Of a DNA stretch of 64,000 nt, positions 1 to 64,000 are shown in pieces. The DNA is from Parcubacteria group bacterium CG10_big_fil_rev_8_21_14_0_10_36_14. GTDB taxonomy: Bacteria > Patescibacteriota > Patescibacteriia > GCA-002772895. How positions within the stretch are numbered: the stretch's first letter is position 1; each line of letters begins with the position of its first letter. The stretch is from positions 6,728 to 70,727 of the forward strand of contig PFCS01000050.1 of assembly GCA_002772895.1 (NCBI GenBank). Reading direction: 5' to 3'. Position numbers and translations under genes: made by a program. The notes beneath the pieces are model-generated. The model was not told the origin of the DNA. It did not search any database and saw nothing but the letters and a program-made list of their open reading frames with translations.

Positions 1-1329
1 CAGCTTATCAATCTCATCTAAGTCAAAAACTGGATTATTAACGCCAGCCTCAATCATTGCCTTTACAATCCGTCCGGCCATTGTGCCAACATAAGTTCGA
101 CGATGCCCACGGATTGCCGCTTCATCACGAATTCCACCCAAACTAATTCTGACAAACTTTCTGCCAATCGCTTCAGCAATGCCCTTGGCAATTGATGTCT
201 TGCCTGTTCCCGGAGGTCCGTCAAAACAGAGAATCATTCCACGCTTTTTAGGATTAAGCTTAAAAATTGCCAAAAATTCGATAACTCGCCGCTTGAGCTT
301 TTCCAAACCATAATGATCTCTATCTAAAATTTCCTTTGCCAATTTTAGATCAATAATATCTTCTGTCTTTTTATTCCAAGGATAATCACAAAGCATAATG
401 ATATAATCACGCGAAACGTTAGCCTCCATCATACCCTTCGGCATTTGACTATAACGTTCAAGTTCGCGCTGGGCAACTTTCTCTACCCCAATAGGCATAT
501 CAGCCAGTTCAATGCGCCGGGCAAGTTCTTCCGTATCATCCTCTTCATCTGCACCGGTCGTTTTCCTCAATTCATCCAAAACCTGCCTTTTTTTCTGCAT
601 TAAATGATACTGTCGTTGGCTTTCAATAATACTGTCTTTAACTTTGCCGTCAATTTTTTCATCTACTTCTAATTCAACGAGAGTATTAGAAAAACACTCG
701 TATATCTTTTCAAGAAGCTTGAGCGCACTAAATTCATTGAATAGTTCTCGCTGTTCTTTTGAACTCAAAATATTTGACTTCACAAGCTCATAAATCATAA
801 TGTCTACCATAGTATGGACGTTACTCGCTTGGCTGACTTCTTTGATAATTTGATTTTCTATTTTTCCTAATCTTACAAGCTTTTCCAAGATTTCCTTACA
901 GTCACGAAGTAGCCGTCCCACCAAAAGCGAATCAACACCATACAAATTGTAATACTCTACGTTTACAAAAAAAGGCGCGACTGAACTGGTGAAGCTTTTA
1001 ATATGTACCTTTCTTTCTGTAATAAAAGCGCACTGATATTTTGACCCTTCTTTTTTACACGACATAAGCTTGACTTTTACGCCCAATCCATCAAAGGTTT
1101 CCAAATTTTTAGTAGGATCTTTTTCATCATAAGTCGGAATTAAGACAAACCTTGTATGAAAATCGCTTAATACATTGTTATTTCCCAAGTCTAAGCCACT
1201 TTTTAATACTGCCTTAAAAGTCGCAATATTCACATTGGTTTCAAAAAATATTGCTCTTTGCAATTGATCCACAGGAATAAAATTGGCATTAATAAAAACA
1301 GCAGGGAAAACAGACTTTTGCTTCGTCAT
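1..1329 (-). CDS. lon: ATP-dependent Lon protease, N-terminal 443 codons (LON N-domain plus AAA+ module up to Walker B). The 3' remainder, including the protease domain, lies beyond the window start.
   Basis: Missing from the ORF track because it is partial. Reverse-strand translation from the ATG at 1327-1329 reads MTKQKSVFPAVF... and ends ...ILCFDGPPGTGKTSIAKGIAEAIGRKFVRISLGGIRDEAAIRGHRRTYVGTMAGRIVKAMIEAGVNNPVFDLDEIDKL. Walker A (GPPGTGKTS) and Walker B (DLDEIDK) are in the arrangement diagnostic of Lon. 1329 nt is exactly 443 codons in frame with position 1. Confidence 0.9.
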   Translation of the reverse strand, partial: MTKQKSVFPAVFINANFIPVDQLQRAIFFETNVNIATFKAVLKSGLDLGNNNVLSDFHTRFVLIPTYDEKDPTKNLETFDGLGVKVKLMSCKKEGSKYQCAFITERKVHIKSFTSSVAPFFVNVEYYNLYGVDSLLVGRLLRDCKEILEKLVRLGKIENQIIKEVSQASNVHTMVDIMIYELVKSNILSSKEQRELFNEFSALKLLEKIYECFSNTLVELEVDEKIDGKVKDSIIESQRQYHLMQKKRQVLDELRKTTGADEEDDTEELARRIELADMPIGVEKVAQRELERYSQMPKGMMEANVSRDYIIMLCDYPWNKKTEDIIDLKLAKEILDRDHYGLEKLKRRVIEFLAIFKLNPKKRGMILCFDGPPGTGKTSIAKGIAEAIGRKFVRISLGGIRDEAAIRGHRRTYVGTMAGRIVKAMIEAGVNNPVFDLDEIDKL

Positions 1330-1475
1330 TTTTCACCTCTTCCATTTTCAAAGAGCGGGGCGTTCCTACTTATATATAAACATATTTTAGCTAAATATGC
1401 AAGATAGTTTCTATGATATAATAGAAATAAACGAAATGGCGGACAAATACTCTAAAAATAAGCGTTTTTAGCCCT

Positions 1476-1925
1476 ATGGATCGTAATTACTTAAAAAGCA
1501 ATCACATACTAAAAATAGACCTGAATATTTCAAAAAATGCCAGGCTTTTCGTGAATGCTCTTTTAGAGAGCTCAAATGAATTTGATCGGCAAAGATTTGG
1601 CGAAGCGCTTTTAGATGAGTTGTCCGATTTGGCAAAAATTGATATTGTAGAGCTAAAAATTTCTAACACCAAGCAATACCACAAACGTTACCAAAATAAA
1701 ATAGTATCCAAACAATATGGATACTACAAACCAAATGCTAATTATATATTTATATATAACCGCACGGCCGTACAAGGAAAAAACTTGGCGCCAAAAACAT
1801 TTTTAGATACCCTTCTCCATGAATGGCTACATCATTATGATTTCAAAAAATTGGGATTAAACTCAATCCACAGCTCGGGATTTTATAAGCGCCTCGGTCA
1901 TCTCAAAGAAATGCTAGGGATATAA
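1476..1925 (+). CDS. Hypothetical protein with an HExxH motif (TLLHEWLHHYD); possible small metal-dependent hydrolase.
   Basis: 149-aa ORF, divergent from lon. HEWLH resembles a zincin HExxH signature. No other recognisable family features. Confidence 0.45.
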   Translation: MDRNYLKSNHILKIDLNISKNARLFVNALLESSNEFDRQRFGEALLDELSDLAKIDIVELKISNTKQYHKRYQNKIVSKQYGYYKPNANYIFIYNRTAVQGKNLAPKTFLDTLLHEWLHHYDFKKLGLNSIHSSGFYKRLGHLKEMLGI

Positions 1926-1934
1926 TAATTAGAT

Positions 1935-2846
1935 TTATATTATTATCTTAAACTGCTGGGTTGAAATCTTATTCTCATTCATATCCTCTAATAGTCCTCT
2001 GATTATATATTCTCCTTTTTCTAAATAAAACTTATCAAAACTCCGACGAATATCGTCATAACCCCTTGCAGTCACTTTAAAACTTCTATAAAAAGTATTA
2101 TTTATAAAAATCTTTAACACACCCTGAAACTCACTGCATTGCGGATCACGACGACTAATATGCGCTAAAATACTAGTCTCACCATTTTCAGTCTGGCTAT
2201 AAAAATGCTCAATCCAAATATTATATTTTTTCTCTTCTGCCGTAAGGCTTTCAAGCTCCTTTTTTTCCGAATTTTCTTTTGCTTCTTCAATTTTATCATC
2301 AACCAAGATTGCAGTTTGTTCTATTTTTAAAGTTAATTTTTCATTTGCTTCATCATCCAAATTTTCTATTATTTTTCTTACTTCATCCTTACTTTCTTCT
2401 AATTTGCTTTCAATAATAGACTGAACCGCCTTTGGAGCATTTGCATATGTATCTGCCAAAATCTCTTGCTTTTTTAAAATTGCATCACCCAAATCCTCAG
2501 TCAACTTTGCTGTGTCCCCGCCCTCGCTTTTTAGACTATTTATAAAATTCATCGCATCATAAGAATAGTCATCCCCGGCCTTTAAAGCCTTTTCCACTAA
2601 AGCCATATCTCCTTTTTCAAGCAAAGTTCCGGCTTCGCTTATTTTCTCTCCAATCAACTTTGTCAATTTTTCTACTTTTTCACTTTTTTCCTTAGTTCCC
2701 CAAATATCTATTTTTTCAACTAAAGTATCAAAAAAATATAATGGACTGTCCGGCGTTATGCCAGCATTACTTGCAATTGTCTTTCCGCCATAATATGTTA
2801 CCGAAGCAACTGTTATAATTAAGGCTGCGATTAATAATCGAAACAT
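1935..2846 (-). CDS. Membrane-anchored coiled-coil protein of unknown function.
   Basis: N-terminal hydrophobic segment MFRLLIAALIITVASVTYYGG, followed by a long charged K/E-rich, likely coiled-coil region and a C-terminal ~80-aa globular tail. Confidence 0.5.
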   Translation of the reverse strand: MFRLLIAALIITVASVTYYGGKTIASNAGITPDSPLYFFDTLVEKIDIWGTKEKSEKVEKLTKLIGEKISEAGTLLEKGDMALVEKALKAGDDYSYDAMNFINSLKSEGGDTAKLTEDLGDAILKKQEILADTYANAPKAVQSIIESKLEESKDEVRKIIENLDDEANEKLTLKIEQTAILVDDKIEEAKENSEKKELESLTAEEKKYNIWIEHFYSQTENGETSILAHISRRDPQCSEFQGVLKIFINNTFYRSFKVTARGYDDIRRSFDKFYLEKGEYIIRGLLEDMNENKISTQQFKIII

Positions 2847-2857
2847 AGCTATGCTAA

Positions 2858-4006
2858 TTAATCATAAATAATAGTTTTATACTCCTCAATCAGTTTTTCC
2901 ACTATTTTTTTCCAATTATATTTTTCTTCTGCAAATTGACGAGCTTTTCCTCCCATTCTTTTTCTTAAATTTTCATCAAAAATAATTTTACGAATTTTTT
3001 CTGCCAAATCTTTTGCATCCCCAGGCTCTGCCAAAAATCCATTTTCTCCATCATTTATAATGGTTCTTACTCCAGAAAGGTTTGATGCGATAAGTGAGAT
3101 TCCAGAAGCTCCTGCTTCCAAAAGAACAATGCCAAAAGCCTCTGCCCTATCTATTGACGGCAGAACAAAAACGTCGGCTAAGCGATAATAATCCGGAAGC
3201 TCTGCATCTACAACTCCGCCAGTAAAAATAACTTTTTGCGCAATACCCAAGCCCTCTGCCATATTTTGATAATCCTGCTTGAGATCTCCTTCACCAACTA
3301 TAATTAATCTTATATTTTCGTTATTAATTTCTTTTATTGATTTTAATAAAATCGCAAGACCCTTAAAGTTGTGTGGTTTATCCAGACCTCCGACAAAAAG
3401 AATGACTTTATCATTATTATCAATATAGTATTTTTTCAAAAGATCTTCATTTTTTTCTTTTGGAAAAAACTTTTGAGTATCAACTCCAAATGGCAATTCA
3501 AAAAATTTTTCTCTTTTACTATGAAAATATTTTTTTATGTCAGAACTTTCTACATAATCAAACGAAGAAACAATTATTTTATTCGCGCGCTTGAGGAGTA
3601 AAGGGATAATAAATTTTTTATATAGCTGAAAAATAACCCCTCTATATCCATTACTCACCAAGTCCATATGATAAGTCAAAACCAATTTTTTCTTAGGATG
3701 AAAAATAGAATAAAACCAAACCGGAAAACTCGCGCCTAAGAATGGTAAATGGAGATGAATAATATCAAAATCTTTCAATTCAAAAATTATCTTCGGGATC
3801 AATGCGGCATTGCCAATGCTTAAGACGGAATTTATCCTCTTTACTTTAAAATCCTCATTAAAATCAGGACTGATATTACTGTAATTGGGCGTAAAAATAG
3901 TTATGCGAGCACCTCCCTTTGCCAGCTCACGTGAAAAACCATAAACAGAGTTCCCTATGCCTCCTCTATACGGCGGAAATGTGCAAACGATTTGAGCAAT
4001 TTTCAT
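2858..4006 (-). CDS. Glycosyltransferase, GT4 (GT-B fold).
   Basis: N-terminus MKIAQIVCTFPPYRGGIGNSV and C-terminal EAFGIVLLEAGASGISLIASNLSGVRTIINDGENGFLAEPGD (E-x7-E-type GT4 motif). I trimmed the start from the track's 4042 to the MKIAQI methionine, which removes the 28-nt overlap with the upstream GT2. Confidence 0.8.
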   Translation of the reverse strand: MKIAQIVCTFPPYRGGIGNSVYGFSRELAKGGARITIFTPNYSNISPDFNEDFKVKRINSVLSIGNAALIPKIIFELKDFDIIHLHLPFLGASFPVWFYSIFHPKKKLVLTYHMDLVSNGYRGVIFQLYKKFIIPLLLKRANKIIVSSFDYVESSDIKKYFHSKREKFFELPFGVDTQKFFPKEKNEDLLKKYYIDNNDKVILFVGGLDKPHNFKGLAILLKSIKEINNENIRLIIVGEGDLKQDYQNMAEGLGIAQKVIFTGGVVDAELPDYYRLADVFVLPSIDRAEAFGIVLLEAGASGISLIASNLSGVRTIINDGENGFLAEPGDAKDLAEKIRKIIFDENLRKRMGGKARQFAEEKYNWKKIVEKLIEEYKTIIYD

Positions 4007-4014
4007 ATTTTTTA

Positions 4015-5109
4015 TTATAATATTCTTCGAACCATTCTCCAATATAGAGCAAATATCGGATTAGCGATTTTATTTAAAATCCAATTATCCACATCCTGAA
4101 ATAAAATTTTTCCGACAAAGTATTGGGCAATTTCTTTGTCTGTTGTTTTCCGTAATTTTTGTGTTTGCCTTCTTTTGGCGCAAATTTTTCTCCAATTATT
4201 TGGATACAAAAAATATTCATAAACACGAAGTTTCTCCCGCCAAAAACCGGAAAATAATGAAAAGAAAAATAATCCTACCTCCATAACAATAAACGCCGGA
4301 AAAATTAGAATCAATGTCCAAGCGTTATAATTTTTCAAAACCGTTAGATAACGGTTCCTCTCCATAAAATAATACTTTTTTATTGATTTTGAAAACTCAT
4401 ATTTATGATAAATAGTTGATTCGGGCGCCAAAATATTTTTATATCCTGCCAAGCTTAAGCGCCAGCCCAAATCAGTATCTTCGTGATACATAAAAAACTC
4501 TTCATCAAAATACCCAACTTTTTTCAGCGCTTTCATATTAAAAAGTGTTCCCGCTCCACTTGCATAAGCAATATTTAATTCTTCCTCGCGCGCGTACCAA
4601 TCTAATAAATATTTGTCCGCTTTTTCTTTGCTCCATCCATAGCCATAACAATATCCAAAACCAAGATAGTGTATCGCATTTCCCATTGTATTCATAACAT
4701 TGGGTACAGGAAGTCCTGTGGCATCTTTTGGATATAAATAAATCAACGATTGAACTGAACCTATTTTTTCATCCATTTTTTTAAGCGCATTTTCCAAAAA
4801 ATCAAAATTTACAGCAGTATCCTGATTTAAAAGATATGCATAGTCAAACCCTCTTTCTTCCAAATATTTAAATCCAACATTATTCCCTTCGGCAAAACCA
4901 AGATTTTTATAAGATCGTAAAATAGTCAAATTAGAAAATTGTTTTCCAAACTTTTCTTTTACATAATTCGCGCTCCCATCTGTTGAGGCATTATCAATAA
5001 ATAGAATCAAAAAATTAGGATATTTAACTCGCGATAAAGAAAAAAACAAGTCGTCAAGATATGGGCGACTATTATAGGAAACAATAATTATACCTATCTT
5101 TGGATTCAT
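4015..5109 (-). CDS. Glycosyltransferase family 2 (rhamnosyl/galactosyl-transferase-like).
   Basis: IGIIIVSYNSRPYLDDLFFSL...ILFIDNASTDGS is the classic GT2 N-terminal Rossmann-like signature, with DxD-type acidic residues downstream. Confidence 0.8.
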   Translation of the reverse strand: MNPKIGIIIVSYNSRPYLDDLFFSLSRVKYPNFLILFIDNASTDGSANYVKEKFGKQFSNLTILRSYKNLGFAEGNNVGFKYLEERGFDYAYLLNQDTAVNFDFLENALKKMDEKIGSVQSLIYLYPKDATGLPVPNVMNTMGNAIHYLGFGYCYGYGWSKEKADKYLLDWYAREEELNIAYASGAGTLFNMKALKKVGYFDEEFFMYHEDTDLGWRLSLAGYKNILAPESTIYHKYEFSKSIKKYYFMERNRYLTVLKNYNAWTLILIFPAFIVMEVGLFFFSLFSGFWREKLRVYEYFLYPNNWRKICAKRRQTQKLRKTTDKEIAQYFVGKILFQDVDNWILNKIANPIFALYWRMVRRIL

Positions 5110-5148
5110 AATAAACTTTCGTTTGCTATGCTTATTTTATTAAAAGCG

Positions 5149-5466
5149 CTACTCTTTTTTTGCAAGATTTTCTATTATTTTAGAAATGTCCCTTTCAATC
5201 TTTTCCTGCCTCACGAATAACCTGAATATCATATAAAAAACAAAAATAAGCGAACTATAGACCACAAGATCCGCCCCTCTCCCAATACCCAATTTTTCCG
5301 CCAGAAGACTTGTAATTTGCGGAAGAAGAACGACTGCGCCAACCACCAACCAAAAAATAATCCAAAATAAAAACTCACGCAGACTTATTTTTCGTTCTTT
5401 ATACTTTCGAGCCGTCTGCAAAACTATAAGTACAATAATTATTAATATAACGTACTGAATCAGCAT
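5149..5466 (-). CDS. Small two-TM membrane protein (DUF2304-like), typically co-encoded with GtrB-like GT2.
   Basis: 105 aa with two hydrophobic helices (ILIIIVLIVLQ, FWIIFWLVVGAVVLLPQ) and a charged C-terminal tail; lies immediately downstream of a DPM1/GtrB-like GT2. Confidence 0.55.
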   Translation of the reverse strand: MLIQYVILIIIVLIVLQTARKYKERKISLREFLFWIIFWLVVGAVVLLPQITSLLAEKLGIGRGADLVVYSSLIFVFYMIFRLFVRQEKIERDISKIIENLAKKE

Positions 5467-5468
5467 AA

Positions 5469-6125
5469 TTATTTAAAAATTAAATCAAATAAGATATGGA
5501 AAGCGCCAGAAAGACGCTGACCTTTGCGTTTTGAATAAATCGTATATTTCACGGTAATAGGAAGCTCTTTATAGCTCAATTTTAATCGAGCAATTTCATG
5601 AACAATCTCTGACGCATGAGCCATCCTATCCTGACGGATTTTAATTTGTTCCGCTGCTTTGCGGTTCATTATACGAAAACCATTATGTGTATCCGTTAAT
5701 CTCAGTCCGGTGATAGCGCGAGTAAAAAGAATTGCGGATTTAAGAATTATTTTTTTAAAAAGAGGTATTCTATTCCCAGATAAAAATCTCGAACCTAAAA
5801 CTACGTCACATTTTCCGTTAATTACCGGGTGGCACAATCTTGAAATTTCTTCTGCTTCAAATTGACCATCGGCGTCGTATGTTACGACAACATCTGCGCC
5901 CTGCTTTAGGGCATAATTTATTCCTGTGCGCAGAGCTGCCCCCTGACCTCTATTTAAAATATGACGCAAAACCTTTACACCCGCAATCTCTGCAATTTTG
6001 CTTGTCTTGTCTTTTGAACCATCATCAACGACTACTATATCTTTATAAAACTTTTGCACGTCTCTAATCGTATCTGCAATAACAGACGCTTCATTATAAG
6101 CCGGAATGATGACAAAAGTTTGCAT
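5469..6125 (-). CDS. Polyprenol-phosphate sugar synthase, GT2 (DPM1/GtrB/ArnC-like).
   Basis: MQTFVIIPAYNEASVIADTIRDVQKF...VVVDDGSKDKTSKIAEIAG...VVTYDADGQ are the DPM1/GtrB hallmarks. Start trimmed to MQTFVII (the track start at 6197 would overlap the upstream SDR gene). Confidence 0.8.
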   Translation of the reverse strand: MQTFVIIPAYNEASVIADTIRDVQKFYKDIVVVDDGSKDKTSKIAEIAGVKVLRHILNRGQGAALRTGINYALKQGADVVVTYDADGQFEAEEISRLCHPVINGKCDVVLGSRFLSGNRIPLFKKIILKSAILFTRAITGLRLTDTHNGFRIMNRKAAEQIKIRQDRMAHASEIVHEIARLKLSYKELPITVKYTIYSKRKGQRLSGAFHILFDLIFK

Positions 6126-6132
6126 AGATATT

Positions 6133-7125
6133 CTAAATTCCAAAAAGTTCTTTATGTGCCAATGTGTAATCAACCGTCTTCTTAAGTCCATCTTCAAGGC
6201 GTACTAACGGCAACCACCCTAGCTCTTCTTTTGCTTTTTTAATATCTGGCAAAGCAAGCTCGGTTATAAATGGCAGTTCTTTTTTATAAACTATTTTAGA
6301 ATTTGAACCAGTCAGCTTCATAATTTTTTCTGCGACGCTTACAAGGCTCATATCGACATCAGAACCAATATTTACCGGGCCTATATTACTTTTTGCATCT
6401 ATTAATTTTTCCAAAGCATCAACAACATCGGCAACATAAACCATAGAGGTCTTAAATTTTTCATTTCCATATATTTCTAAGTTTTGATTCTGGGTAGCAG
6501 AAACAATAAAATCAATTATCATTTCTCCATCAAAAAGGCGTTGGCGAGGACCATAAACACGGAAAAGACGAGCAATCTTATAATCGGTTTTATAAACCTG
6601 GTGATATGTTGCTACAATTGTTTCCGCAAAACGCTTTCCTTCATCATAACAAGCGCGAGGAGAAAGATGGTCAACTATGCCTTCGGCATCTTCCAAAACT
6701 TTGCCTGCATTTTTTTCTCTTCCGCCATAAACAACCGATGAAGAAACGTGAACAAATTTTGATTTATATTTCAAAACCATCTCCATTATATTTTTCATTC
6801 CTTTAGCGTTTGCATCGAGTGTACTTATTTTATATTTTTCAAAATTTTTAGCCGATGTCGGACAGGCAAAATTTAAAATAGCGTATAATCCCTTGACATT
6901 AATCTGAAACCTTTGGAGTTCGGTCATTTTTTCTAAATCAAATTCCTGGCTTATGTCATGTTTTATAAACTCAAAATCAGAATTCTGAACCAAATGATTT
7001 ATATTTTTCTCACTGCCGGTAGAAAAATTATCCAAACAGATAACATTATATTTTTTTAGCAATCGTTCACATAAATGCGAACCAACAAATCCGGCTCCGC
7101 CGGCAACAAGCACATTTTTTTTCAT
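6133..7125 (-). CDS. NAD-dependent SDR; UDP-glucuronate decarboxylase (UXS)-like epimerase/dehydratase.
   Basis: MKKNVLVAGGAGFVGSHLCERLLKKYNVICLDNFSTGSEKNINHL parallels the UXS N-terminus. Catalytic Y/K sits in ACYDEGKRFAE (UXS: YDEGKRVAE). RLFRVYGPR parallels RIFNTYGPR. Confidence 0.7.
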   Translation of the reverse strand: MKKNVLVAGGAGFVGSHLCERLLKKYNVICLDNFSTGSEKNINHLVQNSDFEFIKHDISQEFDLEKMTELQRFQINVKGLYAILNFACPTSAKNFEKYKISTLDANAKGMKNIMEMVLKYKSKFVHVSSSVVYGGREKNAGKVLEDAEGIVDHLSPRACYDEGKRFAETIVATYHQVYKTDYKIARLFRVYGPRQRLFDGEMIIDFIVSATQNQNLEIYGNEKFKTSMVYVADVVDALEKLIDAKSNIGPVNIGSDVDMSLVSVAEKIMKLTGSNSKIVYKKELPFITELALPDIKKAKEELGWLPLVRLEDGLKKTVDYTLAHKELFGI

Positions 7126-7163
7126 AAAAATTATTTTTTTATTAAAAAATTAATTAAATTAAC

Positions 7164-9155
7164 TTATCTTGAAATAATATATGCGTTAAATTTTACTTTA
7201 CTGTCTTTTCCAAGCGGATATAGAGTTGCTGTACGATTGAAATACTTATCCCAAATGGATATTTCACTGCCCGTTCTAGTCAATATTTCATATTCATTAT
7301 CATTATCTCTATCTCCGGAAGAAACAAAGTCCGCACCACTAAATCCGGGAGATAATAAACGTCCATTTAATGTATAGGTCTTAACTATTTTACCATTTGT
7401 TAAAACTATTTCCGCCCATCCGTCATTATTCATATCTGCGACTGCCATACTTTTATTATATACATAAACAAATTCTCCTAAAAGTTCGCCTTTATTATTT
7501 AAAGTTTTTATATTATTTCCGATTGCAACAATTATCTCATCTTTTCCATCTTTGTTCATATCGCCCAAAGCTATTTGCGAAGCTATTCCCGCAATATCTA
7601 TCTCTTTACCCGCTTCTATTCCATTTTGATTATATACTCTTACTCTCTTTCCATTCCTCGCCTCCACTGTAATTATTTTTGATTTTCCATTACCGTCTAA
7701 ATCACCAATTGCCACTTTGACACCATTGCGGTTGTTGGTATCATAAGCGAAAAATTGATATTCCAATTCTCCGGATAAATTGAAAATTCGTATATGTGGA
7801 CCACCGCCTGCGCCTGCGCCGGCTACAATTTCTGTCATTCCATCATTATCAACATCTCCCAATGCCAAATTAACTCCGCCTCTAAAGCTAGGGGCAAAAG
7901 CATAAAATTCTTTTTTAACATCCCCTTTTCCGTCTAAAAGCCAAATTTTTGGCTCATCGCCTGGATTAGAACCTAAAACATACTTTACTTCCTGCTCTTT
8001 ATTTAATTCCATTGAAATCGGCTCATATCCTACAGTCTTTGCCACATTCAGTCTTCCGCTTCCCAAAAGTCCTGCAAAATACGGGTTTGCTCCATCAATA
8101 TTATCCGTGCTATTTATCAAAACTTCTGTTATCTCTTTATTTGTATAATTTGGATGAATGGCTTTGATTAAAACAGCAGCGCCACTTACTTGTGGAACTG
8201 ACATTGATGTGCCGTTTAGCTTTCCACCAAAAAATTTATTAAAATCACTATCTTTTGAACTATAAAATAAAGAACTATAGATATCTGTCGCTGGAGCTGA
8301 CAAGTCTATGCAACTTTTTCCATAATTGGAAAATTCTGCGCGTTTATCGTCTTTATCTACTCCGGCAACTCCCAAAACCCAGTTCTCGCCATTCTCACCG
8401 AAACAAACAGGATAAGATTTTATATTATCCAAATTAGTCCCATGATTATTACCGCTTTCATTTCCTGCCGCAGCCACCAATAAAATACCTTGTTGATAAG
8501 CTTTTTTTATTGTTTCTTCCAAATCTCTGGAATACCCCAGTCCGACAAAACTCATATTTATAATGTCTGCTCCATTTTTCATAGCATATTCTATAGCTCT
8601 TTGCACAATAACCGTATCTGACTCACCCAACTCATCAAAAGCCCGTAAAACCATTATTTTTGCCTTCCAAGCAACACCTGCTCCGGCAAAAGCGTTATTG
8701 CCTTCTGCCGCAATTAGACCGGCAACAGCTGTTCCATGATGAATTGCTATTTCTGTATGCCAATTTTCTAATTTTGGTTCTGGCTCATTATCATTTTCTA
8801 TAAAATCCCAGCCCTTTACGTCATCTATATATCCATTATTATCATCATCTAACCCATTCCCCGAAATTTCATTTGGATTTATCCAGATATTATTTTTCAA
8901 ATCCGGATGATCCATTTGAACCCCGGAGTCAATAACGGCAACAACTATGTCATTACTTCCTTGTGTTTCTATCCAAGCATCTGGAGCGCCAATTTTTTGT
9001 AAATGCCACTGATATTCTACTCCTATATCACTAACTGTTAATCCAGCAAGATAAAATTTTGCAGGAGACTCTTCTGCTTGACAAACGGGCGTAAAAAAAC
9101 CAAATACAAAAATAAATAAATGGACAAAAACTAATTTTTTTGAAAAATTATGCAT
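7164..9155 (-). CDS. Secreted subtilisin-like serine protease (S8) with C-terminal FG-GAP/VCBS-type repeats.
   Basis: Signal peptide MHNFSKKLVFVHLFIFVFGFFTPVCQA. Catalytic triad boxes are VAVIDSGV (Asp), HGTAVAGLIAA (His) and GTSMSVPQVSGAA (Ser). The C-terminal half carries repeated GDxDNDGxxEI / GDLDGNGKSKII / GDMNKDGKDEII motifs typical of FG-GAP. Confidence 0.85.
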   Translation of the reverse strand: MHNFSKKLVFVHLFIFVFGFFTPVCQAEESPAKFYLAGLTVSDIGVEYQWHLQKIGAPDAWIETQGSNDIVVAVIDSGVQMDHPDLKNNIWINPNEISGNGLDDDNNGYIDDVKGWDFIENDNEPEPKLENWHTEIAIHHGTAVAGLIAAEGNNAFAGAGVAWKAKIMVLRAFDELGESDTVIVQRAIEYAMKNGADIINMSFVGLGYSRDLEETIKKAYQQGILLVAAAGNESGNNHGTNLDNIKSYPVCFGENGENWVLGVAGVDKDDKRAEFSNYGKSCIDLSAPATDIYSSLFYSSKDSDFNKFFGGKLNGTSMSVPQVSGAAVLIKAIHPNYTNKEITEVLINSTDNIDGANPYFAGLLGSGRLNVAKTVGYEPISMELNKEQEVKYVLGSNPGDEPKIWLLDGKGDVKKEFYAFAPSFRGGVNLALGDVDNDGMTEIVAGAGAGGGPHIRIFNLSGELEYQFFAYDTNNRNGVKVAIGDLDGNGKSKIITVEARNGKRVRVYNQNGIEAGKEIDIAGIASQIALGDMNKDGKDEIIVAIGNNIKTLNNKGELLGEFVYVYNKSMAVADMNNDGWAEIVLTNGKIVKTYTLNGRLLSPGFSGADFVSSGDRDNDNEYEILTRTGSEISIWDKYFNRTATLYPLGKDSKVKFNAYIISR

Positions 9156-9158
9156 AAA

Positions 9159-9845
9159 CTAGTTCTTAGCTGGCTCAACTTTAATTTCTAGTTCTTTAAT
9201 TAAATTTTGATATCCGGTGTTATTTGGATAAGCTTGAGAAAGCATCTTATAGTACTTAAGGGCTTTTTCATATTCTCCTACACTATTCAAATAACTGGCG
9301 TAGCTATTCACTAAATTGCCTCCACTTACAACAGTTACTAGTCCTTTTTCGTAAACAGCCATAACGTCTTCTTTGCTTTTATTCATATATAAACGATAAA
9401 GGTCAGCCAATGCGATATACAGATTTTGCTCTCCAATATCTTGCTCAAGCGCAATTTTCAAATCATTTTCTGCTTTGTCATACTCTTCCAACTCTATATA
9501 AACGTTGGCTTGATTTAAAAATGGTAAATAAGCCTTTGTTCCCCAACGTTTTATAACTTCATCATAAAGCTTTGCGGAACGCCATAAATATTTTTCATCT
9601 TTCAGCACCTCGCCAATTCCTTTCCAGTTAAACGCCAAACTCATCCAACCGTCATAAAAGGTAGGGTCTTTCTTAACTTCTTTTTCACGTTGGACTATAA
9701 GAGCATAAGCATCCTTCGTCTGGGGATTTTCCGATAAGAACTTTGCTTCTTTTTGTTTTTCGAAATACGAATATCCATAAAATCCACCGACCGTCAAAAG
9801 TATGACAATAATCAAAACTATTAATAAAATTAGTACTTTTTTCAT
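9159..9845 (-). CDS. Membrane-anchored TPR-repeat protein.
   Basis: N-terminal TM segment MKKVLILLIVLIIVILLTVGGFYGY, followed by TPR-like helical repeats (e.g. EYEKALKYYKMLSQAYPNN, YDKAENDLKIALEQD). Confidence 0.6.
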   Translation of the reverse strand: MKKVLILLIVLIIVILLTVGGFYGYSYFEKQKEAKFLSENPQTKDAYALIVQREKEVKKDPTFYDGWMSLAFNWKGIGEVLKDEKYLWRSAKLYDEVIKRWGTKAYLPFLNQANVYIELEEYDKAENDLKIALEQDIGEQNLYIALADLYRLYMNKSKEDVMAVYEKGLVTVVSGGNLVNSYASYLNSVGEYEKALKYYKMLSQAYPNNTGYQNLIKELEIKVEPAKN

Positions 9846-9969
9846 AAAAATTTATAAAATTGCCTCTACCGCAAATTTATTATTTACGATTATCGGCTAT
9901 CTTTATGTTACTATTGATTTTTTATTTAAAATAAGCTATTCTAAATAAAGAATATCTATTCATTAGAGT

Positions 9970-11328
9970 ATGCTTATTTTAACTAAAATTAAACAATTAA
10001 CTTTACTTTTTGGCGATTTTTTAATACTTCTCGCTTCTCTTTATTTTACCTTGATTGTCCGCTATAGTCAAACTGGAGCAGTAGATCACTGGCAAGAGCA
10101 TTTTTATCCTTTTGCTATTATTTATTTTATCTGGCTTTTAGTATTTTATTCGCAAAATCTATACAATTTGAATTTCGCTAAAAATAATCTCTTCTTTTTT
10201 AAAACACTTTTTGAAGCATTTTTAATAAATATTTTCATAGCGACTTTTTTCTTTTATTTTACTCCTTTTTTCGGAATTGCGCCGAAAACAAATTTATTCT
10301 TAAACGTCATCTTAGCAGGTTGTCTTGTTTTTGTTTGGCGAGGAATTTTCAACCTTTTTACTGCAAAATATTTATTTGTAAATAAAATTGCTTTTTTGGG
10401 ATACTCTAAAGAGGTGGAAGAACTTGCTAAAGCTTTTGAAGCCGAACCTCAACTTGGATATAAAGCCGTGTGTGTTATTCATGATGAAATAATCAACACG
10501 TTTCTTAAACAAGTATCAATGCATGAGCTTCTAAATAGTGTCAAAGAACTCGGCGTTAATACTGTAGTAATCCACCATGGAAAAAATCTTGATAACGACA
10601 CAGCCAATAAACTCTACAAACTTATTTTCTGTGACTTATCTTTTATTAATTTATTAGATCTCTACGAAGAAATAACCGGCAAGCTTCCCTTGGAAACGCT
10701 CTCTCGAGGATGGTTTCTGGAAAACCTAATGGAATCTGAAAAAAAAATATATGACCGAATAAAAATTTTGGGCGACTTTATTCTAGCTCTTTTCTGTAGC
10801 GTAATACTTATTGTTCTTTTTCCTTTTGTTGCAATAATAACACTACTCATAGATAGGGGTCCTGTCTTTTATTCTCAATATCGCATAGGACGAGGAGGAA
10901 GGCCTTTCAAAATATATAAATTTAGGACAATGATAAAAAATGCTGAAAACGGAAATGCGGTGTTTGCACAAAAATCCGATAGCCGTGTTACGCCTTTTGG
11001 AAAATTTTTGCGAAAAACAAGAATTGACGAACTACCACAAATACTAAATGTTCTACGCGGAGAAATGAGTTTCATCGGACCGCGTCCGGAACGACCAGAA
11101 TTTGTAGAAGAATTATCGCAAAAAGCGTCGTTCTATCCTTTGCGTCATCTTTCAAAACCGGGACTAACCGGTTGGGCGCAAATCAACTATCCTTATGCTG
11201 GTAACATTGAAGAAAATGTAAAAAAATTACAATATGATATATACTATATAAAAAACCGTTCTTTCCTTTTGGATGCAACAATAATTCTCAAAACCTTCAA
11301 CATTATCCTAAGATTTAAAGGAAGATAA
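9970..11328 (+). CDS. Undecaprenyl-phosphate sugar phosphotransferase (WbaP/WcaJ-like 'bacterial sugar transferase'); initiating enzyme.
   Basis: N-terminal multi-TM region. C-terminal catalytic domain reads PFKIYKFRTMIKNAE...RVTPFGKFLRKTRIDELPQILNVLRGEMSFIGPRPERPEF, the canonical PF02397 signature. Confidence 0.85.
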   Translation: MLILTKIKQLTLLFGDFLILLASLYFTLIVRYSQTGAVDHWQEHFYPFAIIYFIWLLVFYSQNLYNLNFAKNNLFFFKTLFEAFLINIFIATFFFYFTPFFGIAPKTNLFLNVILAGCLVFVWRGIFNLFTAKYLFVNKIAFLGYSKEVEELAKAFEAEPQLGYKAVCVIHDEIINTFLKQVSMHELLNSVKELGVNTVVIHHGKNLDNDTANKLYKLIFCDLSFINLLDLYEEITGKLPLETLSRGWFLENLMESEKKIYDRIKILGDFILALFCSVILIVLFPFVAIITLLIDRGPVFYSQYRIGRGGRPFKIYKFRTMIKNAENGNAVFAQKSDSRVTPFGKFLRKTRIDELPQILNVLRGEMSFIGPRPERPEFVEELSQKASFYPLRHLSKPGLTGWAQINYPYAGNIEENVKKLQYDIYYIKNRSFLLDATIILKTFNIILRFKGR

Positions 11329-11354
11329 AAATCAAACTGTAGCCTTGTATTTAC

Positions 11355-12515
11355 ATGCCATATATTCGCTACCTCAACCATCACTTATCACGACAATTAA
11401 ACGAACTATACGTGAGTACGGTTATTTTTTCTTTTGGACAATCAATGATTTTGCTTTTTATACCGATTTATTTATACCAGCTAGGGTATGACGCCAAAAA
11501 AATACTTTTGTTTTTTGCTGTTCATTATTTTATATACAGTATAATATTGCCTTTTTTTGGAAAAATAATTTCTCGAATTGGCTATGAATCATCAATTGGC
11601 TGGTCTATGCCTCTTTATACTATTTTTCTCGTTTCACTTTTCGGAATAAGCCAATTTCCAATACTCTTTTATATCTCCGCAATCGCCTGGGCAATCTATA
11701 AGTCATTGTATTGGCCGGCATTTCATGCTGATTTTACAAATTACGGTAATATTGATGCTGTGGGAGAAGAGATAGGCTCATTAAAAGTTATAGTAGGTAT
11801 CACAAGCATTTTAGGCCCGACGATTGGCGGTTTTATTTTAATGAAAATCGGTTTTAACGCCTTATTTATTATTGTTGTCGCTTTATCTTTTATTTCTATC
11901 ATTCCTCTTTTAATAAGCAAAGAAAAATACGAAAAACAAGAATATTCAATAAAAAGAGTTCTAAAAAAATTCATCTCACCTCTTTACAGAAATGATGTCA
12001 TTGCCAATTTAGGAACCGGGGAAGATGTTATTGCACAATCAATCTGGCCAATATTCCTCTTAACTATATTCACAAATTATGAAGACATAGGAATACTCAC
12101 TACTATCTCTTTATTTATTGCCTTTATAATGATTATTTTTGTAGGAAAACTAGCAAATAAACCAACACGAACCCGCCTAATCAAAACAACTACAGCAATT
12201 GTTTCCCTTGCTTGGTTTGCGCGTATTTTTTCTTTTAACTGGTTATCACTTTTTGCTAGCGATAGTTTATATAAAACTTCAAAAAGGACACTTGATGTGC
12301 CGGTTCAGGCATTAGTTTACAGTCGACCAAATAGAAAACGCCTTTTGAATTATTTAATCTTTCGAGAGATGGCACTTTCATTAGGTAAAACGCTCACAGC
12401 TATATTGGGATTTTTGGTAGTTCTCTTTACAGGAGAAATGATTTTTACTTTTGCGTTGGCTGGAGTTCTTGCATTATTCTATTTTTATTGGACGGATAAA
12501 ATATTAGAAAAATAA
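11355..12515 (+). CDS. Polytopic membrane protein, MFS-transporter-like. A Wzy-like polymerase cannot be excluded.
   Basis: About 10-12 predicted TM helices across 386 aa. Two motif-A-like loops (FGKIISRIGYE and VGKLANKPTRTRL) favour MFS. Confidence 0.45.
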   Translation: MPYIRYLNHHLSRQLNELYVSTVIFSFGQSMILLFIPIYLYQLGYDAKKILLFFAVHYFIYSIILPFFGKIISRIGYESSIGWSMPLYTIFLVSLFGISQFPILFYISAIAWAIYKSLYWPAFHADFTNYGNIDAVGEEIGSLKVIVGITSILGPTIGGFILMKIGFNALFIIVVALSFISIIPLLISKEKYEKQEYSIKRVLKKFISPLYRNDVIANLGTGEDVIAQSIWPIFLLTIFTNYEDIGILTTISLFIAFIMIIFVGKLANKPTRTRLIKTTTAIVSLAWFARIFSFNWLSLFASDSLYKTSKRTLDVPVQALVYSRPNRKRLLNYLIFREMALSLGKTLTAILGFLVVLFTGEMIFTFALAGVLALFYFYWTDKILEK

Positions 12516-12549
12516 TCAGCGGCTAATTCTTATATTCTATTTTTGTATT

Positions 12550-12577
12550 TTTAAAATCCCCTTTCGGGGATTTTAAA
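12550..12577. terminator. Intrinsic terminator hairpin between convergent genes (MFS-like on +, SDR epimerase on -).
   Basis: ttaaaatcccc-tttc-ggggattttaa is a perfect 11-12-bp stem with a 4-nt loop, followed by TTTTT on the plus strand. It sits in the 65-nt gap between the stops at 12515 and 12581. Confidence 0.65.
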
Positions 12578-12580
12578 TTT

Positions 12581-13483
12581 TTATAAATAGATTTCCTTTA
12601 CTCTTCTTATTCCTTCTTCAATGTTTATTCTAGGTTCCCAATCAAGCAACTCTTTTGCTCTTGTTACGTCCGCGATAGTGTCTTGCGGATCACCTTTTCT
12701 TCTTTCCAGGTACACTCTTTCTCCGCCAATCAAATCGGCTATTTTATTAATACTTTGATTATTGGCCGCTCCAATATTTATAACATCGCCTTTTCCAGCT
12801 TTAGAACTCATTGCAGCTTTTAAATTTGCCTCCACTACATCATCAACATAAGTAAAATCACGGGTAATCTCACCATCACCAAAAATAGTAAATGCTTTTC
12901 CCTCTTTTTTTTGTTTTATAAACGTAGCGATTGCAGTTGTATATGCTCCGTGGAAAGCCATCTTTGGACCATAAACATTAAAATAACGTAAGGAAACGCC
13001 CTCTAAACCAAACAGGTCATAAAAATTTTTTATATAAAGCTCTCCAACATATTTCTGCACTCCATACGGACTAAGGGGCGCTACCGGCATACTTTCTTCT
13101 AAGGGCATCTTAGTTTGTGCGCCATATGCAGATGATGATGCTGAATATACAACGCGCTTCAATCCATTTTCTTTGGCCGCCATTAAAACATTAATCGTCG
13201 ACTCAACGTTATTGCGGTTAGTCTCTCTCGGCTTTTCTATTGAAAGGGGCACGCGCGCCAAAGCCGCAAAATGAAAGGCATAATCTACTCCTTTGAAATA
13301 GTGTTTCATTATTTCATAGTCGCAAAGGTCAACTTCATAAAAGCTTGCGCGCGGATCAATATTCTCGCGCACTCCGGTTGATAAATTATCCAATATCAAA
13401 ACTTCGTGCCCAAGATCCAGCGCCTTTTGTGTAAAATTAGATCCGATAAAACCAGCCCCTCCTGTGACTAAAAATTTTGACAT
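12581..13483 (-). CDS. NAD-dependent sugar epimerase, SDR family (GalE/WbpP-like UDP-hexose 4-epimerase).
   Basis: MSKFLVTGGAGFIGSNFTQKALDLGHEVLILDNLSTG is the GxxGxxG Rossmann signature. The YxxxK catalytic region falls around YGVQKYVGE. Length 300 aa. Confidence 0.75.
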   Translation of the reverse strand: MSKFLVTGGAGFIGSNFTQKALDLGHEVLILDNLSTGVRENIDPRASFYEVDLCDYEIMKHYFKGVDYAFHFAALARVPLSIEKPRETNRNNVESTINVLMAAKENGLKRVVYSASSSAYGAQTKMPLEESMPVAPLSPYGVQKYVGELYIKNFYDLFGLEGVSLRYFNVYGPKMAFHGAYTTAIATFIKQKKEGKAFTIFGDGEITRDFTYVDDVVEANLKAAMSSKAGKGDVINIGAANNQSINKIADLIGGERVYLERRKGDPQDTIADVTRAKELLDWEPRINIEEGIRRVKEIYL

Positions 13484-13488
13484 ATTTT

Positions 13489-14280
13489 TTATTTTCCTTC
13501 TTTACCAACTAAATTATTATTAATTTCTTCTACGATTTTTAAAAGTCGTTGCTCCGCACCAAGCCGATCACCAAGCTGAATAAATGCTCTTGTATCTTTT
13601 GGAAGACATTTGCCTCCATAACCACGGTAACCTTTGTGCATTACTTTTAGATGAGAAGGGCCTATTCGCTTATCTGCAGCCGCGCACTCAGAAACTAAAT
13701 CATAGTCGGCATTTAATTTTTCACACACATCATACATCTGATTTGCAAAGATTACCTTTGTAGAAAACCATGTATTATTAAAATATTTTATGAGTTCTGC
13801 AACTTTTGCCGGAACAATCCGTTCAAATGGAGCCAAAGGCAACATAAGTACTATATCTTTCGCAACTGTAAAGCTTTTTTCCGTATAACCCACAATTTGT
13901 CTGTCCGGATAACTCATATCCTGGTCAGCCGTAACTTCAGTTAAAAATTCCGGATTAAATAATATCTTGTGCTGAGGGAATTCTTCCTGTAACATATCGG
14001 TAGAACCGGGTAAAATCGTAGATTTTAAAACAATTATTTTTTCGCCTATTAAGATAGAAAAAGCCTGTCTTACATAGGATAAATCAAAGCCACCCCTTTC
14101 TTCATCATAAGGAGTAGGCACACAAACAAAAATTATATCAGCCTTATTGATTTCTTCTTTTGAGTCTAATCCTCTTGGCGGATCATACAAAATTGGCATC
14201 TCACCATTTTTTTCAAAAAAACGGGCCATAGCTCCTCCAACCATCCCTACACCCATTATTCCAATTTTATAATTTTGCAT
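13489..14280 (-). CDS. UDP-glucose/GDP-mannose dehydrogenase family protein, compact form lacking the C-terminal UDP-binding domain.
   Basis: IGIMGVGMVGGAMA (NAD-binding), ILFNPEFLTEVTADQDMSYPDRQIVG and GYRGYGGKCLPKDTRAF (catalytic Cys box, cf. GGSCFPKD). The ORF is only 263 aa and ends just after the central domain; the next gene starts 6 nt later. Confidence 0.65.
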   Translation of the reverse strand: MQNYKIGIMGVGMVGGAMARFFEKNGEMPILYDPPRGLDSKEEINKADIIFVCVPTPYDEERGGFDLSYVRQAFSILIGEKIIVLKSTILPGSTDMLQEEFPQHKILFNPEFLTEVTADQDMSYPDRQIVGYTEKSFTVAKDIVLMLPLAPFERIVPAKVAELIKYFNNTWFSTKVIFANQMYDVCEKLNADYDLVSECAAADKRIGPSHLKVMHKGYRGYGGKCLPKDTRAFIQLGDRLGAEQRLLKIVEEINNNLVGKEGK

Positions 14281-14320
14281 ATTAATCTCCTAATAATTAA
14301 AAAGTTTAAGCTAAAATCAA

Positions 14321-15001
14321 TTAGTACTCAATATCATTTTTTGAACTCATTAAGCTTACATTAGAAACTTCCATCAAATTTTGTAGTTCTTTTACAAAAT
14401 TTGTAGCTTCTTTATCATCAATAAATCTAATGTTGAATGTGAAATCAAGTGCCTTCCCTTCTCCACGAGTTCCTATGTTTATTATGTTGGCATATTTTAA
14501 ATATTTATCAAAAATCGGCTTATATGCATTATTGTCCGAGGAGCTGTTCAAATTAAACATTAAAACATAATCATAATTCTTCATTGAGCCAAAGTCTATC
14601 TTAGACAAAACTAACACAACAATCATTATAAGAATGGTTGCAATAATAGCAACTGTATAGTTCCCGGTACCGACTGCCATGCCCGTCACTAATGCCCAAA
14701 AAACAAATGCGATGTCTCTAGTTTCTTTAATCGCAGTCCTAAAACGAATAATAGTAAAAGCACCTAATAGAGTAAACGCGGCGGCGATGCTGTTTCCTAT
14801 TACCATCATTACAATAGAGATGAGGATACTCATCAAGATAAGCGTAAATACAAACGAACGCGAATAAGAAAGACCCGAATGTGTCTTTTTGTATACTAGC
14901 GCTATTAGTACCGTTAAACCAAAAGACAATCCAATGTTTACTACAATAGTGATTGGATTAATTGATAAACCCCCTCCTGCTCCTTGTAAAATATCAAACA
15001 T
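14321..15001 (-). CDS. DUF4956-family membrane protein (partner of the VTC-domain protein).
   Basis: Four hydrophobic helices in the N-terminal 140 aa, then a soluble tail. Sequence pattern (FTLLGAFTIIRFRTAI, AFVFWALVTGMAVGTG) and the adjacency to a VTC-domain gene match the known DUF4956/VTC pairing. Confidence 0.6.
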   Translation of the reverse strand: MFDILQGAGGGLSINPITIVVNIGLSFGLTVLIALVYKKTHSGLSYSRSFVFTLILMSILISIVMMVIGNSIAAAFTLLGAFTIIRFRTAIKETRDIAFVFWALVTGMAVGTGNYTVAIIATILIMIVVLVLSKIDFGSMKNYDYVLMFNLNSSSDNNAYKPIFDKYLKYANIINIGTRGEGKALDFTFNIRFIDDKEATNFVKELQNLMEVSNVSLMSSKNDIEY

Positions 15002-15005
15002 ATTT

Positions 15006-15767
15006 TTAGTATTTTAATTGATTATTTTTTTTAATTGTATCTATCCCGTAACAATACTTTGAAAACGCTTCACGATTTAATTCATGCTTTTGGATAACCT
15101 TATGCAACCACCCTGGTAAAATATTATTATACTTTATTTCCATTATTGCTAAATCACGAAAAATTGGATTAAAATTTTTTCTATCTGTAAAACTTCCCGC
15201 GCCAGCCGCTTCAATATCATAGTCAAAGGTTATGCGTAAATTATTATCAAAACGCGAAACTAACGGATTCCTCTTATAGCGAACTAACACTAATGGCAGC
15301 ATTGAATAGCTCCGCTGTCTTACCGTAAATTCTTCAAGAATATCACTATCTCTATCATTTTTTTCAAAATGCAATACCTCACCGCTTATCGCTCTTCTAT
15401 AATTGTCTATGCTTAAAAAAGTTCTATCTTTTACAACGATAGCATCCGACTTCCTTTTAATTTCTAAAAAAATTGTTTGTGGATTATCTAACTGCTCACC
15501 GTAAGTTCTTAAGCGAAGTTTTGCCCTATTTTTCATTCCGCTAATTTTTTCATTGTAGCATCTAAGTGTTGGGCTGTCAAAGTATATACTATTTACAGAA
15601 TACCCATCCTGTCCCAATTCTAAAAATGGATCACGCACTAAATGATTTCTAAGTAGAACGCTATACATTTGACCCATTTCTCTTTTAGGTAAAAAATATT
15701 TAAATTCAAACCTCTGGAATCTATTTTTAATTTTTTGGTTGTCTACACCTACTTCGCTATCGTTCAT
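15006..15767 (-). CDS. VTC-domain (polyphosphate-polymerase-like, CYTH/triphosphate-tunnel fold) protein.
   Basis: RFQRFEFKYFLPKRE...SIYFDSPTLRCYNEKISGMKNRAKLRLRTYGE...FLEIKRKSD matches the VTC-domain pattern (cf. ERHEYKYLI) of alternating charged beta strands. Confidence 0.6.
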   Translation of the reverse strand: MNDSEVGVDNQKIKNRFQRFEFKYFLPKREMGQMYSVLLRNHLVRDPFLELGQDGYSVNSIYFDSPTLRCYNEKISGMKNRAKLRLRTYGEQLDNPQTIFLEIKRKSDAIVVKDRTFLSIDNYRRAISGEVLHFEKNDRDSDILEEFTVRQRSYSMLPLVLVRYKRNPLVSRFDNNLRITFDYDIEAAGAGSFTDRKNFNPIFRDLAIMEIKYNNILPGWLHKVIQKHELNREAFSKYCYGIDTIKKNNQLKY

Positions 15768-16129
15768 ATTATAGATAAAATTTTATCATTTTTAGAATCT
15801 TTGTAATAAATATTTTTTAATTTACGACTCTGATCTATGTCCGGTAAAATAGTTATTTGCGGATTAGCCACAAATACCTGTTCAACCAATAAAGCATCAC
15901 CGTCTCTGTCAATAGAGATACAATTAATATTCATAATTTTTACAATCGGACTTATTAAAATAGCACCTTGGAGTAACGCCCTTCTAATATCGCCATCACT
16001 CACAACTCCAAGTAAAGTATCGTTTGAATCTACAATAAAAGCTGCCCCCTTCTGATTAGAGTTTATTGCCTCCATAGCTTCCATTATATTGGCAGTTTCA
16101 CTAATAACAAGATCGCTATCTTTAAACAT
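15764..16129 (-). CDS. CBS-domain pair protein.
   Basis: 121 aa. ...AAFIVDSNDTLLGVVSDGDIRRAL... and ...LLVEQVFVANPQITILPD... are two CBS-like modules. It overlaps the VTC gene by 4 nt (ATGA). Confidence 0.55.
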   Translation of the reverse strand: MFKDSDLVISETANIMEAMEAINSNQKGAAFIVDSNDTLLGVVSDGDIRRALLQGAILISPIVKIMNINCISIDRDGDALLVEQVFVANPQITILPDIDQSRKLKNIYYKDSKNDKILSII

Positions 16130-16133
16130 AAAA

Positions 16134-17279
16134 TTAAAAAGTTATCCTTTTTATTAAAAGTTTGTCATCTATTTTTAAATTCTTTAAAATATTCACGATA
16201 CGTTCTGACGAAGCACCGTCCCCATATGGGTTCACCGCTTGGGAAACAATCGTTTTAAATTCAGCCGACAATGCTCTTTTTATTGCAGACACTACCTCGT
16301 TGGTATCATAACTAGAATGTATTATATTTGTAGCATACTCGCGACCCAACTGTCGTCTACCTACATTAACTGTTGGCAACTTAAAAACAGGTGATTCGAT
16401 AAGCCCGCTTGAAGAATTGCCTATCATTACTGAGGCAACATTCATAATTCCAGCATATTCTCTCCGAGGTAAATTTCTAAAAATTTTCGTCAAAGGCGAA
16501 CGATTTTTATTTATAACATTGCGCACTTCTTTACTTCCGGCATCAGAATTAGGAAAAATAATTACAACCTGTGCACCAAAAGAATTCACTGCCTGCAAAA
16601 CTTTTACAGTATTCTCTGCAGCACTTGCATATTCTTCGGTTACTGGATGCATAACCAAAAGAAAAATGGGCTTACTTGAATCAAAACCAAATTTGTTAAA
16701 AATTTCTTCTTTTGGAGCAATCTCCGAACCATCAACTAGCTCATCCAACATTGGCGCACCAGTATTATAAACCCTAAAATCCTGTTCCCCGCTTTTAATT
16801 AAGCGATCAGCCGCTTGTTGGCTAGCAGCAAAATGAACGTGCGCATATCTTGCAATTGCATGGCGAGTAGCATCATCAATATTCCCCGATACTTCACCAG
16901 CTTGAATATGCGCAACGGGTATATAGAGATGCGATCCTGTTATAGCCGCCATTAACTGCTCCCCTCTATCACCTGCGAGAAGAATAATATCTGGCTTAAG
17001 ACGATCAATAGCTTCTGGAGCTTGCATCAAAAATACTCCAAGAGATTTTACCATCGTTTGATGATTATAGCCATCAAAAGTATTATGTATTGATTCTGAT
17101 ATTTTAAAACCATCTTTTTTTATTTCTTGCGCACTATATCCGAATTCATGCAAAAGATGCAAATTTGTTATAATAATTTCATATTCTAAATCCGGATCTT
17201 TTTCAATCCTTCTAATAATTGGGCGAATATATCCATATTCTCCTCTTGACCCCGTAATTATAGCTATTTTTCGTGACAT
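16134..17279 (-). CDS. neuC: UDP-N-acetylglucosamine 2-epimerase, hydrolysing type (NeuC/LegG family).
   Basis: MSRKIAIITGSRGEYGYIRPIIRRI...DIILLAGDRGEQLMAAITGSHLYIPVAHIQAGEVSG...HMGNMENA is the NeuC-family (Epimerase_2) pattern. 381 aa. Confidence 0.8.
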   Translation of the reverse strand: MSRKIAIITGSRGEYGYIRPIIRRIEKDPDLEYEIIITNLHLLHEFGYSAQEIKKDGFKISESIHNTFDGYNHQTMVKSLGVFLMQAPEAIDRLKPDIILLAGDRGEQLMAAITGSHLYIPVAHIQAGEVSGNIDDATRHAIARYAHVHFAASQQAADRLIKSGEQDFRVYNTGAPMLDELVDGSEIAPKEEIFNKFGFDSSKPIFLLVMHPVTEEYASAAENTVKVLQAVNSFGAQVVIIFPNSDAGSKEVRNVINKNRSPLTKIFRNLPRREYAGIMNVASVMIGNSSSGLIESPVFKLPTVNVGRRQLGREYATNIIHSSYDTNEVVSAIKRALSAEFKTIVSQAVNPYGDGASSERIVNILKNLKIDDKLLIKRITF

Positions 17280-17282
17280 AAT

Positions 17283-17957
17283 TTATTTCAATAAAAAACG
17301 GGCGATTTCTAGATCAAACAGTGTATTTATATCTACGCCCTCTTTTTCTTCAACTACTATAAATGCACTTTTTCCTCCTAAAATTTTGCCACTTTCCTTT
17401 AAAACGCTTGATTTAATAATATACCCTACTCCCGCCTCTTTGTAAAGTGGATCTCTTTCCTGGCTTCTACGCGAAGCATTAGAAAAAAGCGGCGCCCAGT
17501 GGCTATCTTTATTAATCAGCCAAAAGTAGCTTCTATCTTCAATAACAGTACCTACCGAGTCAAATCCTTCATCAATAACCTTATATATCATCTTCTCAAT
17601 CGTATGCTGTTCTCGCATTGGAGAAGTCGGCTCAAGCAATAAAAGATAATCAAAAATCTCGCCTTTTATTAAAAACTCATCTAAAACATTTATTAAAACC
17701 GGTTCTGTTTTTATCATATCTCCAGACAGCTCTGCTGAACGCTTTAATGCTTCCGCTCCATAAGCGGACGCTATAGACAAAATTTTCTCACTATCTGAAG
17801 AAACAACAATCTTATCAATTATAGAAATTTTTTTAGCTAATTCAACCGAATATGCTAAAAGCGGTTTACCATTCAAATCGATGATATTTTTTTCAAGTAT
17901 TCTTTTTGAGCCTCCACGCGCTGGGATAACAGCAACGATTTTTTTATTTTTATACAT
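17283..17957 (-). CDS. neuA: Acylneuraminate (nonulosonate) cytidylyltransferase, CMP-NulO synthetase (NeuA/LegF family).
   Basis: KIVAVIPARGGSKRILEKNIIDLNGKPLLAYSVELAKK...VVSSDSEKIL is the CTP_transf_3 signature. 224 aa, as for short NeuA/LegF. Confidence 0.8.
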   Translation of the reverse strand: MYKNKKIVAVIPARGGSKRILEKNIIDLNGKPLLAYSVELAKKISIIDKIVVSSDSEKILSIASAYGAEALKRSAELSGDMIKTEPVLINVLDEFLIKGEIFDYLLLLEPTSPMREQHTIEKMIYKVIDEGFDSVGTVIEDRSYFWLINKDSHWAPLFSNASRRSQERDPLYKEAGVGYIIKSSVLKESGKILGGKSAFIVVEEKEGVDINTLFDLEIARFLLK

Positions 17958-17959
17958 AT

Positions 17960-18994
17960 TTACTCCAAATCATTCCATTGCAAAATAGCATTTTTTGCAA
18001 TATCATGTTTAGTTTTACGACCAAACAAACCCTCTGAAAATATTTTATCTAAAAATTTTGCTGGTATGCCTGTACCCGGACGCGCAGCCCTCAAATTATG
18101 CGCACCAACTACTTCTCCGGCTCCTATGTCGTCCTTGGCTATAACGCTGTGATGAGCCCAATCGCGCACGTCCTGCTCTTCTTTGGTTATATTTTTTTCT
18201 GAAAAAAGTGTTTTCTCTACCTTTCTTATTGCGGAGACCAATTCTTTAAATTCTTCCGGATCTAATGACACGAGGTCGTCTGGTCCATGTAAATCACGAA
18301 TTGTAAAATGTTTCTCAATCACTCGCGCACCTAACGCTACTGCAGCTATAGAGCTATAAATTTCTTTAGTATGATCCGAATGACCAATTAAAATTCCAAA
18401 TTCTTTTTCTAAAATATTAATCAAATTCAAATTCAAATGCTCATAGTTAGCAGGATATTCGGATGTGCAGTTGGTTAGAACAAAATCAACACCTTCTTCC
18501 TTAAGTACAGCTACCGTTTCCCTAATTTCATCCATTGTACACATACCAGTTGAAACAATCATCGGTTTTCTCTTCTTGGCTATATGACGAATCATCGTAA
18601 GATTTGTCATTTCACCAGAACCGGTTTTAAATGCTTTAACTCCAATTTCATCCAAAATATCGGATGCTTCAATACAAAAGGGTGTACATAAATATTGTAT
18701 CCCAATTTCATTACAATACTTCATTAATTCTTTGTGCTGTTCTTTTTCACCAATGTTAACTTTCGCCAAAATTTTGTCTAATGACCCTGCCCAAAAATTA
18801 ATAACATTGGGAACCATTTCTATTTCCGGAATATGTAATTGAAATTTGGCAATATCGGCCCCGACATTTTTTGCCATCCTTATAAGCTCCTTAGCATTTT
18901 CCATATTTCCCATATGTTCGCATGCAATTTCAGCTATAACAACAACTGGGGTAGTTTTTCCAATAATAATATTTCCAAATTTTATATCTTTCAT
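17960..18994 (-). CDS. neuB: N-acetylneuraminate (nonulosonic acid) synthase, NeuB/LegI/PseI family, with C-terminal SAF domain.
   Basis: PVVVIAEIACEHMGNMENAKELIRMAKNVGADIAKFQ, ...FKTGSGEMTN..., ...VSTGMCTMDEI... and ...GHSDHT... are NeuB TIM-barrel motifs. C-terminal SAF/antifreeze-like segment reads SVIAKDDIGAGEVVGAHNLRAARPGTGI. 344 aa. Confidence 0.85.
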   Translation of the reverse strand: MKDIKFGNIIIGKTTPVVVIAEIACEHMGNMENAKELIRMAKNVGADIAKFQLHIPEIEMVPNVINFWAGSLDKILAKVNIGEKEQHKELMKYCNEIGIQYLCTPFCIEASDILDEIGVKAFKTGSGEMTNLTMIRHIAKKRKPMIVSTGMCTMDEIRETVAVLKEEGVDFVLTNCTSEYPANYEHLNLNLINILEKEFGILIGHSDHTKEIYSSIAAVALGARVIEKHFTIRDLHGPDDLVSLDPEEFKELVSAIRKVEKTLFSEKNITKEEQDVRDWAHHSVIAKDDIGAGEVVGAHNLRAARPGTGIPAKFLDKIFSEGLFGRKTKHDIAKNAILQWNDLE

Positions 18995-19023
18995 AAATTT
19001 TATATATCCATCTTTTTTAAATA

Positions 19024-19046
19024 AAGCCCCGTCATGGATGGGGCTT
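19024..19046 (-). terminator. Hairpin terminator downstream of the B12-rSAM gene, splitting the long minus-strand run ahead of neuB.
   Basis: aagcccc-gtcatggat-ggggctt is a 7-bp GC-rich stem with a 9-nt loop in the 58-nt gap 18995-19052. The minus-strand read-through is followed by an A/T-rich tract. Confidence 0.45.
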
Positions 19047-19052
19047 AAAAAA

Positions 19053-20657
19053 TTATTTTTTCATCTGGGTTCCAGATAGAATACCTTCGTCCCCATTTAA
19101 TTTTAATTTTCTTACATTATGATAAGTAGGAAAAGCCTCCATTAAAATTCTCCACCGTTTATATAAATCTTCACGCGAACACCATGGTGTATTAATCTGA
19201 ACAACCTCAGGTGTCACGGCAGCATAAGAAACGGTCACTAACGTATCTGTGCTATCAGGAAATACAAGATACCCAAATTTTTCACAAAATTCATAAAGTT
19301 CTGTACCAGGAAGTGGCGTAGTAATCAATGGGGTTATACCCTTAGACCCCATATAATGAAACTTTTCTAAAAATTTTAATGTCTTCTCAAAGCTTCTCTC
19401 GTCTTCACCTTGAATATAAGAGTTCCCTTTACTGTCTCTAAAATAAAACTCTTCGTATTTTGGTACATTTCGATAACTTGATCTTTTTATTTTTCCACCC
19501 GGATAACCAACGATCAAAAAGCAACTGAACGGAAGTTTCGCCTCGTTGCACCAATCAGCTACCTGAAGCGCCTGATCTAAATGTTGAAAAGCATTAAACT
19601 TATTCATGGCTACGAGTATTCGCTCATCACCAGACTCTACTGGCAAATAAAGAATTTCCACTCCTGCTCGCGCTATTGCAAAAACAACTTCTTTGTCCAT
19701 CTTCTCCAACATAACACCATTTGGAAAGGTACATTTCAGATCATGTCCTTTTTCTCGAATTTTTGCAATACCGTCTAAAATTTCGAGAACACGTTTCTTA
19801 TTAAACGTAAAATTATCATCGGCAATCTCTATCCGATTTATGCCAAATTCTTCAATACAAAACCTTATTTCTTTTAATACTCTCTCTGTGGAAAATGCCC
19901 GAAAACGCTGACCCTTTTCTGGAGATGAACAAAATTGGCAATCAAAGGGGCATCCTCTAGAACTAATTAAATGAAGGGTTCTGTCAACTCTATTGCCCCA
20001 TGTAGACAATGTTACATATTCTTCCATGGGTCTAAATCTATAACTTGGAAAAGGTAGCTTATCTATGTCTCTAAATTGCTCTACACGCAAACCCGTATCT
20101 TTAATTGTCCCATCGGGCAAACGACACACTAACCCCGGAATGTTTTCCCAAGGTTCGTCATTCAATATGCGCGTAAAGGCTATTTCACCCTCGCCTCTTA
20201 CCACAATATCAGCTCCCGACTCTTCAATAACCTCTCGTGGCAAAGTAGTTGCCAATACGCCACCGACAACAACTGTTATTTTGGAAAAAATAGATTTTAT
20301 CTTTTTAACCAGCGGATACAAGGCCAATCGAGAATCAGTAAACGGTGCATTAATACCAATAATATCTGTCTCTTTTGGAATACGACCAATAATCCATTCA
20401 TCAGAATGTCCAAAACGCCTAATTGGTTGCTGCCTTAAATTATAAACCTCTTCGCTAATTGCTTCTCCACCCTCCATCATCGGATCAATAAAGGCAATAA
20501 TTAAGTGCCCATTTTCTTCTGCATAAGCACCAACATACCCTAACCCGAGTTGCTGTGATCTAAATTCTACCTCATTGTAAAAGAGCCATGGACAAGCGAT
20601 AAGACATACTTTTTTTCGTAGCAACCTATGTTCTATATTTTCTTCACGCTTTTCCAT
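19053..20657 (-). CDS. B12-binding-domain radical SAM enzyme (class B rSAM; putative methyltransferase).
   Basis: N-terminal cobalamin-binding-like Rossmann segment (KVCLIACPWLFYNEVEF...LGLGYVGAYAEENGH) and radical SAM cluster motif SSRGCPFDCQFCSS. 534 aa. Paralogous to 37111-38520 and 60043-61452. Confidence 0.8.
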   Translation of the reverse strand: MEKREENIEHRLLRKKVCLIACPWLFYNEVEFRSQQLGLGYVGAYAEENGHLIIAFIDPMMEGGEAISEEVYNLRQQPIRRFGHSDEWIIGRIPKETDIIGINAPFTDSRLALYPLVKKIKSIFSKITVVVGGVLATTLPREVIEESGADIVVRGEGEIAFTRILNDEPWENIPGLVCRLPDGTIKDTGLRVEQFRDIDKLPFPSYRFRPMEEYVTLSTWGNRVDRTLHLISSRGCPFDCQFCSSPEKGQRFRAFSTERVLKEIRFCIEEFGINRIEIADDNFTFNKKRVLEILDGIAKIREKGHDLKCTFPNGVMLEKMDKEVVFAIARAGVEILYLPVESGDERILVAMNKFNAFQHLDQALQVADWCNEAKLPFSCFLIVGYPGGKIKRSSYRNVPKYEEFYFRDSKGNSYIQGEDERSFEKTLKFLEKFHYMGSKGITPLITTPLPGTELYEFCEKFGYLVFPDSTDTLVTVSYAAVTPEVVQINTPWCSREDLYKRWRILMEAFPTYHNVRKLKLNGDEGILSGTQMKK

Positions 20658-20761
20658 TGCCTTTCCTCCTCTTTTTTGACCAAGCTGTCAAGACATATTA
20701 CTACATAAAGCTTAACACATTATTAAATTTTAATCAAGAGGGTTAAAAATTAAAAAATAGC

Positions 20762-22132
20762 CTATTTAACTAAAATTTCCAATAAAGAATTGGCAATTCT
20801 TTTATTAGCTTGCCCATCATTTTTATAACATAATTGTTCCACTATCCTTCTTCTTCCTTCACTATGCAGGCTATAATTTTCTAAATATTCATTAATCTGA
20901 TTCTTTAAATCCTCAGGACTACTCACCATGCTAACTCCGCCGGTTTCAACCACGTCATTAAAGTGACTGAAAGAATAAAAATAATTTACCGAATGCCTAA
21001 AATCTGCCTGTGGCACAGCATCAAACGCTATGCTTATAAGTGGCTTATCTAGCATTGATCCGTCCAAAGAAAGCGTTGAACAGGTAGATATTATTACATC
21101 CGAATGATAAAGCATATTAAAAAAATCAATCATTTCTTCTTTTGACGCATCCCACGAATCTAAAAATAGATTTGTTATTCTGTGTTTATTGTCTATATAA
21201 ACAAAATCGTATTTATTAAATTCGAGAAAACGTTTTTTTTCTATGTCCGAATAATGCGGACGGATGACCAAAGAAGCATCGTGCAATAATTCTTTATTTT
21301 TTATAAAATTGCATATTATATTAGCCACTCCCTCATCTGCCCGACCCCAAAGACCTTCTGAACCAAAAAAAATTAATTTTTTATTGGGGTCAAGCCCCTT
21401 TTTTTTAAAAAATTCTTCTCTCAAAATAATTAATTCTTTTTTGGAATAAATATCAAACTGCGGAAATCCTGTAACTAAAATTTTTTCGGCACATATATTC
21501 TGCAAGTTACTAACCGTCTCCTTCATTGATTGATTAAATACTATCATTTTGTCTGGTTCTACCCTAAAAAGCCGACGATCAACCGTATCCCATCCTTTTG
21601 CCATAGCAACTGTTTTTATTTTCTTTTTTTTAGCAATCTTTAGAAAAGCAATATCTACTTTCCCTAAAATAGTAGTAGAAAAAATTAGGTCTGGTTTATA
21701 TTTATCAAAAAAGTGTTCATATTTTTTTTCTTTAAAAAGATAGAGTTCCAGCCATCTAAAAATTTTTTTTAAAACGGTGCTTTGTGATAAAACCCCAAAT
21801 ATACCAGCCTCCAAAAAATATATAATTGTATTTTTACCTTTTTTTTTGTACGTTCCATAACGCGACAATAGCCGCGAACCTTTCGTATAAACAAGATTAT
21901 CAATCAATGGAAGAAAAAATTTTCTTTGTATCCTTGATAACTCACCTTCTCCAGTATTTTCAATAATAATTCTCGAATGATTAAATTCTTCTTTAAGATA
22001 TTGAGGTGCTTCTGAAGGAAGCATCAAAACAATTCTGATATTTTCGTCTCTTAATAAATGATCTATTATTCCTGTTCTTAATATATTTCTCGCAATGATT
22101 CCTCTACTTATAATAATAAAAATTGTTTTCAT
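20762..22132 (-). CDS. CDP-glycerol glycerophosphotransferase family (TagB/TagF-like) protein; putative polyol-/sugar-phosphate transferase.
   Basis: C-terminal HSDVIISTCSTLSLDGSMLDKPLISIAFD parallels the TagF motif DILITDYSS...LLDKPIIFYAYD, and VIRPHYSD parallels the TagF histidine region. 456 aa. Paralog of 25248-26615. Confidence 0.55.
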   Translation of the reverse strand: MKTIFIIISRGIIARNILRTGIIDHLLRDENIRIVLMLPSEAPQYLKEEFNHSRIIIENTGEGELSRIQRKFFLPLIDNLVYTKGSRLLSRYGTYKKKGKNTIIYFLEAGIFGVLSQSTVLKKIFRWLELYLFKEKKYEHFFDKYKPDLIFSTTILGKVDIAFLKIAKKKKIKTVAMAKGWDTVDRRLFRVEPDKMIVFNQSMKETVSNLQNICAEKILVTGFPQFDIYSKKELIILREEFFKKKGLDPNKKLIFFGSEGLWGRADEGVANIICNFIKNKELLHDASLVIRPHYSDIEKKRFLEFNKYDFVYIDNKHRITNLFLDSWDASKEEMIDFFNMLYHSDVIISTCSTLSLDGSMLDKPLISIAFDAVPQADFRHSVNYFYSFSHFNDVVETGGVSMVSSPEDLKNQINEYLENYSLHSEGRRRIVEQLCYKNDGQANKRIANSLLEILVK

Positions 22133-22135
22133 AAA

Positions 22136-22963
22136 TTATTTATACCCTACTAAAAAATGTCCTTGCGACAAAGTATAGTTAGTTTTAAATGGATATTTTA
22201 AGAAAATTTTTCTAATCCAAAGCGTAAAATTATATAATTTTGCGATAGCTTTATCCGTTTTCATAGAAATCGGCACAAATATCGGAAAAGGATTTACGTT
22301 TACCGCATAAACTTTTTTAAAACCCATATTTTTTACCTTTTCAATATAATCTTCCGGCGTATCATTGTTCCGATAATAATCTTTTGGTGGATAGAACTTA
22401 CCGGAAAGTAACCTCAAAAACCACTTATACAAATTATTAATATTTTGTGCTGACCATTTTTCAGGAATATTCAAGTGTATCATTACGCCACCCAATTTTA
22501 ATACGCGATAACCCTCTTTAATCGTTACATCATAATTATCTATATGCTCCAAAAGACCTATTGAATAAACAATGTCAACAGAACTATCCGGCATAGGAAT
22601 GGAATCACTCGAACCAACAAAAAATTCCGCTCGTGCATCATACTTGCTAAAATTTTCTTTTGCTAATTTTATTGCGTCTTCAGATATATCAAGAAGCGCT
22701 ACTTCAATCCCATCGTATTTATTCAAAAATAACGACATCGTTCCACGTCCACATCCAAGCTCTAATCCATTTTTATAATTTTTATCTTTTATTAAATTTT
22801 CAAAAAATTTATAATACCAAAAAAAATTTATCTGCCTCTGCGTTCTCGGTTTCATTCCCTTTGGCACAAACAAACTAAATTCATCATCACTACTCTTTTC
22901 TGATATTAATTTCCACTTATCTTCAAACTTTATACTTTGCATATTTAAATGGTTAAACCCCAA
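22136..22963 (-). CDS. Class I SAM-dependent methyltransferase.
   Basis: Motif I GLELGCGRGTMSLFL, then ...LLDISEDAIKLAKENF... and ...VDIVYSIGLLEHID...LKLGGVMIHLN. Confidence 0.75.
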   Translation of the reverse strand: MGFNHLNMQSIKFEDKWKLISEKSSDDEFSLFVPKGMKPRTQRQINFFWYYKFFENLIKDKNYKNGLELGCGRGTMSLFLNKYDGIEVALLDISEDAIKLAKENFSKYDARAEFFVGSSDSIPMPDSSVDIVYSIGLLEHIDNYDVTIKEGYRVLKLGGVMIHLNIPEKWSAQNINNLYKWFLRLLSGKFYPPKDYYRNNDTPEDYIEKVKNMGFKKVYAVNVNPFPIFVPISMKTDKAIAKLYNFTLWIRKIFLKYPFKTNYTLSQGHFLVGYK

Positions 22964-23675
22964 AAAAGTCTTTTTTATTTTCTCCGATTATTTTTTTGGC
23001 ATTCTTTAGCTCTTCCGGAAAATCAACTTCTAGCCAACCATGCCCGGAGATATCTCCAATTAATATTTCATTGGATTCCGACAGCTTCCGAACAACATCT
23101 TCCACAACCAAATTTTCTTCTCCTTGCGCCAATAGTTCATCTATGCAATTTTTGTATTCATTTAACATAGCAATATCACAATAAGTAAGCCCAACATATC
23201 CGCCATTAAATTTATCAAGTTTTTTAGAAATTTTTTTTAAAATAAAACTTTCATGTTCAACCTTCATATCATCATCTCCTAAGGGACGATCAAAATCACA
23301 GAAAGCCGTAATCCCCTTTAACTGATTTTTTACTTTTTCAGCGATTGCTTTTTTATATATATGATCAGCATTACAAATCAAAAAAGAATTTTCTATTTTT
23401 GGCAAAGCCTTTAACAATGTGTATAAATTACCCTTCAAATATTCCGGATTTTCAATTACCTCCGCTTCACTGTCGTAGCCAATAACCTTTTCTTTCAATT
23501 TTTCATAATCGCATCCGCCAATAATTTTTATTTCATCTGCACCAACCGCACGCAAAAAATCAATAGCATAATGCGCTAAGGGCTTTCCTTCAATTTCTAC
23601 CAACGCCTTTGTTGTACCGGCACCCAGACGTTTACCAATTCCGGCCGCTAAAAGAACACCTGTTAATTTGCTCAT
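22953..23675 (-). CDS. Nucleotidyltransferase (NTP_transferase fold; LicC/MobA-like sugar- or alcohol-phosphate cytidylyl/nucleotidyltransferase).
   Basis: LTGVLLAAGIGKRLGAGTTKALVEIEGKPLAHYAIDFL is the G-x-G-x-R-L nucleotide-binding signature of the sugar-phosphate nucleotidyltransferase family. 240 aa. Confidence 0.7.
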   Translation of the reverse strand: MSKLTGVLLAAGIGKRLGAGTTKALVEIEGKPLAHYAIDFLRAVGADEIKIIGGCDYEKLKEKVIGYDSEAEVIENPEYLKGNLYTLLKALPKIENSFLICNADHIYKKAIAEKVKNQLKGITAFCDFDRPLGDDDMKVEHESFILKKISKKLDKFNGGYVGLTYCDIAMLNEYKNCIDELLAQGEENLVVEDVVRKLSESNEILIGDISGHGWLEVDFPEELKNAKKIIGENKKDFFGV

Positions 23676-24307
23676 ATAATTAAATTGCTAATTTTTTTAA
23701 TAATTGGAATTTCATTATTAAGCGCCTTAAAATCATCTTCTTTAAAAGTTCCGACTTTTCCTATAAAATCAATATTTTCGGCATTTGCTAAAAAATAATC
23801 GTTCAAAGAATCGCCAATAAAGACTATTTTATCTTTCTCTAAGCCCAACTCTTTTATAGTAAAATCAAAATGATTCCTCCCCTTAGCAAAACCGTCTTTA
23901 AAACCTAATGCTAAATCAAAAATACTATGTAAATTATTATTATCAATAAATTTATCAATATTATACTGAAAATTATTTGAAGATATCACCAAGTTATAAT
24001 TAACTTCCTTTAGCTGTTTCAGAGCTTCCAGCGCCCCATCTTCCAATTCAACATCAGATGTTGCGAATAACTTTTGTTCTTCGTATATCGGCGCAACAAT
24101 TTTATTTTTTTCATTTCCCGGAAAAATTATTTCTAATTGTTGATAAAACGGAAAACCACTAGTTTTCAAATACATCTTCCGCGCCTCGCATTTATCCATT
24201 CCGTAATGCTCCGATATAAGGGAGCTCGCTACGTCAGTAAAAATCTGCATCGTATCAGCCAATGTACCGTCAAAATCAAAAATAATTGTATTTTTATTAG
24301 ATAACAT
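23672..24307 (-). CDS. HAD-superfamily hydrolase (phosphatase-like).
   Basis: Motif I IIFDFDGTLADT, motif II LVISSNN, motif III/IV ...KDKIVFIGDSLNDY. Overlaps the NTP-transferase gene by 4 nt (ATGA). Confidence 0.75.
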   Translation of the reverse strand: MLSNKNTIIFDFDGTLADTMQIFTDVASSLISEHYGMDKCEARKMYLKTSGFPFYQQLEIIFPGNEKNKIVAPIYEEQKLFATSDVELEDGALEALKQLKEVNYNLVISSNNFQYNIDKFIDNNNLHSIFDLALGFKDGFAKGRNHFDFTIKELGLEKDKIVFIGDSLNDYFLANAENIDFIGKVGTFKEDDFKALNNEIPIIKKISNLII

Positions 24308-24313
24308 AATTCT

Positions 24314-25237
24314 TTATATTAATTTTGCATTAAGACGTTTTAATGCCCACCTCTCCAAATTCTTGCCATTAATCCCCAACTTAGTGCTTAATGCCACATC
24401 ATAGCCTAATTCTTCTAAAATAGCAATGGTATTCGCATTATAATTTCCATGAGGATAAGAAATGGCATAAATAGGAATGTTTATAATATTTTCTAATATA
24501 TCTTTTGGCTTTTTTATTTCTTCATACATATCGTTTTTCGATAGCTCATCTAAACGTAAATGCCTATCGCCATGCGTCCCGATTGTCATTCCCGCCTCCG
24601 CCATTTCCGCTATTTCGCGTTTATTTAAATAAAGATTTTCGCAAAATTCTCTTTCATCACCTATATATTTCGGAAAAACTGCGCCTAAAAACTCCATCTT
24701 CTTTTCTTCAGGCAAAGTTTGTAAAATAATTTTCAAATTAACCGTAAGCACATCATCATATATATACCTATCGTCTCTTTTTTCTTTATCACTTAAAGCA
24801 AATTCTTTTTGTATCGTTTTATTTTGTTTTTTAATAAACTCATAATATTCTTCCGCTAATCTTTTTGTACCTATTTTAGCAAGTAAAAAATGCACCTTAT
24901 GTACATTGGCTACTTTTCCCTCTAAAGACATCGTGATAGGAAAAAATACACCCTTTATTCCATATTTTTTTAAAATCGGAAAGACACTGTCATAATGATC
25001 ACTCAATCCATCATCAAAAGTAAAAACACACGCCTTTGATGGTAACTCTTTTTGTCCTAATACGGATTGTCGCACGTCTTCTAAAGAAATTATTTCATAT
25101 TCGCTTTTAAATCTTTCAATATGATTCTTAAATAAGTCTGTCCCTATAGCATTTATCTTTGGAAAGGGCGTTTTATCCGCATCTCGCACATAATGATACA
25201 TTATTATAGCCAATTCTTTTTCTTGTCCTTCTTTCAT
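24314..25237 (-). CDS. Polysaccharide deacetylase (NodB-homology, CE4).
   Basis: ACVFTFDDGLSDHYDSVFPILKKYGIKGVFFPIT (NodB motifs 1-2) and GTHGDRH (His motif). Confidence 0.75.
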   Translation of the reverse strand: MKEGQEKELAIIMYHYVRDADKTPFPKINAIGTDLFKNHIERFKSEYEIISLEDVRQSVLGQKELPSKACVFTFDDGLSDHYDSVFPILKKYGIKGVFFPITMSLEGKVANVHKVHFLLAKIGTKRLAEEYYEFIKKQNKTIQKEFALSDKEKRDDRYIYDDVLTVNLKIILQTLPEEKKMEFLGAVFPKYIGDEREFCENLYLNKREIAEMAEAGMTIGTHGDRHLRLDELSKNDMYEEIKKPKDILENIINIPIYAISYPHGNYNANTIAILEELGYDVALSTKLGINGKNLERWALKRLNAKLI

Positions 25238-25247
25238 AAATATTTTT

Positions 25248-26615
25248 TTATAAACTTATTAATGCTTCGGCAATACGTTTTCCTGATTGTCCATCTACCT
25301 TATAACAAAAATTATTCCTCAATTTTTCACGACCCTCGCTTCTTAAGGTGGAATTTTTCAGATATCCATTGATTGCTATCTTCAATTCATTAGGAGATTT
25401 AACAATTTCTATTCCTCCTGAAGCTACAATCGGCTTAAAATGAGTCGAGTCATACCAACGCGCCACCGAACTCCCGTACTCTTTCTTTTTATAGCCATCA
25501 AAAGCTATCCCTACTATCGGCTTGTCGCATACAGCCGCATCAATAGTCAATGTAGAAGAATAATTCATCATTATTGTCATCTGCATCATTAATGCAGAAA
25601 AATATTCCATATGCTCATACGAGTAATCCCAGGAATCGCGAAAAATATTATTTCGTTTAAACCAATGGTCAATGATAATATTTTTTTCTCCTAAAAATTT
25701 TTCAAATTTCTTTTCACCATCTCTTGCTGAAAAATAAGGACGAATAAATAAAATACAATCTTTTTCAAGCTCGCCTTTATTTATCCAGTCCCGAACCATT
25801 TCTGCAATCTCTATATCAGTCGAGGAATATTTGGCATCTGACCCAAGCACTAAAATTTCTTTTTTCGGATCTACGCCTATTTTCTTAAAAAACTCTTCTC
25901 GCGAAAAAGAACTCATCGGCTTAGAATAAACATCAAACTGCGGAATCCCAACAACAAAGATATCGTCACTATCAATATTCTGATACTTTTTTGCTTCTTT
26001 TATAAGACCACTTCCCCATAAAAATAATTTCTCTGGCTTTACTCGAAAGCTCATCTTGGAAAGGTTGTCCCAGCTTTTAGGCATAGCTATAATTTTTACG
26101 CCAAATCTTTTTGCAGCCTTTAACACATAAGAATCAGCATCATCCATGGGATTTGTAGAAAAAACTATATCCGGACTGTATTTCTGAAAAAAAACGTAAT
26201 ACTCCTTACCGGGACAAAAAAGAAAATCAATATAGCGAATTACCTCTTTAATAAATCCAAATTTGGAAAGGGGCTTAAAAAAAATTCTTTTTAATATTCT
26301 ACGCATGGCGCTAGTTTCGCTTTTGTCCATAATGCCATATTTATCACGCAGAACAGTACTCTCATTGTAAACTAAGGCCTTATTGAGACCGGCAAAAAAA
26401 TAATCACGTAGATTCCATTTATGGTTATAAAGCGGTTCAAAAAAAATATTTTCTTCGCCAAACTCCTTCCTAAAGACTTCGTCACTAAAAGCAGGGCTCA
26501 AAATTATAATTTTCCAGCCCTCTTTTTTAAGAATCTCATAAAACTCGTTATGTAAAAAATTCTTTGCGATAGAACCGCGTGAAATAGTTATAAAAATTGT
26601 TTTTTTTGTTTGCAT
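25248..26615 (-). CDS. TagB/TagF-like glycerophosphotransferase-family protein (paralog of 20762-22132).
   Basis: Same length (455 aa) and colinear similarity to the first copy (MQTKKTIFITISRGSIAKNFL vs MKTIFIIISRGIIARNIL; FIRPYFS...; ...MNYSSTLTIDAAVCDKPIVGIAFD). Confidence 0.55.
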   Translation of the reverse strand: MQTKKTIFITISRGSIAKNFLHNEFYEILKKEGWKIIILSPAFSDEVFRKEFGEENIFFEPLYNHKWNLRDYFFAGLNKALVYNESTVLRDKYGIMDKSETSAMRRILKRIFFKPLSKFGFIKEVIRYIDFLFCPGKEYYVFFQKYSPDIVFSTNPMDDADSYVLKAAKRFGVKIIAMPKSWDNLSKMSFRVKPEKLFLWGSGLIKEAKKYQNIDSDDIFVVGIPQFDVYSKPMSSFSREEFFKKIGVDPKKEILVLGSDAKYSSTDIEIAEMVRDWINKGELEKDCILFIRPYFSARDGEKKFEKFLGEKNIIIDHWFKRNNIFRDSWDYSYEHMEYFSALMMQMTIMMNYSSTLTIDAAVCDKPIVGIAFDGYKKKEYGSSVARWYDSTHFKPIVASGGIEIVKSPNELKIAINGYLKNSTLRSEGREKLRNNFCYKVDGQSGKRIAEALISL

Positions 26616-26618
26616 ATT

Positions 26619-27359
26619 TTAAGCAATATCTATTTCATTTTTCCTGCATTCATCACGAAAACAAGTAAATCCTGTCGTTTCGTATTTATAAAGGCCAACG
26701 TCTTTTATTTTGGCACCAAAACACATTTTAAATTTAGCAATCCCCATTTTATTCTTTTCTTTAATACTTATACCACCTAAATCGAAATGCACATATCCTT
26801 TTTCTTTAGCATATTCACAGATTTCATACACTAACCTTCTTGTGGCATACCCAACTATTGCATTTTTTATGTTTTTTTCATTTTCTAATCGCCTTGAAAA
26901 TATTTTTTCAATTCTTAAAAAATTATTATCATCATAACATGTTATGCCCGAGATTGTCTGTCCATCAAAATAAGCTGAAAAAAGTTTAGTTTTCCCAAAT
27001 TGTTCTTTCGGTTCAGGCGCCCAACCGCGAATTAAATCAAACTCCTTACTTAAATTATAAGCCTCTTCCATATTTTCATCTTCTCTCACAAAAGATAGCC
27101 CCTCTATATTTTGTGTTTTTCTAATTTCATTTCGAGTTGTAGAATTAAAACTCTTAAAAATATCTCCCAACCCTTGTTTTAAACTGATAATCGCATCTTG
27201 TTTTTCTTGCATTTCGAATCCAGTCAACGACGGCCCCCTTTCATAGCATACAATATGAAGACAATCAAAATTATCTTTTAAGCTTTGAATTTTTTTAAAA
27301 TTAAATTCATCAAAAATAAATTTTCCGTATCTAAATCCCGACAATGAAACGTCAAGCAT
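26619..27359 (-). CDS. FemAB / GNAT-fold (Acetyltransf_6-like) protein; candidate acyl- or aminoacyl-transferase acting on the glycan.
   Basis: C-terminal HFDLGGISIKEKNKMGIAKFKMCFGAKI resembles the FemAB-family ...GLYRFKKGFGG... box. 246 aa is short for a full FemX. Confidence 0.4.
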   Translation of the reverse strand: MLDVSLSGFRYGKFIFDEFNFKKIQSLKDNFDCLHIVCYERGPSLTGFEMQEKQDAIISLKQGLGDIFKSFNSTTRNEIRKTQNIEGLSFVREDENMEEAYNLSKEFDLIRGWAPEPKEQFGKTKLFSAYFDGQTISGITCYDDNNFLRIEKIFSRRLENEKNIKNAIVGYATRRLVYEICEYAKEKGYVHFDLGGISIKEKNKMGIAKFKMCFGAKIKDVGLYKYETTGFTCFRDECRKNEIDIA

Positions 27360-27370
27360 ACTATTTAAAA

Positions 27371-28747
27371 TTAATGTTTGCTTATTGACAATGGTTTTTT
27401 CCTAAAAATTATAAAAAATCTATTTATCATTTCCATAATTATTACTTTATCCGTTTCGTCAACTGAAAAAAACGATTTCCATCCTATAGTTTTCAGTCCG
27501 TATTTTTTTCTTAGATATATTTCCCGTATTATTGAAACAATAAATATTGTTATAATTGCTTCTATTATTGTACCAATAATACCAAATCGTAACATAAGAA
27601 CGGGTGACAAAATAAAAGTTAACAAGAAAGATATCACCGCACATAAAAACATAAATTTTTGTTCACGATAAGCAAATAAAATAGGCGTTTGCGATATTGA
27701 AAAAGCATTAAATAAAAGACGTAAAACCAAAAGATTAAAAAGCGGTATTGCAATAATATATTTTGGAAAAACATACGGTATAAGAGGAGAGATGACAACA
27801 TAGGAGCTAATTATCATCAAAATATACAAAACTAAAGAATATTTTGTAGCCTTTTGCAATATTTTTTTTAAAACGACTACATCGTGCAACTTTCTGGCAA
27901 TAATCGGAAAGATTACTGTCCCAAGCGGAATAAGCGAGGCGAGAACTGAATATAAATTTTGCGCAAGTGCCAGATAGCCGACCGCCTCGGTAGAAATTAT
28001 AACTTTTACCAACCAAAATTTTATTGTATTTGTAGAACTGGAAATAACGTTATTTGCAATCTGCCATTTACCATGAGCTCTAAAAATTTCATATATAAAC
28101 CTCATTTTTTCCATTGGAATATCTCTAAATAACAATAAAGTTTTCTTAAATTGTGGCAAACTAATAATTGCGGCAAAAAAGGTCCCAAAAATATAACAAA
28201 GAATCAGTGTAATAATATTTAATTTTCCAAACAATAAAAAAATGATAATAAAAATAAATTTTACAACAACTTCCGATATATTAGTTATTGATAAAAGCTT
28301 GAATCTTTCATTAATTTGTATAAGTAGAGAAGATATACCGCGCATATATTGCGCCAATGTCAATAACACCACCAGCCAAAAATATTGTTCGGCTATCATG
28401 CTATAATCCGATTTTAAATACGCCTTAATGATAAATAATACCAATAGCATTATAAAAAGTAGCCCTGCCCTTAATATCCAAAAATTATAAAGCAAACTTT
28501 TTGCTCTTGAGAGATTATTTTCGCCAAAATTTCTGGAAACATCAGATAAGACAAGGCTATCTATACCCATATTTGACCAAGCACCCAAAAGCCCGGCCAA
28601 AGACATAATTAGCGTAAAAATTCCATAGTCATGAACACTTACAACCCTTACGACAATAAGGATGGTAAAAAAAGAAAAAATGCGCATCAAAACATTTGCC
28701 GCACTAAGCACCATTGTTCCGGATATTATTTTTTCTCTAATGTCCAT
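27371..28747 (-). CDS. Polysaccharide/oligosaccharide flippase (Wzx-like, MOP superfamily).
   Basis: 458 aa and about 12 TM helices. N-terminus SGTMVLSAANVLMRIFSFFTILIVVRVVSVHDYGIFTLIMSL is typical of Polysacc_synt (PF01943) proteins. Confidence 0.75.
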   Translation of the reverse strand: MDIREKIISGTMVLSAANVLMRIFSFFTILIVVRVVSVHDYGIFTLIMSLAGLLGAWSNMGIDSLVLSDVSRNFGENNLSRAKSLLYNFWILRAGLLFIMLLVLFIIKAYLKSDYSMIAEQYFWLVVLLTLAQYMRGISSLLIQINERFKLLSITNISEVVVKFIFIIIFLLFGKLNIITLILCYIFGTFFAAIISLPQFKKTLLLFRDIPMEKMRFIYEIFRAHGKWQIANNVISSSTNTIKFWLVKVIISTEAVGYLALAQNLYSVLASLIPLGTVIFPIIARKLHDVVVLKKILQKATKYSLVLYILMIISSYVVISPLIPYVFPKYIIAIPLFNLLVLRLLFNAFSISQTPILFAYREQKFMFLCAVISFLLTFILSPVLMLRFGIIGTIIEAIITIFIVSIIREIYLRKKYGLKTIGWKSFFSVDETDKVIIMEMINRFFIIFRKKPLSISKH

Positions 28748-29636
28748 AAATCTTCTTTTTTATTTGCTTGAATAAATCAATTAATTTTCTTTGTTTAATG
28801 TAAAAATATACTTGACGATAACTGCCCGGTTCCCAAAAAGCGTCTTCTCCAACATCTGGATAGTTCGCATCCTGTGGCGCAATTAGTACTTGCAAACGGT
28901 ATCTTTTATTTTTATTTATTTTAATTATTTTAAAATTATTTTTAGATACTAAATATTTGAAAGTTTTCGGAGAATAACTAAAAGGATGCATATAATTAAA
29001 GAATGCATTAACTGGTTTTTTAAAAGATGATACATTAGGTATCTCTATATATACAACTCCTTTTTCTGATAACAGGCCTCTAAATTGCTTTAACTTTTCT
29101 AAAGGATCGACAAAATGTTCAAAAACATGATGCAATATCAAAATATTAAATTTATCTTGACTCAGCTTATAATAATCGTCAAAAAGTCCATTGAAAACAT
29201 TTATATCTAATTTTTTACTTACGACTTCTGAAAATAATTTTGAAGGATCTATTGCTTGTACTGTACATCCACCATTCTTTTTTAAATAATGTGAAATCTG
29301 CCCAGTAGTGCACCCTATATCCAAAACCGTCCTCTCCTCTCCTAAATAATCTTTTATAAATTCGTATACCGTTCTGCCTTTTTCGTTATCTTTAAAATCA
29401 AGTAACTTACTAATTTTATCTAAATATTGAAGGCCATAACAGTTTCTTTCATATTCATTATAGATATCCGCATATTCTTCCATGCTGGGTTGTGGATTTA
29501 AAAATACCAACCCGCACTTCTTGCAAATTACATTGTTAAACTTAATGGGTGATGCGCCTTTTTCTAAAATACCCCATGTGCTTATAATTTTGAAATTTCG
29601 GTCGTCACACAATGGACATCGTGATATATCATTCAT
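28737..29636 (-). CDS. Class I SAM methyltransferase with N-terminal Cys4 zinc ribbon (TylC3-like N-terminus); putative sugar C-/O-methyltransferase.
   Basis: CPLCDDRNFKII...VICKKCGLVFLNPQP (C-x2-C-x~27-C-x2-C), then motif I LDIGCTTGQISHYLKKNGG and ...HHVFEHFVDPLEKL...GVVYIEIPNV. Paralogs at 41269-42219 and 44185-45120. Confidence 0.7.
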   Translation of the reverse strand: MNDISRCPLCDDRNFKIISTWGILEKGASPIKFNNVICKKCGLVFLNPQPSMEEYADIYNEYERNCYGLQYLDKISKLLDFKDNEKGRTVYEFIKDYLGEERTVLDIGCTTGQISHYLKKNGGCTVQAIDPSKLFSEVVSKKLDINVFNGLFDDYYKLSQDKFNILILHHVFEHFVDPLEKLKQFRGLLSEKGVVYIEIPNVSSFKKPVNAFFNYMHPFSYSPKTFKYLVSKNNFKIIKINKNKRYRLQVLIAPQDANYPDVGEDAFWEPGSYRQVYFYIKQRKLIDLFKQIKKKIYGH

Positions 29637-29637
29637 T

Positions 29638-30342
29638 TTATTTTTTTTGTTGCATTAAAAATTCCGCGAACTCAAAATCAATTGGTGCGTTTATATCAAC
29701 AGAACGCTCTTCTGACATAATATAAGCACGACTGTCCTTACCAAATAAATCTCCTCGCATTATTAAATCTGTTCGCGTCAAATAAATAGCGCAATTTCTT
29801 TTATAAACGTTTTTTAATGATTGACGAGATGCGCTTTTGTTTCCTTCGTCTTCCATTAAAGGAAAAATTTTATCGCCATCTAAAACCTTCAATTTTGCAA
29901 TCGACATATCTTCCATTTTTTTCATTCCCATAACAGAATCCGCGTCCGTTTCAACTATTTTTTCTATTGACATGTCAATATCTTCTGCTGTGCGAAGTGG
30001 ACTTGTAGGCTGTAAAATCATTACATAATCAAAGGTTCTATCTTCATTTTCTTGGAGCCATTTTACAACGTGCTGAATTACAGGAATGCTTTTTGCATTG
30101 TCGGTCGCCAATTCATCAGGTCTCATAAATGGCACAAGCGCACCATATTCGCGCGAAATTCCAGCAATCTCACTATCGTCGGTTGAAACCAAAAAATAAT
30201 CCAAACATTTGCTATTTTTAGCCGCCTCTATCGTATAGGCAATAAGCGGTTTTCCCGCCAACTCTTTTATATTTTTCCGTGGTATTCCTTTAGACCCTCC
30301 ACGTGCTGTAATTACAGCTAAAATTGTCTTATTTTTGAACAT
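29638..30342 (-). CDS. neuA: Second acylneuraminate/nonulosonate cytidylyltransferase (NeuA/LegF family).
   Basis: TILAVITARGGSKGIPRKNIKELAGKPLIAYTIEAAKNSK...LVSTDDSEIAGISREYGA is the CTP_transf_3 signature. 234 aa. Confidence 0.8.
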   Translation of the reverse strand: MFKNKTILAVITARGGSKGIPRKNIKELAGKPLIAYTIEAAKNSKCLDYFLVSTDDSEIAGISREYGALVPFMRPDELATDNAKSIPVIQHVVKWLQENEDRTFDYVMILQPTSPLRTAEDIDMSIEKIVETDADSVMGMKKMEDMSIAKLKVLDGDKIFPLMEDEGNKSASRQSLKNVYKRNCAIYLTRTDLIMRGDLFGKDSRAYIMSEERSVDINAPIDFEFAEFLMQQKK

Positions 30343-30399
30343 ATTATAATAATGTAGTATTCATATGATATTCTTATAAAATACACTAATCTGACCAAT

Positions 30400-30428
30400 T
30401 TGACAAGAAATTTATATAGGTGTAAATT
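30400..30428 (+). promoter_or_regulatory. Candidate sigma70-like promoter for the second neuC-like gene (TTGACA-N17-TAAATT).
   Basis: ttgaca at 30400-30405, a 17-nt spacer, taaatt at 30423-30428, and the ATG at 30455. It lies in the 112-nt divergent intergenic region. The -10 element is weak. Confidence 0.3.
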
Positions 30429-30454
30429 TATATTATATAATAACATCAAAAATT

Positions 30455-31648
30455 ATGCAAAATAAGCGAAAAATTGCCGTTTTAATCATCAACCGAGCCA
30501 ATTATGGCCGCCTAAAACCGGTGTTAAGAGCAATTCAAGAACATCCGGACTTAGAATTGCAATTAATAGTCGGCTCATCAATGTTGCTTTACAGATTTGG
30601 AAATGACATTGATTATATTGAGCGAGACGGCTTTAAAATTTCAGCTAAATTCAACATGATTATTGAAGGTGGCACACCAACAACAATGGCCCAATCTGCC
30701 GGTTTAGGGCTTATGAATTTGCCAACTATCCTAGAACAACTTAATCCTGATATTTTTTTAGTTAATGCAGACCGATTTGAAATTCTGCCAGCCGCTATTG
30801 CCGCCGCATATATGAACATCACCTTAGCACATACTTTGGGCGGAGAAATAACCGGCACAATTGACGAATCTGTGCGCCATGCGGTTACAAAACTGGCGCA
30901 TATTCATTTCGCTGCGCATAAACCGGCGGCAGAAAGAATTGCCAGCATGGGCGAAGATCCAAATAATATATTTATAGTCGGAAACCCTTCTTTGGATATT
31001 GCAAAAACAATCTCTGAAAAAATAAATATTGAAAAGTTTATAGATATTAGTCGAGGTACAGGATCCCCAATAGATTTTTCTAAACCATATATTCTTTGCT
31101 ATCAACATCCAGTAACTACCGAATATCAAGATGCATATAAACAAATTATTACTACTCTTGAAGCGTTGAGAAATATAAATATACAAACAATCATGCTTTG
31201 GCCAAATCCTGACGCCGGTACAGATATGCTTTCAAAAGGAATTAGAGTATTTAGAGAAAAAAATCCGGAATCACTAATCCACTTTTACAGAAGCTTTGCC
31301 AATGAAGATTATTTGAGCTTAATAAAAAACGCCTCCTGCATTGTCGGTAACTCATCATCAGCAATAATGGAAGGCGGATTTTTCGGTACACCCGCAGTAA
31401 ATATCGGCACCCGTCAGCAAGGACGCGAGAAATGTATCAACGTTGTAAATACAGGATATAGTAGAGAAGAAATAGAAAACGCCATAAAAGGACAGCTGGC
31501 ATACGGAAAATATAATCCCGATTATTTTTTCGGCGACGGACAGAGCGCCAAGCGTATTGCCGAAATTCTAGCAAACCATAACGTCCAGATACAAAAACAA
31601 TTTAATAAAGAAAAGGGCTTTCACTTGATAAAAAACTATATTAATTAA
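30455..31648 (+). CDS. neuC: Second UDP-GlcNAc 2-epimerase, hydrolysing type (NeuC/LegG family).
   Basis: KIAVLIINRANYGRLKPVLRAI...DIFLVNADRFEILPAAIAAAYMNITLAHTLGGEITG...HAVTKLAHIHF is colinear with the first NeuC-like copy. 397 aa. Confidence 0.8.
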   Translation: MQNKRKIAVLIINRANYGRLKPVLRAIQEHPDLELQLIVGSSMLLYRFGNDIDYIERDGFKISAKFNMIIEGGTPTTMAQSAGLGLMNLPTILEQLNPDIFLVNADRFEILPAAIAAAYMNITLAHTLGGEITGTIDESVRHAVTKLAHIHFAAHKPAAERIASMGEDPNNIFIVGNPSLDIAKTISEKINIEKFIDISRGTGSPIDFSKPYILCYQHPVTTEYQDAYKQIITTLEALRNINIQTIMLWPNPDAGTDMLSKGIRVFREKNPESLIHFYRSFANEDYLSLIKNASCIVGNSSSAIMEGGFFGTPAVNIGTRQQGREKCINVVNTGYSREEIENAIKGQLAYGKYNPDYFFGDGQSAKRIAEILANHNVQIQKQFNKEKGFHLIKNYIN

Positions 31649-31676
31649 AACATCCTGCGATATCGCAGGATGTTTT
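31647..31676. terminator. Perfect 30-bp palindrome; bidirectional intrinsic terminator shared by convergent neuC-like (+) and 2-hydroxyacid dehydrogenase (-) genes.
   Basis: aaaacatcctgcgat|atcgcaggatgtttt. Both stop codons (TAA at 31646-31648 on +, TAA encoded at 31675-31677 on -) overlap the stem ends. A-tract upstream and T-tract downstream. Confidence 0.7.
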
Positions 31677-32625
31677 ATAATATTTTTTTCACTTTCTCAG
31701 CAATGAAAATTTCCGTATTTTTCATTGAGTCATAAGTTGCACCACCGATGTGCGGAACAATTATTAGATTATTATGCGACTTAGTATATTCAAGAAGCAA
31801 ATTACCTTTTAAAAATTCTCCACCAGCGGTTTCTTCTGCCATAACATCAAGCCCTGCTCCGGCAATTTTCTTGGCCTTTAAGGCATTTAAAAGCGCGCTT
31901 TCATTTATAATTTTTCCCCGCGAAGTGTTTACTAGATATGCGCTTTCTTTCATCATCTTAAATTCCCGTTCACCTATTAAATCAACCGTCTCTTCATCCA
32001 AAGGCACATGCACGCTAATAAAATCAGCCCGCGACAGAAGCTCTTCAAAAATTGCTGACTCTGCCGCGCCACGCTCAATTTCCTCTTGGTTAACATACGG
32101 ATCATAGGCAACAACATTCATAAAAAACGCATTTCCATATTGAGCAATAATTTTTCCTAGCCGTCCAAAACCAATTATTCCTAAAGTTTTACCACGCAGC
32201 TCTATACCCTTAAAACTATCACGGTCCCAATTTTCTTTTTTCACCGACTCATATGCATCAGGTATATGCCGGATTAAAGCCAAGAACAGTCCCCAAGACA
32301 ATTCTGCAGTAGCTGTTATTGTATTTAAAAATTCCGTCTCCCCCTTTAAGCTTGCAACTTGCACGCCATGCTTCCCTGCCTCTTTCATATCAATATGGTC
32401 CAGCCCGGTTGTCGGACAAGCAATAATTTTTAAATCTTCCGCTGCATCTAAAATCTCTTTATCAATTTTATGTTCTAAACGGATAACTAAAATATCAGCG
32501 TCTTTTACGCCTGCCAGTAATTCACCTCGCGATAATTTCTTTTCTGCAAAAACATCTCCCACCTCTTGATAAATTGCAAGCGCCTCCTTACTGTAATCGC
32601 CGGGTTCACTAATTAAAATTTTCAT
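31675..32625 (-). CDS. D-isomer-specific 2-hydroxyacid dehydrogenase (SerA/GhrB/PdxB-like, NAD-binding).
   Basis: GKTLGIIGFGRLGKIIAQYG (GxGxxG), ...ISVHVPLDEETVDLIGEREFKMMKESAYLVNTSRGKIINESALLNALK...GAGLDV is the D-2-HADH catalytic domain pattern. Confidence 0.8.
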   Translation of the reverse strand: MKILISEPGDYSKEALAIYQEVGDVFAEKKLSRGELLAGVKDADILVIRLEHKIDKEILDAAEDLKIIACPTTGLDHIDMKEAGKHGVQVASLKGETEFLNTITATAELSWGLFLALIRHIPDAYESVKKENWDRDSFKGIELRGKTLGIIGFGRLGKIIAQYGNAFFMNVVAYDPYVNQEEIERGAAESAIFEELLSRADFISVHVPLDEETVDLIGEREFKMMKESAYLVNTSRGKIINESALLNALKAKKIAGAGLDVMAEETAGGEFLKGNLLLEYTKSHNNLIIVPHIGGATYDSMKNTEIFIAEKVKKIL

Positions 32626-35312
32626 AAGTTTGTAATTTTAGACAAAACGTCAGTCGCTATATCCTGACCATTATTTTCAAAAGTATTCTTTCCAAGCTTT
32701 GGAAATCCTCCGCCAAAAAATTCTTTCTTCTGATAGACGGATATTCCCGTCTGGTTGCCGGAAATTATATTGTCATATATTTTTGGTTCAGACAAGTCTT
32801 TCACAGCAATACCCATAACGCATCCATTAAGCTTATTACTAAAAATATCCGGATTAGAGTTTTCTCCCAAACTGATGCATTTATCGCCTGAACTTTTTAC
32901 TTCATTATTCGATATTTCCACGCTGGAACCGGAAATATCAATTCCGTCATTACCGTTACCATCAAAAATGTTGTCATAGATCTTACCACTTATAAAATCG
33001 CCGTCCAAACCGTCAAATCCATTTTTATAAAAATAAGAGTCCACTATTTCTACTTTTGCATTTTTAACATTCAATCCGTCATCCCCGCCGGCATATTTAA
33101 ATTGACAATTTTTTATTGAGATATCCGAACTGTGGCTTGCCAGGGCACCGGAAAAATGAATTCCATTTACGCGAGTATCCCCGCCATATTCAAATTCAAC
33201 ATATTCAAATTCACTCTTCTCCGGCACATCCACTATGCCAAAATTTCCCCAATAATCGTTGGAGTTCGCCGATAAAAATTTAATCGGATAGTCCTTACTT
33301 CCTTTAGCAATAACTGGGCTATAAGAACCGATTGATACTCCTTTTGCCATATAAAAAATTGCACCCGGCTCTATTTTTAGATGAATCCCCTTCGGGACTA
33401 TTAGCGTTTTATTAATATAATACGTACCCGCCGAAACATATGCGTCTCCATTTCCCGTAGCTTTAAACGAAGGATTTTTAGATATAAACTCATTAAGAGA
33501 TAGGTTGATATCATCTAAATTATTAAAATTACTATTATCTATATAAATTACTTCCGAACCCACTTTTTTACCGGTTAAAGAATTATCCAGCTCCATGTCA
33601 ACCGCAAAATCATCCGAATAAAATCCGGTTCCAATGCCTGCGGTAAAAAATATTTTATGGGTTACAGGCTGTAGAATAAAGCCTGTTCTTACATATTCAT
33701 CGTCATACTTATCAGCAGGAGGAACAAGTTTGGAAGATAGCACTATTTTCTGTTCTCCAAATTTAGCTTCTCCGTCCTTGTTAACAGTGTCTTTTTCTAA
33801 AAGAATATCGGCCGAGGTTAATTTTCCATCCATATCGCTGTCATAATAAGCGCTTACCAGAAAACCAGGAACAAGCCCGCTTATTTTTATTTCTTTTATC
33901 GTCATATCCACCGCGCTGTTTACCGTTATATCAGCCTCTGCAATTTCATAGTTTAAGAATGAATTTTTGTTATAGATAACCTTTGTAAAGGCTTCCGATT
34001 TTTTAAGATATTCTTTTATGAAATTAAAATTACTTTCTATCAAGCTCCTTGTTTCCTTATAACCCTTGATAAAAGTGCTATTTGAAAAATTCTTTTTCGA
34101 ATCCTTAAAAAATTCAATGCGGACGCTGTTGTATAAATCATCTATAAACTTTAAATCATCTTTAAGATTATCTTTGTCGCTAACATAATCCCAAGCCCTT
34201 TGGTTTATTTCAGTGGCAAAATCTGGAGATTCTAAAACGCGCGTTATAAGAGGATTAAAGAAAAGATAAGGAGAACCGATTGAAGCCAGGTCATTTCCCT
34301 CTGATTGCCAAGTAAAAAATTTAAATTTTCCATTTGTATTATCATAATACAAGTTCATGTTATGTCTCCAGTCCTCATGATTTCCACCAATTAAAAGTGT
34401 GTGCAAATACCACTCCATAAAACTTTTCTTATCTACAATATTAAAAATATTGTCATGAAATTCTTCTTGGTCTGCCTGGTTTACTAAATATGTAAGGCGA
34501 GCAATTGCCACGTAATTATCCGGTCTCTCGCCCGGATCAGCAACTCTTTTATCCCAATAATAAGGATCTTCAAAAATATATTTTTCATTTATATACCTTT
34601 CCGTAAAAAAATCAGTATCTCCAGAAAGTTTGTTTGTTTCCAGAAACTCTTTGCTCCATTGATTTATCTTATAATAAACTCCATATGCCTTGCCATTTAT
34701 CCTAAGCAACACAAAATCGCTGTCCAACACCTTTAATCCAATCTTTTCCGCTCTATAGTTATTGAACGGTTCAAGTAAATCACCGCCCACAATAAGATTT
34801 ATCGCACTCGTCCCTTCAAAAATCGCAGAATCACTAAATCTTATGCGCCATGATTTTTTATCATATCTCCAATGAAAATCAGAATTGCCTCTATATCTTA
34901 CCTCAACATTATAACTCTTACCCCCATATGAAAACTTGGCATTTATATACTTTTGATTTTCCTCAACAAACATCGCACCTTCTTCGGTTGGCAACGAATC
35001 ATTTATTTTCTTCCAATCTTTCTCGTCTATTATCAAATCGTAAACAGGCAGGTCTGGTTTCTTAAAAGAATAAATCAAATACGGCGCATCTTGGATCTTG
35101 CGCACAATTTTATCGGCCCATTTTGAATAAGGTGCTGGAAGTATGCTAAAAAGATATCTTTTTTTAATGCCATAATCATAAAAAAGAGATACAAGCACAA
35201 CCAAAACAATCAGATTGGCCACAAAAAGGCACCTGAAAAATATCTTTCTAAATACAGGGCTTCTTAATTTGTTATTTAATAACTTTATATATCTTAATAT
35301 CATCTGAATCAT
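32622..35312 (-). CDS. Large membrane-anchored/secreted protein: N-terminal CotH-family (atypical kinase) domain fused to a C-terminal right-handed parallel beta-helix (pectate-lyase/NosD-like) repeat domain.
   Basis: N-terminal TM segment (FFRCLFVANLIVLVVLVSLF). CotH-like core reads FSYGGKSYNVEVRYRGNSDFHWRYDKKSWRIRFSD...INLIVGGDLLEPFNNYRAEKIGLKV...LRINGKAYGVYY. C-terminal beta-helix repeats read NGFDGLDGDFISGKIYDNIFDGNGNDGIDISGSSVEISNNEV...GISVY. Paralog at 55840-58659. Confidence 0.65.
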   Translation of the reverse strand: MIQMILRYIKLLNNKLRSPVFRKIFFRCLFVANLIVLVVLVSLFYDYGIKKRYLFSILPAPYSKWADKIVRKIQDAPYLIYSFKKPDLPVYDLIIDEKDWKKINDSLPTEEGAMFVEENQKYINAKFSYGGKSYNVEVRYRGNSDFHWRYDKKSWRIRFSDSAIFEGTSAINLIVGGDLLEPFNNYRAEKIGLKVLDSDFVLLRINGKAYGVYYKINQWSKEFLETNKLSGDTDFFTERYINEKYIFEDPYYWDKRVADPGERPDNYVAIARLTYLVNQADQEEFHDNIFNIVDKKSFMEWYLHTLLIGGNHEDWRHNMNLYYDNTNGKFKFFTWQSEGNDLASIGSPYLFFNPLITRVLESPDFATEINQRAWDYVSDKDNLKDDLKFIDDLYNSVRIEFFKDSKKNFSNSTFIKGYKETRSLIESNFNFIKEYLKKSEAFTKVIYNKNSFLNYEIAEADITVNSAVDMTIKEIKISGLVPGFLVSAYYDSDMDGKLTSADILLEKDTVNKDGEAKFGEQKIVLSSKLVPPADKYDDEYVRTGFILQPVTHKIFFTAGIGTGFYSDDFAVDMELDNSLTGKKVGSEVIYIDNSNFNNLDDINLSLNEFISKNPSFKATGNGDAYVSAGTYYINKTLIVPKGIHLKIEPGAIFYMAKGVSIGSYSPVIAKGSKDYPIKFLSANSNDYWGNFGIVDVPEKSEFEYVEFEYGGDTRVNGIHFSGALASHSSDISIKNCQFKYAGGDDGLNVKNAKVEIVDSYFYKNGFDGLDGDFISGKIYDNIFDGNGNDGIDISGSSVEISNNEVKSSGDKCISLGENSNPDIFSNKLNGCVMGIAVKDLSEPKIYDNIISGNQTGISVYQKKEFFGGGFPKLGKNTFENNGQDIATDVLSKITNL

Positions 35313-37104
35313 ATACTTTTATTAACCAGTCTTCGCCTTCCAGACTGCTATTTTTTATAAAATCATAAATGCCTTCACTTTTATAGGCACCAAAATACAA
35401 ATAATCAATCTTATATTTATTGATCAAATAATGGATATTGCGCGGATACGCCATATACAATTTCGATATGTCGCCAAGCTTTTCCGCAATAAGCTTTTCT
35501 GCTGTTTTCTCATATTCTGGATCTTTTTTGAATTGGCTACCAATTCTTGTATCACTAAAATAATCTCCAAATAAATACAGCGAATCTTTATTTATTATCC
35601 CATCAAAAACATCTTGCGAAACATTAAACAGCTTATGGACAATAATCCACCGGTCATAAAGCTCTTCGGAAGATCCAGGAAACATCATTGGGTCTCCGTA
35701 CATTACTTTGCCAGAAGTATATACGGGCACCAAAAAATTTATAAAAAGCGACGGAGAAACAACGACCGCATCTTTTTCTATATTTTTATCCATCCATTCC
35801 AGCGAATTACTAATATTTTTAGGGATAGTATGAGCCGGATAATCCATTATCCCCCTATATATATTTACATGAACTGCGCGTGCTGTTATTATAAGCGCCA
35901 ACAAAATAAAACATCCGGTCACAATCTTTCGCCTCGTCGGATATTTCGCTTCCAACCACTTATATAAAGTATAGGCAAAGGCTATCCAAGCCAAAGCAAA
36001 TCCGTAATAAAATTGATGGTAATACCAATTTGTAGCAAAAGGCGAATATCCTCCAAAAAGCTGGATATTAAGCAGGAATATTGGCGCCAATGCAAAGCCT
36101 ATTAAATATATGGCAGTCTTTTTTTCTTTTATTGTTTTCCAAATAAGCAAAGCAAAAGCAACATACAGTAGATATTCGAAAACATGCCGTCCCAAGCGGA
36201 GCGTCCTGCCAAATTCGCCCCCTAAACGCAAGAATATGTCCGTTGACCACGGAAGGGACTTAAGAGCAAAGAAATTAAAGAAAAATAGCGATGAAATCAG
36301 CATGGCCAGCATTAAAATCCAAAAAATTCTTTTTGCCACCAAATGGTCTTTAAATAATAAAAATAATATCATCATTATCCCCAAAGCAGTCCAAATGTAC
36401 ATAGCGCTTGTTGGAAAAAAATAAACGAGCAAACCACTAAATATTCCGGCTAAGGCTATATACAACTTCTTTCCTTTTGTTATGGCTAAATATGTAAAAA
36501 GAAAGGTTAGAGAAAAAGGAATAAGCCCCGGCAATACCGATACGCTGTCATATTTATTCGTAAGGATGTGGATTGGCGGGCTACCCAAAAAAGTCAGCGT
36601 TCTTACAGAAATCTTTATCTGCTCCAATGTAATGGGAAATATCAGATAAAAAATATTTGCGGCTGAAGTAAAAACAAGAGAAGAAAAAATGCTAAAATAT
36701 CGGTTGCCGGTTATATTTTTTATAATCAAATAAAAAATTAAAAAGGTAAAAAAACCCACAATAAAATATCCCACCAAATAAAGATACTGCAGGGAGCCAA
36801 ATAGAGCAACCAGAGGAAAAAGAAGCCATGCATTATAATATGTACTCCAAAGCGCAGGCGCGTGCATATACTCATATGTTGCGCCGTCAGACCCCAGCCA
36901 ATGCCCATCCAAAAGATCCCTTATTTGCGGAGCAATAAAAGTGATTGGATCAGGCGCTCCTGGCACAAAATCACTATAAGGTAAACCATATTCTTTCAAT
37001 TTGAAAAAAGCTGACGCTTTAGTTAAATCAAAAATACAACCCGCAACTATGGCGGATAATAATACTGCTACTATAAGTAATGTCTTTTTCTTTTTTTTAT
37101 CCAT
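35272..37104 (-). CDS. Large polytopic membrane protein with C-terminal extracytoplasmic domain; candidate GT-C-fold glycosyl/oligosaccharyl transferase or polymerase.
   Basis: 610 aa, more than 12 predicted TM helices, then a ~200-aa soluble C-terminal domain (YPAHTIPKNISNSLEWMDKNIEKDAVVVSP...). No diagnostic motif recognised. Overlaps the downstream gene by 41 nt. Confidence 0.45.
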   Translation of the reverse strand: MDKKKKKTLLIVAVLLSAIVAGCIFDLTKASAFFKLKEYGLPYSDFVPGAPDPITFIAPQIRDLLDGHWLGSDGATYEYMHAPALWSTYYNAWLLFPLVALFGSLQYLYLVGYFIVGFFTFLIFYLIIKNITGNRYFSIFSSLVFTSAANIFYLIFPITLEQIKISVRTLTFLGSPPIHILTNKYDSVSVLPGLIPFSLTFLFTYLAITKGKKLYIALAGIFSGLLVYFFPTSAMYIWTALGIMMILFLLFKDHLVAKRIFWILMLAMLISSLFFFNFFALKSLPWSTDIFLRLGGEFGRTLRLGRHVFEYLLYVAFALLIWKTIKEKKTAIYLIGFALAPIFLLNIQLFGGYSPFATNWYYHQFYYGFALAWIAFAYTLYKWLEAKYPTRRKIVTGCFILLALIITARAVHVNIYRGIMDYPAHTIPKNISNSLEWMDKNIEKDAVVVSPSLFINFLVPVYTSGKVMYGDPMMFPGSSEELYDRWIIVHKLFNVSQDVFDGIINKDSLYLFGDYFSDTRIGSQFKKDPEYEKTAEKLIAEKLGDISKLYMAYPRNIHYLINKYKIDYLYFGAYKSEGIYDFIKNSSLEGEDWLIKVYDSDDIKIYKVIK

Positions 37105-37110
37105 ACTGCT

Positions 37111-38520
37111 CTACTTTGTTGGGCGCAAATAATTAAAAACTCGCTTTAATATAAGCTTCAAATGCGCGGGCGATCTTAAATCCCGTAAAACGTTAAAAAC
37201 AATTCTTGGCCTTAACCAAAACCCCAAAAAAATCTTCCTATGCCATTTTTTTAAAGTTTCTCTACTAATACCCTTTGGACAAACAGTAATATTATCAAAG
37301 CGTATCTTGTCCCAATCAACGCCATCAATCCGCCCACTTTCTTTGAGCCATGTATACATTTCCGATCCTGGGAGTGGAAGATAAAAATTAAACCCAGCCC
37401 TATCCAGCATAAGCTTTCTAGAAAATTCATAAGTTTGCCTCAAATCATCCTCATTTTCCTCGGGATAACCGATTATAAAAGCACCACCAGTCCTAAATCC
37501 CATTTTTCTAATGGCTTTTATTCTTTCTTCAACCATTTCTTTTTTTATGTGCTTATTCATATGGTCCATAATCCTCTGGGAACCAGACTCAATTCCTACA
37601 TGAATTGCATAAAACCCAGCTTTTTTCATTAATTTCAAAAGCTCGTCATCCAGCGTGTCCAAGCGAAGACCATTTGCACCAAAAAGCGAAATATTAAAAT
37701 TATTAGCCACTATTTTCTCAAGTACCTCTACTGCACGCGCCCTATGGGCTGTAAAATTATCATCCATAATATGAAATTCCTTGATACCATATTTTTCTAT
37801 CGCCCATTTCATTTCCTCTATAATATTATCCGCGCTTCTCATCCTCATATTTCTACCAACCACCGACTTTGAGGCGCAAAAAGTACAATTATAAGGGCAT
37901 CCTCGCGAAGTTACCAAATAGCCGATAGGGAGCTGTTTAAAGAAACTTCCGGCTGGTGCCTCGGGATATTCACCGGGTGGCATAAAGTCCCACGCCGGAA
38001 ACGGAAGACTATCTAGGTCTTCTTCAAAATAAACGGGATTAAAAAAAACTTCCCCTTCGCTTCTATAAACAAGTCCGGGAATATGGCTTAGGGGTATGTC
38101 TTTATTTTGAAATAATTTTTCAAGGAGCATCTTTAGACCTTTTTCTCCTTCACCCTTAAAAGCAAAGTCAATTTTATCAAAGTAGCCCATCAATTCTTTT
38201 GAATCTATAGCTGAAGCATGCGGACCACCAATTACCACAAGGACTTCTGGATTAGCTTCTTTTGCTACATTAATTTGCTCTTTTACTATTTTTATATTGT
38301 TTGAATACACCGTAACCCCTATGACATCCGGCTTTTTTTCCAAAACATATTCTTTAAATTTTTCTGGCGATACTTGTTTTAGGGTACAATCAAGAATTTC
38401 AATATTACTCCATCCATCTTTTCTTAAATATGAAGCAAGATAGCCCAAAGAAAGAGGCGGAGTTATTGCATAACCAAGAGTGCTAAAGGGTTTAACAAAT
38501 AAAATTTTCTGCTCTTTCAT
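37111..38520 (-). CDS. B12-binding-domain radical SAM enzyme (class B rSAM), paralog 2.
   Basis: N-terminal B12-binding-like region (ILFVKPFSTLGYAITPPLSLGYLASYLRKDG) and cluster motif TSRGCPYNCTFCAS. 469 aa. Confidence 0.8.
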   Translation of the reverse strand: MKEQKILFVKPFSTLGYAITPPLSLGYLASYLRKDGWSNIEILDCTLKQVSPEKFKEYVLEKKPDVIGVTVYSNNIKIVKEQINVAKEANPEVLVVIGGPHASAIDSKELMGYFDKIDFAFKGEGEKGLKMLLEKLFQNKDIPLSHIPGLVYRSEGEVFFNPVYFEEDLDSLPFPAWDFMPPGEYPEAPAGSFFKQLPIGYLVTSRGCPYNCTFCASKSVVGRNMRMRSADNIIEEMKWAIEKYGIKEFHIMDDNFTAHRARAVEVLEKIVANNFNISLFGANGLRLDTLDDELLKLMKKAGFYAIHVGIESGSQRIMDHMNKHIKKEMVEERIKAIRKMGFRTGGAFIIGYPEENEDDLRQTYEFSRKLMLDRAGFNFYLPLPGSEMYTWLKESGRIDGVDWDKIRFDNITVCPKGISRETLKKWHRKIFLGFWLRPRIVFNVLRDLRSPAHLKLILKRVFNYLRPTK

Positions 38521-38529
38521 AAAAAATCA

Positions 38530-39258
38530 TTACTTTTTAAATTTATTTATTACCATTCCGTACTCTTTTAGAGTTTTAATTAAATTCATCTTACTCTTCC
38601 CTTTTTTTAATCCGTAATTATAAACAAGAGGGCATTCATCAATTTTCTTAACAAATTTTCTTAATTTTAATAAAATCTCTAAATTGGCCGCAAAAGAATT
38701 TGTAGTAATAAAATTATTCCCATAAAATGCCAATGCTTTTTTTAGAATTTCTGCCCGATACGCGCGATAAAAAATAGAATAGTCCGTCACATTTGGCAAG
38801 TGGACCAATAACTTGACAATACTATTTACTACATTGCTACCAATGGTGCGGTACAACGGAAAGTTTTTATAACTTCCGCCCGCTATGTAGCGGGAACCTA
38901 TAACTATATCGCTTCCTAAATTTATTTTTTCTATCATCTCAGGCATTAAGGAAAGCTTACTCGTATTATCCGCTTCCATAATCAAAACGATATCGTCGTC
39001 CTCCGCATTAACACAAGCCGCCGTAATACCATCAAAAAAAGTCCTTGGTACGCCCAAATTTTTAGCGTGAACAAGAATTTCTAAATCCATCTGATTTTTA
39101 AAATTCATTGCTAGTTCTTTTGTTTTATCCGTGCTTCCATCGTCAACTAAAATTACTTTTTTATCAAAAATTAATTTTATATTCTTAATGCTAGACAATA
39201 AATCAACGACATTCTCGTCCTCATTATAGGCAGGGATAATTATAAATATTTTTTTCAT
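38530..39258 (-). CDS. Polyprenol-phosphate sugar synthase, GT2 (DPM1/GtrB-like).
   Basis: KIFIIIPAYNEDENVVDLLSSI...VILVDDGSTDKTKELA...VLIMEADNT are DPM1 hallmarks. 242 aa. It lies immediately downstream of the B12-rSAM gene (9-nt gap). Confidence 0.8.
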   Translation of the reverse strand: MKKIFIIIPAYNEDENVVDLLSSIKNIKLIFDKKVILVDDGSTDKTKELAMNFKNQMDLEILVHAKNLGVPRTFFDGITAACVNAEDDDIVLIMEADNTSKLSLMPEMIEKINLGSDIVIGSRYIAGGSYKNFPLYRTIGSNVVNSIVKLLVHLPNVTDYSIFYRAYRAEILKKALAFYGNNFITTNSFAANLEILLKLRKFVKKIDECPLVYNYGLKKGKSKMNLIKTLKEYGMVINKFKK

Positions 39259-39328
39259 ACTAAATAATCAAAATTAAATTTTTCACTCGCACCTTGACAA
39301 TATGGCAACAAAATGTCTAATTCGGTTG

Positions 39329-40351
39329 CTATTTTTTAAAAAAATGTATATTATCTTTAATCCACTTATATAAAATATCAATTCCATCCTCATAATTAGT
39401 TATCGGTTCCCATCCCAAATTCAATTTAAGTTTAGAATTGTCACTTATAAAAATCTTCTGATCACCAATACGCATTTCTCCATGACCAAAATTCAGTTTT
39501 GTCCCCATTTTTTCTTCCAGTAGTCTAACAAAGCTAACTAAAGATAACGAATTTTCCACTCCTCCGCCAATGTTATAAATTTGTCCTGCAGTTATATTAA
39601 TATTTTTGATCGCCATATCATATGCCCTGATTAGATCATCAACAAATAATATATCTCGTACCTGAAAACCATCGCCATATATCATCATTGGTTGATCGGT
39701 CATAGCCACAATAATAAACCAAGCGACCCAGCCTTGATCTTCTTTGCCAAATTGACGATAACCATAAATACAGGACTGCCTAAAAACAACTGTCCGTAAA
39801 TTAAATATTCTGGAATAATCTCTAAAATATTGATCTGCCGAGCCCTTTGAACATCCATAAGGCGAATGAAAATCTAAAGGATACTCCTCTTTTATACCCC
39901 TTGGATAATCAGTGAGTTTGTAAGCATCACCGCTTAACTCAATCTTTTCATTTTCCATTCCACCATAAACCTTATTTGTTGAAGAATATATAATAACTGG
40001 ATTCTGAGCTGAAATCCTTACTGCTTCAAGAAGATTAAAGGCGCCTAGTGCATTACTTTCAAAATCTTCTCGCGGATTCAAAACTGATGAAGTAACTGCT
40101 ACTTGAGCGGCTAAATGTAGAACTACATCAAACCGATAATCAGAAAAAAGATGACTTAGTTCTTCAAAATTTCGAACATCGCCTTTAATAAATTTAAATT
40201 GCCCAAAAGTTTTTAACCATTCAAGATTTTTTTCAACCCCTACTCGACAAAGGTTATCAAAAATGACGACGTCGTGTCCGTCAAGTATAAATTTTTTAGC
40301 AGCATTTGAACCAATAAATCCCGCTCCGCCGGTAATTAATATTTTACTCAT
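39329..40351 (-). CDS. NAD-dependent SDR epimerase, CDP-paratose/tyvelose 2-epimerase-like.
   Basis: MSKILITGGAGFIGSNAAKKFILDGHDVVIFDNLCRVGVEKNLEWL closely parallels the RfbE/CDP-tyvelose-2-epimerase N-terminus (…FDNLSRKGAxxNLxWL). 340 aa. Confidence 0.7.
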   Translation of the reverse strand: MSKILITGGAGFIGSNAAKKFILDGHDVVIFDNLCRVGVEKNLEWLKTFGQFKFIKGDVRNFEELSHLFSDYRFDVVLHLAAQVAVTSSVLNPREDFESNALGAFNLLEAVRISAQNPVIIYSSTNKVYGGMENEKIELSGDAYKLTDYPRGIKEEYPLDFHSPYGCSKGSADQYFRDYSRIFNLRTVVFRQSCIYGYRQFGKEDQGWVAWFIIVAMTDQPMMIYGDGFQVRDILFVDDLIRAYDMAIKNINITAGQIYNIGGGVENSLSLVSFVRLLEEKMGTKLNFGHGEMRIGDQKIFISDNSKLKLNLGWEPITNYEDGIDILYKWIKDNIHFFKK

Positions 40352-41154
40352 AACTTTTTTGCTGTAATCGTATAATTAGTGCCATTGTTAAGTCCAGCTT
40401 CGTGCTGCTTTGTCCTTTTAATTATTGCCTTTAGCATGCTTTTGTTTGAAGAGCTAAACGGAACATATCCGATTGTTTTTATAAAAAATTGTTGAAGGGC
40501 TGAAAGTGGCATTAAAACGTCATACCACTTCATATGCTTTGGCGAATGAGTATATTTTATTTCCACCACTTCAAAACCGGCTGATTTTAAAAGCTCTTCC
40601 CATCTTTCTTTTGTAAACAGGTTATAATGCTTAAAAATCTTATTTACAGAATTCATATAAGCCTTAGCCAAAAAACCAAGCCCTAGCTTGTTAAAAATTT
40701 TTGGATAAAATAAATCCGTCATATAAAAATTAGAGTGTGTGGTAAAAAAGAACACGCCTCTCGGAGCCAACACCCTGTACGCCTCTCTTACTGTTTCTTC
40801 CACCGCGGGAATATGTTCTATGACGCAATTTGATATCGCCATACTAAAACGGTTGTCTGGAAAAAGCATTTTATGCGAAGGGACACATTTTACTTCCTTA
40901 TATATACCGGATTTCTCCGCTCCTCGGCATGCACTCTCAGATATGTCCAGTCCATAAATTTCCCTGAGCACACCTTTGTCTTCCTGTTCTTTGCCCTCTA
41001 AAATCATTTTCAAAAAACTGCCATCGCCACAGCCTAAATCAAGCATCGGATAAGAAAAATCCTTACCAACCATTTCAGTATATTCCCACACCCTGCAAAG
41101 CGCATGGGAAATAGAATATTTTTTCGATGCTTTATTATAAAAATTATCAAGCAT
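40348..41154 (-). CDS. Class I SAM-dependent methyltransferase.
   Basis: LDLGCGDGSFLKMI (motif I), ...GLDISESA... and ...SNCVIEHIP...LAPRGVFFFTT. Overlaps the SDR gene by 4 nt. Confidence 0.75.
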   Translation of the reverse strand: MLDNFYNKASKKYSISHALCRVWEYTEMVGKDFSYPMLDLGCGDGSFLKMILEGKEQEDKGVLREIYGLDISESACRGAEKSGIYKEVKCVPSHKMLFPDNRFSMAISNCVIEHIPAVEETVREAYRVLAPRGVFFFTTHSNFYMTDLFYPKIFNKLGLGFLAKAYMNSVNKIFKHYNLFTKERWEELLKSAGFEVVEIKYTHSPKHMKWYDVLMPLSALQQFFIKTIGYVPFSSSNKSMLKAIIKRTKQHEAGLNNGTNYTITAKKL

Positions 41155-41180
41155 ATCTACGCATAAATACTATATTATAG

Positions 41181-41209
41181 TATCAATATTAATTATAATA
41201 TCAATATTA
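41181..41209. promoter_or_regulatory. Direct 11-mer repeat (tatcaatatta x2, 18-bp spacing) in the 114-nt intergenic region upstream of the minus-strand methyltransferase gene; candidate regulator-binding site.
   Basis: tatcaatatta occurs at 41181-41191 and 41199-41209, within one of the few intergenic gaps over 100 nt in the long minus-strand run. Confidence 0.2.
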
Positions 41210-41268
41210 CCCGATTTATCAAAAAATGTAAAGAATTGCTAAGATATTTTAGCCAAATTTAGCAAAAA

Positions 41269-42219
41269 TTATATTTTTTTAAGCAATCTGTTTATCGCCC
41301 TAGAAAGCTTTAGCCTCAATCTAGCCGGCAACCAGAAAAAAAGCCTATCCCGCAACCTCCTAAAAAGGGAAAATTTATTTTCAATTTCTTTCACATATTC
41401 TACCACTTTACGATAATCGTCTTTTTTAAATACAATGCCTTTTTCGGCAGGGCTAGAAGATATTATCATTTCCATTCCGCCAGGAAAAGCCGCACGATTG
41501 CTGAATTTTATAATTTTAAATCCAGACTTTTCTAAAACCTTACCGATAGTATATAAAGAATAGCTGAAAGGGTGACCTATTTGAAAAAATACATCAGGCC
41601 GCTTTTTGACGTTCAGTATATTAGGCACGCCAATATAAACTTTTCCGGAATCTTTTAATATGCTTTTGATGAATTCCAGCTTTTCTAAAGGATCGGGGAA
41701 ATGCTCAAAGGTATGGTGCATGGCAATAAAATCAAACTTGTTTTTGTTTTCCGGTTGGCTGGCAAAATCATCAAAATTGATATTCAAGAGGTTTAAATTA
41801 TAATATTTTTTTCCGGCTTCAACATCAAGTTGCGAAAGCTCTATACCCCAAATATTACAATGTTTCTTCTCTTGTATTATATGGAGAAGCGTCCCAAACC
41901 CACATCCGATGTCCAAAACATTATCTCCCTCTTTTAGATACTCTTCCAAAAAATCATATACTTTTCCCTTTAAGCGCAAATTGCTTTCTTGTTTTTCCGC
42001 AAACTGCGATACATCTTTCAAGCCATGGCTATCGCGTAGAAATTCTTCTTTATGGAATTCTAAATATTCCTCCTCCGAGGGGCGTGGATTTATATAGACA
42101 AGCGAACAATTCTTGCAGATAACATTAATTAAACCTTTACTTAGATTTCCCTTCGTATAAATCGTCTCAGTATTATCTTCTCCGCAAAGCGGACATTTTA
42201 TATAAATATTTTGCTGCAT
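41269..42219 (-). CDS. Zinc-ribbon-containing class I SAM methyltransferase (paralog 2 of 28737-29636).
   Basis: CPLCGEDNTETIY...VICKNCSLVYINPRP, LDIGCGFGTLLHIIQEKKHC, ...HHTFEHFPDPLEKL...GKVYIGVPNI. Confidence 0.7.
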   Translation of the reverse strand: MQQNIYIKCPLCGEDNTETIYTKGNLSKGLINVICKNCSLVYINPRPSEEEYLEFHKEEFLRDSHGLKDVSQFAEKQESNLRLKGKVYDFLEEYLKEGDNVLDIGCGFGTLLHIIQEKKHCNIWGIELSQLDVEAGKKYYNLNLLNINFDDFASQPENKNKFDFIAMHHTFEHFPDPLEKLEFIKSILKDSGKVYIGVPNILNVKKRPDVFFQIGHPFSYSLYTIGKVLEKSGFKIIKFSNRAAFPGGMEMIISSSPAEKGIVFKKDDYRKVVEYVKEIENKFSLFRRLRDRLFFWLPARLRLKLSRAINRLLKKI

Positions 42220-42224
42220 ATTTT

Positions 42225-44066
42225 TTATAGATAATTTCTAGCCCAGACTTGAAATGTCATAAGCGACCATATAGTATTCAATCCATACTCTTTTTTATCA
42301 ATATGATTATTTAGTATATCATTTATTACCTCCCAATTAAATAACTCTGCAGTTTTTGAAGAATAACCGGGAGAAAGAATCTCACAGACCATCGGTTTCA
42401 AATCAGTACGCAACCACTTTGCCGCAGGCGAGAAAAATCCTCGCTTCCTCTCTTCTAAAACAAACTCCGGCAGAATATCCGCAAAGGCATTTTTTAAACA
42501 TTTTTTTCCTTGATATCTACTATTTAATTTATATTTTGACGGTATCCTAAAAGCTAGCTCCACAAGTTCTTTATCTAAAAAAGGCACTCTTTCTTCAAGT
42601 CCGTGAGCCATTGTCAGTTTATCACTACGAATAAGTGACTCATCCGGAAGCCAAGTTTTTAAATCAGTCAATATCATTTGATTAACGTTATCTTTTACAC
42701 TTTTTTCAAAATACCTGGTATAAGCATTCCTTACAGAATAAGCATTATTGAAATCATTATTTAAAAATCTTGATATAACATCTTCTTTCTGCGCCATAAA
42801 AAGCCAAAAACGGTCCAATCCGTGTTCACTAGATAACTTTTTTGCCAACTCTTCTTTACCAAAAATTCCTCCGATAGATTGAACAATTTTTTTATTCATT
42901 AACAACGGGAAAAACATTCGCGCTCTTTCTATAAAATAGTTATAATAATACCTATCATAACCCCCAAAAGTTTCATCTCCCCCGTCTCCCCCTAAAACAA
43001 CTGCGACCTGATTTTTTGCTTCTTTCGCAAGAATATAAGTTGCTACTTGGATATGATTGGAGACCGGTTCATCCATAGCAATAATACAATTTTCAAAATT
43101 ATCCTTAACGTCTTTTGCCGTAATAGTAATTGGAGTATGCGCTGTATTAAAATACTCGGCAGTTTTTTTCGCTAAGTTAAAATCCGCATTAAATTTTTCT
43201 TTTTCAATCTCTGTTTCAAATCCAACTGAAAATGTTTTTATCGGTCCCTTTGCGCTCTTTGTCATTGCCGCGCAAATAATACTTGAATCAAGCCCGCCTG
43301 AAAGAAAAAGTCCAACCGGCCTATCAGAAATAAGCTGACGTTCTACTGCACGTTCCACTTGTTCTCTAATCAATATCCGTAGATCAGCCTCACTCTCTTT
43401 TAGATATGTCCCCTCTTCTAAATCGTAATAACTTTCTATTTTTAAATTATTATCCTTTACAATTGCGAAATGTCCGGGCTGTAATTTCATAATTCCTTGC
43501 CACATCGTTTCTGGACCTAAGCAATATAAAAAACGCAAGTATTTGTTCAATGCATCAATATTTAAATCTTTCCTTACATTTTCATATTCCAAAATTGCTT
43601 TTACTTCTGATGAAAAAATAAATTTTCTATTGTTATGCCAGTAATATAGTGGCTTTACGCCAGATTGATCACGCGCCAAAAAAAGCTCTTTCTTTTGCTT
43701 ATCCCAAATAGCAAAAGAAAAAATTCCATTAAATTTTTTCAGCGCATCTTCCCCCCATTTTATAAAACTGTATAGAACAACCTCCGTATCGGAATCAGAT
43801 TTAAAATTAAATTCTAATAATTCTTTTTTTATTTCTTTAAAATTATATAACTCGCCGTTATAGGTAATAACAAATCTTCCATCAGCGCTCTTCATTGGCT
43901 GACTGGCCTTATCACTCAAATCAATAATAGCTAACCGCCTATGTCCTAAAGAAATATTTTCATCCAAAAAAATACCCCCGCCGTCAGGTCCGCGGTGAGT
44001 AATTTTTGTATTCATCTTTTTTATCAAGTCTTCGTCGCGCCAATTAAAACCGTTTATTCCACACAT
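42225..44066 (-). CDS. asnB: Asparagine synthetase B-type glutamine amidotransferase (AsnB/WbpS-like); putative glycan carboxyl amidation.
   Basis: Class II amidotransferase N-terminus MCGINGF (Cys2 nucleophile; start trimmed to this Met), ...HRGPDGGGIF...GHRRLAIIDL... and the PP-loop SGGLDSS. Confidence 0.85.
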   Translation of the reverse strand: MCGINGFNWRDEDLIKKMNTKITHRGPDGGGIFLDENISLGHRRLAIIDLSDKASQPMKSADGRFVITYNGELYNFKEIKKELLEFNFKSDSDTEVVLYSFIKWGEDALKKFNGIFSFAIWDKQKKELFLARDQSGVKPLYYWHNNRKFIFSSEVKAILEYENVRKDLNIDALNKYLRFLYCLGPETMWQGIMKLQPGHFAIVKDNNLKIESYYDLEEGTYLKESEADLRILIREQVERAVERQLISDRPVGLFLSGGLDSSIICAAMTKSAKGPIKTFSVGFETEIEKEKFNADFNLAKKTAEYFNTAHTPITITAKDVKDNFENCIIAMDEPVSNHIQVATYILAKEAKNQVAVVLGGDGGDETFGGYDRYYYNYFIERARMFFPLLMNKKIVQSIGGIFGKEELAKKLSSEHGLDRFWLFMAQKEDVISRFLNNDFNNAYSVRNAYTRYFEKSVKDNVNQMILTDLKTWLPDESLIRSDKLTMAHGLEERVPFLDKELVELAFRIPSKYKLNSRYQGKKCLKNAFADILPEFVLEERKRGFFSPAAKWLRTDLKPMVCEILSPGYSSKTAELFNWEVINDILNNHIDKKEYGLNTIWSLMTFQVWARNYL

Positions 44067-44184
44067 TTTATTTTTTTGCAATTAAATATAAAATATCTCT
44101 CCTTGCCGAAAAAATTTCCGACTTTATTAAGATTCAATTTTTTAAAAACTACCTTTATATTATTTTAAACACAAATAGAATAGT

Positions 44185-45120
44185 TTACTTCTTCTGTAAT
44201 ATTCTTTGTGAAATAAATTTTAAAATTTTTTTAGTGTATGCGGGAATTACATAAAAAGAATCAGAAATTATCCTTTTTCTAATATATTTTTTAATTTCTT
44301 TATAAGAATTCTCGTTTTCTAAATTTAATTCTAAAATATTACTTTCTATTCTAGTAGCAATTACTTGAATACGAGAGGGTTTTTTAACATTCCTACTAAT
44401 TATTTTAAACCCACCATTTTTTAAAACCCTACTTAATGTAGCTGGCGAATAATTGTAATAATGCCAAAAATCGAAAAAATGCCTTACTCGCCGCTCAAAA
44501 TTTAGAATATTCGGAACTTCTATATATAAAAATCCATTCAGATTTAAAAAAGTACTAATCTTTTTTAATATTTGGACTGGCTCAGAAAAATGTTCAAAAA
44601 CATGATGCATTAAGATAATATCAAATTTTTCCGCGCCTCTTTCTTTATCATAAAATTCCTCAAAAGTGCCATGATAAATATCAAGACCATACTTGGCTAT
44701 CGCGTAACAGGCTGAAGTAGCCGGCTCTATCCCCTTAGTTTTGCAACCATAGCTATTTTTAATGTCTTTCAAAAATAAACCAAAACCGGAACCGATTTCC
44801 AATACATTATATTCTGGTTTTAAAAATTTTGATAAAAAAGTCAAATTAATATTTTCACCCTTATTCTTTTCCAATACGTGTTGCATATATTCTTCTATCT
44901 TTTCTTCAGTATCTAACGCGAAACAACTGGCAACATAATTTTCTTTAGAAAAACCCATTACATCATTCGGCGCCTTTCTCGGATTTATATAAACTAAGCC
45001 ACACTCTTTGCAAATAACATTATTAAACTTCACAAGCTTTTCCCCTCTTTTAAAAATACCCTTATTGTAAATAAGCTCCGAACTACTATCGTTACAAATC
45101 GCACAAGTTATTTTTTTCAT
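44185..45120 (-). CDS. Zinc-ribbon-containing class I SAM methyltransferase (paralog 3).
   Basis: CAICNDSSSELIY...VICKECGLVYINPRK, LEIGSGFGLFLKDI, ...HHVFEHFSEPVQIL...GFLYIEVPNI. Confidence 0.7.
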   Translation of the reverse strand: MKKITCAICNDSSSELIYNKGIFKRGEKLVKFNNVICKECGLVYINPRKAPNDVMGFSKENYVASCFALDTEEKIEEYMQHVLEKNKGENINLTFLSKFLKPEYNVLEIGSGFGLFLKDIKNSYGCKTKGIEPATSACYAIAKYGLDIYHGTFEEFYDKERGAEKFDIILMHHVFEHFSEPVQILKKISTFLNLNGFLYIEVPNILNFERRVRHFFDFWHYYNYSPATLSRVLKNGGFKIISRNVKKPSRIQVIATRIESNILELNLENENSYKEIKKYIRKRIISDSFYVIPAYTKKILKFISQRILQKK

Positions 45121-45171
45121 AATTTATGATTTTACAAAAATTCTCTTGAAACTCCACCTATTCCACGCGCC

Positions 45172-45918
45172 TTATTTCTTTGTAATTAAATATAGAGTGT
45201 CTCTTCTCGATTGAAAAATCTCTGACAATAACCAACTTAAAAATTTTGGAAATTTTTTAAAATTAAACATCCATTGTTTTTTAAAATAAGTATTATGCAT
45301 ATGGACTTCCATGTCTTTAAATCCAACAATCTTTGCCATTTTCTTTAATTCATCCGCAGTAAATTCTCTAGTATGTCCATACGGCTGACCGTTCACGAAA
45401 AAATCATCAAAATCCCAATATACGCTTTTTCCAAACAAAAATCTTGCTTGTTTTAAAAAAGTCGCCAAATTAGGAGTTGATAAAACCAAGATCCCGCCCG
45501 GCTTAAGAGTTTTATATATTTTTTCTAAAAATCTTTTTTGACTATAGCCTAAATGTTCTATAACGTTTTCAGAAATAATCGCATCATAAGTTCCCTCTTC
45601 TAAACTACAATCAAAAAGATCTTCCACTTTTATATCCAATCCAAACTTTTGCCACAAGTCTTCTACGCCCTCTATCCCCCATTCTTCCAAAATGTACTTA
45701 TCAATCCCACTTGTTTTTGCTCCTAATAAATTTAAGGTATGTACCAAGATACCGAGACCACTTCCAACTTCTAATATTTTTTTATTTTCAAAACTACCCA
45801 TCCTTTCCTTGAATAAAGACAGTGTATTCAAGTGCTCCTTCTCCTCTTTTTTCCATCTTTTAGAAAGAGGCGATAAATCATGATACGATTTTTCTAATTT
45901 TATTTTAAAATCTTCCAT
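45172..45918 (-). CDS. Class I SAM-dependent methyltransferase.
   Basis: ILEVGSGLGILVHTL (motif I), ...AIISENVIEHLG...LKPGGILVLSTPN. Confidence 0.75.
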   Translation of the reverse strand: MEDFKIKLEKSYHDLSPLSKRWKKEEKEHLNTLSLFKERMGSFENKKILEVGSGLGILVHTLNLLGAKTSGIDKYILEEWGIEGVEDLWQKFGLDIKVEDLFDCSLEEGTYDAIISENVIEHLGYSQKRFLEKIYKTLKPGGILVLSTPNLATFLKQARFLFGKSVYWDFDDFFVNGQPYGHTREFTADELKKMAKIVGFKDMEVHMHNTYFKKQWMFNFKKFPKFLSWLLSEIFQSRRDTLYLITKK

Positions 45919-45919
45919 A

Positions 45920-46924
45920 TTAATTTCCTGCTTTTATATATTCTCCCATTTTTTTAACAAGCGACTCTAAAGAATGATTTTCTTTAACAATTTTGCGCGA
46001 TTCTTCTATCGATAAAAAATTAATATTTTTTATATATTCTGCAATCGCTTCCGGCGTTTCTTCTTTTGGAAAATCCGGTAATCCAATCGCTCTGGCATTG
46101 TTTGACGTTGTTACTACTTGCAGTCCGGCAAGCATCGCCTCTATCATTGTTTTATCAATAGTTTCTAAAGCCATATTTACCATAATCTGATATTGAGGAT
46201 ATATTTTTAAAAGTTCGGGCATTGGCACAGAACCCATCAGTTTTACCCTATCTACAAGATTTAATTCTTTAATTAAATCCTTTATTTCTTTTGCATAGTT
46301 ATCCTCTAATTCACGACCATAAACTGTTAGGGTGTATTCATCAGGTAAAAATTTTAGCGCTTTTATTACCAAGTCGAGACGTTTTGAGCGACATACCCTG
46401 TGTATCGATAAGAGTTCTGTCTTTGCCCTTCTCTCGTTCTGAGGCGTAGCATTAAAATCCCAAAAACGCATGTCTATCCCATGTCCAGTAACTATCTTTT
46501 TAGGATCTCCTTCATACTGAGGCATACTATTTTTTGTTGCGCAAAAAAGACGTTTACAAAGCCAATGACTAACTCGTAAAGGAAAATGCATTGTATAATG
46601 GGTGTACCATAAATAAACAGGGGTATTTTTTATCCGCCAAAATAAAGCACCGGGTACAATCCATTTTGGATTCATATGAACAAATACCCTATCATAATCA
46701 AGGCTTAAAATAAGTTTTAAAAATATCAGCATTGACTTAAACTTACTAAATCCTTTTTCACGGCCTAAAGAATAAACTGGAAAATTGTCAGTATAAACCT
46801 CTTTCTCATGACAAATAACACTTATGTCAAAGCCTTGGCGTATAAACTCTTTCACCCAAAGAGAAGCGAATGCAAAATCATCATCTCGCTCATGTATCTT
46901 TGTGGTTATAAATAAAAGTTTCAT
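45920..46924 (-). CDS. Glycosyltransferase, GT-B fold (GT4/GT1-like).
   Basis: C-terminal half ...LLSIHRVCRSKRLDLVIKALKFLPDEYTLTVYG...MIEAMLAGLQVVTT matches GT4 C-domain topology. 334 aa. Confidence 0.65.
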   Translation of the reverse strand: MKLLFITTKIHERDDDFAFASLWVKEFIRQGFDISVICHEKEVYTDNFPVYSLGREKGFSKFKSMLIFLKLILSLDYDRVFVHMNPKWIVPGALFWRIKNTPVYLWYTHYTMHFPLRVSHWLCKRLFCATKNSMPQYEGDPKKIVTGHGIDMRFWDFNATPQNERRAKTELLSIHRVCRSKRLDLVIKALKFLPDEYTLTVYGRELEDNYAKEIKDLIKELNLVDRVKLMGSVPMPELLKIYPQYQIMVNMALETIDKTMIEAMLAGLQVVTTSNNARAIGLPDFPKEETPEAIAEYIKNINFLSIEESRKIVKENHSLESLVKKMGEYIKAGN

Positions 46925-48009
46925 ATATTAAGATGTTCGGCTAATATGCCCATTATCCTTTTGCTTGCATTACCATCCCAGCCCATTATTTCTCCTTCTC
47001 TTTTTTTCCACTCACCATTCAAAACTCTTCCCACAGCTTCAAATATTTTTTCTTTATCTCTTCCCACAACTTCATTTGTTCCAAGTTCGCAAGTTACCGG
47101 TCTTTCTGTTTCTTCGCGTAAAGTAATACATGGCACATTAAAAATAGTCGTCTCTTCCTGTATTCCGCCGGAATCAGTTAAAACGAATTCGGCATTTTTT
47201 TGTAAATTTATGAAATCCAAATATGGTTGAGGTCCTAGAATAGTAAAATTTGCAGTCAAATTAAAATCTTTTAACGCTTTTTCTGTTCTAGGATGAAGCG
47301 GACAAATAACGGGTATACTTTTATTTATTTCATTGATAGCAAAAAGTAATTCTGCCAGATGTTTACCATCGCTTACGTTTTCCGTGCGATGCAAAGTTAA
47401 CAAAGCATAACCTTTCGGAGTTAAAGAATTTTTCACAAGAGCATCAGACCTCTCAGATAAATCACCAAAATGTAAAAGTGTATCAATCATCACGTTACCA
47501 CTAAAAAATACTTTATCCTCTGTAATGCCCTCTGCTTTCAAATTATTAACAGCGCTATTTTCGGTTACAAAAAGAAAATCTGACAGATGGTCTGTCATAA
47601 CTCTATTTGCTTCTTCCGGCATTTTCCAATTAAAACTACGGAGTCCTGCTTCAACGTGGGCGACTGGAACATTTTCACTGGCTCCAGCCAAGGCTCCTGC
47701 TAAAGTAGAATTAACATCTCCGACAACAACTATCAAATCCGGTTTTAATGCTCTGATATATAAAGAAAGCATTTTTAAGGTCTTACCGATCTGCTCCCTT
47801 CTCGATCCAGAGCCTATGCCCAAGTTTGCCAAAGGTCTTGGCATTTTGAACTCTCTAAAAAATACTTCCGAAAGTTCGTCATCATAATGCTGTCCCGTAT
47901 GTATTATTCCTATTTGCAACTTATCCGCATATAAAGAAGCCGCCCTTGTAAGGGCAGATATCTTCATAAAATTAGGTCTGGCTCCAGCTATAAATAGGAT
48001 TTTCTTCAT
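46921..48009 (-). CDS. wecB: UDP-N-acetylglucosamine 2-epimerase, non-hydrolysing (WecB/MnaA family).
   Basis: MKKILFIAGARPNFMKISALTRAA...IHTGQHYDDELSEVFF...DLIVVVGDVNSTLAGALAGASENVPVAHVEAGLRSFN is the WecB signature. 362 aa. Confidence 0.85.
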   Translation of the reverse strand: MKKILFIAGARPNFMKISALTRAASLYADKLQIGIIHTGQHYDDELSEVFFREFKMPRPLANLGIGSGSRREQIGKTLKMLSLYIRALKPDLIVVVGDVNSTLAGALAGASENVPVAHVEAGLRSFNWKMPEEANRVMTDHLSDFLFVTENSAVNNLKAEGITEDKVFFSGNVMIDTLLHFGDLSERSDALVKNSLTPKGYALLTLHRTENVSDGKHLAELLFAINEINKSIPVICPLHPRTEKALKDFNLTANFTILGPQPYLDFINLQKNAEFVLTDSGGIQEETTIFNVPCITLREETERPVTCELGTNEVVGRDKEKIFEAVGRVLNGEWKKREGEIMGWDGNASKRIMGILAEHLNI

Positions 48010-48070
48010 AATTCGAAAAAATTATTATTATAATATAATAGAGGAAAAAGGGCAAAAAGTCAATATTTGT

Positions 48071-49198
48071 CTAATTTTCCACAAATTTTAAAATATTTTC
48101 CGCTCTATTATCCCAAGAAAACCATTTTGCGAATGTCTCAGTATCTCTTACCGAGCCTGAATACTTTTCATAATTTGATAATACTTCTTCTATCTTATTA
48201 CTCAAATCATCTGGATTGTCCGGTTCAAAAAAAACAACCTCTTTTTCACTCACCACCTCCCTTATGGATGGTAAATCAGACGCAATCACCGGTTTACCAG
48301 AAGCCATATATTCAAAAAGTTTTAGAGGTGAAGTCTCGCGTAAAGAAATACGTTCTCTGGCAGTATTTGGCAAAACTAAAACATCTGACGCTCTTAAAAA
48401 ATAAGGTATCTTTTTATATTCTTGGTGCCCTAATATCAAAGTAGCATCATCGTTACCAAAATCTTCACGAAATTTTTTTTCATCTTCCCTTGTGCCACCA
48501 ACAAAGACAGTCAAAACATCTCTGCTCATTTTTCTTGCCGCCTTCCCAAGTGTTTCCGCCCCCTTCCAAGAATACAGGTGTCCTGTATATAAAACTATTT
48601 TTTTATCTTCTGGTAAATTCAATATCTTTCTGGCTTCAGCTTTATTTTCTTTAATATTGAAAAAATCAAAATCAACTCGATTTGTTGCTACTAATATTTT
48701 TCCTTCATTAATGCCAAAGCTATTTATCAACTCCTGCTTTTTAAAAGCGTTAGTTGTGATAAATTTATAAATTTTTTTAAATGCAAATCTTGTTATTTGA
48801 TGCTGATTTGGAGAATCGTGTATTTCATACACTACTTTTTTTCCAAATAAAGATAGAAAAAAGCTTGACCAAAAATCACGGCTAAAAAATAAATCAGCTT
48901 GAGAAAAAGCCAATCTTAAAGAAACAAAAATCGCAAAAGAAATATTCTGAAAATAAAAGGCAGCTCTACCAAAAAGCCATTGCATCGGCAAAAAATCCAA
49001 AGAAAATATTTTTTTAATTTTAAAATTCTTTTCTACACCATAAAAATCAAATGGATTTTTTTTAATATAATTAATCCGCCAAGGCGACCACAAAACAACC
49101 TGGTGCTTTTTGCCCCAGGCCTCGCACATTTTCATAATTTGTCCGCCATGCGCCTTTTCGGTCGGCATCCTGACATTAGCGATATAAAAAATCTTCAT
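48071..49198 (-). CDS. Glycosyltransferase, GT4.
   Basis: ...VLYTGHLYSWKGAETLGKAARKM... and ...LFEYMASGKPVIASDLPSIREVV...FFEPDNPDDL (the E-x7-E region). Confidence 0.8.
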   Translation of the reverse strand: MKIFYIANVRMPTEKAHGGQIMKMCEAWGKKHQVVLWSPWRINYIKKNPFDFYGVEKNFKIKKIFSLDFLPMQWLFGRAAFYFQNISFAIFVSLRLAFSQADLFFSRDFWSSFFLSLFGKKVVYEIHDSPNQHQITRFAFKKIYKFITTNAFKKQELINSFGINEGKILVATNRVDFDFFNIKENKAEARKILNLPEDKKIVLYTGHLYSWKGAETLGKAARKMSRDVLTVFVGGTREDEKKFREDFGNDDATLILGHQEYKKIPYFLRASDVLVLPNTARERISLRETSPLKLFEYMASGKPVIASDLPSIREVVSEKEVVFFEPDNPDDLSNKIEEVLSNYEKYSGSVRDTETFAKWFSWDNRAENILKFVEN

Positions 49199-49208
49199 TT
49201 TGATTATA

Positions 49209-49943
49209 TTATAATTTTCTTATTCGTTTCCATTGCCTCAACATTTTATATATCCATATCATAAAAAATCCCGATGCGTAAAAATATAAATACCAGTCTA
49301 TATGCCCTATGAGAACGGCTATAATAAGCACAAAAAACATTCCCGTGCCGGTAAAAAAATTTCTGTATATTAAATAAAATATGTTTGTGGGTGCCTTTTT
49401 ATACTGGAGCCAACCGTAAGTCTTGCCTTGTTTTTCCGCGACAATCCTCTGCATTGCGTCATACCTAAACTCCGCAAGCCGAAATAAAAGCTTTGATACA
49501 GTCGCTATAAGGGTGGCTATTAAAGGCAGACGGTTTCCAAGAATCAATGACTGGCCGATACCTATCGGCAAAAAATAAAAGGCATACATTATGTCATGAC
49601 TTACCGGCTCTACATAAGCGCCACCTATATTTCCTCCTTGAGCGGATTTTTTATAGCGCGCAACTTCGCCGTCACAAGCATCCAATATGAATGATATGAA
49701 CATCAAAATAAGTCCAATTATATAAAAATTCACTCTTCCAAAAATAAATAGTGACACTCCTGACAAATAAAAAATAGTTCCAAGCGCTGTAATCTGATTT
49801 GGTGTAATAGGTGTATGGATAAAAACATGGGTAAAATAAATAGAAAAAATCCTGTTTATCCTACCCTCAATGCTTTGTGTTTGCCATGAAGGCGCGTATT
49901 CTGATTTTTGGCAAATCTTTCTAAGTTCTTTTATTCCCGACAT
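49209..49943 (-). CDS. CDP-alcohol phosphatidyltransferase-family membrane enzyme.
   Basis: LDACDGEVARYKKSAQGG...D matches the CDP-OH_P_transf D-x2-DG-x2-AR...G...D...D signature. About 6 TM helices. Confidence 0.6.
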   Translation of the reverse strand: MSGIKELRKICQKSEYAPSWQTQSIEGRINRIFSIYFTHVFIHTPITPNQITALGTIFYLSGVSLFIFGRVNFYIIGLILMFISFILDACDGEVARYKKSAQGGNIGGAYVEPVSHDIMYAFYFLPIGIGQSLILGNRLPLIATLIATVSKLLFRLAEFRYDAMQRIVAEKQGKTYGWLQYKKAPTNIFYLIYRNFFTGTGMFFVLIIAVLIGHIDWYLYFYASGFFMIWIYKMLRQWKRIRKL

Positions 49944-49954
49944 AAAAAAATAGA

Positions 49955-50572
49955 TTATTTTTTTAAAAGATAAAAATGTTTTGTCGGCACATCATATGGC
50001 GTAAAACTTTTTTCTATTTTCCAGCCTGTCGCTTTTATCCGACTCTCTACCCGCTTTAACGGATATCTTCTTCTACCCGGCTCCCAATAGTGCTGACCGT
50101 CAAATTTATGCGCTTTCATTGCCGGCATTTTTAAAAATAATTTTAACGGCGGTAAAAACGGTTTTTTCAAATAAAAATTACAAAGTGTTCTCCTTGCATC
50201 AGGAAGAGAAATAATCGCCCATTTTTTGGAAACCCTTGCCATTTCTTTAAGGCAAGCGTCAAATTTTTCAAACGGCAAATGTTCCAAAACCTCAGCCGCC
50301 AGCACGCAATCAACCGTTTCTCCTTCCATTGGTATTTTTTCTACCGACCCGACAAAATCCGGTTCAAGTCCTTTGTCTATATCCAGAGCCAAAACCGATT
50401 TGCCGGCTTTTTTTAAATAATCCTTTACAATCCCATTACCAATGCCAACTTCCAAAACAGACCTTGCGTCTATCTCTAATGCTAAATCTATCTGATACCA
50501 ATAAGAAAGCCATCGTGCCTTATGGTTATAGCGTCTATTAAAATAATGATTTTTTTCTACTTGCAAATCCAT
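49955..50572 (-). CDS. Class I SAM-dependent methyltransferase.
   Basis: VLEVGIGNGIVKDYLKKAGKSVLALDID and ...VDCVLAAEVLEHLPFEKF... Confidence 0.7.
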   Translation of the reverse strand: MDLQVEKNHYFNRRYNHKARWLSYWYQIDLALEIDARSVLEVGIGNGIVKDYLKKAGKSVLALDIDKGLEPDFVGSVEKIPMEGETVDCVLAAEVLEHLPFEKFDACLKEMARVSKKWAIISLPDARRTLCNFYLKKPFLPPLKLFLKMPAMKAHKFDGQHYWEPGRRRYPLKRVESRIKATGWKIEKSFTPYDVPTKHFYLLKK

Positions 50573-50575
50573 GAG

Positions 50576-51679
50576 TTACTTTTGATATAATTCTTTTAAA
50601 AGTCCGGCAACATATTTTATCTGTTCTTCTCTAAGTTCAGGATACATCGGCAAAGACAAAATCTTCTTCGCAAGCCCTTCCGAAACCGGATAATCGCCAT
50701 TCTTCCAACCAAAATCTGCATAAGCTTCTTGCAAATGTACCGGTATTGGATAATGAATTCCGGAAAAAACATCATGCTTTTTTAAATAATCCACAAGCTC
50801 ATCTCTTTTTTCCGTCAAAATCACAAATAAATGATAATTATGCTTATTGTATTCTTCTTCTTTAATTATTTCCACTGGCAAGCCCGATAGATTCTCTCTA
50901 TATAATCTTGCATTTTTTCTTCTGGATTCTATCCAATTGTCCAGATACTTAAGCTTTAAACCTAAAACAGCACCCTGAAAGCCACTCATTCTAAAATTCC
51001 CCCCGATTACGCTATGTTTATATTTCTCCAGCGCACCATGATCGCGGATTAATTTTACTTTGCTTATTAAATCGGCATTATTTGAAGCAACTGCTCCGCC
51101 TTCTCCATATGCGCCAAGATTTTTTCCCGGATAAAAGCTAAAAGCACCCACATCGCCTATCGTACCGGCTTTCTTACCTTTATATTCGGCCCCATGAGCC
51201 TGACAAGCATCTTCTATCACAAATAATCCGCGTTCTTTCGCAATTCTTAAAATTTCATCCATATCGGCACACTGGCCGTATAAGTGAACAGGTATAATTG
51301 CTTTTGTTTTTTCTGTAATAGTACTCTCTAATTGTGAAACGTCCATAAGCGCGCTTTCTTTGCAAACATCAACAAAAACAGGTTTTGCACCGGTTAAGGA
51401 CACTGCCTCGGCTGTAGCTATAAAAGTATTCGGAACGGTTATTACTTCGTCTTCCGGACCTATACCTAACGCGCGTAAAGCGCAATAAAGGGCTGACGTA
51501 CCGGAATTTACACATGCCACGGCTTGCGCCCCCAGATAATCGGCAAAATCCCTTTCAAAATTAAAAACTGCCGGACCTTGAATAAAAGCGCAAGAATCTA
51601 AGATACCCTCCAATGCGCTTTTTATTTCCCCTTTCATCGGTTGATACTGTGCCTCTAAGTCTATAAATGGTACTTTCAT
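50576..51679 (-). CDS. PLP-dependent sugar aminotransferase, DegT/DnrJ/EryC1/StrS family (WbpE/ArnB-like).
   Basis: MKVPFIDLEAQYQPMKGEIKSALEGIL...AVACVNSGTSALYCALRALGIGPEDEVITVPNTFIATAEAV...AIIPVHLYGQ...FSFYPGKNL (catalytic Lys region). Start trimmed to MKVPFIDL. Confidence 0.85.
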   Translation of the reverse strand: MKVPFIDLEAQYQPMKGEIKSALEGILDSCAFIQGPAVFNFERDFADYLGAQAVACVNSGTSALYCALRALGIGPEDEVITVPNTFIATAEAVSLTGAKPVFVDVCKESALMDVSQLESTITEKTKAIIPVHLYGQCADMDEILRIAKERGLFVIEDACQAHGAEYKGKKAGTIGDVGAFSFYPGKNLGAYGEGGAVASNNADLISKVKLIRDHGALEKYKHSVIGGNFRMSGFQGAVLGLKLKYLDNWIESRRKNARLYRENLSGLPVEIIKEEEYNKHNYHLFVILTEKRDELVDYLKKHDVFSGIHYPIPVHLQEAYADFGWKNGDYPVSEGLAKKILSLPMYPELREEQIKYVAGLLKELYQK

Positions 51680-51687
51680 ATATTTTA

Positions 51688-52473
51688 TTATTTTTTTATG
51701 GCGTCTTTTGATAAAATCAAATGATAGCGCACAAACCTCCAAATAAATTTAATAGGTAAACTGTCTTTCGGATGCATAATTTTATCATATAGCGACTTTC
51801 GTAATATGTTTAGAGCTTTTAAAAAATTTATTACCGCTACTCTTGATCCTTTTCTAAAACCCAAACCGCTTCTTTTCTTTTTCATTATACTTAAATAATT
51901 ATTATCTTTTATAATACACTCATCATAAGTAGGCCATCCGCTTATTGCAGTTGATTTTAGATATACACTTTTTACATTTTCGGGAATTATCAGTGTTTCA
52001 TGAACAACTTTCTTGGGGTCAAAATGAATTCCGGTTTTAAGGTTAAACAACCTAGGATAATAATCCGGCATGAAAAAAGCGTATTTTATGATGCGTCCGC
52101 TTTTTAACAAAGGAGAACGTTGGATACATCCGATAATATTTTCATCCTCGGATTCGATAAAGCTGCTAATCTCATTTTCAAGCTCCGAAGTTATATATTC
52201 ATCAGAGTCTATGTCAAAAATCCAGTCATAGCGGGCAAAGGACAGTGCCCTATTCCTCATCTCGGCAAAATTTGAAATACGCACATTAGGCTCATTGGTA
52301 TCAACTTGCTTATAAACTGGGATATTATATTTTTTTGCTATTTCAAGGGTTTTATCCGTGCTGTTTCCATCAACAAGGTACACGTCATCAAAATTTATCA
52401 GGCTAGAAAGCAAACGCTCAAGCGTCTCCTCGTTATTTAATGTCAAAATTGGTACTGAACAAGCTATTTTCAT
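51688..52473 (-). CDS. Glycosyltransferase family 2-like protein.
   Basis: MKIACSVPILTLNNEETLERLLSSL...VYLVDGNSTDKTLEIAKKY...DIDSDE is a GT2-type N-terminal fold with a DxD/DxSDE motif. Start trimmed to MKIACS. Confidence 0.55.
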   Translation of the reverse strand: MKIACSVPILTLNNEETLERLLSSLINFDDVYLVDGNSTDKTLEIAKKYNIPVYKQVDTNEPNVRISNFAEMRNRALSFARYDWIFDIDSDEYITSELENEISSFIESEDENIIGCIQRSPLLKSGRIIKYAFFMPDYYPRLFNLKTGIHFDPKKVVHETLIIPENVKSVYLKSTAISGWPTYDECIIKDNNYLSIMKKKRSGLGFRKGSRVAVINFLKALNILRKSLYDKIMHPKDSLPIKFIWRFVRYHLILSKDAIKK

Positions 52474-53189
52474 AAAGTTGCAAAGACATAAATTTCTGCA
52501 CACAATTCTGCAGGAATATCTTTACTTACATTATACAAAGCGCTAATCATTTTTGGCTCTAATCCATTCAATTGACTATTAGATAACATCTTAAGAAAAA
52601 AACCGCCTTTTTTCTTTATTTGCCAACCAGCACCTTCAATATCAGCAACAAGGCTCTTCATGTCATAAATTCTCTGATGACAAAACTTTATATCGCGTTC
52701 ATTAAATTCATATAAATTTTCTAACATACCCATTTCCTTTCCGATTTGACGATGAAGAGATTGTGCATTTGGAACATTAATATATATCATACCATCTTCT
52801 TTAATTAAATTTTTATATTTTTTTAATAACTCTACAGGCTCATCAACTTCGTGCAACATACTAGAAAAAATAATTGCATCATATTTTTTATTCGATTCGA
52901 AATCAATAAATAGCGAATGATTAAATTTAATGGCTTCTGCCTTAGCTCCTAATTTTTTTTTCGTTGCTAAAATATAATGTTCGCCGCCTTCTACAACCTC
53001 TAAGGATTTACTAATTTCTAAAAGATTCTTAGTCATTAATCCGTTTGCGCACCCAAGCTCTAATGCATCTCCTAAATTTGGATAATTTTCTTGTAAACAT
53101 CTAAAACGAAAATCAATAAAATAGCGATCAAAATCAACTTCCGTATTATAACACCCTGCATATTTATTTATTGAATCTTTAGTCTGCAT
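52470..53189 (-). CDS. Class I SAM-dependent methyltransferase.
   Basis: ALELGCANGLMTKNLLEI (motif I), ...AIIFSSMLHEVDEPVELL...GMIYINVPN. Confidence 0.75.
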   Translation of the reverse strand: MQTKDSINKYAGCYNTEVDFDRYFIDFRFRCLQENYPNLGDALELGCANGLMTKNLLEISKSLEVVEGGEHYILATKKKLGAKAEAIKFNHSLFIDFESNKKYDAIIFSSMLHEVDEPVELLKKYKNLIKEDGMIYINVPNAQSLHRQIGKEMGMLENLYEFNERDIKFCHQRIYDMKSLVADIEGAGWQIKKKGGFFLKMLSNSQLNGLEPKMISALYNVSKDIPAELCAEIYVFATL

Positions 53190-53190
53190 A

Positions 53191-54708
53191 TTATTTTATC
53201 CATTTTTCTTCTGGATGGTCATTTCTATTTTTTTTAGTTTGGGTTATTTCAATAAAATATTCCGGCAAGCGCACTCCGCATCCTTCCCTATACAAGGATC
53301 GTAAAGCTCCGTAAATATAATTTAAATGGCGCTCATTTAAGTTCTGATGGATTGGGAAAAAACATGCGTTATTATGATAATAAGCTCCGCATTCAATTCC
53401 AAAATGCCTGAGCCTGCCACTTACTTCAAGCATTTTTTCGTGGCTTCCAACCCTCAACATCAGCGCTGCCGGCACTTCGCCCAACTTTAATTCAAAAAAA
53501 GTTTCGAAACCTTCTTCTTTTGCCAGCTTTTCTAAATATCTATAATTATACAACCTCTTTTCCGCCGCTTCATCTTCTCCTTTTATAAATGCGGAAAGTT
53601 GTTCTTTTATTACCTCCCTTTTCTTAACGTCCAAACAATAAAAATTATCCCATATTTCCTTATCACTAAAGGACACGCCGACTAAAATACCTCCGTATTG
53701 GACGGGAAAAAATTTTGGAAAAGAATAAATTACATAATCGCCATATTGCCCGGCATCTCCGCTATTCCATGCATATGCACAGTCCTCAATAAGAGGCCAG
53801 CCATGTTCTTTGCACATTTGTTTTATCTCTTTTCGTTTGGGATGCAAAAAACCAAACTCATGTATTAAAATAACCGCTTTTGTCTTACTGGATATTTTGC
53901 GCGACCAGGAACATACCTCTTCTACGGTTGTGGAAACTCCGATAGACAAATAAGGTGATCCTGTTGTCGTGGTAATGAATACCTCATCATCCTGTTTTAG
54001 TCCTAAATATTTTAATACTGCAAAGATAGCATACTTTCCGCGAGGAAAATATGTAAAAGGCTTATGATCAAATTTTTCGCCAAGCTTTTTATCGACATCA
54101 ATACCGTTATCAGGCATTGACCCAAGACTACTGGTATCAAAAGGGGTTATGTCTATTTGGGGGATTAAGTCGGGCGCATGGAAAATAGTAGGATACTCGT
54201 ATGTCGCCCAATTTTTAAAAAACTCTTGCAAGGATGGCTTAAAAGAACACCCTATATCAAGATATCTAAATTTTGAGTTATGGTATTGCTCTACAATATT
54301 CCATATCATCAAACTAGGAATCCCAAACTTTTTTGCCTCTTCATTGGCGCCATTAAACCATAAAAATAATATATTATCCACTTCGCCGACAATCGTTCCT
54401 GCAACAAATTTACCATTTAAATAAGCAAACCATCCGCGCCAATTATCTTTAAACCCCCCTCCACCTAAATTCAAATCTGAATCTTGCGGATTGTACCATA
54501 CTGTCCGAAAGAGGTCTATGTCGCTTTTTGTACCTGCAACTTTTTTTATTTCCAAACCGCTTAAATTTTTGGCCTTTACTATTGAGCGCTTTGCTCTGCG
54601 AGAAATCCTATCCCAAGCCAGCTCTTTATTCAGAATTAAAGAGCTACCAAAAGACAGACAGTCCTTTCCAATATATTTTTTTTGGAATATATCGCGCTTG
54701 CCGGGCAT
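53191..54708 (-). CDS. Two-domain protein: N-terminal FemAB/GNAT-like (Acetyltransf_6-type) domain fused to a C-terminal DegT-like PLP-fold (aminotransferase-like) domain.
   Basis: N-terminal FVAGTIVGEVDNILFLWFNGANEEAKKFGIPSLMIWNIVEQY...RYLDIGCSFKPSLQEFFKNWATYEY is FemAB-like. C-terminal GKYAIFAVLKYLGLKQDDEVFITTTTGSPYLSIGVSTTVEEV...KTKAVILIHEFGF...LIEDCAYAWNSG...YGDYVIYSFPKFFPVQYGGILVG parallels DegT motifs (DEVI, TKAIipVHlyG, IEDaAqA, SFxxxK). Confidence 0.45.
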   Translation of the reverse strand: MPGKRDIFQKKYIGKDCLSFGSSLILNKELAWDRISRRAKRSIVKAKNLSGLEIKKVAGTKSDIDLFRTVWYNPQDSDLNLGGGGFKDNWRGWFAYLNGKFVAGTIVGEVDNILFLWFNGANEEAKKFGIPSLMIWNIVEQYHNSKFRYLDIGCSFKPSLQEFFKNWATYEYPTIFHAPDLIPQIDITPFDTSSLGSMPDNGIDVDKKLGEKFDHKPFTYFPRGKYAIFAVLKYLGLKQDDEVFITTTTGSPYLSIGVSTTVEEVCSWSRKISSKTKAVILIHEFGFLHPKRKEIKQMCKEHGWPLIEDCAYAWNSGDAGQYGDYVIYSFPKFFPVQYGGILVGVSFSDKEIWDNFYCLDVKKREVIKEQLSAFIKGEDEAAEKRLYNYRYLEKLAKEEGFETFFELKLGEVPAALMLRVGSHEKMLEVSGRLRHFGIECGAYYHNNACFFPIHQNLNERHLNYIYGALRSLYREGCGVRLPEYFIEITQTKKNRNDHPEEKWIK

Positions 54709-54709
54709 A

Positions 54710-55717
54710 TTACCTATTGCGTTTTAATATTTTTTGAGTAGCCTCCAAAATACGGACCACCTCATAGCCTTCTTCTCCGCCGGTTAAAGAAGGTTTGCCA
54801 TTCACCGCGCAATCCGCAAAATGGCTTATTTCTATAGCTAGTGCTTCGGACCGTTCCAATGCCGGAATATAGACATCACCGCTCCTGTATATTACGTCAC
54901 TTGGTGTCTCACTTTTAAAATCCAAGTCTGCTCCATGATCATACACCTTGACTTTTTCAGTTGGTTCTATATCGTTATATAAAACCATTTTTTTGCTTCC
55001 GCCAATCAACATTTTTCTTATTTTAACCGGTGAGAGCCATCCTATGTGTATGTGCGCCATGGTCCCAGAAGGATATTCCAAATGAATATGCGCCATTTCC
55101 TCTACTGGATTTTCTCTGTTCTGCGTAACATAACTTTTCCCAAAAGCCGCCACAGACATAGGCTTTTCCTTTAAAATATAATTAAAAATCGAAAGATCAT
55201 GAACTGCCAAGTCATAAATGACATTTACATCCGGCTGTATAAGCCCGAGATTAATCCTTTCGGAATCAATATACCTTATTTCTCCCAATTCATCAGCATT
55301 AATAAGCTCCTTTATTTTCCTGACAGCGCCAGTATAAATAAACGTATGGTCAACATGAAGTAATAAATTATTTTTCTTTGCCAATTCAATCAATTCTCTT
55401 GCTTCGGCGGATGTTTCAGTCATAGGCTTTTCAACAAAAACATGCTTACTCGACTCCAAAGCACGTTTGGCTAGCTTATAATGGCTCACAACCGGCGTTG
55501 CTATAAAAACAGCTTCAATATCTTTTGCCTTAAATATGTCTTCGGAATCACAAGTGGTTTTTATAAATGGAAAATTACTTCTTGCCCTTTCCAAAAGCCT
55601 GAGGTCCAAATCACATACATAGACCAAAGAAACGCTTGCGGACGAAGCTGCATTTCGTATCAAGTTTTTTCCCCAGTAACCTGCGCCAATAATTGCTATT
55701 TTTAACGGGTATTCCAT
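54710..55717 (-). CDS. Gfo/Idh/MocA-family NAD(P)-dependent sugar dehydrogenase (WbpB/WlbA-like UDP-sugar 3-dehydrogenase).
   Basis: LKIAIIGAGYWGKNLIRN (Rossmann) and ...HVFVEKPMTET... (the EKP motif of the Gfo/Idh/MocA family). 335 aa. Confidence 0.8.
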   Translation of the reverse strand: MEYPLKIAIIGAGYWGKNLIRNAASSASVSLVYVCDLDLRLLERARSNFPFIKTTCDSEDIFKAKDIEAVFIATPVVSHYKLAKRALESSKHVFVEKPMTETSAEARELIELAKKNNLLLHVDHTFIYTGAVRKIKELINADELGEIRYIDSERINLGLIQPDVNVIYDLAVHDLSIFNYILKEKPMSVAAFGKSYVTQNRENPVEEMAHIHLEYPSGTMAHIHIGWLSPVKIRKMLIGGSKKMVLYNDIEPTEKVKVYDHGADLDFKSETPSDVIYRSGDVYIPALERSEALAIEISHFADCAVNGKPSLTGGEEGYEVVRILEATQKILKRNR

Positions 55718-55839
55718 ATTTTATGTTAAAATTATATACATATACCTTACTCTATAATATATAGAGCGTCAAATATGATAATTTGAAAAAATATGAAAAT
55801 AGTGGTAAATAGATACAAGGTCAATACAGCCACAAAATT

Positions 55840-58659
55840 ATGCTCAAAATAATAATTGAAAAGCACAAAAAGAAACTGCTGGCATGCGCGGTGTTATTTA
55901 TTATCGGTATTTTATCTGCCAATTTATTTTTCTTGGGAATATATATAAGAAACAACAAAAATATCTTGATTTTTGATTCTGCAGTACAATATCTCCTACC
56001 TGTTTATCGATTTATGCGCAAAAGTTATAATAACGCGATAAATACGTTCTATCTGCCAAAAACAATAGGGGCATCGGAAATACCCCACTACAAATTGACG
56101 ATTAAAAAAAATCAGCTGGAAAAATTAAATAAAAATTTGCCTGAGTCGATATCCGATGCCGTTTTTAGCGGAAGTGTTTTCTTGGAGGACGAATATAAGA
56201 AAACAGTGCCCGCAATCTTTTCTTATGGTGACAAAAAATACGAAGTAGAGGTACATTACCGAGGTGACAACCCAAACCATTGGACCAAAGAAAAAAAATC
56301 TTGGCAAATAATATTCAGCCAGGAAAACTTATTTAACGGCCAAGAAGTGTTAAAACTTATATTGCCCATAGACCGAGGTTATCTTGCGGAGGCTCTAAAT
56401 GCTTATCGGGCAAAAAAAATGGGTCTATTGGTGCCTGCGGACAATTTTGTAAATTTAGAAATAAATAAAAAAAATGCTGGCGTATATTACCAAGTCGAAG
56501 ATTGGTCAAAAGGATTTTTGGAAAAACAACAAGTGCCGGCCGACTCCAGTATTTATACGACCAATGACGGTCTTATTAGCCTCAGAAAAGAAGAAAACCG
56601 CCAAGATACATCAGCCTTTGAAGATATAAATCTTTGGAAAAAAAATATATCTGATAAATTATTTACTTATAATAATTTTTCAGATATAAAAAAACTGGTC
56701 GAAATACTGCAAAGCCAAAATAAAGACGAAGCATACAAAATATTGCCACAAATACTTGATATGGAAAAGTTTTACAGCTGGACTAACGTTGCCCTATTGG
56801 TTTCAGGAGGCCATCAGGGAGGTAAAGGCAATATGCGTCTATACTTTAACAATAGTAGCGGAAAATTTGAACCAATCCCTTGGGATGTAACAATAAGAGA
56901 TAGCGATGCGCTTTTTGAAGACTGGCAAAGTATCATCAATAACTTTATATATTCAAATAAAAAATTATTTTTTGAACAAAAAAAATCCCTGTGGAATTAT
57001 TTAAGTAACGAAGATAATTTAAAAGACGACCTAAGCTTTTATGATAAACTTTATGAAACAACACGCCCAGCTTTTTACGATGATTGGATAAAAGTAGACA
57101 ATAATTTAACCTTTGATAAAAAAATAAAAGAAATGCGCGATATTATTAAAAATAGGTTTAGTAATCTAAAAGATCTTTATAAAATTGATAATTCAAGCAT
57201 GATTATAAATTATGACTCCGATATAAATCTGATAACGGCAACGACTAAAGCGGATAATTTCGCCGGCATAATGCTAAAAAGCCTTAAACTACCGACAGAC
57301 GACAATATGTTTGTTGAAGCATTTGATGATTCCAATAATAATCTTAAACTTGATAAGGACGATAAAATCATAAAAACCGGCTACATCAATAAAAATGACA
57401 ACACAATAAAAGATATTAATAAATTAATTTATGATAAAGATGAAGTGGCCATATTCATAAAAATTATTCCTTATGGAACACAGCAAAACGGCTTAAATCT
57501 TAAAAATGTAAAAATAAAATTTGACAATGCAATCACCAAAAAAGATATTGATATAAAAAGCATAGTCTTATCAGACGACACCTCTTTTAATTATCTTCCC
57601 AAGACTATCTATAGTCCTCGGCAATTTGTAAACGAAAATCCCATATTTAAAACAGATGGAGAAAAAATATTTCTACCCGCTGGCTCTTATACCATCACAA
57701 AAAATATAATAATTCCGCAAAAATCCCAGTTGATAATACAGCCTGGCGTTGTCCTAACCTTTTATCCAAAAATATCACTCATATCTTACAGCCCTGTTTC
57801 GGCAATTGGCTATTCCGATAGTCCTATTATATTCCAATCCGCCTATCAAGGGCAACCGTGGGGATCTTTTGGCATAGTTAATACCGAGAAAGAAAAAAAC
57901 AAGCTACAATTTATAAATATATCCGGTGGTGGGAGTTCTTATATAAACGGTATTTTCTTTAGTGGAATGTTATCAGCCTACCATGCCGACCTTGAATTAA
58001 GCGATAGTTTAATTCAAAACAGCTCATCGGATGACGGCGCAAATGCAAAGTACGGAAATGTGGTAATAAAAAATAACAGATTTATAAAAAATAGTGCGGA
58101 CGGCTTGGATATAGACTACGCAAAAGGAGAGATAAGTAATAATTATTTTAGTAGCAATGGCAATGACGGCATAGATATCTCCGGTTCTTCAATCAGTATT
58201 AAAAATAATACAATACTTGCATCAGGGGACAAATGTATAAGCGTAGGAGAGAATTCAAAAGAGCCGGTTATTTTTAATAATATTTTAAATGGATGTAATA
58301 TAGGAATAGAATCAAAAGATTTATCAACCCCGGTTATTTTGAATAATGTCATTATAAATAATAATATAGGCATAAATGCCTATAGAAAAAAAGAGATTTT
58401 TGGTGGCGGATTTGGAAAAATATATAACAATATTATCTGGGACAATAAAGAAAATATAAAAACGGATGAATACTCACAATTCGAAGCTGATTACAACGAC
58501 ATTGAAACCAACTATTCAGGAGAGTATAACTTTTATGAAGAGCCATCTGAAAATTATTATAAACCGGGTTTAGAAAATTATCACGGTAAAGGAAACCGGG
58601 ACATTCTAAAAAAATATCTTGAAATTAATCTTGAGGAAGCTCCGGTAGGGCTAATGTAA
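55840..58659 (+). CDS. CotH-family domain fused to a right-handed beta-helix repeat domain (paralog of 32622-35312), membrane-anchored/secreted.
   Basis: TM anchor LLACAVLFIIGILSANLFFL. CotH-like FSYGDKKYEVEVHYRGDNPNHWTKEKKSWQIIFSQENLF...LKLILPIDRGYLAEALNAYRAKKMGL. Beta-helix repeats ...DGLDIDYAKGEISNNYFSSNGNDGIDISGSSISIKNN...NIGINAY... are colinear with the other copy. Confidence 0.65.
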   Translation: MLKIIIEKHKKKLLACAVLFIIGILSANLFFLGIYIRNNKNILIFDSAVQYLLPVYRFMRKSYNNAINTFYLPKTIGASEIPHYKLTIKKNQLEKLNKNLPESISDAVFSGSVFLEDEYKKTVPAIFSYGDKKYEVEVHYRGDNPNHWTKEKKSWQIIFSQENLFNGQEVLKLILPIDRGYLAEALNAYRAKKMGLLVPADNFVNLEINKKNAGVYYQVEDWSKGFLEKQQVPADSSIYTTNDGLISLRKEENRQDTSAFEDINLWKKNISDKLFTYNNFSDIKKLVEILQSQNKDEAYKILPQILDMEKFYSWTNVALLVSGGHQGGKGNMRLYFNNSSGKFEPIPWDVTIRDSDALFEDWQSIINNFIYSNKKLFFEQKKSLWNYLSNEDNLKDDLSFYDKLYETTRPAFYDDWIKVDNNLTFDKKIKEMRDIIKNRFSNLKDLYKIDNSSMIINYDSDINLITATTKADNFAGIMLKSLKLPTDDNMFVEAFDDSNNNLKLDKDDKIIKTGYINKNDNTIKDINKLIYDKDEVAIFIKIIPYGTQQNGLNLKNVKIKFDNAITKKDIDIKSIVLSDDTSFNYLPKTIYSPRQFVNENPIFKTDGEKIFLPAGSYTITKNIIIPQKSQLIIQPGVVLTFYPKISLISYSPVSAIGYSDSPIIFQSAYQGQPWGSFGIVNTEKEKNKLQFINISGGGSSYINGIFFSGMLSAYHADLELSDSLIQNSSSDDGANAKYGNVVIKNNRFIKNSADGLDIDYAKGEISNNYFSSNGNDGIDISGSSISIKNNTILASGDKCISVGENSKEPVIFNNILNGCNIGIESKDLSTPVILNNVIINNNIGINAYRKKEIFGGGFGKIYNNIIWDNKENIKTDEYSQFEADYNDIETNYSGEYNFYEEPSENYYKPGLENYHGKGNRDILKKYLEINLEEAPVGLM

Positions 58660-58673
58660 AACAAAAAACAACC

Positions 58674-58704
58674 AGAAATGCCACTATTTTTTAGTGGCAT
58701 TTTT
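58674..58704. terminator. Intrinsic terminator hairpin between convergent genes (CotH paralog on +, GT-C membrane protein on -).
   Basis: aaatgccacta-ttttt-tagtggcattt is an 11-bp perfect stem, extendable by G-U and A-T pairs, with a 5-nt loop and a T-tract downstream on +. The minus-gene stop codon (cta at 58684-58686) lies inside the left arm. Confidence 0.65.
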
Positions 58705-60033
58705 TATTTTATAAGCAAACCCATAGACTCCTAGGGCAATATATATGTATATGTACGGATTGACTGGTTGCCGGAAACGGGAATAAGACGCTACGCCTGT
58801 CGCCAGGACAAAATAATAAATTAAAAAAAGAAGGAATACCGCACTTATTCTATTGTCCTTGAAGCCAAATATCCAATAAAGCACACCAAACAAAGCGAAT
58901 AAATTCAGTATCAAAAGTATTGCCTTGCCACCCAAAAATATGACCCCGCCAACTCCCCTATATTGTAGTACGGGAATTTTTAAAATATCTTTCCAGGAAT
59001 AAAACCAAGTTTCAAAAACTACTCTTTGCTGTTCAAGCGGTGGATATATAGCAGCGGCTGTAGTAAAATAACTATCACCCAGAAAAAAAGGAATCATATT
59101 TGATAAATGAACCTCCATAAAAGCAATGGGATGAGCGGCAATGTACTTTAAAGTAACTAATTTTAGATCATTCATTTTTATGTCACCTATTTCTGCCACA
59201 TTATCACCGACATTTAAATATGTCATCGTCAAATATTTTCTAAAAGCTACGGTTTTGCTTGCTGAAGATAAATCAAAAGTATTAAATAAAACTTTATTCC
59301 TTGCGGCCCAGGGAGAGATCAAAATTATAAATGCTGCAACCATCAACAATATGGCAACAAAATAGCGGAAAAAAGAGCAAAAATTTATTTTTTTAATTAC
59401 TGCTAAGGAAAAAATTACAAAAACTAATAAAATAAATTGCGCGACCGGTCTCACATAATTAAGACATGCCAATAACGCGCCTGTCACAAGAAAAGCTAAA
59501 GGGTTGACCTGGCGGTTTATGAGAATCTTTTTTACAAAAATATAAACGCTAACTACCAATATAAAAGTAAACAATGTCTCGCTAAGCAACTGATTATTCC
59601 AATAAATCACAGCTGGTTCGCACGCATATATGGCCGCCGCTAACAGAGCTATTGATTTTTTTCGCAAGAGCAAAATACACAACTTATAAATAATAACTAT
59701 AACAAAAAGCGCAAGTAAATCTTGGAATAAAACTGTGGGCCAGGCTACGGGAATAAAACGGTAAAAAATAGAAATAACAAAGGGATAGCCCGGCGTCCTA
59801 AAAAACTCATTCTCAAAAGGGGACGTTTCGTTTCTTGAAAAAACACTATGTTCAGATAGATTCTTTGCCAGTGTCAGATACTGCTCAGAATCCTCGCTGT
59901 TATGAGGATAAAAACCCTTATCTCCGAAATTATGTAAAATAAACCCAAAAAAAATTATGCGCAAAATGAGAGCCACCGCTAAAACAAGTAGCAAGCCTCT
60001 ATTTTTCTTAATGAATTTTTTAATTCTAAGCAT
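58684..60033 (-). CDS. GT-C-fold membrane glycosyltransferase, GT39/PMT/ArnT-like (polyprenyl-phosphate-sugar dependent).
   Basis: N-terminus LLLVLAVALILRIIFFGFILHNFGDKGFYPHNSEDSEQYLTLAKNL is the characteristic first TM plus acidic loop-1 (D-E) region of PMT/ArnT-type enzymes. About 11 TM helices, 449 aa. Confidence 0.6.
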   Translation of the reverse strand: MLRIKKFIKKNRGLLLVLAVALILRIIFFGFILHNFGDKGFYPHNSEDSEQYLTLAKNLSEHSVFSRNETSPFENEFFRTPGYPFVISIFYRFIPVAWPTVLFQDLLALFVIVIIYKLCILLLRKKSIALLAAAIYACEPAVIYWNNQLLSETLFTFILVVSVYIFVKKILINRQVNPLAFLVTGALLACLNYVRPVAQFILLVFVIFSLAVIKKINFCSFFRYFVAILLMVAAFIILISPWAARNKVLFNTFDLSSASKTVAFRKYLTMTYLNVGDNVAEIGDIKMNDLKLVTLKYIAAHPIAFMEVHLSNMIPFFLGDSYFTTAAAIYPPLEQQRVVFETWFYSWKDILKIPVLQYRGVGGVIFLGGKAILLILNLFALFGVLYWIFGFKDNRISAVFLLFLIYYFVLATGVASYSRFRQPVNPYIYIYIALGVYGFAYKIKNATKK

Positions 60034-60042
60034 AATAGATGC

Positions 60043-61452
60043 TTATTTAAACTTCATTTGGGTTGACGGCACTTTGGCACCTCTACCAAAACCCAAAATC
60101 CACTTAATAAAAAATTTTGATATTGCTTTTATCGTATTCAAATCGTAAACGCCTATTTTATAAAAACGCCTCAAAATATATTTTGGACGAAAATAAAATG
60201 TTTTAAATGCTTTTTTATAAAATTCTTCCACTTTTTCCGAAGCAACGGTAGGCAATTCCATAATTGACTGAGAAAAATTATATTGGGTCCAATCCTCCGT
60301 TTTTAAATACCCCTCTTCTTTTGCCCAGTAGTACATTTCTGTCCCAGGATAAGGCGTGGCAATATTAAAAACCGCTAAATCAGGATCGAGCTCCACGGCG
60401 TAATTTAAAGTTTTTTGCATTGTTTCTTCTGTCTCTCCCGGATTGCCAAACATAAAAGCCAACCTACAATTAATCCCAACTTCTTTCGTCATTTTTACGA
60501 CTTCCTCAACGCGTGGCAAATTTATACGTTTCCGAATATTTAATAAAATTTGCGGGTCAGCCGACTCAACACCATACATTATTTGATGGCAACCTGCCTT
60601 TTTTAAAATATCCAAAGTTTCTCTATCCACACAATCAACACGCGAAAAACAAGACCATGATATATTAACCTTTTCTGCGATAACCAGTTCACAAAATTCT
60701 TTTATATTTCTTTTCACCGCAGTAAAAGTATCATCGTAAAAAGATATTTCTCGAATTCCATGGTTTTTTTGTAATAATTTTATTTCATCTAAAAGACGAC
60801 GCGCTGTAAAATATCTTATTCGCGGACCAAAGTTCTGATAACAATAGGTACATGTACCCGGGCAACCTCTCGTCGCTATAAAACCAAAAGCCGGCAATCG
60901 TTTGTATGCTCCTAGGGCTGGATGATACTTTTCCATCGGTAAAAGATGAGTAGGGAGAAATGGTAAAATATCCAAATCTACTAAAAATGGGCGTCTTTCA
61001 TTATGGATAATTTGCTGATCTTTTTTATAAGATAATCCCAAAATTTCGCTCAAGGATTTACCGAAAACAAGCTCGTTCATAGCAAATTCTCCTTCATCAC
61101 GAATAACATAATCTACAAAATCATTCGATAAAACCTCGTCAGGTCTTAATGTGGAATGGACTCCACCAAAAACAATTTTGCTATCTGGAAAAATTTCTTT
61201 ACAAATTTTAGCGCTTTCCAAAGCATTATTTATAATTCTAGTTGTGCCGGTAAGACCAATAAAATCCGGCTTTTCTTTTAATCCTTCTAAACGCAGTTTC
61301 AACAACTCTGCCGTCAATTGTTCTGCACGCGCATCTATCATAATAACTTTTCGTGGCCCTTTTCCAAAAGAACTCCCGCAACTGACAATAAACCTATGGA
61401 TGGGTAGCACGGATTTATAATTGACCATGCACTTATATTGTCTATAATCCAA
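60043..61452 (-). CDS. B12-binding-domain radical SAM enzyme (class B rSAM), paralog 3.
   Basis: ...DFIGLTGTTRIINNALESAKICKE... (B12-binding-like region) and cluster motif ATRGCPGTCTYCYQ. 469 aa. The precise start is uncertain (alternative internal Met codons exist). Confidence 0.75.
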   Translation of the reverse strand: MDYRQYKCMVNYKSVLPIHRFIVSCGSSFGKGPRKVIMIDARAEQLTAELLKLRLEGLKEKPDFIGLTGTTRIINNALESAKICKEIFPDSKIVFGGVHSTLRPDEVLSNDFVDYVIRDEGEFAMNELVFGKSLSEILGLSYKKDQQIIHNERRPFLVDLDILPFLPTHLLPMEKYHPALGAYKRLPAFGFIATRGCPGTCTYCYQNFGPRIRYFTARRLLDEIKLLQKNHGIREISFYDDTFTAVKRNIKEFCELVIAEKVNISWSCFSRVDCVDRETLDILKKAGCHQIMYGVESADPQILLNIRKRINLPRVEEVVKMTKEVGINCRLAFMFGNPGETEETMQKTLNYAVELDPDLAVFNIATPYPGTEMYYWAKEEGYLKTEDWTQYNFSQSIMELPTVASEKVEEFYKKAFKTFYFRPKYILRRFYKIGVYDLNTIKAISKFFIKWILGFGRGAKVPSTQMKFK

Positions 61453-61482
61453 GGAGGATTAATTAATAATACCTTCATAGCT

Positions 61483-62178
61483 TTAATCAAAAAAATTAAA
61501 TTTTATAATACACCACAGGGCGCTAATAGCATCTTTCCAATTTATTTTTTTTCCCTCTTCATATGTCCTACCTGAATAGGAAATACCTACCTCATATATA
61601 CGAAATTTATTTTTTGCAATCTTGGCTGTGATTTCTGGTTCAAATCCAAAACGATTTGATTGTAAAGTAGGACCTATTGTTTCTATTACTTTTTTTACAA
61701 AAACCTTATAACACGTTTCCATGTCAGTTAAAGTTAGATTGGTAAACATATTTGAAAGAAGTGTTAAAAATTTATTTCCCAATAAGTGCCAAAAATATAA
61801 AACACGATGGCTTCCTCCGCCAATAAAACGCGAACCATAAACAACATCTGCCCGCCCTGATAAAATCGGCTCCAAAAGTTTTGGATATTCCCCCGGGCTA
61901 TACTCTAAATCAGCATCTTGAATTAAAAATATATCTCCGGTTGCCTCTTTGAAACCGCGTCTCAAAGCAGCGCCCTTACCCTGGTTCTTTTCTTGATAGA
62001 AAACCCTGTATCTATTCTCTAAACTCTTCAAAATATCACGCGTACTATCAGTTGAAAAATCATCAATTAAAACTGTCTCTTTTTCTATGTCCCCCAAATC
62101 CACAGCATCAATCCTCTCTAATATTTTGAGAATTGTTTTTTCTTCATTATAAATTGGAACAATTATTGATAATTTCAT
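61483..62178 (-). CDS. Polyprenol-phosphate sugar synthase, GT2 (DPM1/GtrB-like).
   Basis: [23 protein letters not shown]...[15 protein letters not shown]...[12 protein letters not shown] are DPM1 hallmarks. It lies directly downstream of a B12-rSAM gene, the same arrangement as 37111-39258. Confidence 0.8.
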
Positions 62179-62185
62179 AAAAATA

Positions 62186-63277
62186 TTATTGAATTTTATT
62201 CCATATTTCTTTTATTTTATTTAAATATTCTTCTTTTGTTAATAATATATTTTCTATCACTAGTCTAGCATTTTGCGCTAACCGATTGGCAAGCCCTCTG
62301 TCTTTTGCCAATCTTAATATTGCCTCCTTCAATGCTTCTTTATCATTTACCGGAACAACGAGCCCAGATTCTTCATTTTTTATTACCTCATCAGCCAGAC
62401 CAACATCCGTCATTATAATCGGCAAGCCACAAAAAACCGCCTCTATCACAGCCCTTCCCCAACCCTCATAAAGTGACGAATGAACAAAAATATCTGCTTC
62501 TCCGTAATATTTATCCAAATTTGTTTGATATCCGATAAAAGCAACGCTTTCTCCAAGTTGTAAATTGCGAACTAAAAGTTGTAAACTTTTTTTAAGCCAA
62601 CCCTCACCAGCAATAATAAGTTTTGCATTTGGTAGTTGCTTTTTTATTTCCGCAAACGCTTCTATAAGCTGTTTATGATTTTTAACAGGCACTAAATTTC
62701 CAACCGATAAAATAATAAAATCATTATTATCTTTCTGGGTTTTTATCAATTCTTTTCTTTCCGTAAAAATCGGAACAGTAGTAATATTTTTATTTATTTC
62801 TTCAATTGATCTTCTAATTCTTTCACTAACAACACGAACAAAAGTCGCTCGTCTTAAAATAAATTTTCCCAAATACCATCTAAAACGATTTAATAATCTT
62901 TCGTTTTTCCAATATTTATTTCCATACAAATCACCATGAAGCTGAACTTCCAGCCCAATTTTATATTTTTGCGCTAAAAGCCAGCCAATAAAACCCGTCT
63001 CAAACGGATCTTGAGATGTAATCACCCACTCATCTTTTACGCTTAAAATTTTACTCCCTATATTTTTTGCTTTCAATAAAGCAGCTAATCTATTACCAGA
63101 AGTCGGATAAACGAATATATTTTTATCCAGATTGTTTTTTTCCCCTGATTTACCCAAAATAATTATATGTAGCTCGTCGCAAATAGAGCCGTAATCCCTC
63201 ATTCGGCCAGCTGAACTTGAATTTTTGTCTAAAATTGAACCATCTAAGCTCAACATTAAAATCTTCATAATTGACAA
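62186..63277 (-). CDS. Glycosyltransferase, GT4.
   Basis: ...[27 protein letters not shown]... and ...[46 protein letters not shown] (E-x7-E). Confidence 0.8.
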
Positions 63278-63325
63278 ATTGGTCTTATTATATTAACATA
63301 ATATAATTATATATTCAATGTTTAT

Positions 63326-64000
63326 ATGAATAAAACACCGCATAATTGCCTAAATAACGATAAAATTTTTATTATAGCCGAAGCAGGCAAAAATTTTATA
63401 CAGACAGAAAATGGCCGTCCCATATCGGAATACCTGGAAAACGCCAAAAAACTAGTACTGGAAGCTAAAAAAGCCGGAGCTGATGCCATAAAATTCCAAA
63501 CGCATAATGTTTACGATGAACAGCTTGATATAAATGTGATTTCATCACATTTTAAGAGTTCTGACCGCTATTCATGGGTAACTCGTAATACACTTGCAAC
63601 GCCCATGGAATTTTGGACGGAATTAAAAAACTTTTGCGACAAAATCGGAATTATCTTTTTTTCTACGCCAATGTCAAGAGGCGCAGCAAAAAAAATTAAT
63701 CACTTAATACCCTTTTGGAAGGTGGGATCAGGCGATATCCTAGACTTTGTAATGCTCGATTATCTTGCAGACACTAAAAAACCAATTATCCTTTCGTCGG
63801 GAATGAGCACACTTGAAGAAACCGACTTAGCAATTAATTTTTTAAAAAAACGAGGTGCAGAAATACATCTTTTGCATTGCGTTTCCAAATATCCGTGCGC
63901 GCCCGAGGATCTAAAATTAAATACAATCCCCTTCTTGAATGAAAGATATGGCATTAGAACCGGATTTTCCGACCATTCTTTAAATATTACTTCCGTGCTT
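63326..64000 (+). CDS. neuB: Second N-acetylneuraminate/nonulosonate synthase (NeuB/LegI/PseI family), 5' partial; continues beyond window end.
   Basis: Missing from the ORF track because it is partial. Translation from the ATG at 63326 reads MNKTPHNCLNNDKIFIIAEAGKNFIQTENG...ADAIKFQTHN...IPFWKVGSGDILD...ILSSGMSTLEE...IHLLHCVSKYPCAPEDLKLNTIPFL...GFSDHSLNITSV. The IAEAG, KFQ, KVGSGD, SSGM, LHCVSxYP and GxSDHS boxes are NeuB signatures. Confidence 0.8.
   Translation, partial: MNKTPHNCLNNDKIFIIAEAGKNFIQTENGRPISEYLENAKKLVLEAKKAGADAIKFQTHNVYDEQLDINVISSHFKSSDRYSWVTRNTLATPMEFWTELKNFCDKIGIIFFSTPMSRGAAKKINHLIPFWKVGSGDILDFVMLDYLADTKKPIILSSGMSTLEETDLAINFLKKRGAEIHLLHCVSKYPCAPEDLKLNTIPFLNERYGIRTGFSDHSLNITSVL

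Follow-up and report, generated by a model that had tools for sequence, protein, structure and literature searches.

Fusion of a Fem-type GNAT with a trimmed DegT-fold PLP module, a possible amination and N-acylation arm of a 3-amino-sugar pathway in a Parcubacteria bacterium

Introduction

Bacterial surface polysaccharides contain many amino sugars with unusual N-acyl groups, amino acids among them, and the enzymes installing such groups are, to our knowledge, largely unknown. In the WbpB/WbpE/WbpD and GnnA/GnnB pathways to UDP-3-amino sugars, a GFO/IDH/MocA 3-dehydrogenase is followed by a DegT aminotransferase and then by an N-acyltransferase. A PLP-dependent domain and a Fem-type GNAT share one polypeptide in DhpH of dehydrophos biosynthesis, whose PLP domain, in the work of Bougioukou et al. 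2013, reportedly makes the amine that its Fem-type domain aminoacylates. The latter domain, DhpH-C, is Leu-tRNA-dependent and aminoacylates an amine; its catalytic Lys is K329 of an F328-K329 pair and that of FemX is K305, and known Fem-type enzymes require two GNAT domains (PMC12945691). In SerTA of Serratia sp. ATCC 39006 (Ser4/Ser5, PDB 8y96-8y98), an obligatory heterodimer with one active site acting on a carrier-protein-bound amino acid, Ser4 (~210 aa) consists of the large domain only and is without the Lys and Asp (PMC11726168).

Results

The window, that is the whole 64,000-nucleotide stretch of DNA that was analysed, encodes a 505-aa protein (53191..54708 (-)) in a single uninterrupted frame, which matches exactly the public record PIR66441.1 (NCBI), labelled 'hypothetical protein' of a Parcubacteria group MAG. 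A Fem/Acetyltransf_6-type GNAT domain of ~175 aa is followed by a trimmed DegT-fold PLP module of ~330 aa (hereafter the C-module), and this two-domain layout is common to all of ~37 homologues of 458-511 aa. The original prediction had proposed a single-polypeptide fusion, with the proviso that the halves might separate when the frame was re-inspected; given the unbroken frame and the ~37 homologues with the same layout, the two halves form one ORF and not two. Prediction of the two-domain structure gave a confident model (pLDDT 91.5, pTM 0.89). The C-terminal tail (aa 474-505, 53194..53289 (-)) is modelled with low confidence (pLDDT 65-75 in the last blocks), occurs in the closest relatives only and is missing from the shorter clade and from the stand-alone forms.

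The C-module begins at ~aa 176 with a proline-rich strand, Y-P-x-I-x-x-P-x-L-x-P-x-I-x-I-T-P-F-D (aa 176-199, 54112..54183 (-)), in which P179, P183, P189 and F190 are at least 90% conserved, stand-alone homologues of 281-310 aa included. The core that follows (aa 200-473, 53290..54111 (-)) spans both domains, large and small, of a PLP enzyme of fold type I and is closest to DegT-family structures. The colinearity with DegT/DnrJ aminotransferases that had been predicted was recovered over residues 36-365 of canonical DegT (hhalign probability 100%, E 8e-44), and the boxes quoted for it were found (DEV at aa 241, TKAVILIHEFG at 276, IEDCAYA at 307 and SFPK at 329). In the domain-level search the C-module also matched the Pfam DegT profile (PF01041) with 37.5 bits against a gathering score of 19.8, over profile positions 106-200 of 360 only. 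The fold does not lack its first ~60 residues, as had been supposed; rather, ~35 canonical N-terminal residues are without an aligned counterpart. Compared with canonical DegT proteins the C-module is ~60 residues shorter, the other losses being net ~13 residues of the large domain between aa 246 and 276 and ~26 residues of the small domain after aa 445.

The PLP-binding Lys and Asp, which the original prediction had left to be checked by alignment, are both present. K332 of the S-F-P-K box (codon 53713..53715 (-)) aligns with the catalytic Lys of BtrR and of the DegT profile and is the candidate PLP Schiff-base Lys, and D309 of the I-E-D-C-A box (codon 53782..53784 (-)), the candidate ligand of the PLP pyridine N1, aligns with the Asp of the canonical 'IEDAxQ'. 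Among 44 aligned family proteins, with identity down to 31% and stand-alone forms included, K332 is conserved in 43 and D309, S329 and H283 in all 44. Since the PLP Lys and Asp are so conserved, the PLP-fold pseudoenzyme scaffold that had been offered as an option is unlikely for the window protein.

The C-module nevertheless departs from canonical DegT proteins in several positions. Where they have the cross-subunit N-x-R-M motif, the C-module has D360-x-x-K363; the family reads R-G/A-x-Y in place of the phosphate-binding 'SGT', with no conserved Thr; and the spacing from Ser to Lys is 3 residues against the canonical 5. Identity to the DegT/DnrJ/EryC1/StrS family (PF01041; WecE 4piw, PseC 2fn6, WbpE 3nu8, TlmJ 5uid, BtrR 2c7t) is 13-21%. 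BtrR is the best PDB sequence match; in the same search the Ser5 chain of SerTA was matched at E 0.063, with no specific link to Ser4. The best NCBIfam aminotransferase equivalog score (PseC, WecE, ArnB, LegC, DesI etc.) is 23.8 bits, with the cut-off at 420. Precomputed Pfam matches place PF27889 'PLP_IMCC1989' on P0012, P0014 and P0035, all closely related to the window protein, on the homologues P0040-P0045 and on the stand-alone C-modules, so the C-module family is already catalogued; we found no functional description of PF27889, whose name gives the fold and source organism only, and nothing relevant in the literature on IMCC1989.

The N-domain (aa 1-175, 54184..54708 (-)) has one GNAT fold, which belongs to the Fem/Acetyltransf_6 type and is the counterpart of GNAT domain 2 of FemX/MprF-type aminoacyl-tRNA transferases. 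Acetyltransf_6 (PF13480, Pfam) matches aa 87-154 with 30.4 bits (gathering score 22, E 4.9e-7), and TIGR03019 FemAB (NCBIfam) reaches only 11.4 bits on the fusion protein. The FemAB/Acetyltransf_6 likeness predicted for the N-terminus thus stands as to family but not as to length, the domain having ~175 and not ~200 aa; the 246-aa protein at 26619-27359 proved marginally FemAB-like, as predicted (Pfam FemAB 26.2 bits against 24), and BLASTP gave no significant similarity between it and the N-domain (E 0.88). The best structural matches of the N-domain are mostly aminoacyl-tRNA-dependent GNAT transferases, including Sbb17, which was crystallised with an amino-sugar substrate, and no Q/RxxGxG/A CoA pyrophosphate motif was seen in it by eye (consensus TxEAKxxQIPSL). 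In contrast to FemABX, MprF and Sbb17 (Orf11) (PF13480, PF02388), the fusion has one GNAT, the first, acceptor-binding GNAT being absent and the chain running into the PLP module.

K165 of the F-F-K-N-W box (codon 54214..54216 (-)) is the putative counterpart of the Fem catalytic Lys. By motif-by-motif correspondence it would be equivalent to the Lys of the 'GLxxFKES' box of ~310-aa Fem-like proteins that accompany separate C-modules, a Lys that is invariant in the 44 such proteins aligned and that may itself match the F-K motif of FemX K305 and DhpH-C F328-K329, again by motif correspondence and not by direct alignment. The window protein has K at this position, as do 19 of 38 fusions, with S in 11 and T in 4. 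The fusions differ from FemABX in that the catalytic-Lys equivalent is K in only half of them, and their tRNA dependence is putative. The split Fem-like partners are of sufficient length for two GNAT folds. Their kinship with the N-domain is visible at profile level only (FEM310 HMM on aa 95-155, 22 bits), and BLASTP gave no significant match between the N-domain and the split Fem-like protein encoded in locus L005; in split loci, tblastn matches that cover the end of the Fem-like gene continue into that of the C-module.

Directly upstream of the fusion lies a GFO/IDH/MocA dehydrogenase (54710..55717 (-); Pfam GFO_IDH_MocA 87.5 bits plus C-terminal domains), whose stop codon precedes the fusion ATG by 1 nt (TAA-T-ATG). 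It is presumably a nucleotide-sugar 3-dehydrogenase with a GnnA/WbpB-like role, in agreement with the WbpB-like dehydrogenase originally noted, and among NCBIfam models it comes nearest to UDP-GlcNAc 3-dehydrogenase, with 157.8 bits against a cut-off of 450 bits. WbpB is not among its 34 PDB matches at E <= 1e-10. PDB 7bvj, annotated just as an NAD-binding oxidoreductase and taken by us to be GnnA, matches at 1.5e-15. A SAM-dependent methyltransferase, NodS/Methyltransf_23-like by Pfam (52470..53189 (-)), starts 1 nt after the fusion stop (TAA-T-ATG); its assignment as a TylM1/DesVI-type sugar N,N-dimethyltransferase was not demonstrable, TylM1 and DesVI being absent from its PDB matches, the best of which is the uncharacterised 2p7h. 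The same operon continues with a family-2 glycosyltransferase (51688..52503 (-), Pfam Glycos_transf_2, 50.5 bits) and with the canonical full-length DegT sugar aminotransferase that had been predicted (50576..51679 (-), PF01041 399 bits, profile 4-358 of 360), which is PseC/WecE-like in NCBIfam, under the equivalog cut-offs. The glycan cluster of the window also holds a UDP-GlcNAc 2-epimerase and an AsnB-like amidotransferase.

The scheme of dehydrogenase, DegT aminotransferase and acyltransferase known from the Wbp and Gnn pathways recurs in this cluster, but the window is without a WbpD-type hexapeptide acetyltransferase, and a Fem-type GNAT with a second, trimmed DegT-fold module stands in its expected place. 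No hexapeptide acyltransferase was found among ORFs of at least 150 aa throughout the window, nor among those down to 80 aa from 48 to 60 kb, which leaves the fusion GNAT as the sole nearby candidate N-acyltransferase; nor was a hexapeptide acetyltransferase found in L001, a locus syntenic with the window.

The pairing of a Fem-type protein with a C-module was traced in ~160 species genomes (~300 protein clusters at 50% identity), and our literature search found no account of such a family. The fused form belongs mostly to the genome-reduced Patescibacteria and the split form to Bacteroidota, some species of which are cultured, where adjacent genes encode the ~310-aa Fem-like protein and a ~305-aa protein named PLP_IMCC1989 by Pfam. 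Unlike canonical DegT proteins, the C-module is always partnered with a Fem-like protein: where it stands alone, a Fem-like gene occurs in the same cassette in every locus that is not cut by a contig end, and directly upstream in most. In L048 the C-module is accompanied by an intact Fem-like gene.

Several aberrant forms were encountered. In P0080 the C-module is fused to a complete DegT, beside a gene for a GNAT+C-module fusion 69% identical to the window protein; this form is known from one assembled 6.9-kb contig and keeps the DegT's own Met at the junction, so it could stem from a lost stop codon. P0163 joins a radical-SAM/SPASM domain to the C-module, an arrangement that we take to resemble the pair of BtrN (keto-former) and BtrR/BtrS (aminotransferase). 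P0022 is a GNAT-C-module-LbH fusion, and P0016 matches Acetyltransf_1. A subfamily of ~400 aa, located outside sugar cassettes, keeps the GNAT domain and has lost the whole PLP-binding core; judged by this loss we accept it as a pseudoenzyme form, and its existence indicates that the GNAT part can work without PLP chemistry.

A survey of 78 loci (21 with the fusion and 57 with a stand-alone C-module) places both forms in predicted nucleotide-3-amino-sugar cassettes. A GFO 3-dehydrogenase is directly upstream of the fusion in 17/21 fusion loci, and an FdtA-type 3,4-ketoisomerase is upstream in 47/57 stand-alone loci. Within 6 genes a canonical DegT is present in 69 of the 78 loci (~88%; 18/21 fusion and 51/57 stand-alone). 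In L030, which is syntenic with the window, and in L020, the dehydrogenase and the fusion occur together, and the 10 kb to each side encode no other aminotransferase. Most cassettes also have an acetyl-, methyl- or formyl-transferase gene. The downstream position varies among loci, being taken by a methyltransferase, a hexapeptide acetyltransferase or a formyltransferase-methyltransferase fusion (the latter in L048), and a GT2 gene near the fusion recurs in many loci. The cassettes include a methyltransferase in 5/57 stand-alone and 2/21 fusion loci, and an LbH gene in 36/57 and 8/21, respectively. That these LbH proteins are sugar N-acetyltransferases of the WbpD/QdtC/WlbB type was not demonstrable, their best matches being maltose/galactoside O-acetyltransferases.

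Discussion

The best single model is that the fusion serves as the amination and N-acylation arm of a nucleotide-activated 3-amino-sugar pathway for a surface glycan. From the fusion, its folds, the conserved PLP residues and the conserved neighbourhood, all of which were observed, we infer the substrates, the acyl donor and the activities as follows. Family membership and gene order suggest that the GFO/IDH/MocA dehydrogenase would oxidise C3 of a UDP-GlcNAc-type sugar to an unstable 3-keto sugar, which the C-module, with K332, D309 and the phosphate-binding S329, would bind and convert to a 3-amino sugar, either unaided or paired with the operon's canonical DegT in a DegT-type dimer. The N-terminal Fem-type GNAT, held against the PLP module, would then put an acyl group on the new amine, most likely an aminoacyl group from aminoacyl-tRNA, with acyl-CoA as a possible donor. 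The methyltransferase 1 nt downstream may modify the product amine, a role that an acetyl- or formyl-transferase would take in other genomes.

The model is supported by the dehydrogenase 1 nt upstream, which recurs upstream in 17/21 fusion loci, together with L030 and L020, where no other aminotransferase is at hand, and, in the manner of a Rosetta stone, by the Fem-like gene with its invariant 'FK'-box Lys that shares the cassette of separate C-module genes. The recurrent architecture, the alignment of K332 and D309 to catalytic residues, the structural matches of the N-domain, mostly to tRNA-dependent transferases, the rSAM-C-module fusion P0163 and the precedent of DhpH point the same way, although DhpH has the opposite domain order (PLP, then Fem), two GNAT folds in DhpH-C and, as substrate, a phosphonate amino acid instead of a sugar nucleotide. 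Amination by the C-module is called into question by the loss of the first ~35 residues, of N-x-R-M, of the 'SGT' Thr and of the ~26-residue small-domain loop, and by the Ser-Lys spacing of 3; no NCBIfam equivalog comes near its cut-off (23.8 against 420), and with a complete DegT in 69/78 loci, fused in P0080, a second sugar aminotransferase looks redundant. Further points against the model are the K165 equivalent in only 19/38 fusions, the one GNAT fold where known Fem-type enzymes need two, and the ~400-aa subfamily that keeps the GNAT without the PLP core. On balance we tentatively hold, with slightly less than even confidence, that the PLP module, alone or with the canonical DegT, aminates a 3-keto sugar and that the Fem-type domain puts an acyl group on this amine, probably an aminoacyl residue delivered by tRNA.

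The frequent company of a canonical DegT could be read differently, by analogy with SerTA, in which a short and a complete DegT-type gene are likewise encoded together: the C-module, a shortened DegT-fold subunit and not the main aminotransferase, would pair with the cassette's canonical DegT and dock the Fem-type acyltransferase onto it, the 3-amino sugar being handed from the DegT site straight to the GNAT site, while PLP at K332/D309 would be structural or belong to a second, minor active site. We consider this unlikely, if still the nearest competitor of the amination and N-acylation model. The co-occurrence in 69/78 loci, the loss of the N-terminus and of the cross-subunit N-x-R-M of canonical homodimers, the GNAT+C-module forms without a PLP core and the covalent C-module-DegT of P0080, adjoining its 69% identical relative of the window protein, all favour it, but P0080 is one 6.9-kb contig with the DegT Met retained, where a stop codon may have been lost, no DegT lies closer than 10 kb in L030 and L020, and the DegT of the window is fully canonical and could homodimerise. 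Sequence links the C-module to the Ser5 chain only (E 0.063) and not specifically to Ser4. Moreover, the C-module, at ~300-330 aa, has both domains and keeps, under strong constraint, the Lys (43/44) and the Asp (44/44), in contrast to Ser4, which has neither residue and no small domain, and the passages on SerTA that were consulted describe no Fem-type partner (PMC11726168). The C-module would be either a new example of a DegT fold with altered quaternary logic or a second case of the recently discovered hetero-oligomeric aminotransferase principle.

Quite improbable in our judgement, though it would account for the keto-former, DegT, Fem-like protein and C-module as one core conserved in two phyla, is a scheme in which DegT makes the 3-amino sugar, the Fem-type domain adds an amino acid, and the PLP of the C-module acts on the alpha-amino group of that amino acid by epimerisation, transamination to a 2-oxoacyl group or beta-elimination, the amine that remains being capped by an acetyl-, methyl- or formyl-transferase; the target might instead be the aminoacyl-tRNA donor, as for SelA and SepCysS. 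The core is tied together by the GNAT-C-module, C-module-DegT, GNAT-C-module-LbH (P0022) and rSAM-C-module fusions, the optional downstream gene alternates among amine-capping classes (LbH, methyltransferase, the formyltransferase-methyltransferase of L048), the cassette LbH proteins do not look like classical sugar 3-N-acetyltransferases, and the deletions in the C-module could widen its pocket for a bulkier substrate. On the other hand, no DegT-fold enzyme is known to us that takes an N-aminoacyl substituent or aminoacyl-tRNA as its substrate, L030 and L020 would have no aminotransferase to make the acceptor, the tight coupling is with the dehydrogenase and not with DegT, and the tRNA dependence of the GNAT domain, which the scheme presupposes, is itself putative. 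We give equally little credence to the wider claim that the Fem-like/C-module pair is a widespread, undescribed machine decorating nucleotide-activated 3-amino sugars with tRNA-derived amino acids, its PLP module re-purposed from keto-sugar amination to act on the aminoacyl group, whether this is on the sugar or still on the tRNA; if true, a new reaction class would be added to the DegT fold, and the missing enzymology of amino-acid-acylated amino sugars in the surface glycans of Patescibacteria and Bacteroidota would be supplied. Least probable of all, and by our estimate very unlikely, is a plain N-acetyltransferase, in which the GNAT uses acetyl-CoA and replaces the missing WbpD-type enzyme while the DegT-like domain, as a cofactor-free scaffold, binds the sugar nucleotide and stands in for the missing first Fem GNAT domain. 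The want of a hexapeptide acetyltransferase in the window and in the syntenic L001, the single GNAT fold, the unconserved K165, the Acetyltransf_1 match of P0016 and the PLP-less subfamily are in keeping with this, but the near-invariance of K332, D309, S329 and H283 in 44 proteins diverged to 31% identity is hard to reconcile with a cofactor-free module, the structural matches are mostly tRNA-dependent with no CoA pyrophosphate motif evident, many loci have an LbH acetyltransferase besides the fusion, and the PLP-less forms are located outside sugar cassettes.

This compact, conserved and so far unannotated unit of a Fem-type transferase and a trimmed PLP module offers a candidate system for acylating nucleotide sugars in a tRNA-dependent or otherwise unusual manner. 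Should it be merely a bifunctional aminotransferase/N-acyltransferase, the annotation of several hundred 'hypothetical' or mis-named proteins would still be corrected. Two parallel branches were also considered as a possibility, from FdtA-1 through DegT to LbH and from FdtA-2 through the C-module to the Fem-like protein; both cupins belong to the ketoisomerase family, one having HALK in place of HAHK.

Architecture of the fusion protein and its operon

The original prediction joined a FemAB/GNAT-like domain and a DegT-like domain in a single polypeptide, and re-inspection of the frame placed both halves in one uninterrupted ORF of 505 aa (53191-54708, minus strand). Its exact public match, PIR66441.1 from a Parcubacteria group metagenome-assembled genome, is named 'hypothetical protein'. 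Pfam analysis revealed a partial Acetyltransf_6 match (PF13480) at aa 87-154 (30.4 bits, gathering score 22) and, as anticipated for the C-terminal half, a DegT_DnrJ_EryC1 match (PF01041) at aa 269-361 (37.5 bits against 19.8), which is limited to positions 106-200 of the 360-position profile; NCBIfam aminotransferase matches were faint, none scoring above 23.8 bits where the cut-offs are about 400. The canonical DegT predicted nearby was confirmed as a full-length protein (50576-51679, 399 bits). The WbpB-like dehydrogenase called at 54710-55717 was likewise confirmed as a member of the GFO/IDH/MocA family, with UDP-GlcNAc 3-dehydrogenase, below cut-off, as its best NCBIfam match. Spacers of 1 nt, read as TAA-T-ATG, separate the dehydrogenase gene from the fusion gene and the fusion gene from the methyltransferase gene that follows. 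No hexapeptide transferase was found among the larger ORFs of the window.

The C-terminal module is a trimmed DegT fold

To compare the C-terminal part (aa 176 onwards, hereafter the C-module) with known enzymes, the C-modules of 44 family members were aligned, profile against profile, with 23 canonical DegT proteins, which gave a probability of 100% (E 8e-44) and matched aa 200-473 to DegT positions 36-365. In this alignment K332 ('SFPK') coincides with the Schiff-base lysine once a gap of 2 residues is allowed, and D309 ('IEDCA') with the aspartate ligand of the PLP ring nitrogen, so that both cofactor residues sought by the original prediction were located; a phmmer alignment to BtrR gave the same equivalences. 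Among the 44 proteins, which reach down to 31% identity to the window protein and include six stand-alone forms, D309, S329 and H283 are conserved in all, and K332 and Y253 in 43. The PLP residues are thus under strong constraint, and the suggestion that the DegT-like domain of the window protein is a pseudoenzyme serving as a cofactor-free scaffold is unlikely.

Several features by which canonical DegT enzymes, and each characterised equivalog, are defined are missing from the C-module. Nothing in it aligns with the first ~35 canonical residues, aa 246-276 show a net shortening of ~13 residues, and the small domain carries a ~26-residue deletion; the 'SGT' phosphate motif has lost its Thr, and a conserved D360-x-x-K363 stands in place of the cross-subunit N-x-R-M motif. 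AlphaFold predicted the two-domain arrangement confidently (pLDDT 91.5, pTM 0.89), and the top PDB matches of the model in Foldseek were all DegT-type sugar aminotransferases. Based on the profile alignment, the conservation and the AlphaFold and Foldseek results, the C-module is a DegT-fold protein, trimmed yet complete in its large and small domains, that keeps the cofactor-binding residues.

Both domains fall in known superfamilies, and the C-module is already in Pfam as PF27889 'PLP_IMCC1989', for which no function description was found. Public names of family members range over 'hypothetical protein', 'GNAT family N-acetyltransferase', 'DegT... aminotransferase' and 'DapH/DapD/GlmU-related', and a literature search found no paper on this Fem-type/C-module family.

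Family members and architectures

Full-length fusions numbered ~37 in a word-indexed search (458-511 aa, 34-79% identity), which also yielded six stand-alone C-modules and a single form of 656 aa, extended at its C-terminus by a hexapeptide acyltransferase. Profile searching, carried out exhaustively over 1.84 billion cluster representatives, gave 301 clusters at E <= 1e-30; among the 150 of these that were listed, stand-alone proteins of ~300 aa form the majority. When 185,579 species were scanned, each represented by one genome, relatives were detected in 160. The best 80 loci were retrieved for study. The hits place fusions in Patescibacteria (Taylor-, Falkow-, Peri/Peregrini-, Sacchari- and Uhrbacteria), in one Methylomirabilis MAG and in one 'Gammaproteobacteria' MAG, and stand-alone C-modules in Bacteroidota. 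Cultured Bacteroidota that carry the split cassette include Flavobacterium macrobrachii, Flavivirga amylovorans and Namhaeicola litoreus (L066, L051 and L035).

Further architectures were observed. P0080 (679 aa) combines a C-module with a complete canonical DegT; because the DegT's own Met is retained at the junction, this fusion, found on a single assembled contig of 6.9 kb, may reflect a lost stop codon. At its locus in a close relative (L087 2399-5937), a fusion gene whose product is 69% identical to the window protein precedes P0080, the second C-module copy, and a radical-SAM/SPASM gene and a GFO/IDH/MocA dehydrogenase gene lie upstream. P0163, present on two independent contigs (L088 10001-12013 and L089), joins a radical-SAM/SPASM domain to a C-module and is neighboured by FdtA, DegT, an Acetyltransf_6 gene and a 551-aa methyltransferase. 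In a subfamily of ~400 aa (L091 1894-3105; P0119, P0141, P0148, P0165, P0182, P0186 and P0206), ~95 residues bearing every PLP-binding element are deleted and the GNAT domain and the small domain of the C-module are retained. In the one long context seen for this PLP-less form, which is not a sugar cassette, its neighbours are a MurA-type gene of the EPSP_synthase family and an M28 peptidase-PDZ protein, and the subfamily may be an offshoot related to the cell wall.

The Fem-type partner and the gene neighbourhood

Neighbouring genes were called and labelled with seed HMMs at 21 non-redundant fusion loci and 57 stand-alone loci. Immediately upstream of the fusion lies a GFO/IDH/MocA dehydrogenase in 17 of the 21 loci, and a canonical DegT lies within six genes in 18. 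Immediately downstream we found a hexapeptide acyltransferase (LbH) in eight and a NodS-like methyltransferase in two, one being the window. In L030, which is syntenic with the window, and in L020, the dehydrogenase and the fusion are present, and no aminotransferase of any class was found within 10 kb on either side.

The stand-alone cassettes run in the order FdtA-like cupin, FdtA-like cupin, ~310-aa protein, C-module (57 loci), followed by LbH (36/57), DegT (10/57) or a methyltransferase (5/57), with a DegT within six genes of the C-module in 51. The ~310-aa proteins constitute one family carrying the Fem hallmark 'GLxxFKES', whose Lys is invariant, 16 of 44 reaching Pfam Acetyltransf_6 individually, and such a gene occurs in every stand-alone locus not cut by a contig end. 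L048 appeared to lack it, which proved to be an ORF-picking artefact. The two cupins are 3,4-ketoisomerase-family proteins (best matches WlaRB, FdtA and QdtA). The second has the canonical 'GGHAHK' and the first (L066 1824-2219 and its equivalents in Bacteroidota loci) 'GGHALK', without the second active-site His of FdtA-type enzymes; the first cupin may be inactive or of different specificity. The cassette LbH is closer to maltose/galactoside O-acetyltransferases than to classical sugar N-acetyltransferases.

Two other fusions occur in C-module cassettes. Directly downstream of the L048 C-module, a 566-aa protein (10890-12590) carries a NodS-like methyltransferase fused to an N-terminal half with a 'HLGILPKYRG' motif, which to the eye looks like a sugar N-formyltransferase. 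In L027 and L028, a 638-aa fusion of canonical DegT and GT2 glycosyltransferase lies downstream of LbH.

By motif correspondence with the 'GLxxFKES' box of the split partners, K165 of the window protein is the putative counterpart of the Fem catalytic lysine; this position is Lys in just 19 of 38 fusions. Known Fem-type enzymes contain two GNAT folds (PMC12945691), whereas the N-domain of the fusion has one. By eye, a Q/RxxGxG/A CoA motif was not seen in its beta4-alpha3 consensus (TxEAKxxQIPSL).

Proposed function and alternatives

The partnership of Fem-type domain and PLP module is conserved, as a fusion or as adjacent genes, and stands invariably within nucleotide-3-amino-sugar cassettes, right after the keto-forming enzyme. 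Our best model, tentative as a whole and somewhat short of an even chance, has four steps. The dehydrogenase would make a 3-keto sugar, which the C-module would aminate with PLP/PMP, either by itself or paired with the operon's DegT in a dimer of DegT type; the Fem-type domain would then acylate the newly formed amine, the likeliest acyl group being an aminoacyl residue taken from aminoacyl-tRNA, and a downstream methyl-, acetyl- or formyl-transferase would finish the sugar. One precedent is DhpH, in which a PLP domain feeds a Fem-type domain. For Fem-type acylation of an amino sugar, Orf11/Sbb17 provides a precedent (PMC12945691).

The near-constant canonical DegT is the main difficulty for this model, and two other readings are considered because of it. 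The C-module could be an adaptor for that DegT, as in SerTA, where Nishiyama and co-workers (PMC11726168) showed the truncated DegT-like chain Ser4 to be an essential partner of the complete Ser5. The fusion of C-module and DegT in P0080 fits such a role; however, Ser4 has no Lys, Asp or small domain, all three of which the C-module keeps, and we regard this reading as doubtful. Less probable still is that the PLP chemistry of the C-module tailors the transferred aminoacyl group or the aminoacyl-tRNA, a role with no known precedent that would account for both the four genes of the conserved core and the alternation of amine-capping enzymes. The fusion/split pair is a well-defined, widespread candidate for how amino sugars gain unusual, possibly aminoacyl, N-substituents, and the C-module bears on the very recent notion that DegT-type aminotransferases can be hetero-oligomeric.

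The surrounding glycan region

From ~2.9 to 55.7 kb at least, the window looks like a single, very large region for glycan biosynthesis, nearly all on the minus strand and strongly negative in GC skew, of a size unusual for a genome-reduced Parcubacteria bacterium. It contains at least 10 SAM methyltransferases (for example 22136-22963, 28737-29636, 40348-41154, 41269-42219, 44185-45120, 45172-45918, 49955-50572 and 52470-53189), numerous GT2/GT4 genes, an AsnB-like amidotransferase (42225-44081), three UDP-GlcNAc 2-epimerase-like genes (16134-17279, 30455-31648 and 46921-48009) and a CDP-alcohol phosphatidyltransferase (49209-49943). Two B12-binding radical-SAM proteins of 534 and 469 aa (19053-20657 and 37111-38520, minus strand) might be C-methyltransferases acting on sugars.

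The stand-alone 246-aa protein (26619-27359, minus strand), said to resemble FemAB/Acetyltransf_6 proteins, displayed no significant BLASTP similarity to the N-domain of the fusion. It has a marginal Pfam FemAB match (aa 171-220, 26.2 bits against 24) and is flanked by a Glyphos_transf gene (25248-26615) and a Polysacc_synt flippase (27371-28747); in the syntenic locus L001, no gene occupies its position.

A NeuB-type synthase (17960-18994), a CMP-sugar-type cytidylyltransferase (17283-17957) and the hydrolysing-type 2-epimerase at 16134-17279, all on the minus strand, constitute a nonulosonic (sialic-like) acid set (16134-18994) in a candidate-phyla-radiation genome. A 263-aa ORF of the UDP-glucose/GDP-mannose dehydrogenase family (13489-14280, minus strand), comprising part of the N-domain and the central domain without the C-terminal domain, may be truncated or split. 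Paralogous proteins of 896 and 939 aa (32622-35312, minus strand; 55840-58659, plus strand) each unite a CotH kinase-like domain and a NosD/pectate-lyase-like region of right-handed beta-helix, and one of the two genes is found immediately upstream of the dehydrogenase-fusion operon, encoded on the other strand.

Follow-up and report, generated by a model that had tools for sequence, protein, structure and literature searches.

Pathways in which a lipid-linked monosaccharide is handed on by a GT-C glycosyltransferase decorate lipid A, teichoic acids, O-antigens, mycobacterial walls and proteins, and shape phage, antibiotic and immune recognition. In the lipid A aminoarabinose pathway of ArnC, ArnD, ArnE/F and ArnT, a sugar is loaded onto undecaprenyl phosphate by a GT2, altered while on this carrier by a second enzyme and passed on by a GT-C enzyme at the outer membrane face. 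In the hopanoid pathway, the GT2 HpnI makes a lipid-linked glucosamine, and HpnJ is genetically required for the ring contraction that turns it into a cyclitol ether (PMC13459092). In the GacI/GacJ/GacK/GacL and PpgS/Rv3632/Rv3779 systems, a short GT2 and a DUF2304 protein make a polyprenyl-phosphate HexNAc, which a GT-C enzyme hands to a wall polysaccharide; GacJ and Rv3632 stimulate GacI and PpgS, respectively (bioRxiv 10.1101/180810).

The window (the whole 64,000-nucleotide stretch of DNA that was analysed, from a Parcubacterium) carries two diverged copies of an operon type in which a GT2 gene is followed by a gene for a B12-binding radical-SAM enzyme (rSAM) and by a GT-C gene (modules A and B, Table 1); a search of the literature found no description of this GT2, rSAM, GT-C arrangement. 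The gaps between genes are operon-like (9 and 6 nt in module A; in module B, 4 nt from the true rSAM start or 30 nt from the TTG ORF, then 9 nt). Judged by the identities of their rSAMs (31%, E 6e-62), their GT2s (28%) and the CotH proteins that flank them (36% over 845 aa), the two modules are paralogous. Neither contains a flippase gene, and there are no lipid A genes in the window. The ORFs named in the first-pass annotation (449, 610, 242, 231 and 105 aa) are all real and on the minus strand, that at 5469-6125 lying inside the ORF 5469-6197. In each module, a short soluble GT2, with closest solved relatives that produce polyprenyl-phosphate monosaccharides, is encoded two genes upstream of the membrane protein. 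What the annotation had passed over is the 1.4-kb B12-binding rSAM gene within the interval 58684-62178, together with its paralog at the same position in module A.

Table 1. Features of the two modules, the proteins flanking them and the separate GT2/DUF2304 pair (window coordinates).
Feature	Coordinates	Strand	Description
DUF2304 small membrane protein	5149-5466	-	105 aa, 3 TM; candidate GacJ/Rv3632-type partner of the adjoining GT2
PpgS/GacI-like GT2	5469-6197	-	candidate polyprenyl-phosphate HexNAc synthase
CotH + beta-helix protein A	32622-35312	-	896 aa, N-terminal TM anchor; Pfam CotH, Beta_helix, NosD
Module A GT-C glycosyltransferase	35272-37104	-	610 aa, ~11 TM helices + C-terminal globular domain
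Module A B12-binding rSAM	37111-38520	-	469 aa, CX3CX2C at residue 208
Module A GT2	38530-39258	-	242 aa, soluble, DPM1/ArnC-like, EAD motif
CotH + beta-helix protein B	55840-58659	+	939 aa, N-terminal TM anchor, convergent with module B; Pfam CotH, Beta_helix, NosD
Module B GT-C glycosyltransferase	58684-60033	-	449 aa, ~11-12 TM helices, without large extracytoplasmic domain
Module B B12-binding rSAM	60043-61478	-	main ORF 60043-61452, 469 aa from TTG, CX3CX2C at residue 197
Module B GT2	61483-62178	-	231 aa, soluble, DPM1/AglJ/ArnC-like; candidate polyprenyl-phosphate sugar synthase

The GT2s of the two modules and the GT2 at 5469-6197 match the Pfam family Glycos_transf_2 with E-values of 1e-21 to 1e-34 (119 bits for module B, 75.6 bits for module A), and all three carry a GT-A/DXD-type motif, DAD in module B (residues 88-90), EAD in module A and DAD in the third; the module B enzyme has no TM segment. 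Their solved relatives rank in the same order, the Pyrococcus Dol-P-Man synthase 5mlz (E 1.6e-24 for module B, 3e-23 for module A and 8e-15 for 5469-6197) coming first, followed by ArnC and then GtrB. The best NCBIfam matches are AglJ, PgfS, Dol-P-hexose transferase and ArnC for module B, and ArnC, PpgS, AglJ and Dol-P-hexose transferase for module A; because scores stay below the equivalog cut-offs (AglJ 104 against 325 bits, ArnC 53 against 529, PpgS 212 against 370), the sugar specificity of these enzymes cannot be assigned. The first-pass annotation spoke of four DPM1-like GT2s and listed three. Two other GT2 genes of the window, at 4015-5109 and 51688-52503, bear no resemblance to polyprenyl-phosphate synthases.

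The GT2 at 5469-6197 covers the whole PpgS model, albeit at the 212 bits just given, and its match begins at residue 27; a shorter start is thus plausible, and the true start probably lies near 6125. The DUF2304 gene, which scores 81.7 bits against a Pfam cut-off of 25.5, follows it on the same strand at a distance of 2 nt. The presence of such a gene had been noted correctly, but its description as GtrA-partner-like did not hold, the protein being rather a stimulatory GT2 subunit of the GacJ/Rv3632 type (bioRxiv 10.1101/180810). This GacI/GacJ-like pair is separate from modules A and B.

Structure prediction gives both membrane proteins the GT-C transmembrane core expected of them by the first-pass annotation, and both are predicted to be sugar transferases acting on the outer face. 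ArnT ties for the top fold match of the 449-aa protein of module B, and Pmt4, Pmt2 and Pmt1 are also among the matches; overall the fold lies nearer to ArnT, AglB, GPI-MT-I and ALG12 than to the PMTs. An acidic residue of the first outer loop, D48, is invariant in 29 relatives; it comes after TM1 (helix 12-41), where a loop helix (47-62) begins, and the loop faces outward, the N-terminus of the protein being basic. The sequence there reads HNSEDSEQY, that is "ED" and not the "DE" previously reported. Calling this protein clearly GT39-like was right as to the GT-C fold and overstated as to the family: PMT_2 (PF13231) scores 20.1 bits against a gathering threshold of 26.1, there is no Pfam match to the luminal MIR domain of PMT1/2/4, and the model is all-helical, without a beta-trefoil or other extracytoplasmic domain. 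In precomputed data, most homologs at 30-56% identity do carry PF13231.

The 610-aa protein of module A has AftA as its best fold match, with STT3B, AglB, PglB and ArnT also among the matches, and its C-terminal domain resembles that of the AglB oligosaccharyltransferase (3vu0). It is a member of a large family, of about 1,500 clusters at 50% identity, for which a search of the Pfam and NCBIfam libraries gave no matching model. The module A arrangement is not general in this family: an rSAM gene is nearby in only 2 of 37 loci and a GT2 gene in few, the neighbours being mostly class I methyltransferases or Wzx, and homologs at 45-46% identity directly follow a Wzx flippase gene. Module A may therefore be a local arrangement, or its GT-C may use a different donor. 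This raises the question as to whether the 610-aa protein is an oligosaccharyltransferase-, ligase- or polymerase-like enzyme that would draw on the Und-PP-linked oligosaccharide of the Wzx branch, its proximity to the GT2 and rSAM genes being incidental. The family's neighbourhoods and the AglB-like features of the fold speak for such a role, which we nevertheless hold to be somewhat unlikely: the translated sequence contains no WWD and hence no WWDXG motif, AftA and ArnT use polyprenyl-phosphate monosaccharides, a distant family member has a B12-rSAM gene directly upstream, and the gene itself, 6 nt from the rSAM gene and overlapping the next gene (that of CotH protein A, same strand) by 41 nt, would be co-transcribed with the GT2 and the rSAM.

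The two rSAMs score above the Pfam cut-offs for both Radical_SAM (94 bits in module B, 103 bits in module A) and B12-binding (46 and 68.5 bits), as class B rSAMs do, and their cysteine motifs read CPGTCTYC in module B and CPYNCTFC in module A. The best solved relative is AprD4, which does not bind cobalamin (PMC12931638); the B12-like domain of the window enzymes constitutes a putative cobalamin site. Among curated families, HpnJ (TIGR03471) is the nearest to the module B enzyme and its best-scoring model, at 256 bits against a cut-off of 577.6, whereas a genuine Sphingomonas HpnJ, run as a positive control, reaches 582 bits; the identity to genuine HpnJ is about 31%, and no hopanoid genes are present among the window genes scanned. 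For the module A enzyme, the best NCBIfam matches are Sden_1168, BchE, ApyD and HpnJ, all far under their cut-offs.

The module B rSAM gene carries an apparent frameshift. Its real N-terminus (MKVLLINPPW...) starts at an ATG at 61478, 4 nt past the GT2 stop and in a different frame from the rest, and agrees with the N-terminus of the ortholog in another Parcubacterial locus, L004. The shift falls in an A-run (GAAAAG) at 61348-61351, so that the first 43 codons, and with them the beginning of the Rossmann domain, are out of frame; the shifted frame ends at a stop after 46 codons. The same shifted ORF is found in PIR66445.1 and in the NCBI, JGI, ENA and Logan records, with no intact copy among them. 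As the frameshift is present in the genome and in the public record, the enzyme may be inactive here, and module B could then be decaying, with an rSAM pseudogene and a GT2 and GT-C that either work alone or are also non-functional. We regard such decay as unlikely: the remaining ~430 codons contain no stop, from residue 22 on the protein shares 83% identity with its L004 ortholog, the GT2 and GT-C genes are intact, and a shift in so short an A-run could also stem from sequencing or assembly error, strain heterogeneity or ribosomal slippage.

In other Parcubacteria, the order GT2, rSAM, GT-C is found again around close orthologs of the 449-aa protein at L004 and L099; at L100, rSAM and GT-C stand at the start of a contig, and at L098 the GT2 adjoins the GT-C while a B12-rSAM gene lies four genes off. 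Between the window and L004, the rSAM and the GT2 are each 83% identical and the GT-C 56%. The rSAM is the most conserved partner of the module B genes in other genomes. Its relatives were surveyed at 38 loci (38-54% identical) that span about ten phyla, DPANN archaea among them (Goldbacteria, Saccharibacteria, Portnoybacteria, Spirochaetia, Planctomycetes, Bacillota, Magnetococcales, Syntrophaceae, Bacteroidales, Woesearchaeota, Nanoarchaeota). A polytopic protein is encoded within three genes of the rSAM relative in 26 of them; such proteins make up 43 of 176 nearby genes (24%) against 3 of 128 farther ones (2%; Fisher p=2e-8), and 17 of the 43 match PMT_2, and others GT87, PMT or ALG10. A GT2 that is 45-67% identical to that of module B, and counted as its ortholog, is present at 10 of the 38 loci. 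The arrangement of rSAM and GT-C, with or without GT2, thus recurs across many lineages of anaerobic bacteria and archaea, DPANN included. Many rSAM relatives share their locus with several rSAM paralogs, and no GT2 is detected there. One homolog of the 449-aa GT-C, at 35% identity, has neither an rSAM nor a DPM1-like GT2 nearby, and the small genes immediately next to the rSAM relatives include no HpnK-like deacetylase. As for the CotH proteins, their homologs in three other CPR contigs adjoin VTC and DUF4956 genes, not GT-C or rSAM genes; protein B may be associated with module B, an association that is not conserved elsewhere.

From gene order and family resemblance, we lean on balance towards an ArnC/ArnD/ArnT-like pathway in which the rSAM would remodel a lipid-linked sugar before its transfer by the GT-C. 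On the cytoplasmic face, the DPM1-like GT2 would load one sugar from a nucleotide sugar onto polyprenyl phosphate; the rSAM, placed at this point by the conserved adjacency of its gene and by its nearest curated family, would then act on the lipid-linked sugar by radical chemistry such as C-methylation or an HpnJ/Cds-type ring rearrangement; a flippase would carry the product across the membrane, and the GT-C would pass the sugar to an acceptor on the outer face.

Whether the rSAM would act at this very step can be debated, as it could belong to the pathway and yet work on the nucleotide sugar before the GT2, or on the GT-C acceptor (glycan, lipid or protein). Among B12-type rSAM enzymes, the targets of methylation include free aminoglycoside sugars (GenK and GenD1) and lipids (HpnP/HpnR) (PMC12931638, PMC13459092); AprD4 acts on a soluble pseudodisaccharide, ApyD is a RiPP enzyme, and the class I methyltransferases that frequently neighbour both the rSAM clade and the 610-aa family suggest heavily tailored sugars. 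Such substrates appear distinctly unlikely, as the substrates assigned to HpnJ and to its analogue Cds are sugars that a lipid already carries, and the genomic linkage is to membrane GT-C proteins, not to nucleotide-sugar enzymes. That the rSAM genes are passengers of the glycan island, in a plain system of the kind proposed by the first-pass annotation, where the GT2 product is flipped and transferred as it is, is quite improbable, for although GacI/GacL and PpgS/Rv3779 (bioRxiv 10.1101/180810), like GtrB/GtrC and CsbB/YfhO, work without an rSAM, the GT2 directly adjoins the GT-C at L098, the module B rSAM is frameshifted and a third B12-rSAM gene lies elsewhere in the island outside both modules, the rSAM takes the middle place between GT2 and GT-C in the two paralogous modules as well as at L004 and L099, is conserved like the GT2 and better than the GT-C, and has relatives in unrelated phyla and archaea that are strongly enriched for GT-C neighbours.

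If the rSAM does remodel a carrier-bound sugar, radical chemistry (C-methylation, rearrangement) would be added to the known tailoring of such sugars, and a testable function would be at hand for one clade of the B12-radical-SAM superfamily, which is very large and mostly uncharacterised; as this clade occurs in cultivable relatives, for instance Smithella/Syntrophaceae and Bacteroidales, experiments are feasible. A bolder version, which we consider very improbable, has the HpnJ-related rSAM turn a hexose or hexosamine linked to polyprenyl phosphate into a pseudo-sugar, carbocyclic (cyclitol-type) or rearranged in some other way, that the GT-C would transfer to the cell surface. Were it true, it would amount to a previously unknown surface glycosylation with radical-remodelled, hydrolysis-resistant head groups, common to CPR bacteria, DPANN archaea and many anaerobes. 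The 610-aa protein, for its part, points to a large GT-C family without a match in the libraries searched.

By comparison with STT3, AglB and PglB, the 610-aa protein lacks WWDXG, shows no sequence-level similarity to solved chains and is closest in fold to AftA. The 449-aa protein shares with PMT/GT39 enzymes the GT-C fold and the acidic residue of the first outer loop, and departs from them in its lack of a MIR or other luminal domain and in its PMT_2 score under the cut-off. The pair at 5149-6197 has the same GT2 plus DUF2304 architecture as the Gac and PpgS systems, although no cognate GT-C adjoins it and its PpgS score is under the cut-off, whereas modules A and B have an rSAM in place of DUF2304. 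With HpnI, HpnK and HpnJ, the modules have in common a GT2 that puts (in the hopanoid case) a hexosamine on lipid and a B12-binding rSAM, there needed for ring contraction (PMC13459092); the hopanoid pathway has no GT-C, whereas the modules do. In comparison with the Arn pathway, the modifying enzyme of the modules is a B12-type rSAM and not a deformylase, an ArnE/F-like flippase is missing from the modules, the NCBIfam ArnC cut-off is not reached and the ArnT model is unmatched; yet ArnC ranks with the best relatives of each of the three GT2s, ArnT is a joint top fold match of the 449-aa protein, and the proposed succession of a GT2 that loads the carrier, a second enzyme that modifies the lipid-linked sugar and a GT-C that transfers it on the outer face is that of ArnC, ArnD and ArnT.

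The window encodes a GT2 - B12-rSAM - GT-C module, in which a gene for a B12-binding radical-SAM protein (rSAM) lies between a DPM1-like synthase candidate (GT2) and a polytopic protein with the fold of outer-face sugar transferases (GT-C). The rSAM and GT-C core of this module, to which a GT2 may be added, is found again in distantly related anaerobic bacteria and in DPANN archaea, and the module appears to be uncharacterised so far; a literature search linking B12-binding rSAM enzymes with GT39, GT-C, ArnT or polyprenyl-phosphate sugar pathways returned nothing relevant. The window holds two such modules, A and B, with operon-like spacing (4 to 30 nt between genes, or overlaps). The first-pass annotation, whose named open reading frames were all found at the positions it had assigned to them, had described GT-C transferases with DPM1-like synthases; these gene types were largely right, while the rSAM gene between GT2 and GT-C had been left out in both cases. 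Both rSAMs carry Pfam Radical_SAM and B12-binding domains and a CX3CX2C motif; from one module to the other, they share 31% identity (E 6e-62) and the GT2s 28%. The combination of GT-C proteins and DPM1-like synthases fits glycosylation at the outer face of the membrane with lipid-linked sugars as donors; the acceptor may or may not be a protein, a possibility raised by the first-pass annotation.

The modules belong to a single very large glycan-biosynthesis island, as delineated by Pfam scans of almost all open reading frames of this low-GC window (~34%), in which nearly all genes are carried by the minus strand. The island comprises a WbaP-like initiating transferase and a Wzx flippase, sets of NeuB, CMP-transferase and 2-epimerase, two CDP-glycerol-type phosphotransferases, several GT4 and GT2 enzymes, many class I methyltransferases, aminotransferases and an AsnB-like amidotransferase. 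A further B12-binding rSAM gene is flanked by genes for NeuB and a CDP-glycerol-type phosphotransferase; adding it to the two module rSAMs brings the island total to three such enzymes.

Coordinates of the module genes and related features in the window
Feature	Position	Strand	Description
GT2, module B	61483-62178	-	DPM1-like; short, soluble, zero TM segments, DAD/EAD motifs
rSAM, module B	60043-61478	-	main ORF 60043-61452
GT-C, module B	58684-60033	-	449 aa
CotH/beta-helix protein	55840-58659		membrane-anchored, ~900 aa, beside the module B GT-C gene
GT2, module A	38530-39258	-	DPM1-like; short, soluble, zero TM segments, DAD/EAD motifs
rSAM, module A	37111-38520	-	
GT-C, module A	35272-37104	-	610 aa
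CotH/beta-helix protein	32622-35312		membrane-anchored, ~900 aa, beside the module A GT-C gene
CDP-glycerol-type phosphotransferase	20762-22132		flanks the third rSAM gene
Third rSAM	19053-20657	-	534 aa; Sden_1168-like, 149 bits
NeuB	17960-18994		flanks the third rSAM gene
VTC-domain and DUF4956 genes	14321-15767		apart from the CotH genes
Third GT2	5469-6197		DPM1-like; short, soluble, zero TM segments, DAD/EAD motifs

Four DPM1-like GT2s had been proposed; three qualify and there is no fourth, the window's other two GT2 genes bearing no resemblance to polyprenyl-phosphate synthases. For these three genes the term is fair because their top NCBIfam matches are AglJ, PgfS, Dol-P-hexose transferase, ArnC and PpgS (all below equivalog cut-offs) and because the closest solved relatives of each are the Pyrococcus Dol-P-Man synthase 5mlz, then ArnC, then GtrB. 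A DUF2304 gene, separated by a gap of 2 nt from the PpgS-like GT2 gene and taken at first for a GtrA-partner-like gene, is instead the counterpart of GacJ/Rv3632, a small subunit known to bind its GT2 and stimulate it, and not a GtrA-type flippase partner (bioRxiv 10.1101/180810).

Of the two membrane proteins, the 449-aa protein scores 20.1 bits against PMT_2 (cut-off 26.1) and matches neither NCBIfam models nor, by sequence, any solved chain, while the 610-aa protein has no match in Pfam, NCBIfam or PDB sequences, although its family is large, with 1,563 representative clusters at 50% identity (E<=1e-3). Querying solved-structure sequences with either membrane protein, singly or as a family profile, gave nothing useful, and relatives among solved structures were recoverable by fold comparison only. 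An AlphaFold2 model of the 449-aa protein, built from a 29-sequence alignment, is confident and all-helical (pLDDT 92, pTM 0.92), and D48, located in its first outer loop, does not vary within the family. The 610-aa protein has a C-terminal domain similar to that of AglB but differs from it in that the WWDXG oligosaccharyltransferase motif was not found. The GT-C nature first proposed for these proteins was thus upheld: that neither would be a GT-C protein is clearly not what was found. Any similarity between the two is undetectable; they are rejected as paralogs on this ground, although their GT2, rSAM and CotH partners are paralogous. The JGI gene call for the 449-aa protein (P0001) is 23 residues shorter, at 426 aa; since alignments with orthologs of 442-473 aa span 95-100% of the long form, the 449-aa start looks right.

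The arrangement of module B is conserved. Its GT-C has four close orthologs that could be placed on contigs (49-56% identical): two loci (L004 and L099) retain the order GT2 - rSAM - GT-C, in L100 the contig begins with rSAM - GT-C, and L098 has GT2 - GT-C with a B12-binding rSAM four genes downstream; a more distant Uhrbacteria homolog (35% identical) has neither GT2 nor rSAM alongside. In L004 (1712-5202), GT2 and rSAM are 83% identical to those of 58684-62178, against only 56% for the GT-C, a difference in sequence identity that would make sense if the genes making the donor are conserved and the one facing the acceptor evolves faster.

Starting from the rSAM, a scan limited to a single genome for each species yielded 40 loci with relatives 38-54% identical to the module-B protein, in Goldbacteria, Saccharibacteria, Portnoybacteria, Parcubacteria, Spirochaetia, Cyanobacteria, Planctomycetes, Bacillota, Magnetococcales, Syntrophaceae/Smithella and Bacteroidales, and in the archaeal Woesearchaeota and Nanoarchaeota. 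A usable anchor was available in 38 loci; there, a large polytopic protein (>=6 TM, >=330 aa) lies at most three genes from the rSAM in 26 cases and is immediately adjacent in 12; such genes account for 43/176 of those nearby versus 3/128 of those more distant in the same loci (Fisher p=2e-8). Among these 43 nearby proteins, 17 match PMT_2 and one each GT87, PMT, ALG10 and PTPS_related. An HMM of the 449-aa family detects 11 of the 38 loci, and a GT2 of ~230 aa, 45-67% identical to that of module B, is present in 10; the complete set occurs together in a Woesearchaeota locus (L027), which carries a GT-C, an rSAM, a GT2 and a further GT-C. Of 33 small proteins encoded immediately beside the rSAMs, 13 are class I methyltransferases, the most frequent type; none of the 33 is an HpnK-like deacetylase (YdjC) or a GtrA-family flippase. 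A separate, weaker set (n=11, 24-36% identical) comes mostly from Sphingomonas and other alphaproteobacteria, and its Sphingomonas member L059 is a genuine HpnJ (582 bits, cut-off 577.6). Some loci from Smithella/Syntrophaceae and Bacteroidales (L031-L035, L039, L041, L042, L045, L046) harbor three to five B12-binding rSAM paralogs a few genes apart, in tandem runs in Bacteroidales, accompanied by a class I methyltransferase and by GT-C proteins, of which some contain TPR domains; they are much larger versions of the rSAM/GT-C gene association.

Little evidence points to conservation of the module A arrangement. A Wzx gene lies directly upstream of homologs that share 45-46% identity with the 610-aa protein; among 37 metagenome loci of the family, a B12-binding rSAM is nearby in only two and a GT2 in few, and class I methyltransferases dominate the neighbours (39 of 90 proteins). 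One distant member has a B12-binding rSAM directly upstream. Module A was given up as a general arrangement of this family, its rSAM neighbour being rare in the metagenome scan.

The two CotH/beta-helix proteins, each with a CotH kinase-like domain and a right-handed beta-helix, are paralogous (36% identical over 845 residues); an exact protein match gives the locus tag COU51_04135 for the CotH gene. In three other CPR contigs (L101, L102 and L103, ~7001-11400 in each), homologs 40-47% identical are followed directly by VTC and DUF4956 genes, which suggests a conserved CotH - VTC - DUF4956 triad within glycan islands. A duplicated four-gene module including CotH was given little weight in view of this pairing and as no CotH gene occurs near the rSAM relatives in other genomes; the CotH link to the GT-C/rSAM modules is not conserved in the other genomes examined.

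The module-B rSAM gene is frameshifted. Its 469-aa open reading frame opens with a TTG start and ~21 residues without any match; the authentic N-terminus lies in another frame, from an ATG at 61478 (-), 4 nt past the GT2 stop, which opens MKVLLINPPWIIDNISAWSIINPCYPSIGLLSVAGVLLEKGHE..., matches the L004 ortholog at its N-terminus and stops after 46 codons. The N-terminal 43 codons are thereby out of frame with 60043-61452 (affected stretch 61338-61478, minus strand); once two A are removed from the A-run at 61348-61351, or one is added to it, the encoded protein becomes collinear with the ortholog, at 477-478 aa. In the public record the frame is shifted in the same way (PIR66445.1, 461 aa, "hypothetical protein"), and exact look-up of both repaired versions (477 and 478 aa) in a 15-billion-protein collection found neither. 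The frameshift could stem from an error in sequencing or assembly, reflect recent inactivation of the gene, or mark a site of ribosomal slippage.

As to chemistry, the top curated models are HpnJ (256 bits, cut-off 577.6) then BchE for the module-B rSAM, and Sden_1168, BchE, ApyD and HpnJ for that of module A; the top matches among solved structures are AprD4, a sugar diol-dehydratase without cobalamin binding (PMC12931638), and the glutamine C-methyltransferase 9ccb. HpnJ, whose role was assigned by gene deletion and not by biochemistry, is proposed to form a cyclitol ether by contracting the ring of bacteriohopanetetrol-glucosamine, which receives its sugar from the GT2 HpnI, and the same contraction is proposed for the calditol synthase Cds on lipid-linked glucose (PMC13459092). 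Given these proposed roles, the nearest named relatives therefore act on a sugar already attached to lipid, and by analogy the rSAM would remodel the polyprenyl-phosphate sugar supplied by the adjacent GT2 before its transfer by the GT-C protein. C-methylation, the commonest chemistry in this superfamily (PMC12931638), is an equally plausible reaction for the rSAM. Remodelling of the polyprenyl-linked sugar would match the logic of the ArnC - ArnD - ArnT pathway, in which a lipid-linked sugar is modified between its loading and its transfer by a GT-C enzyme.
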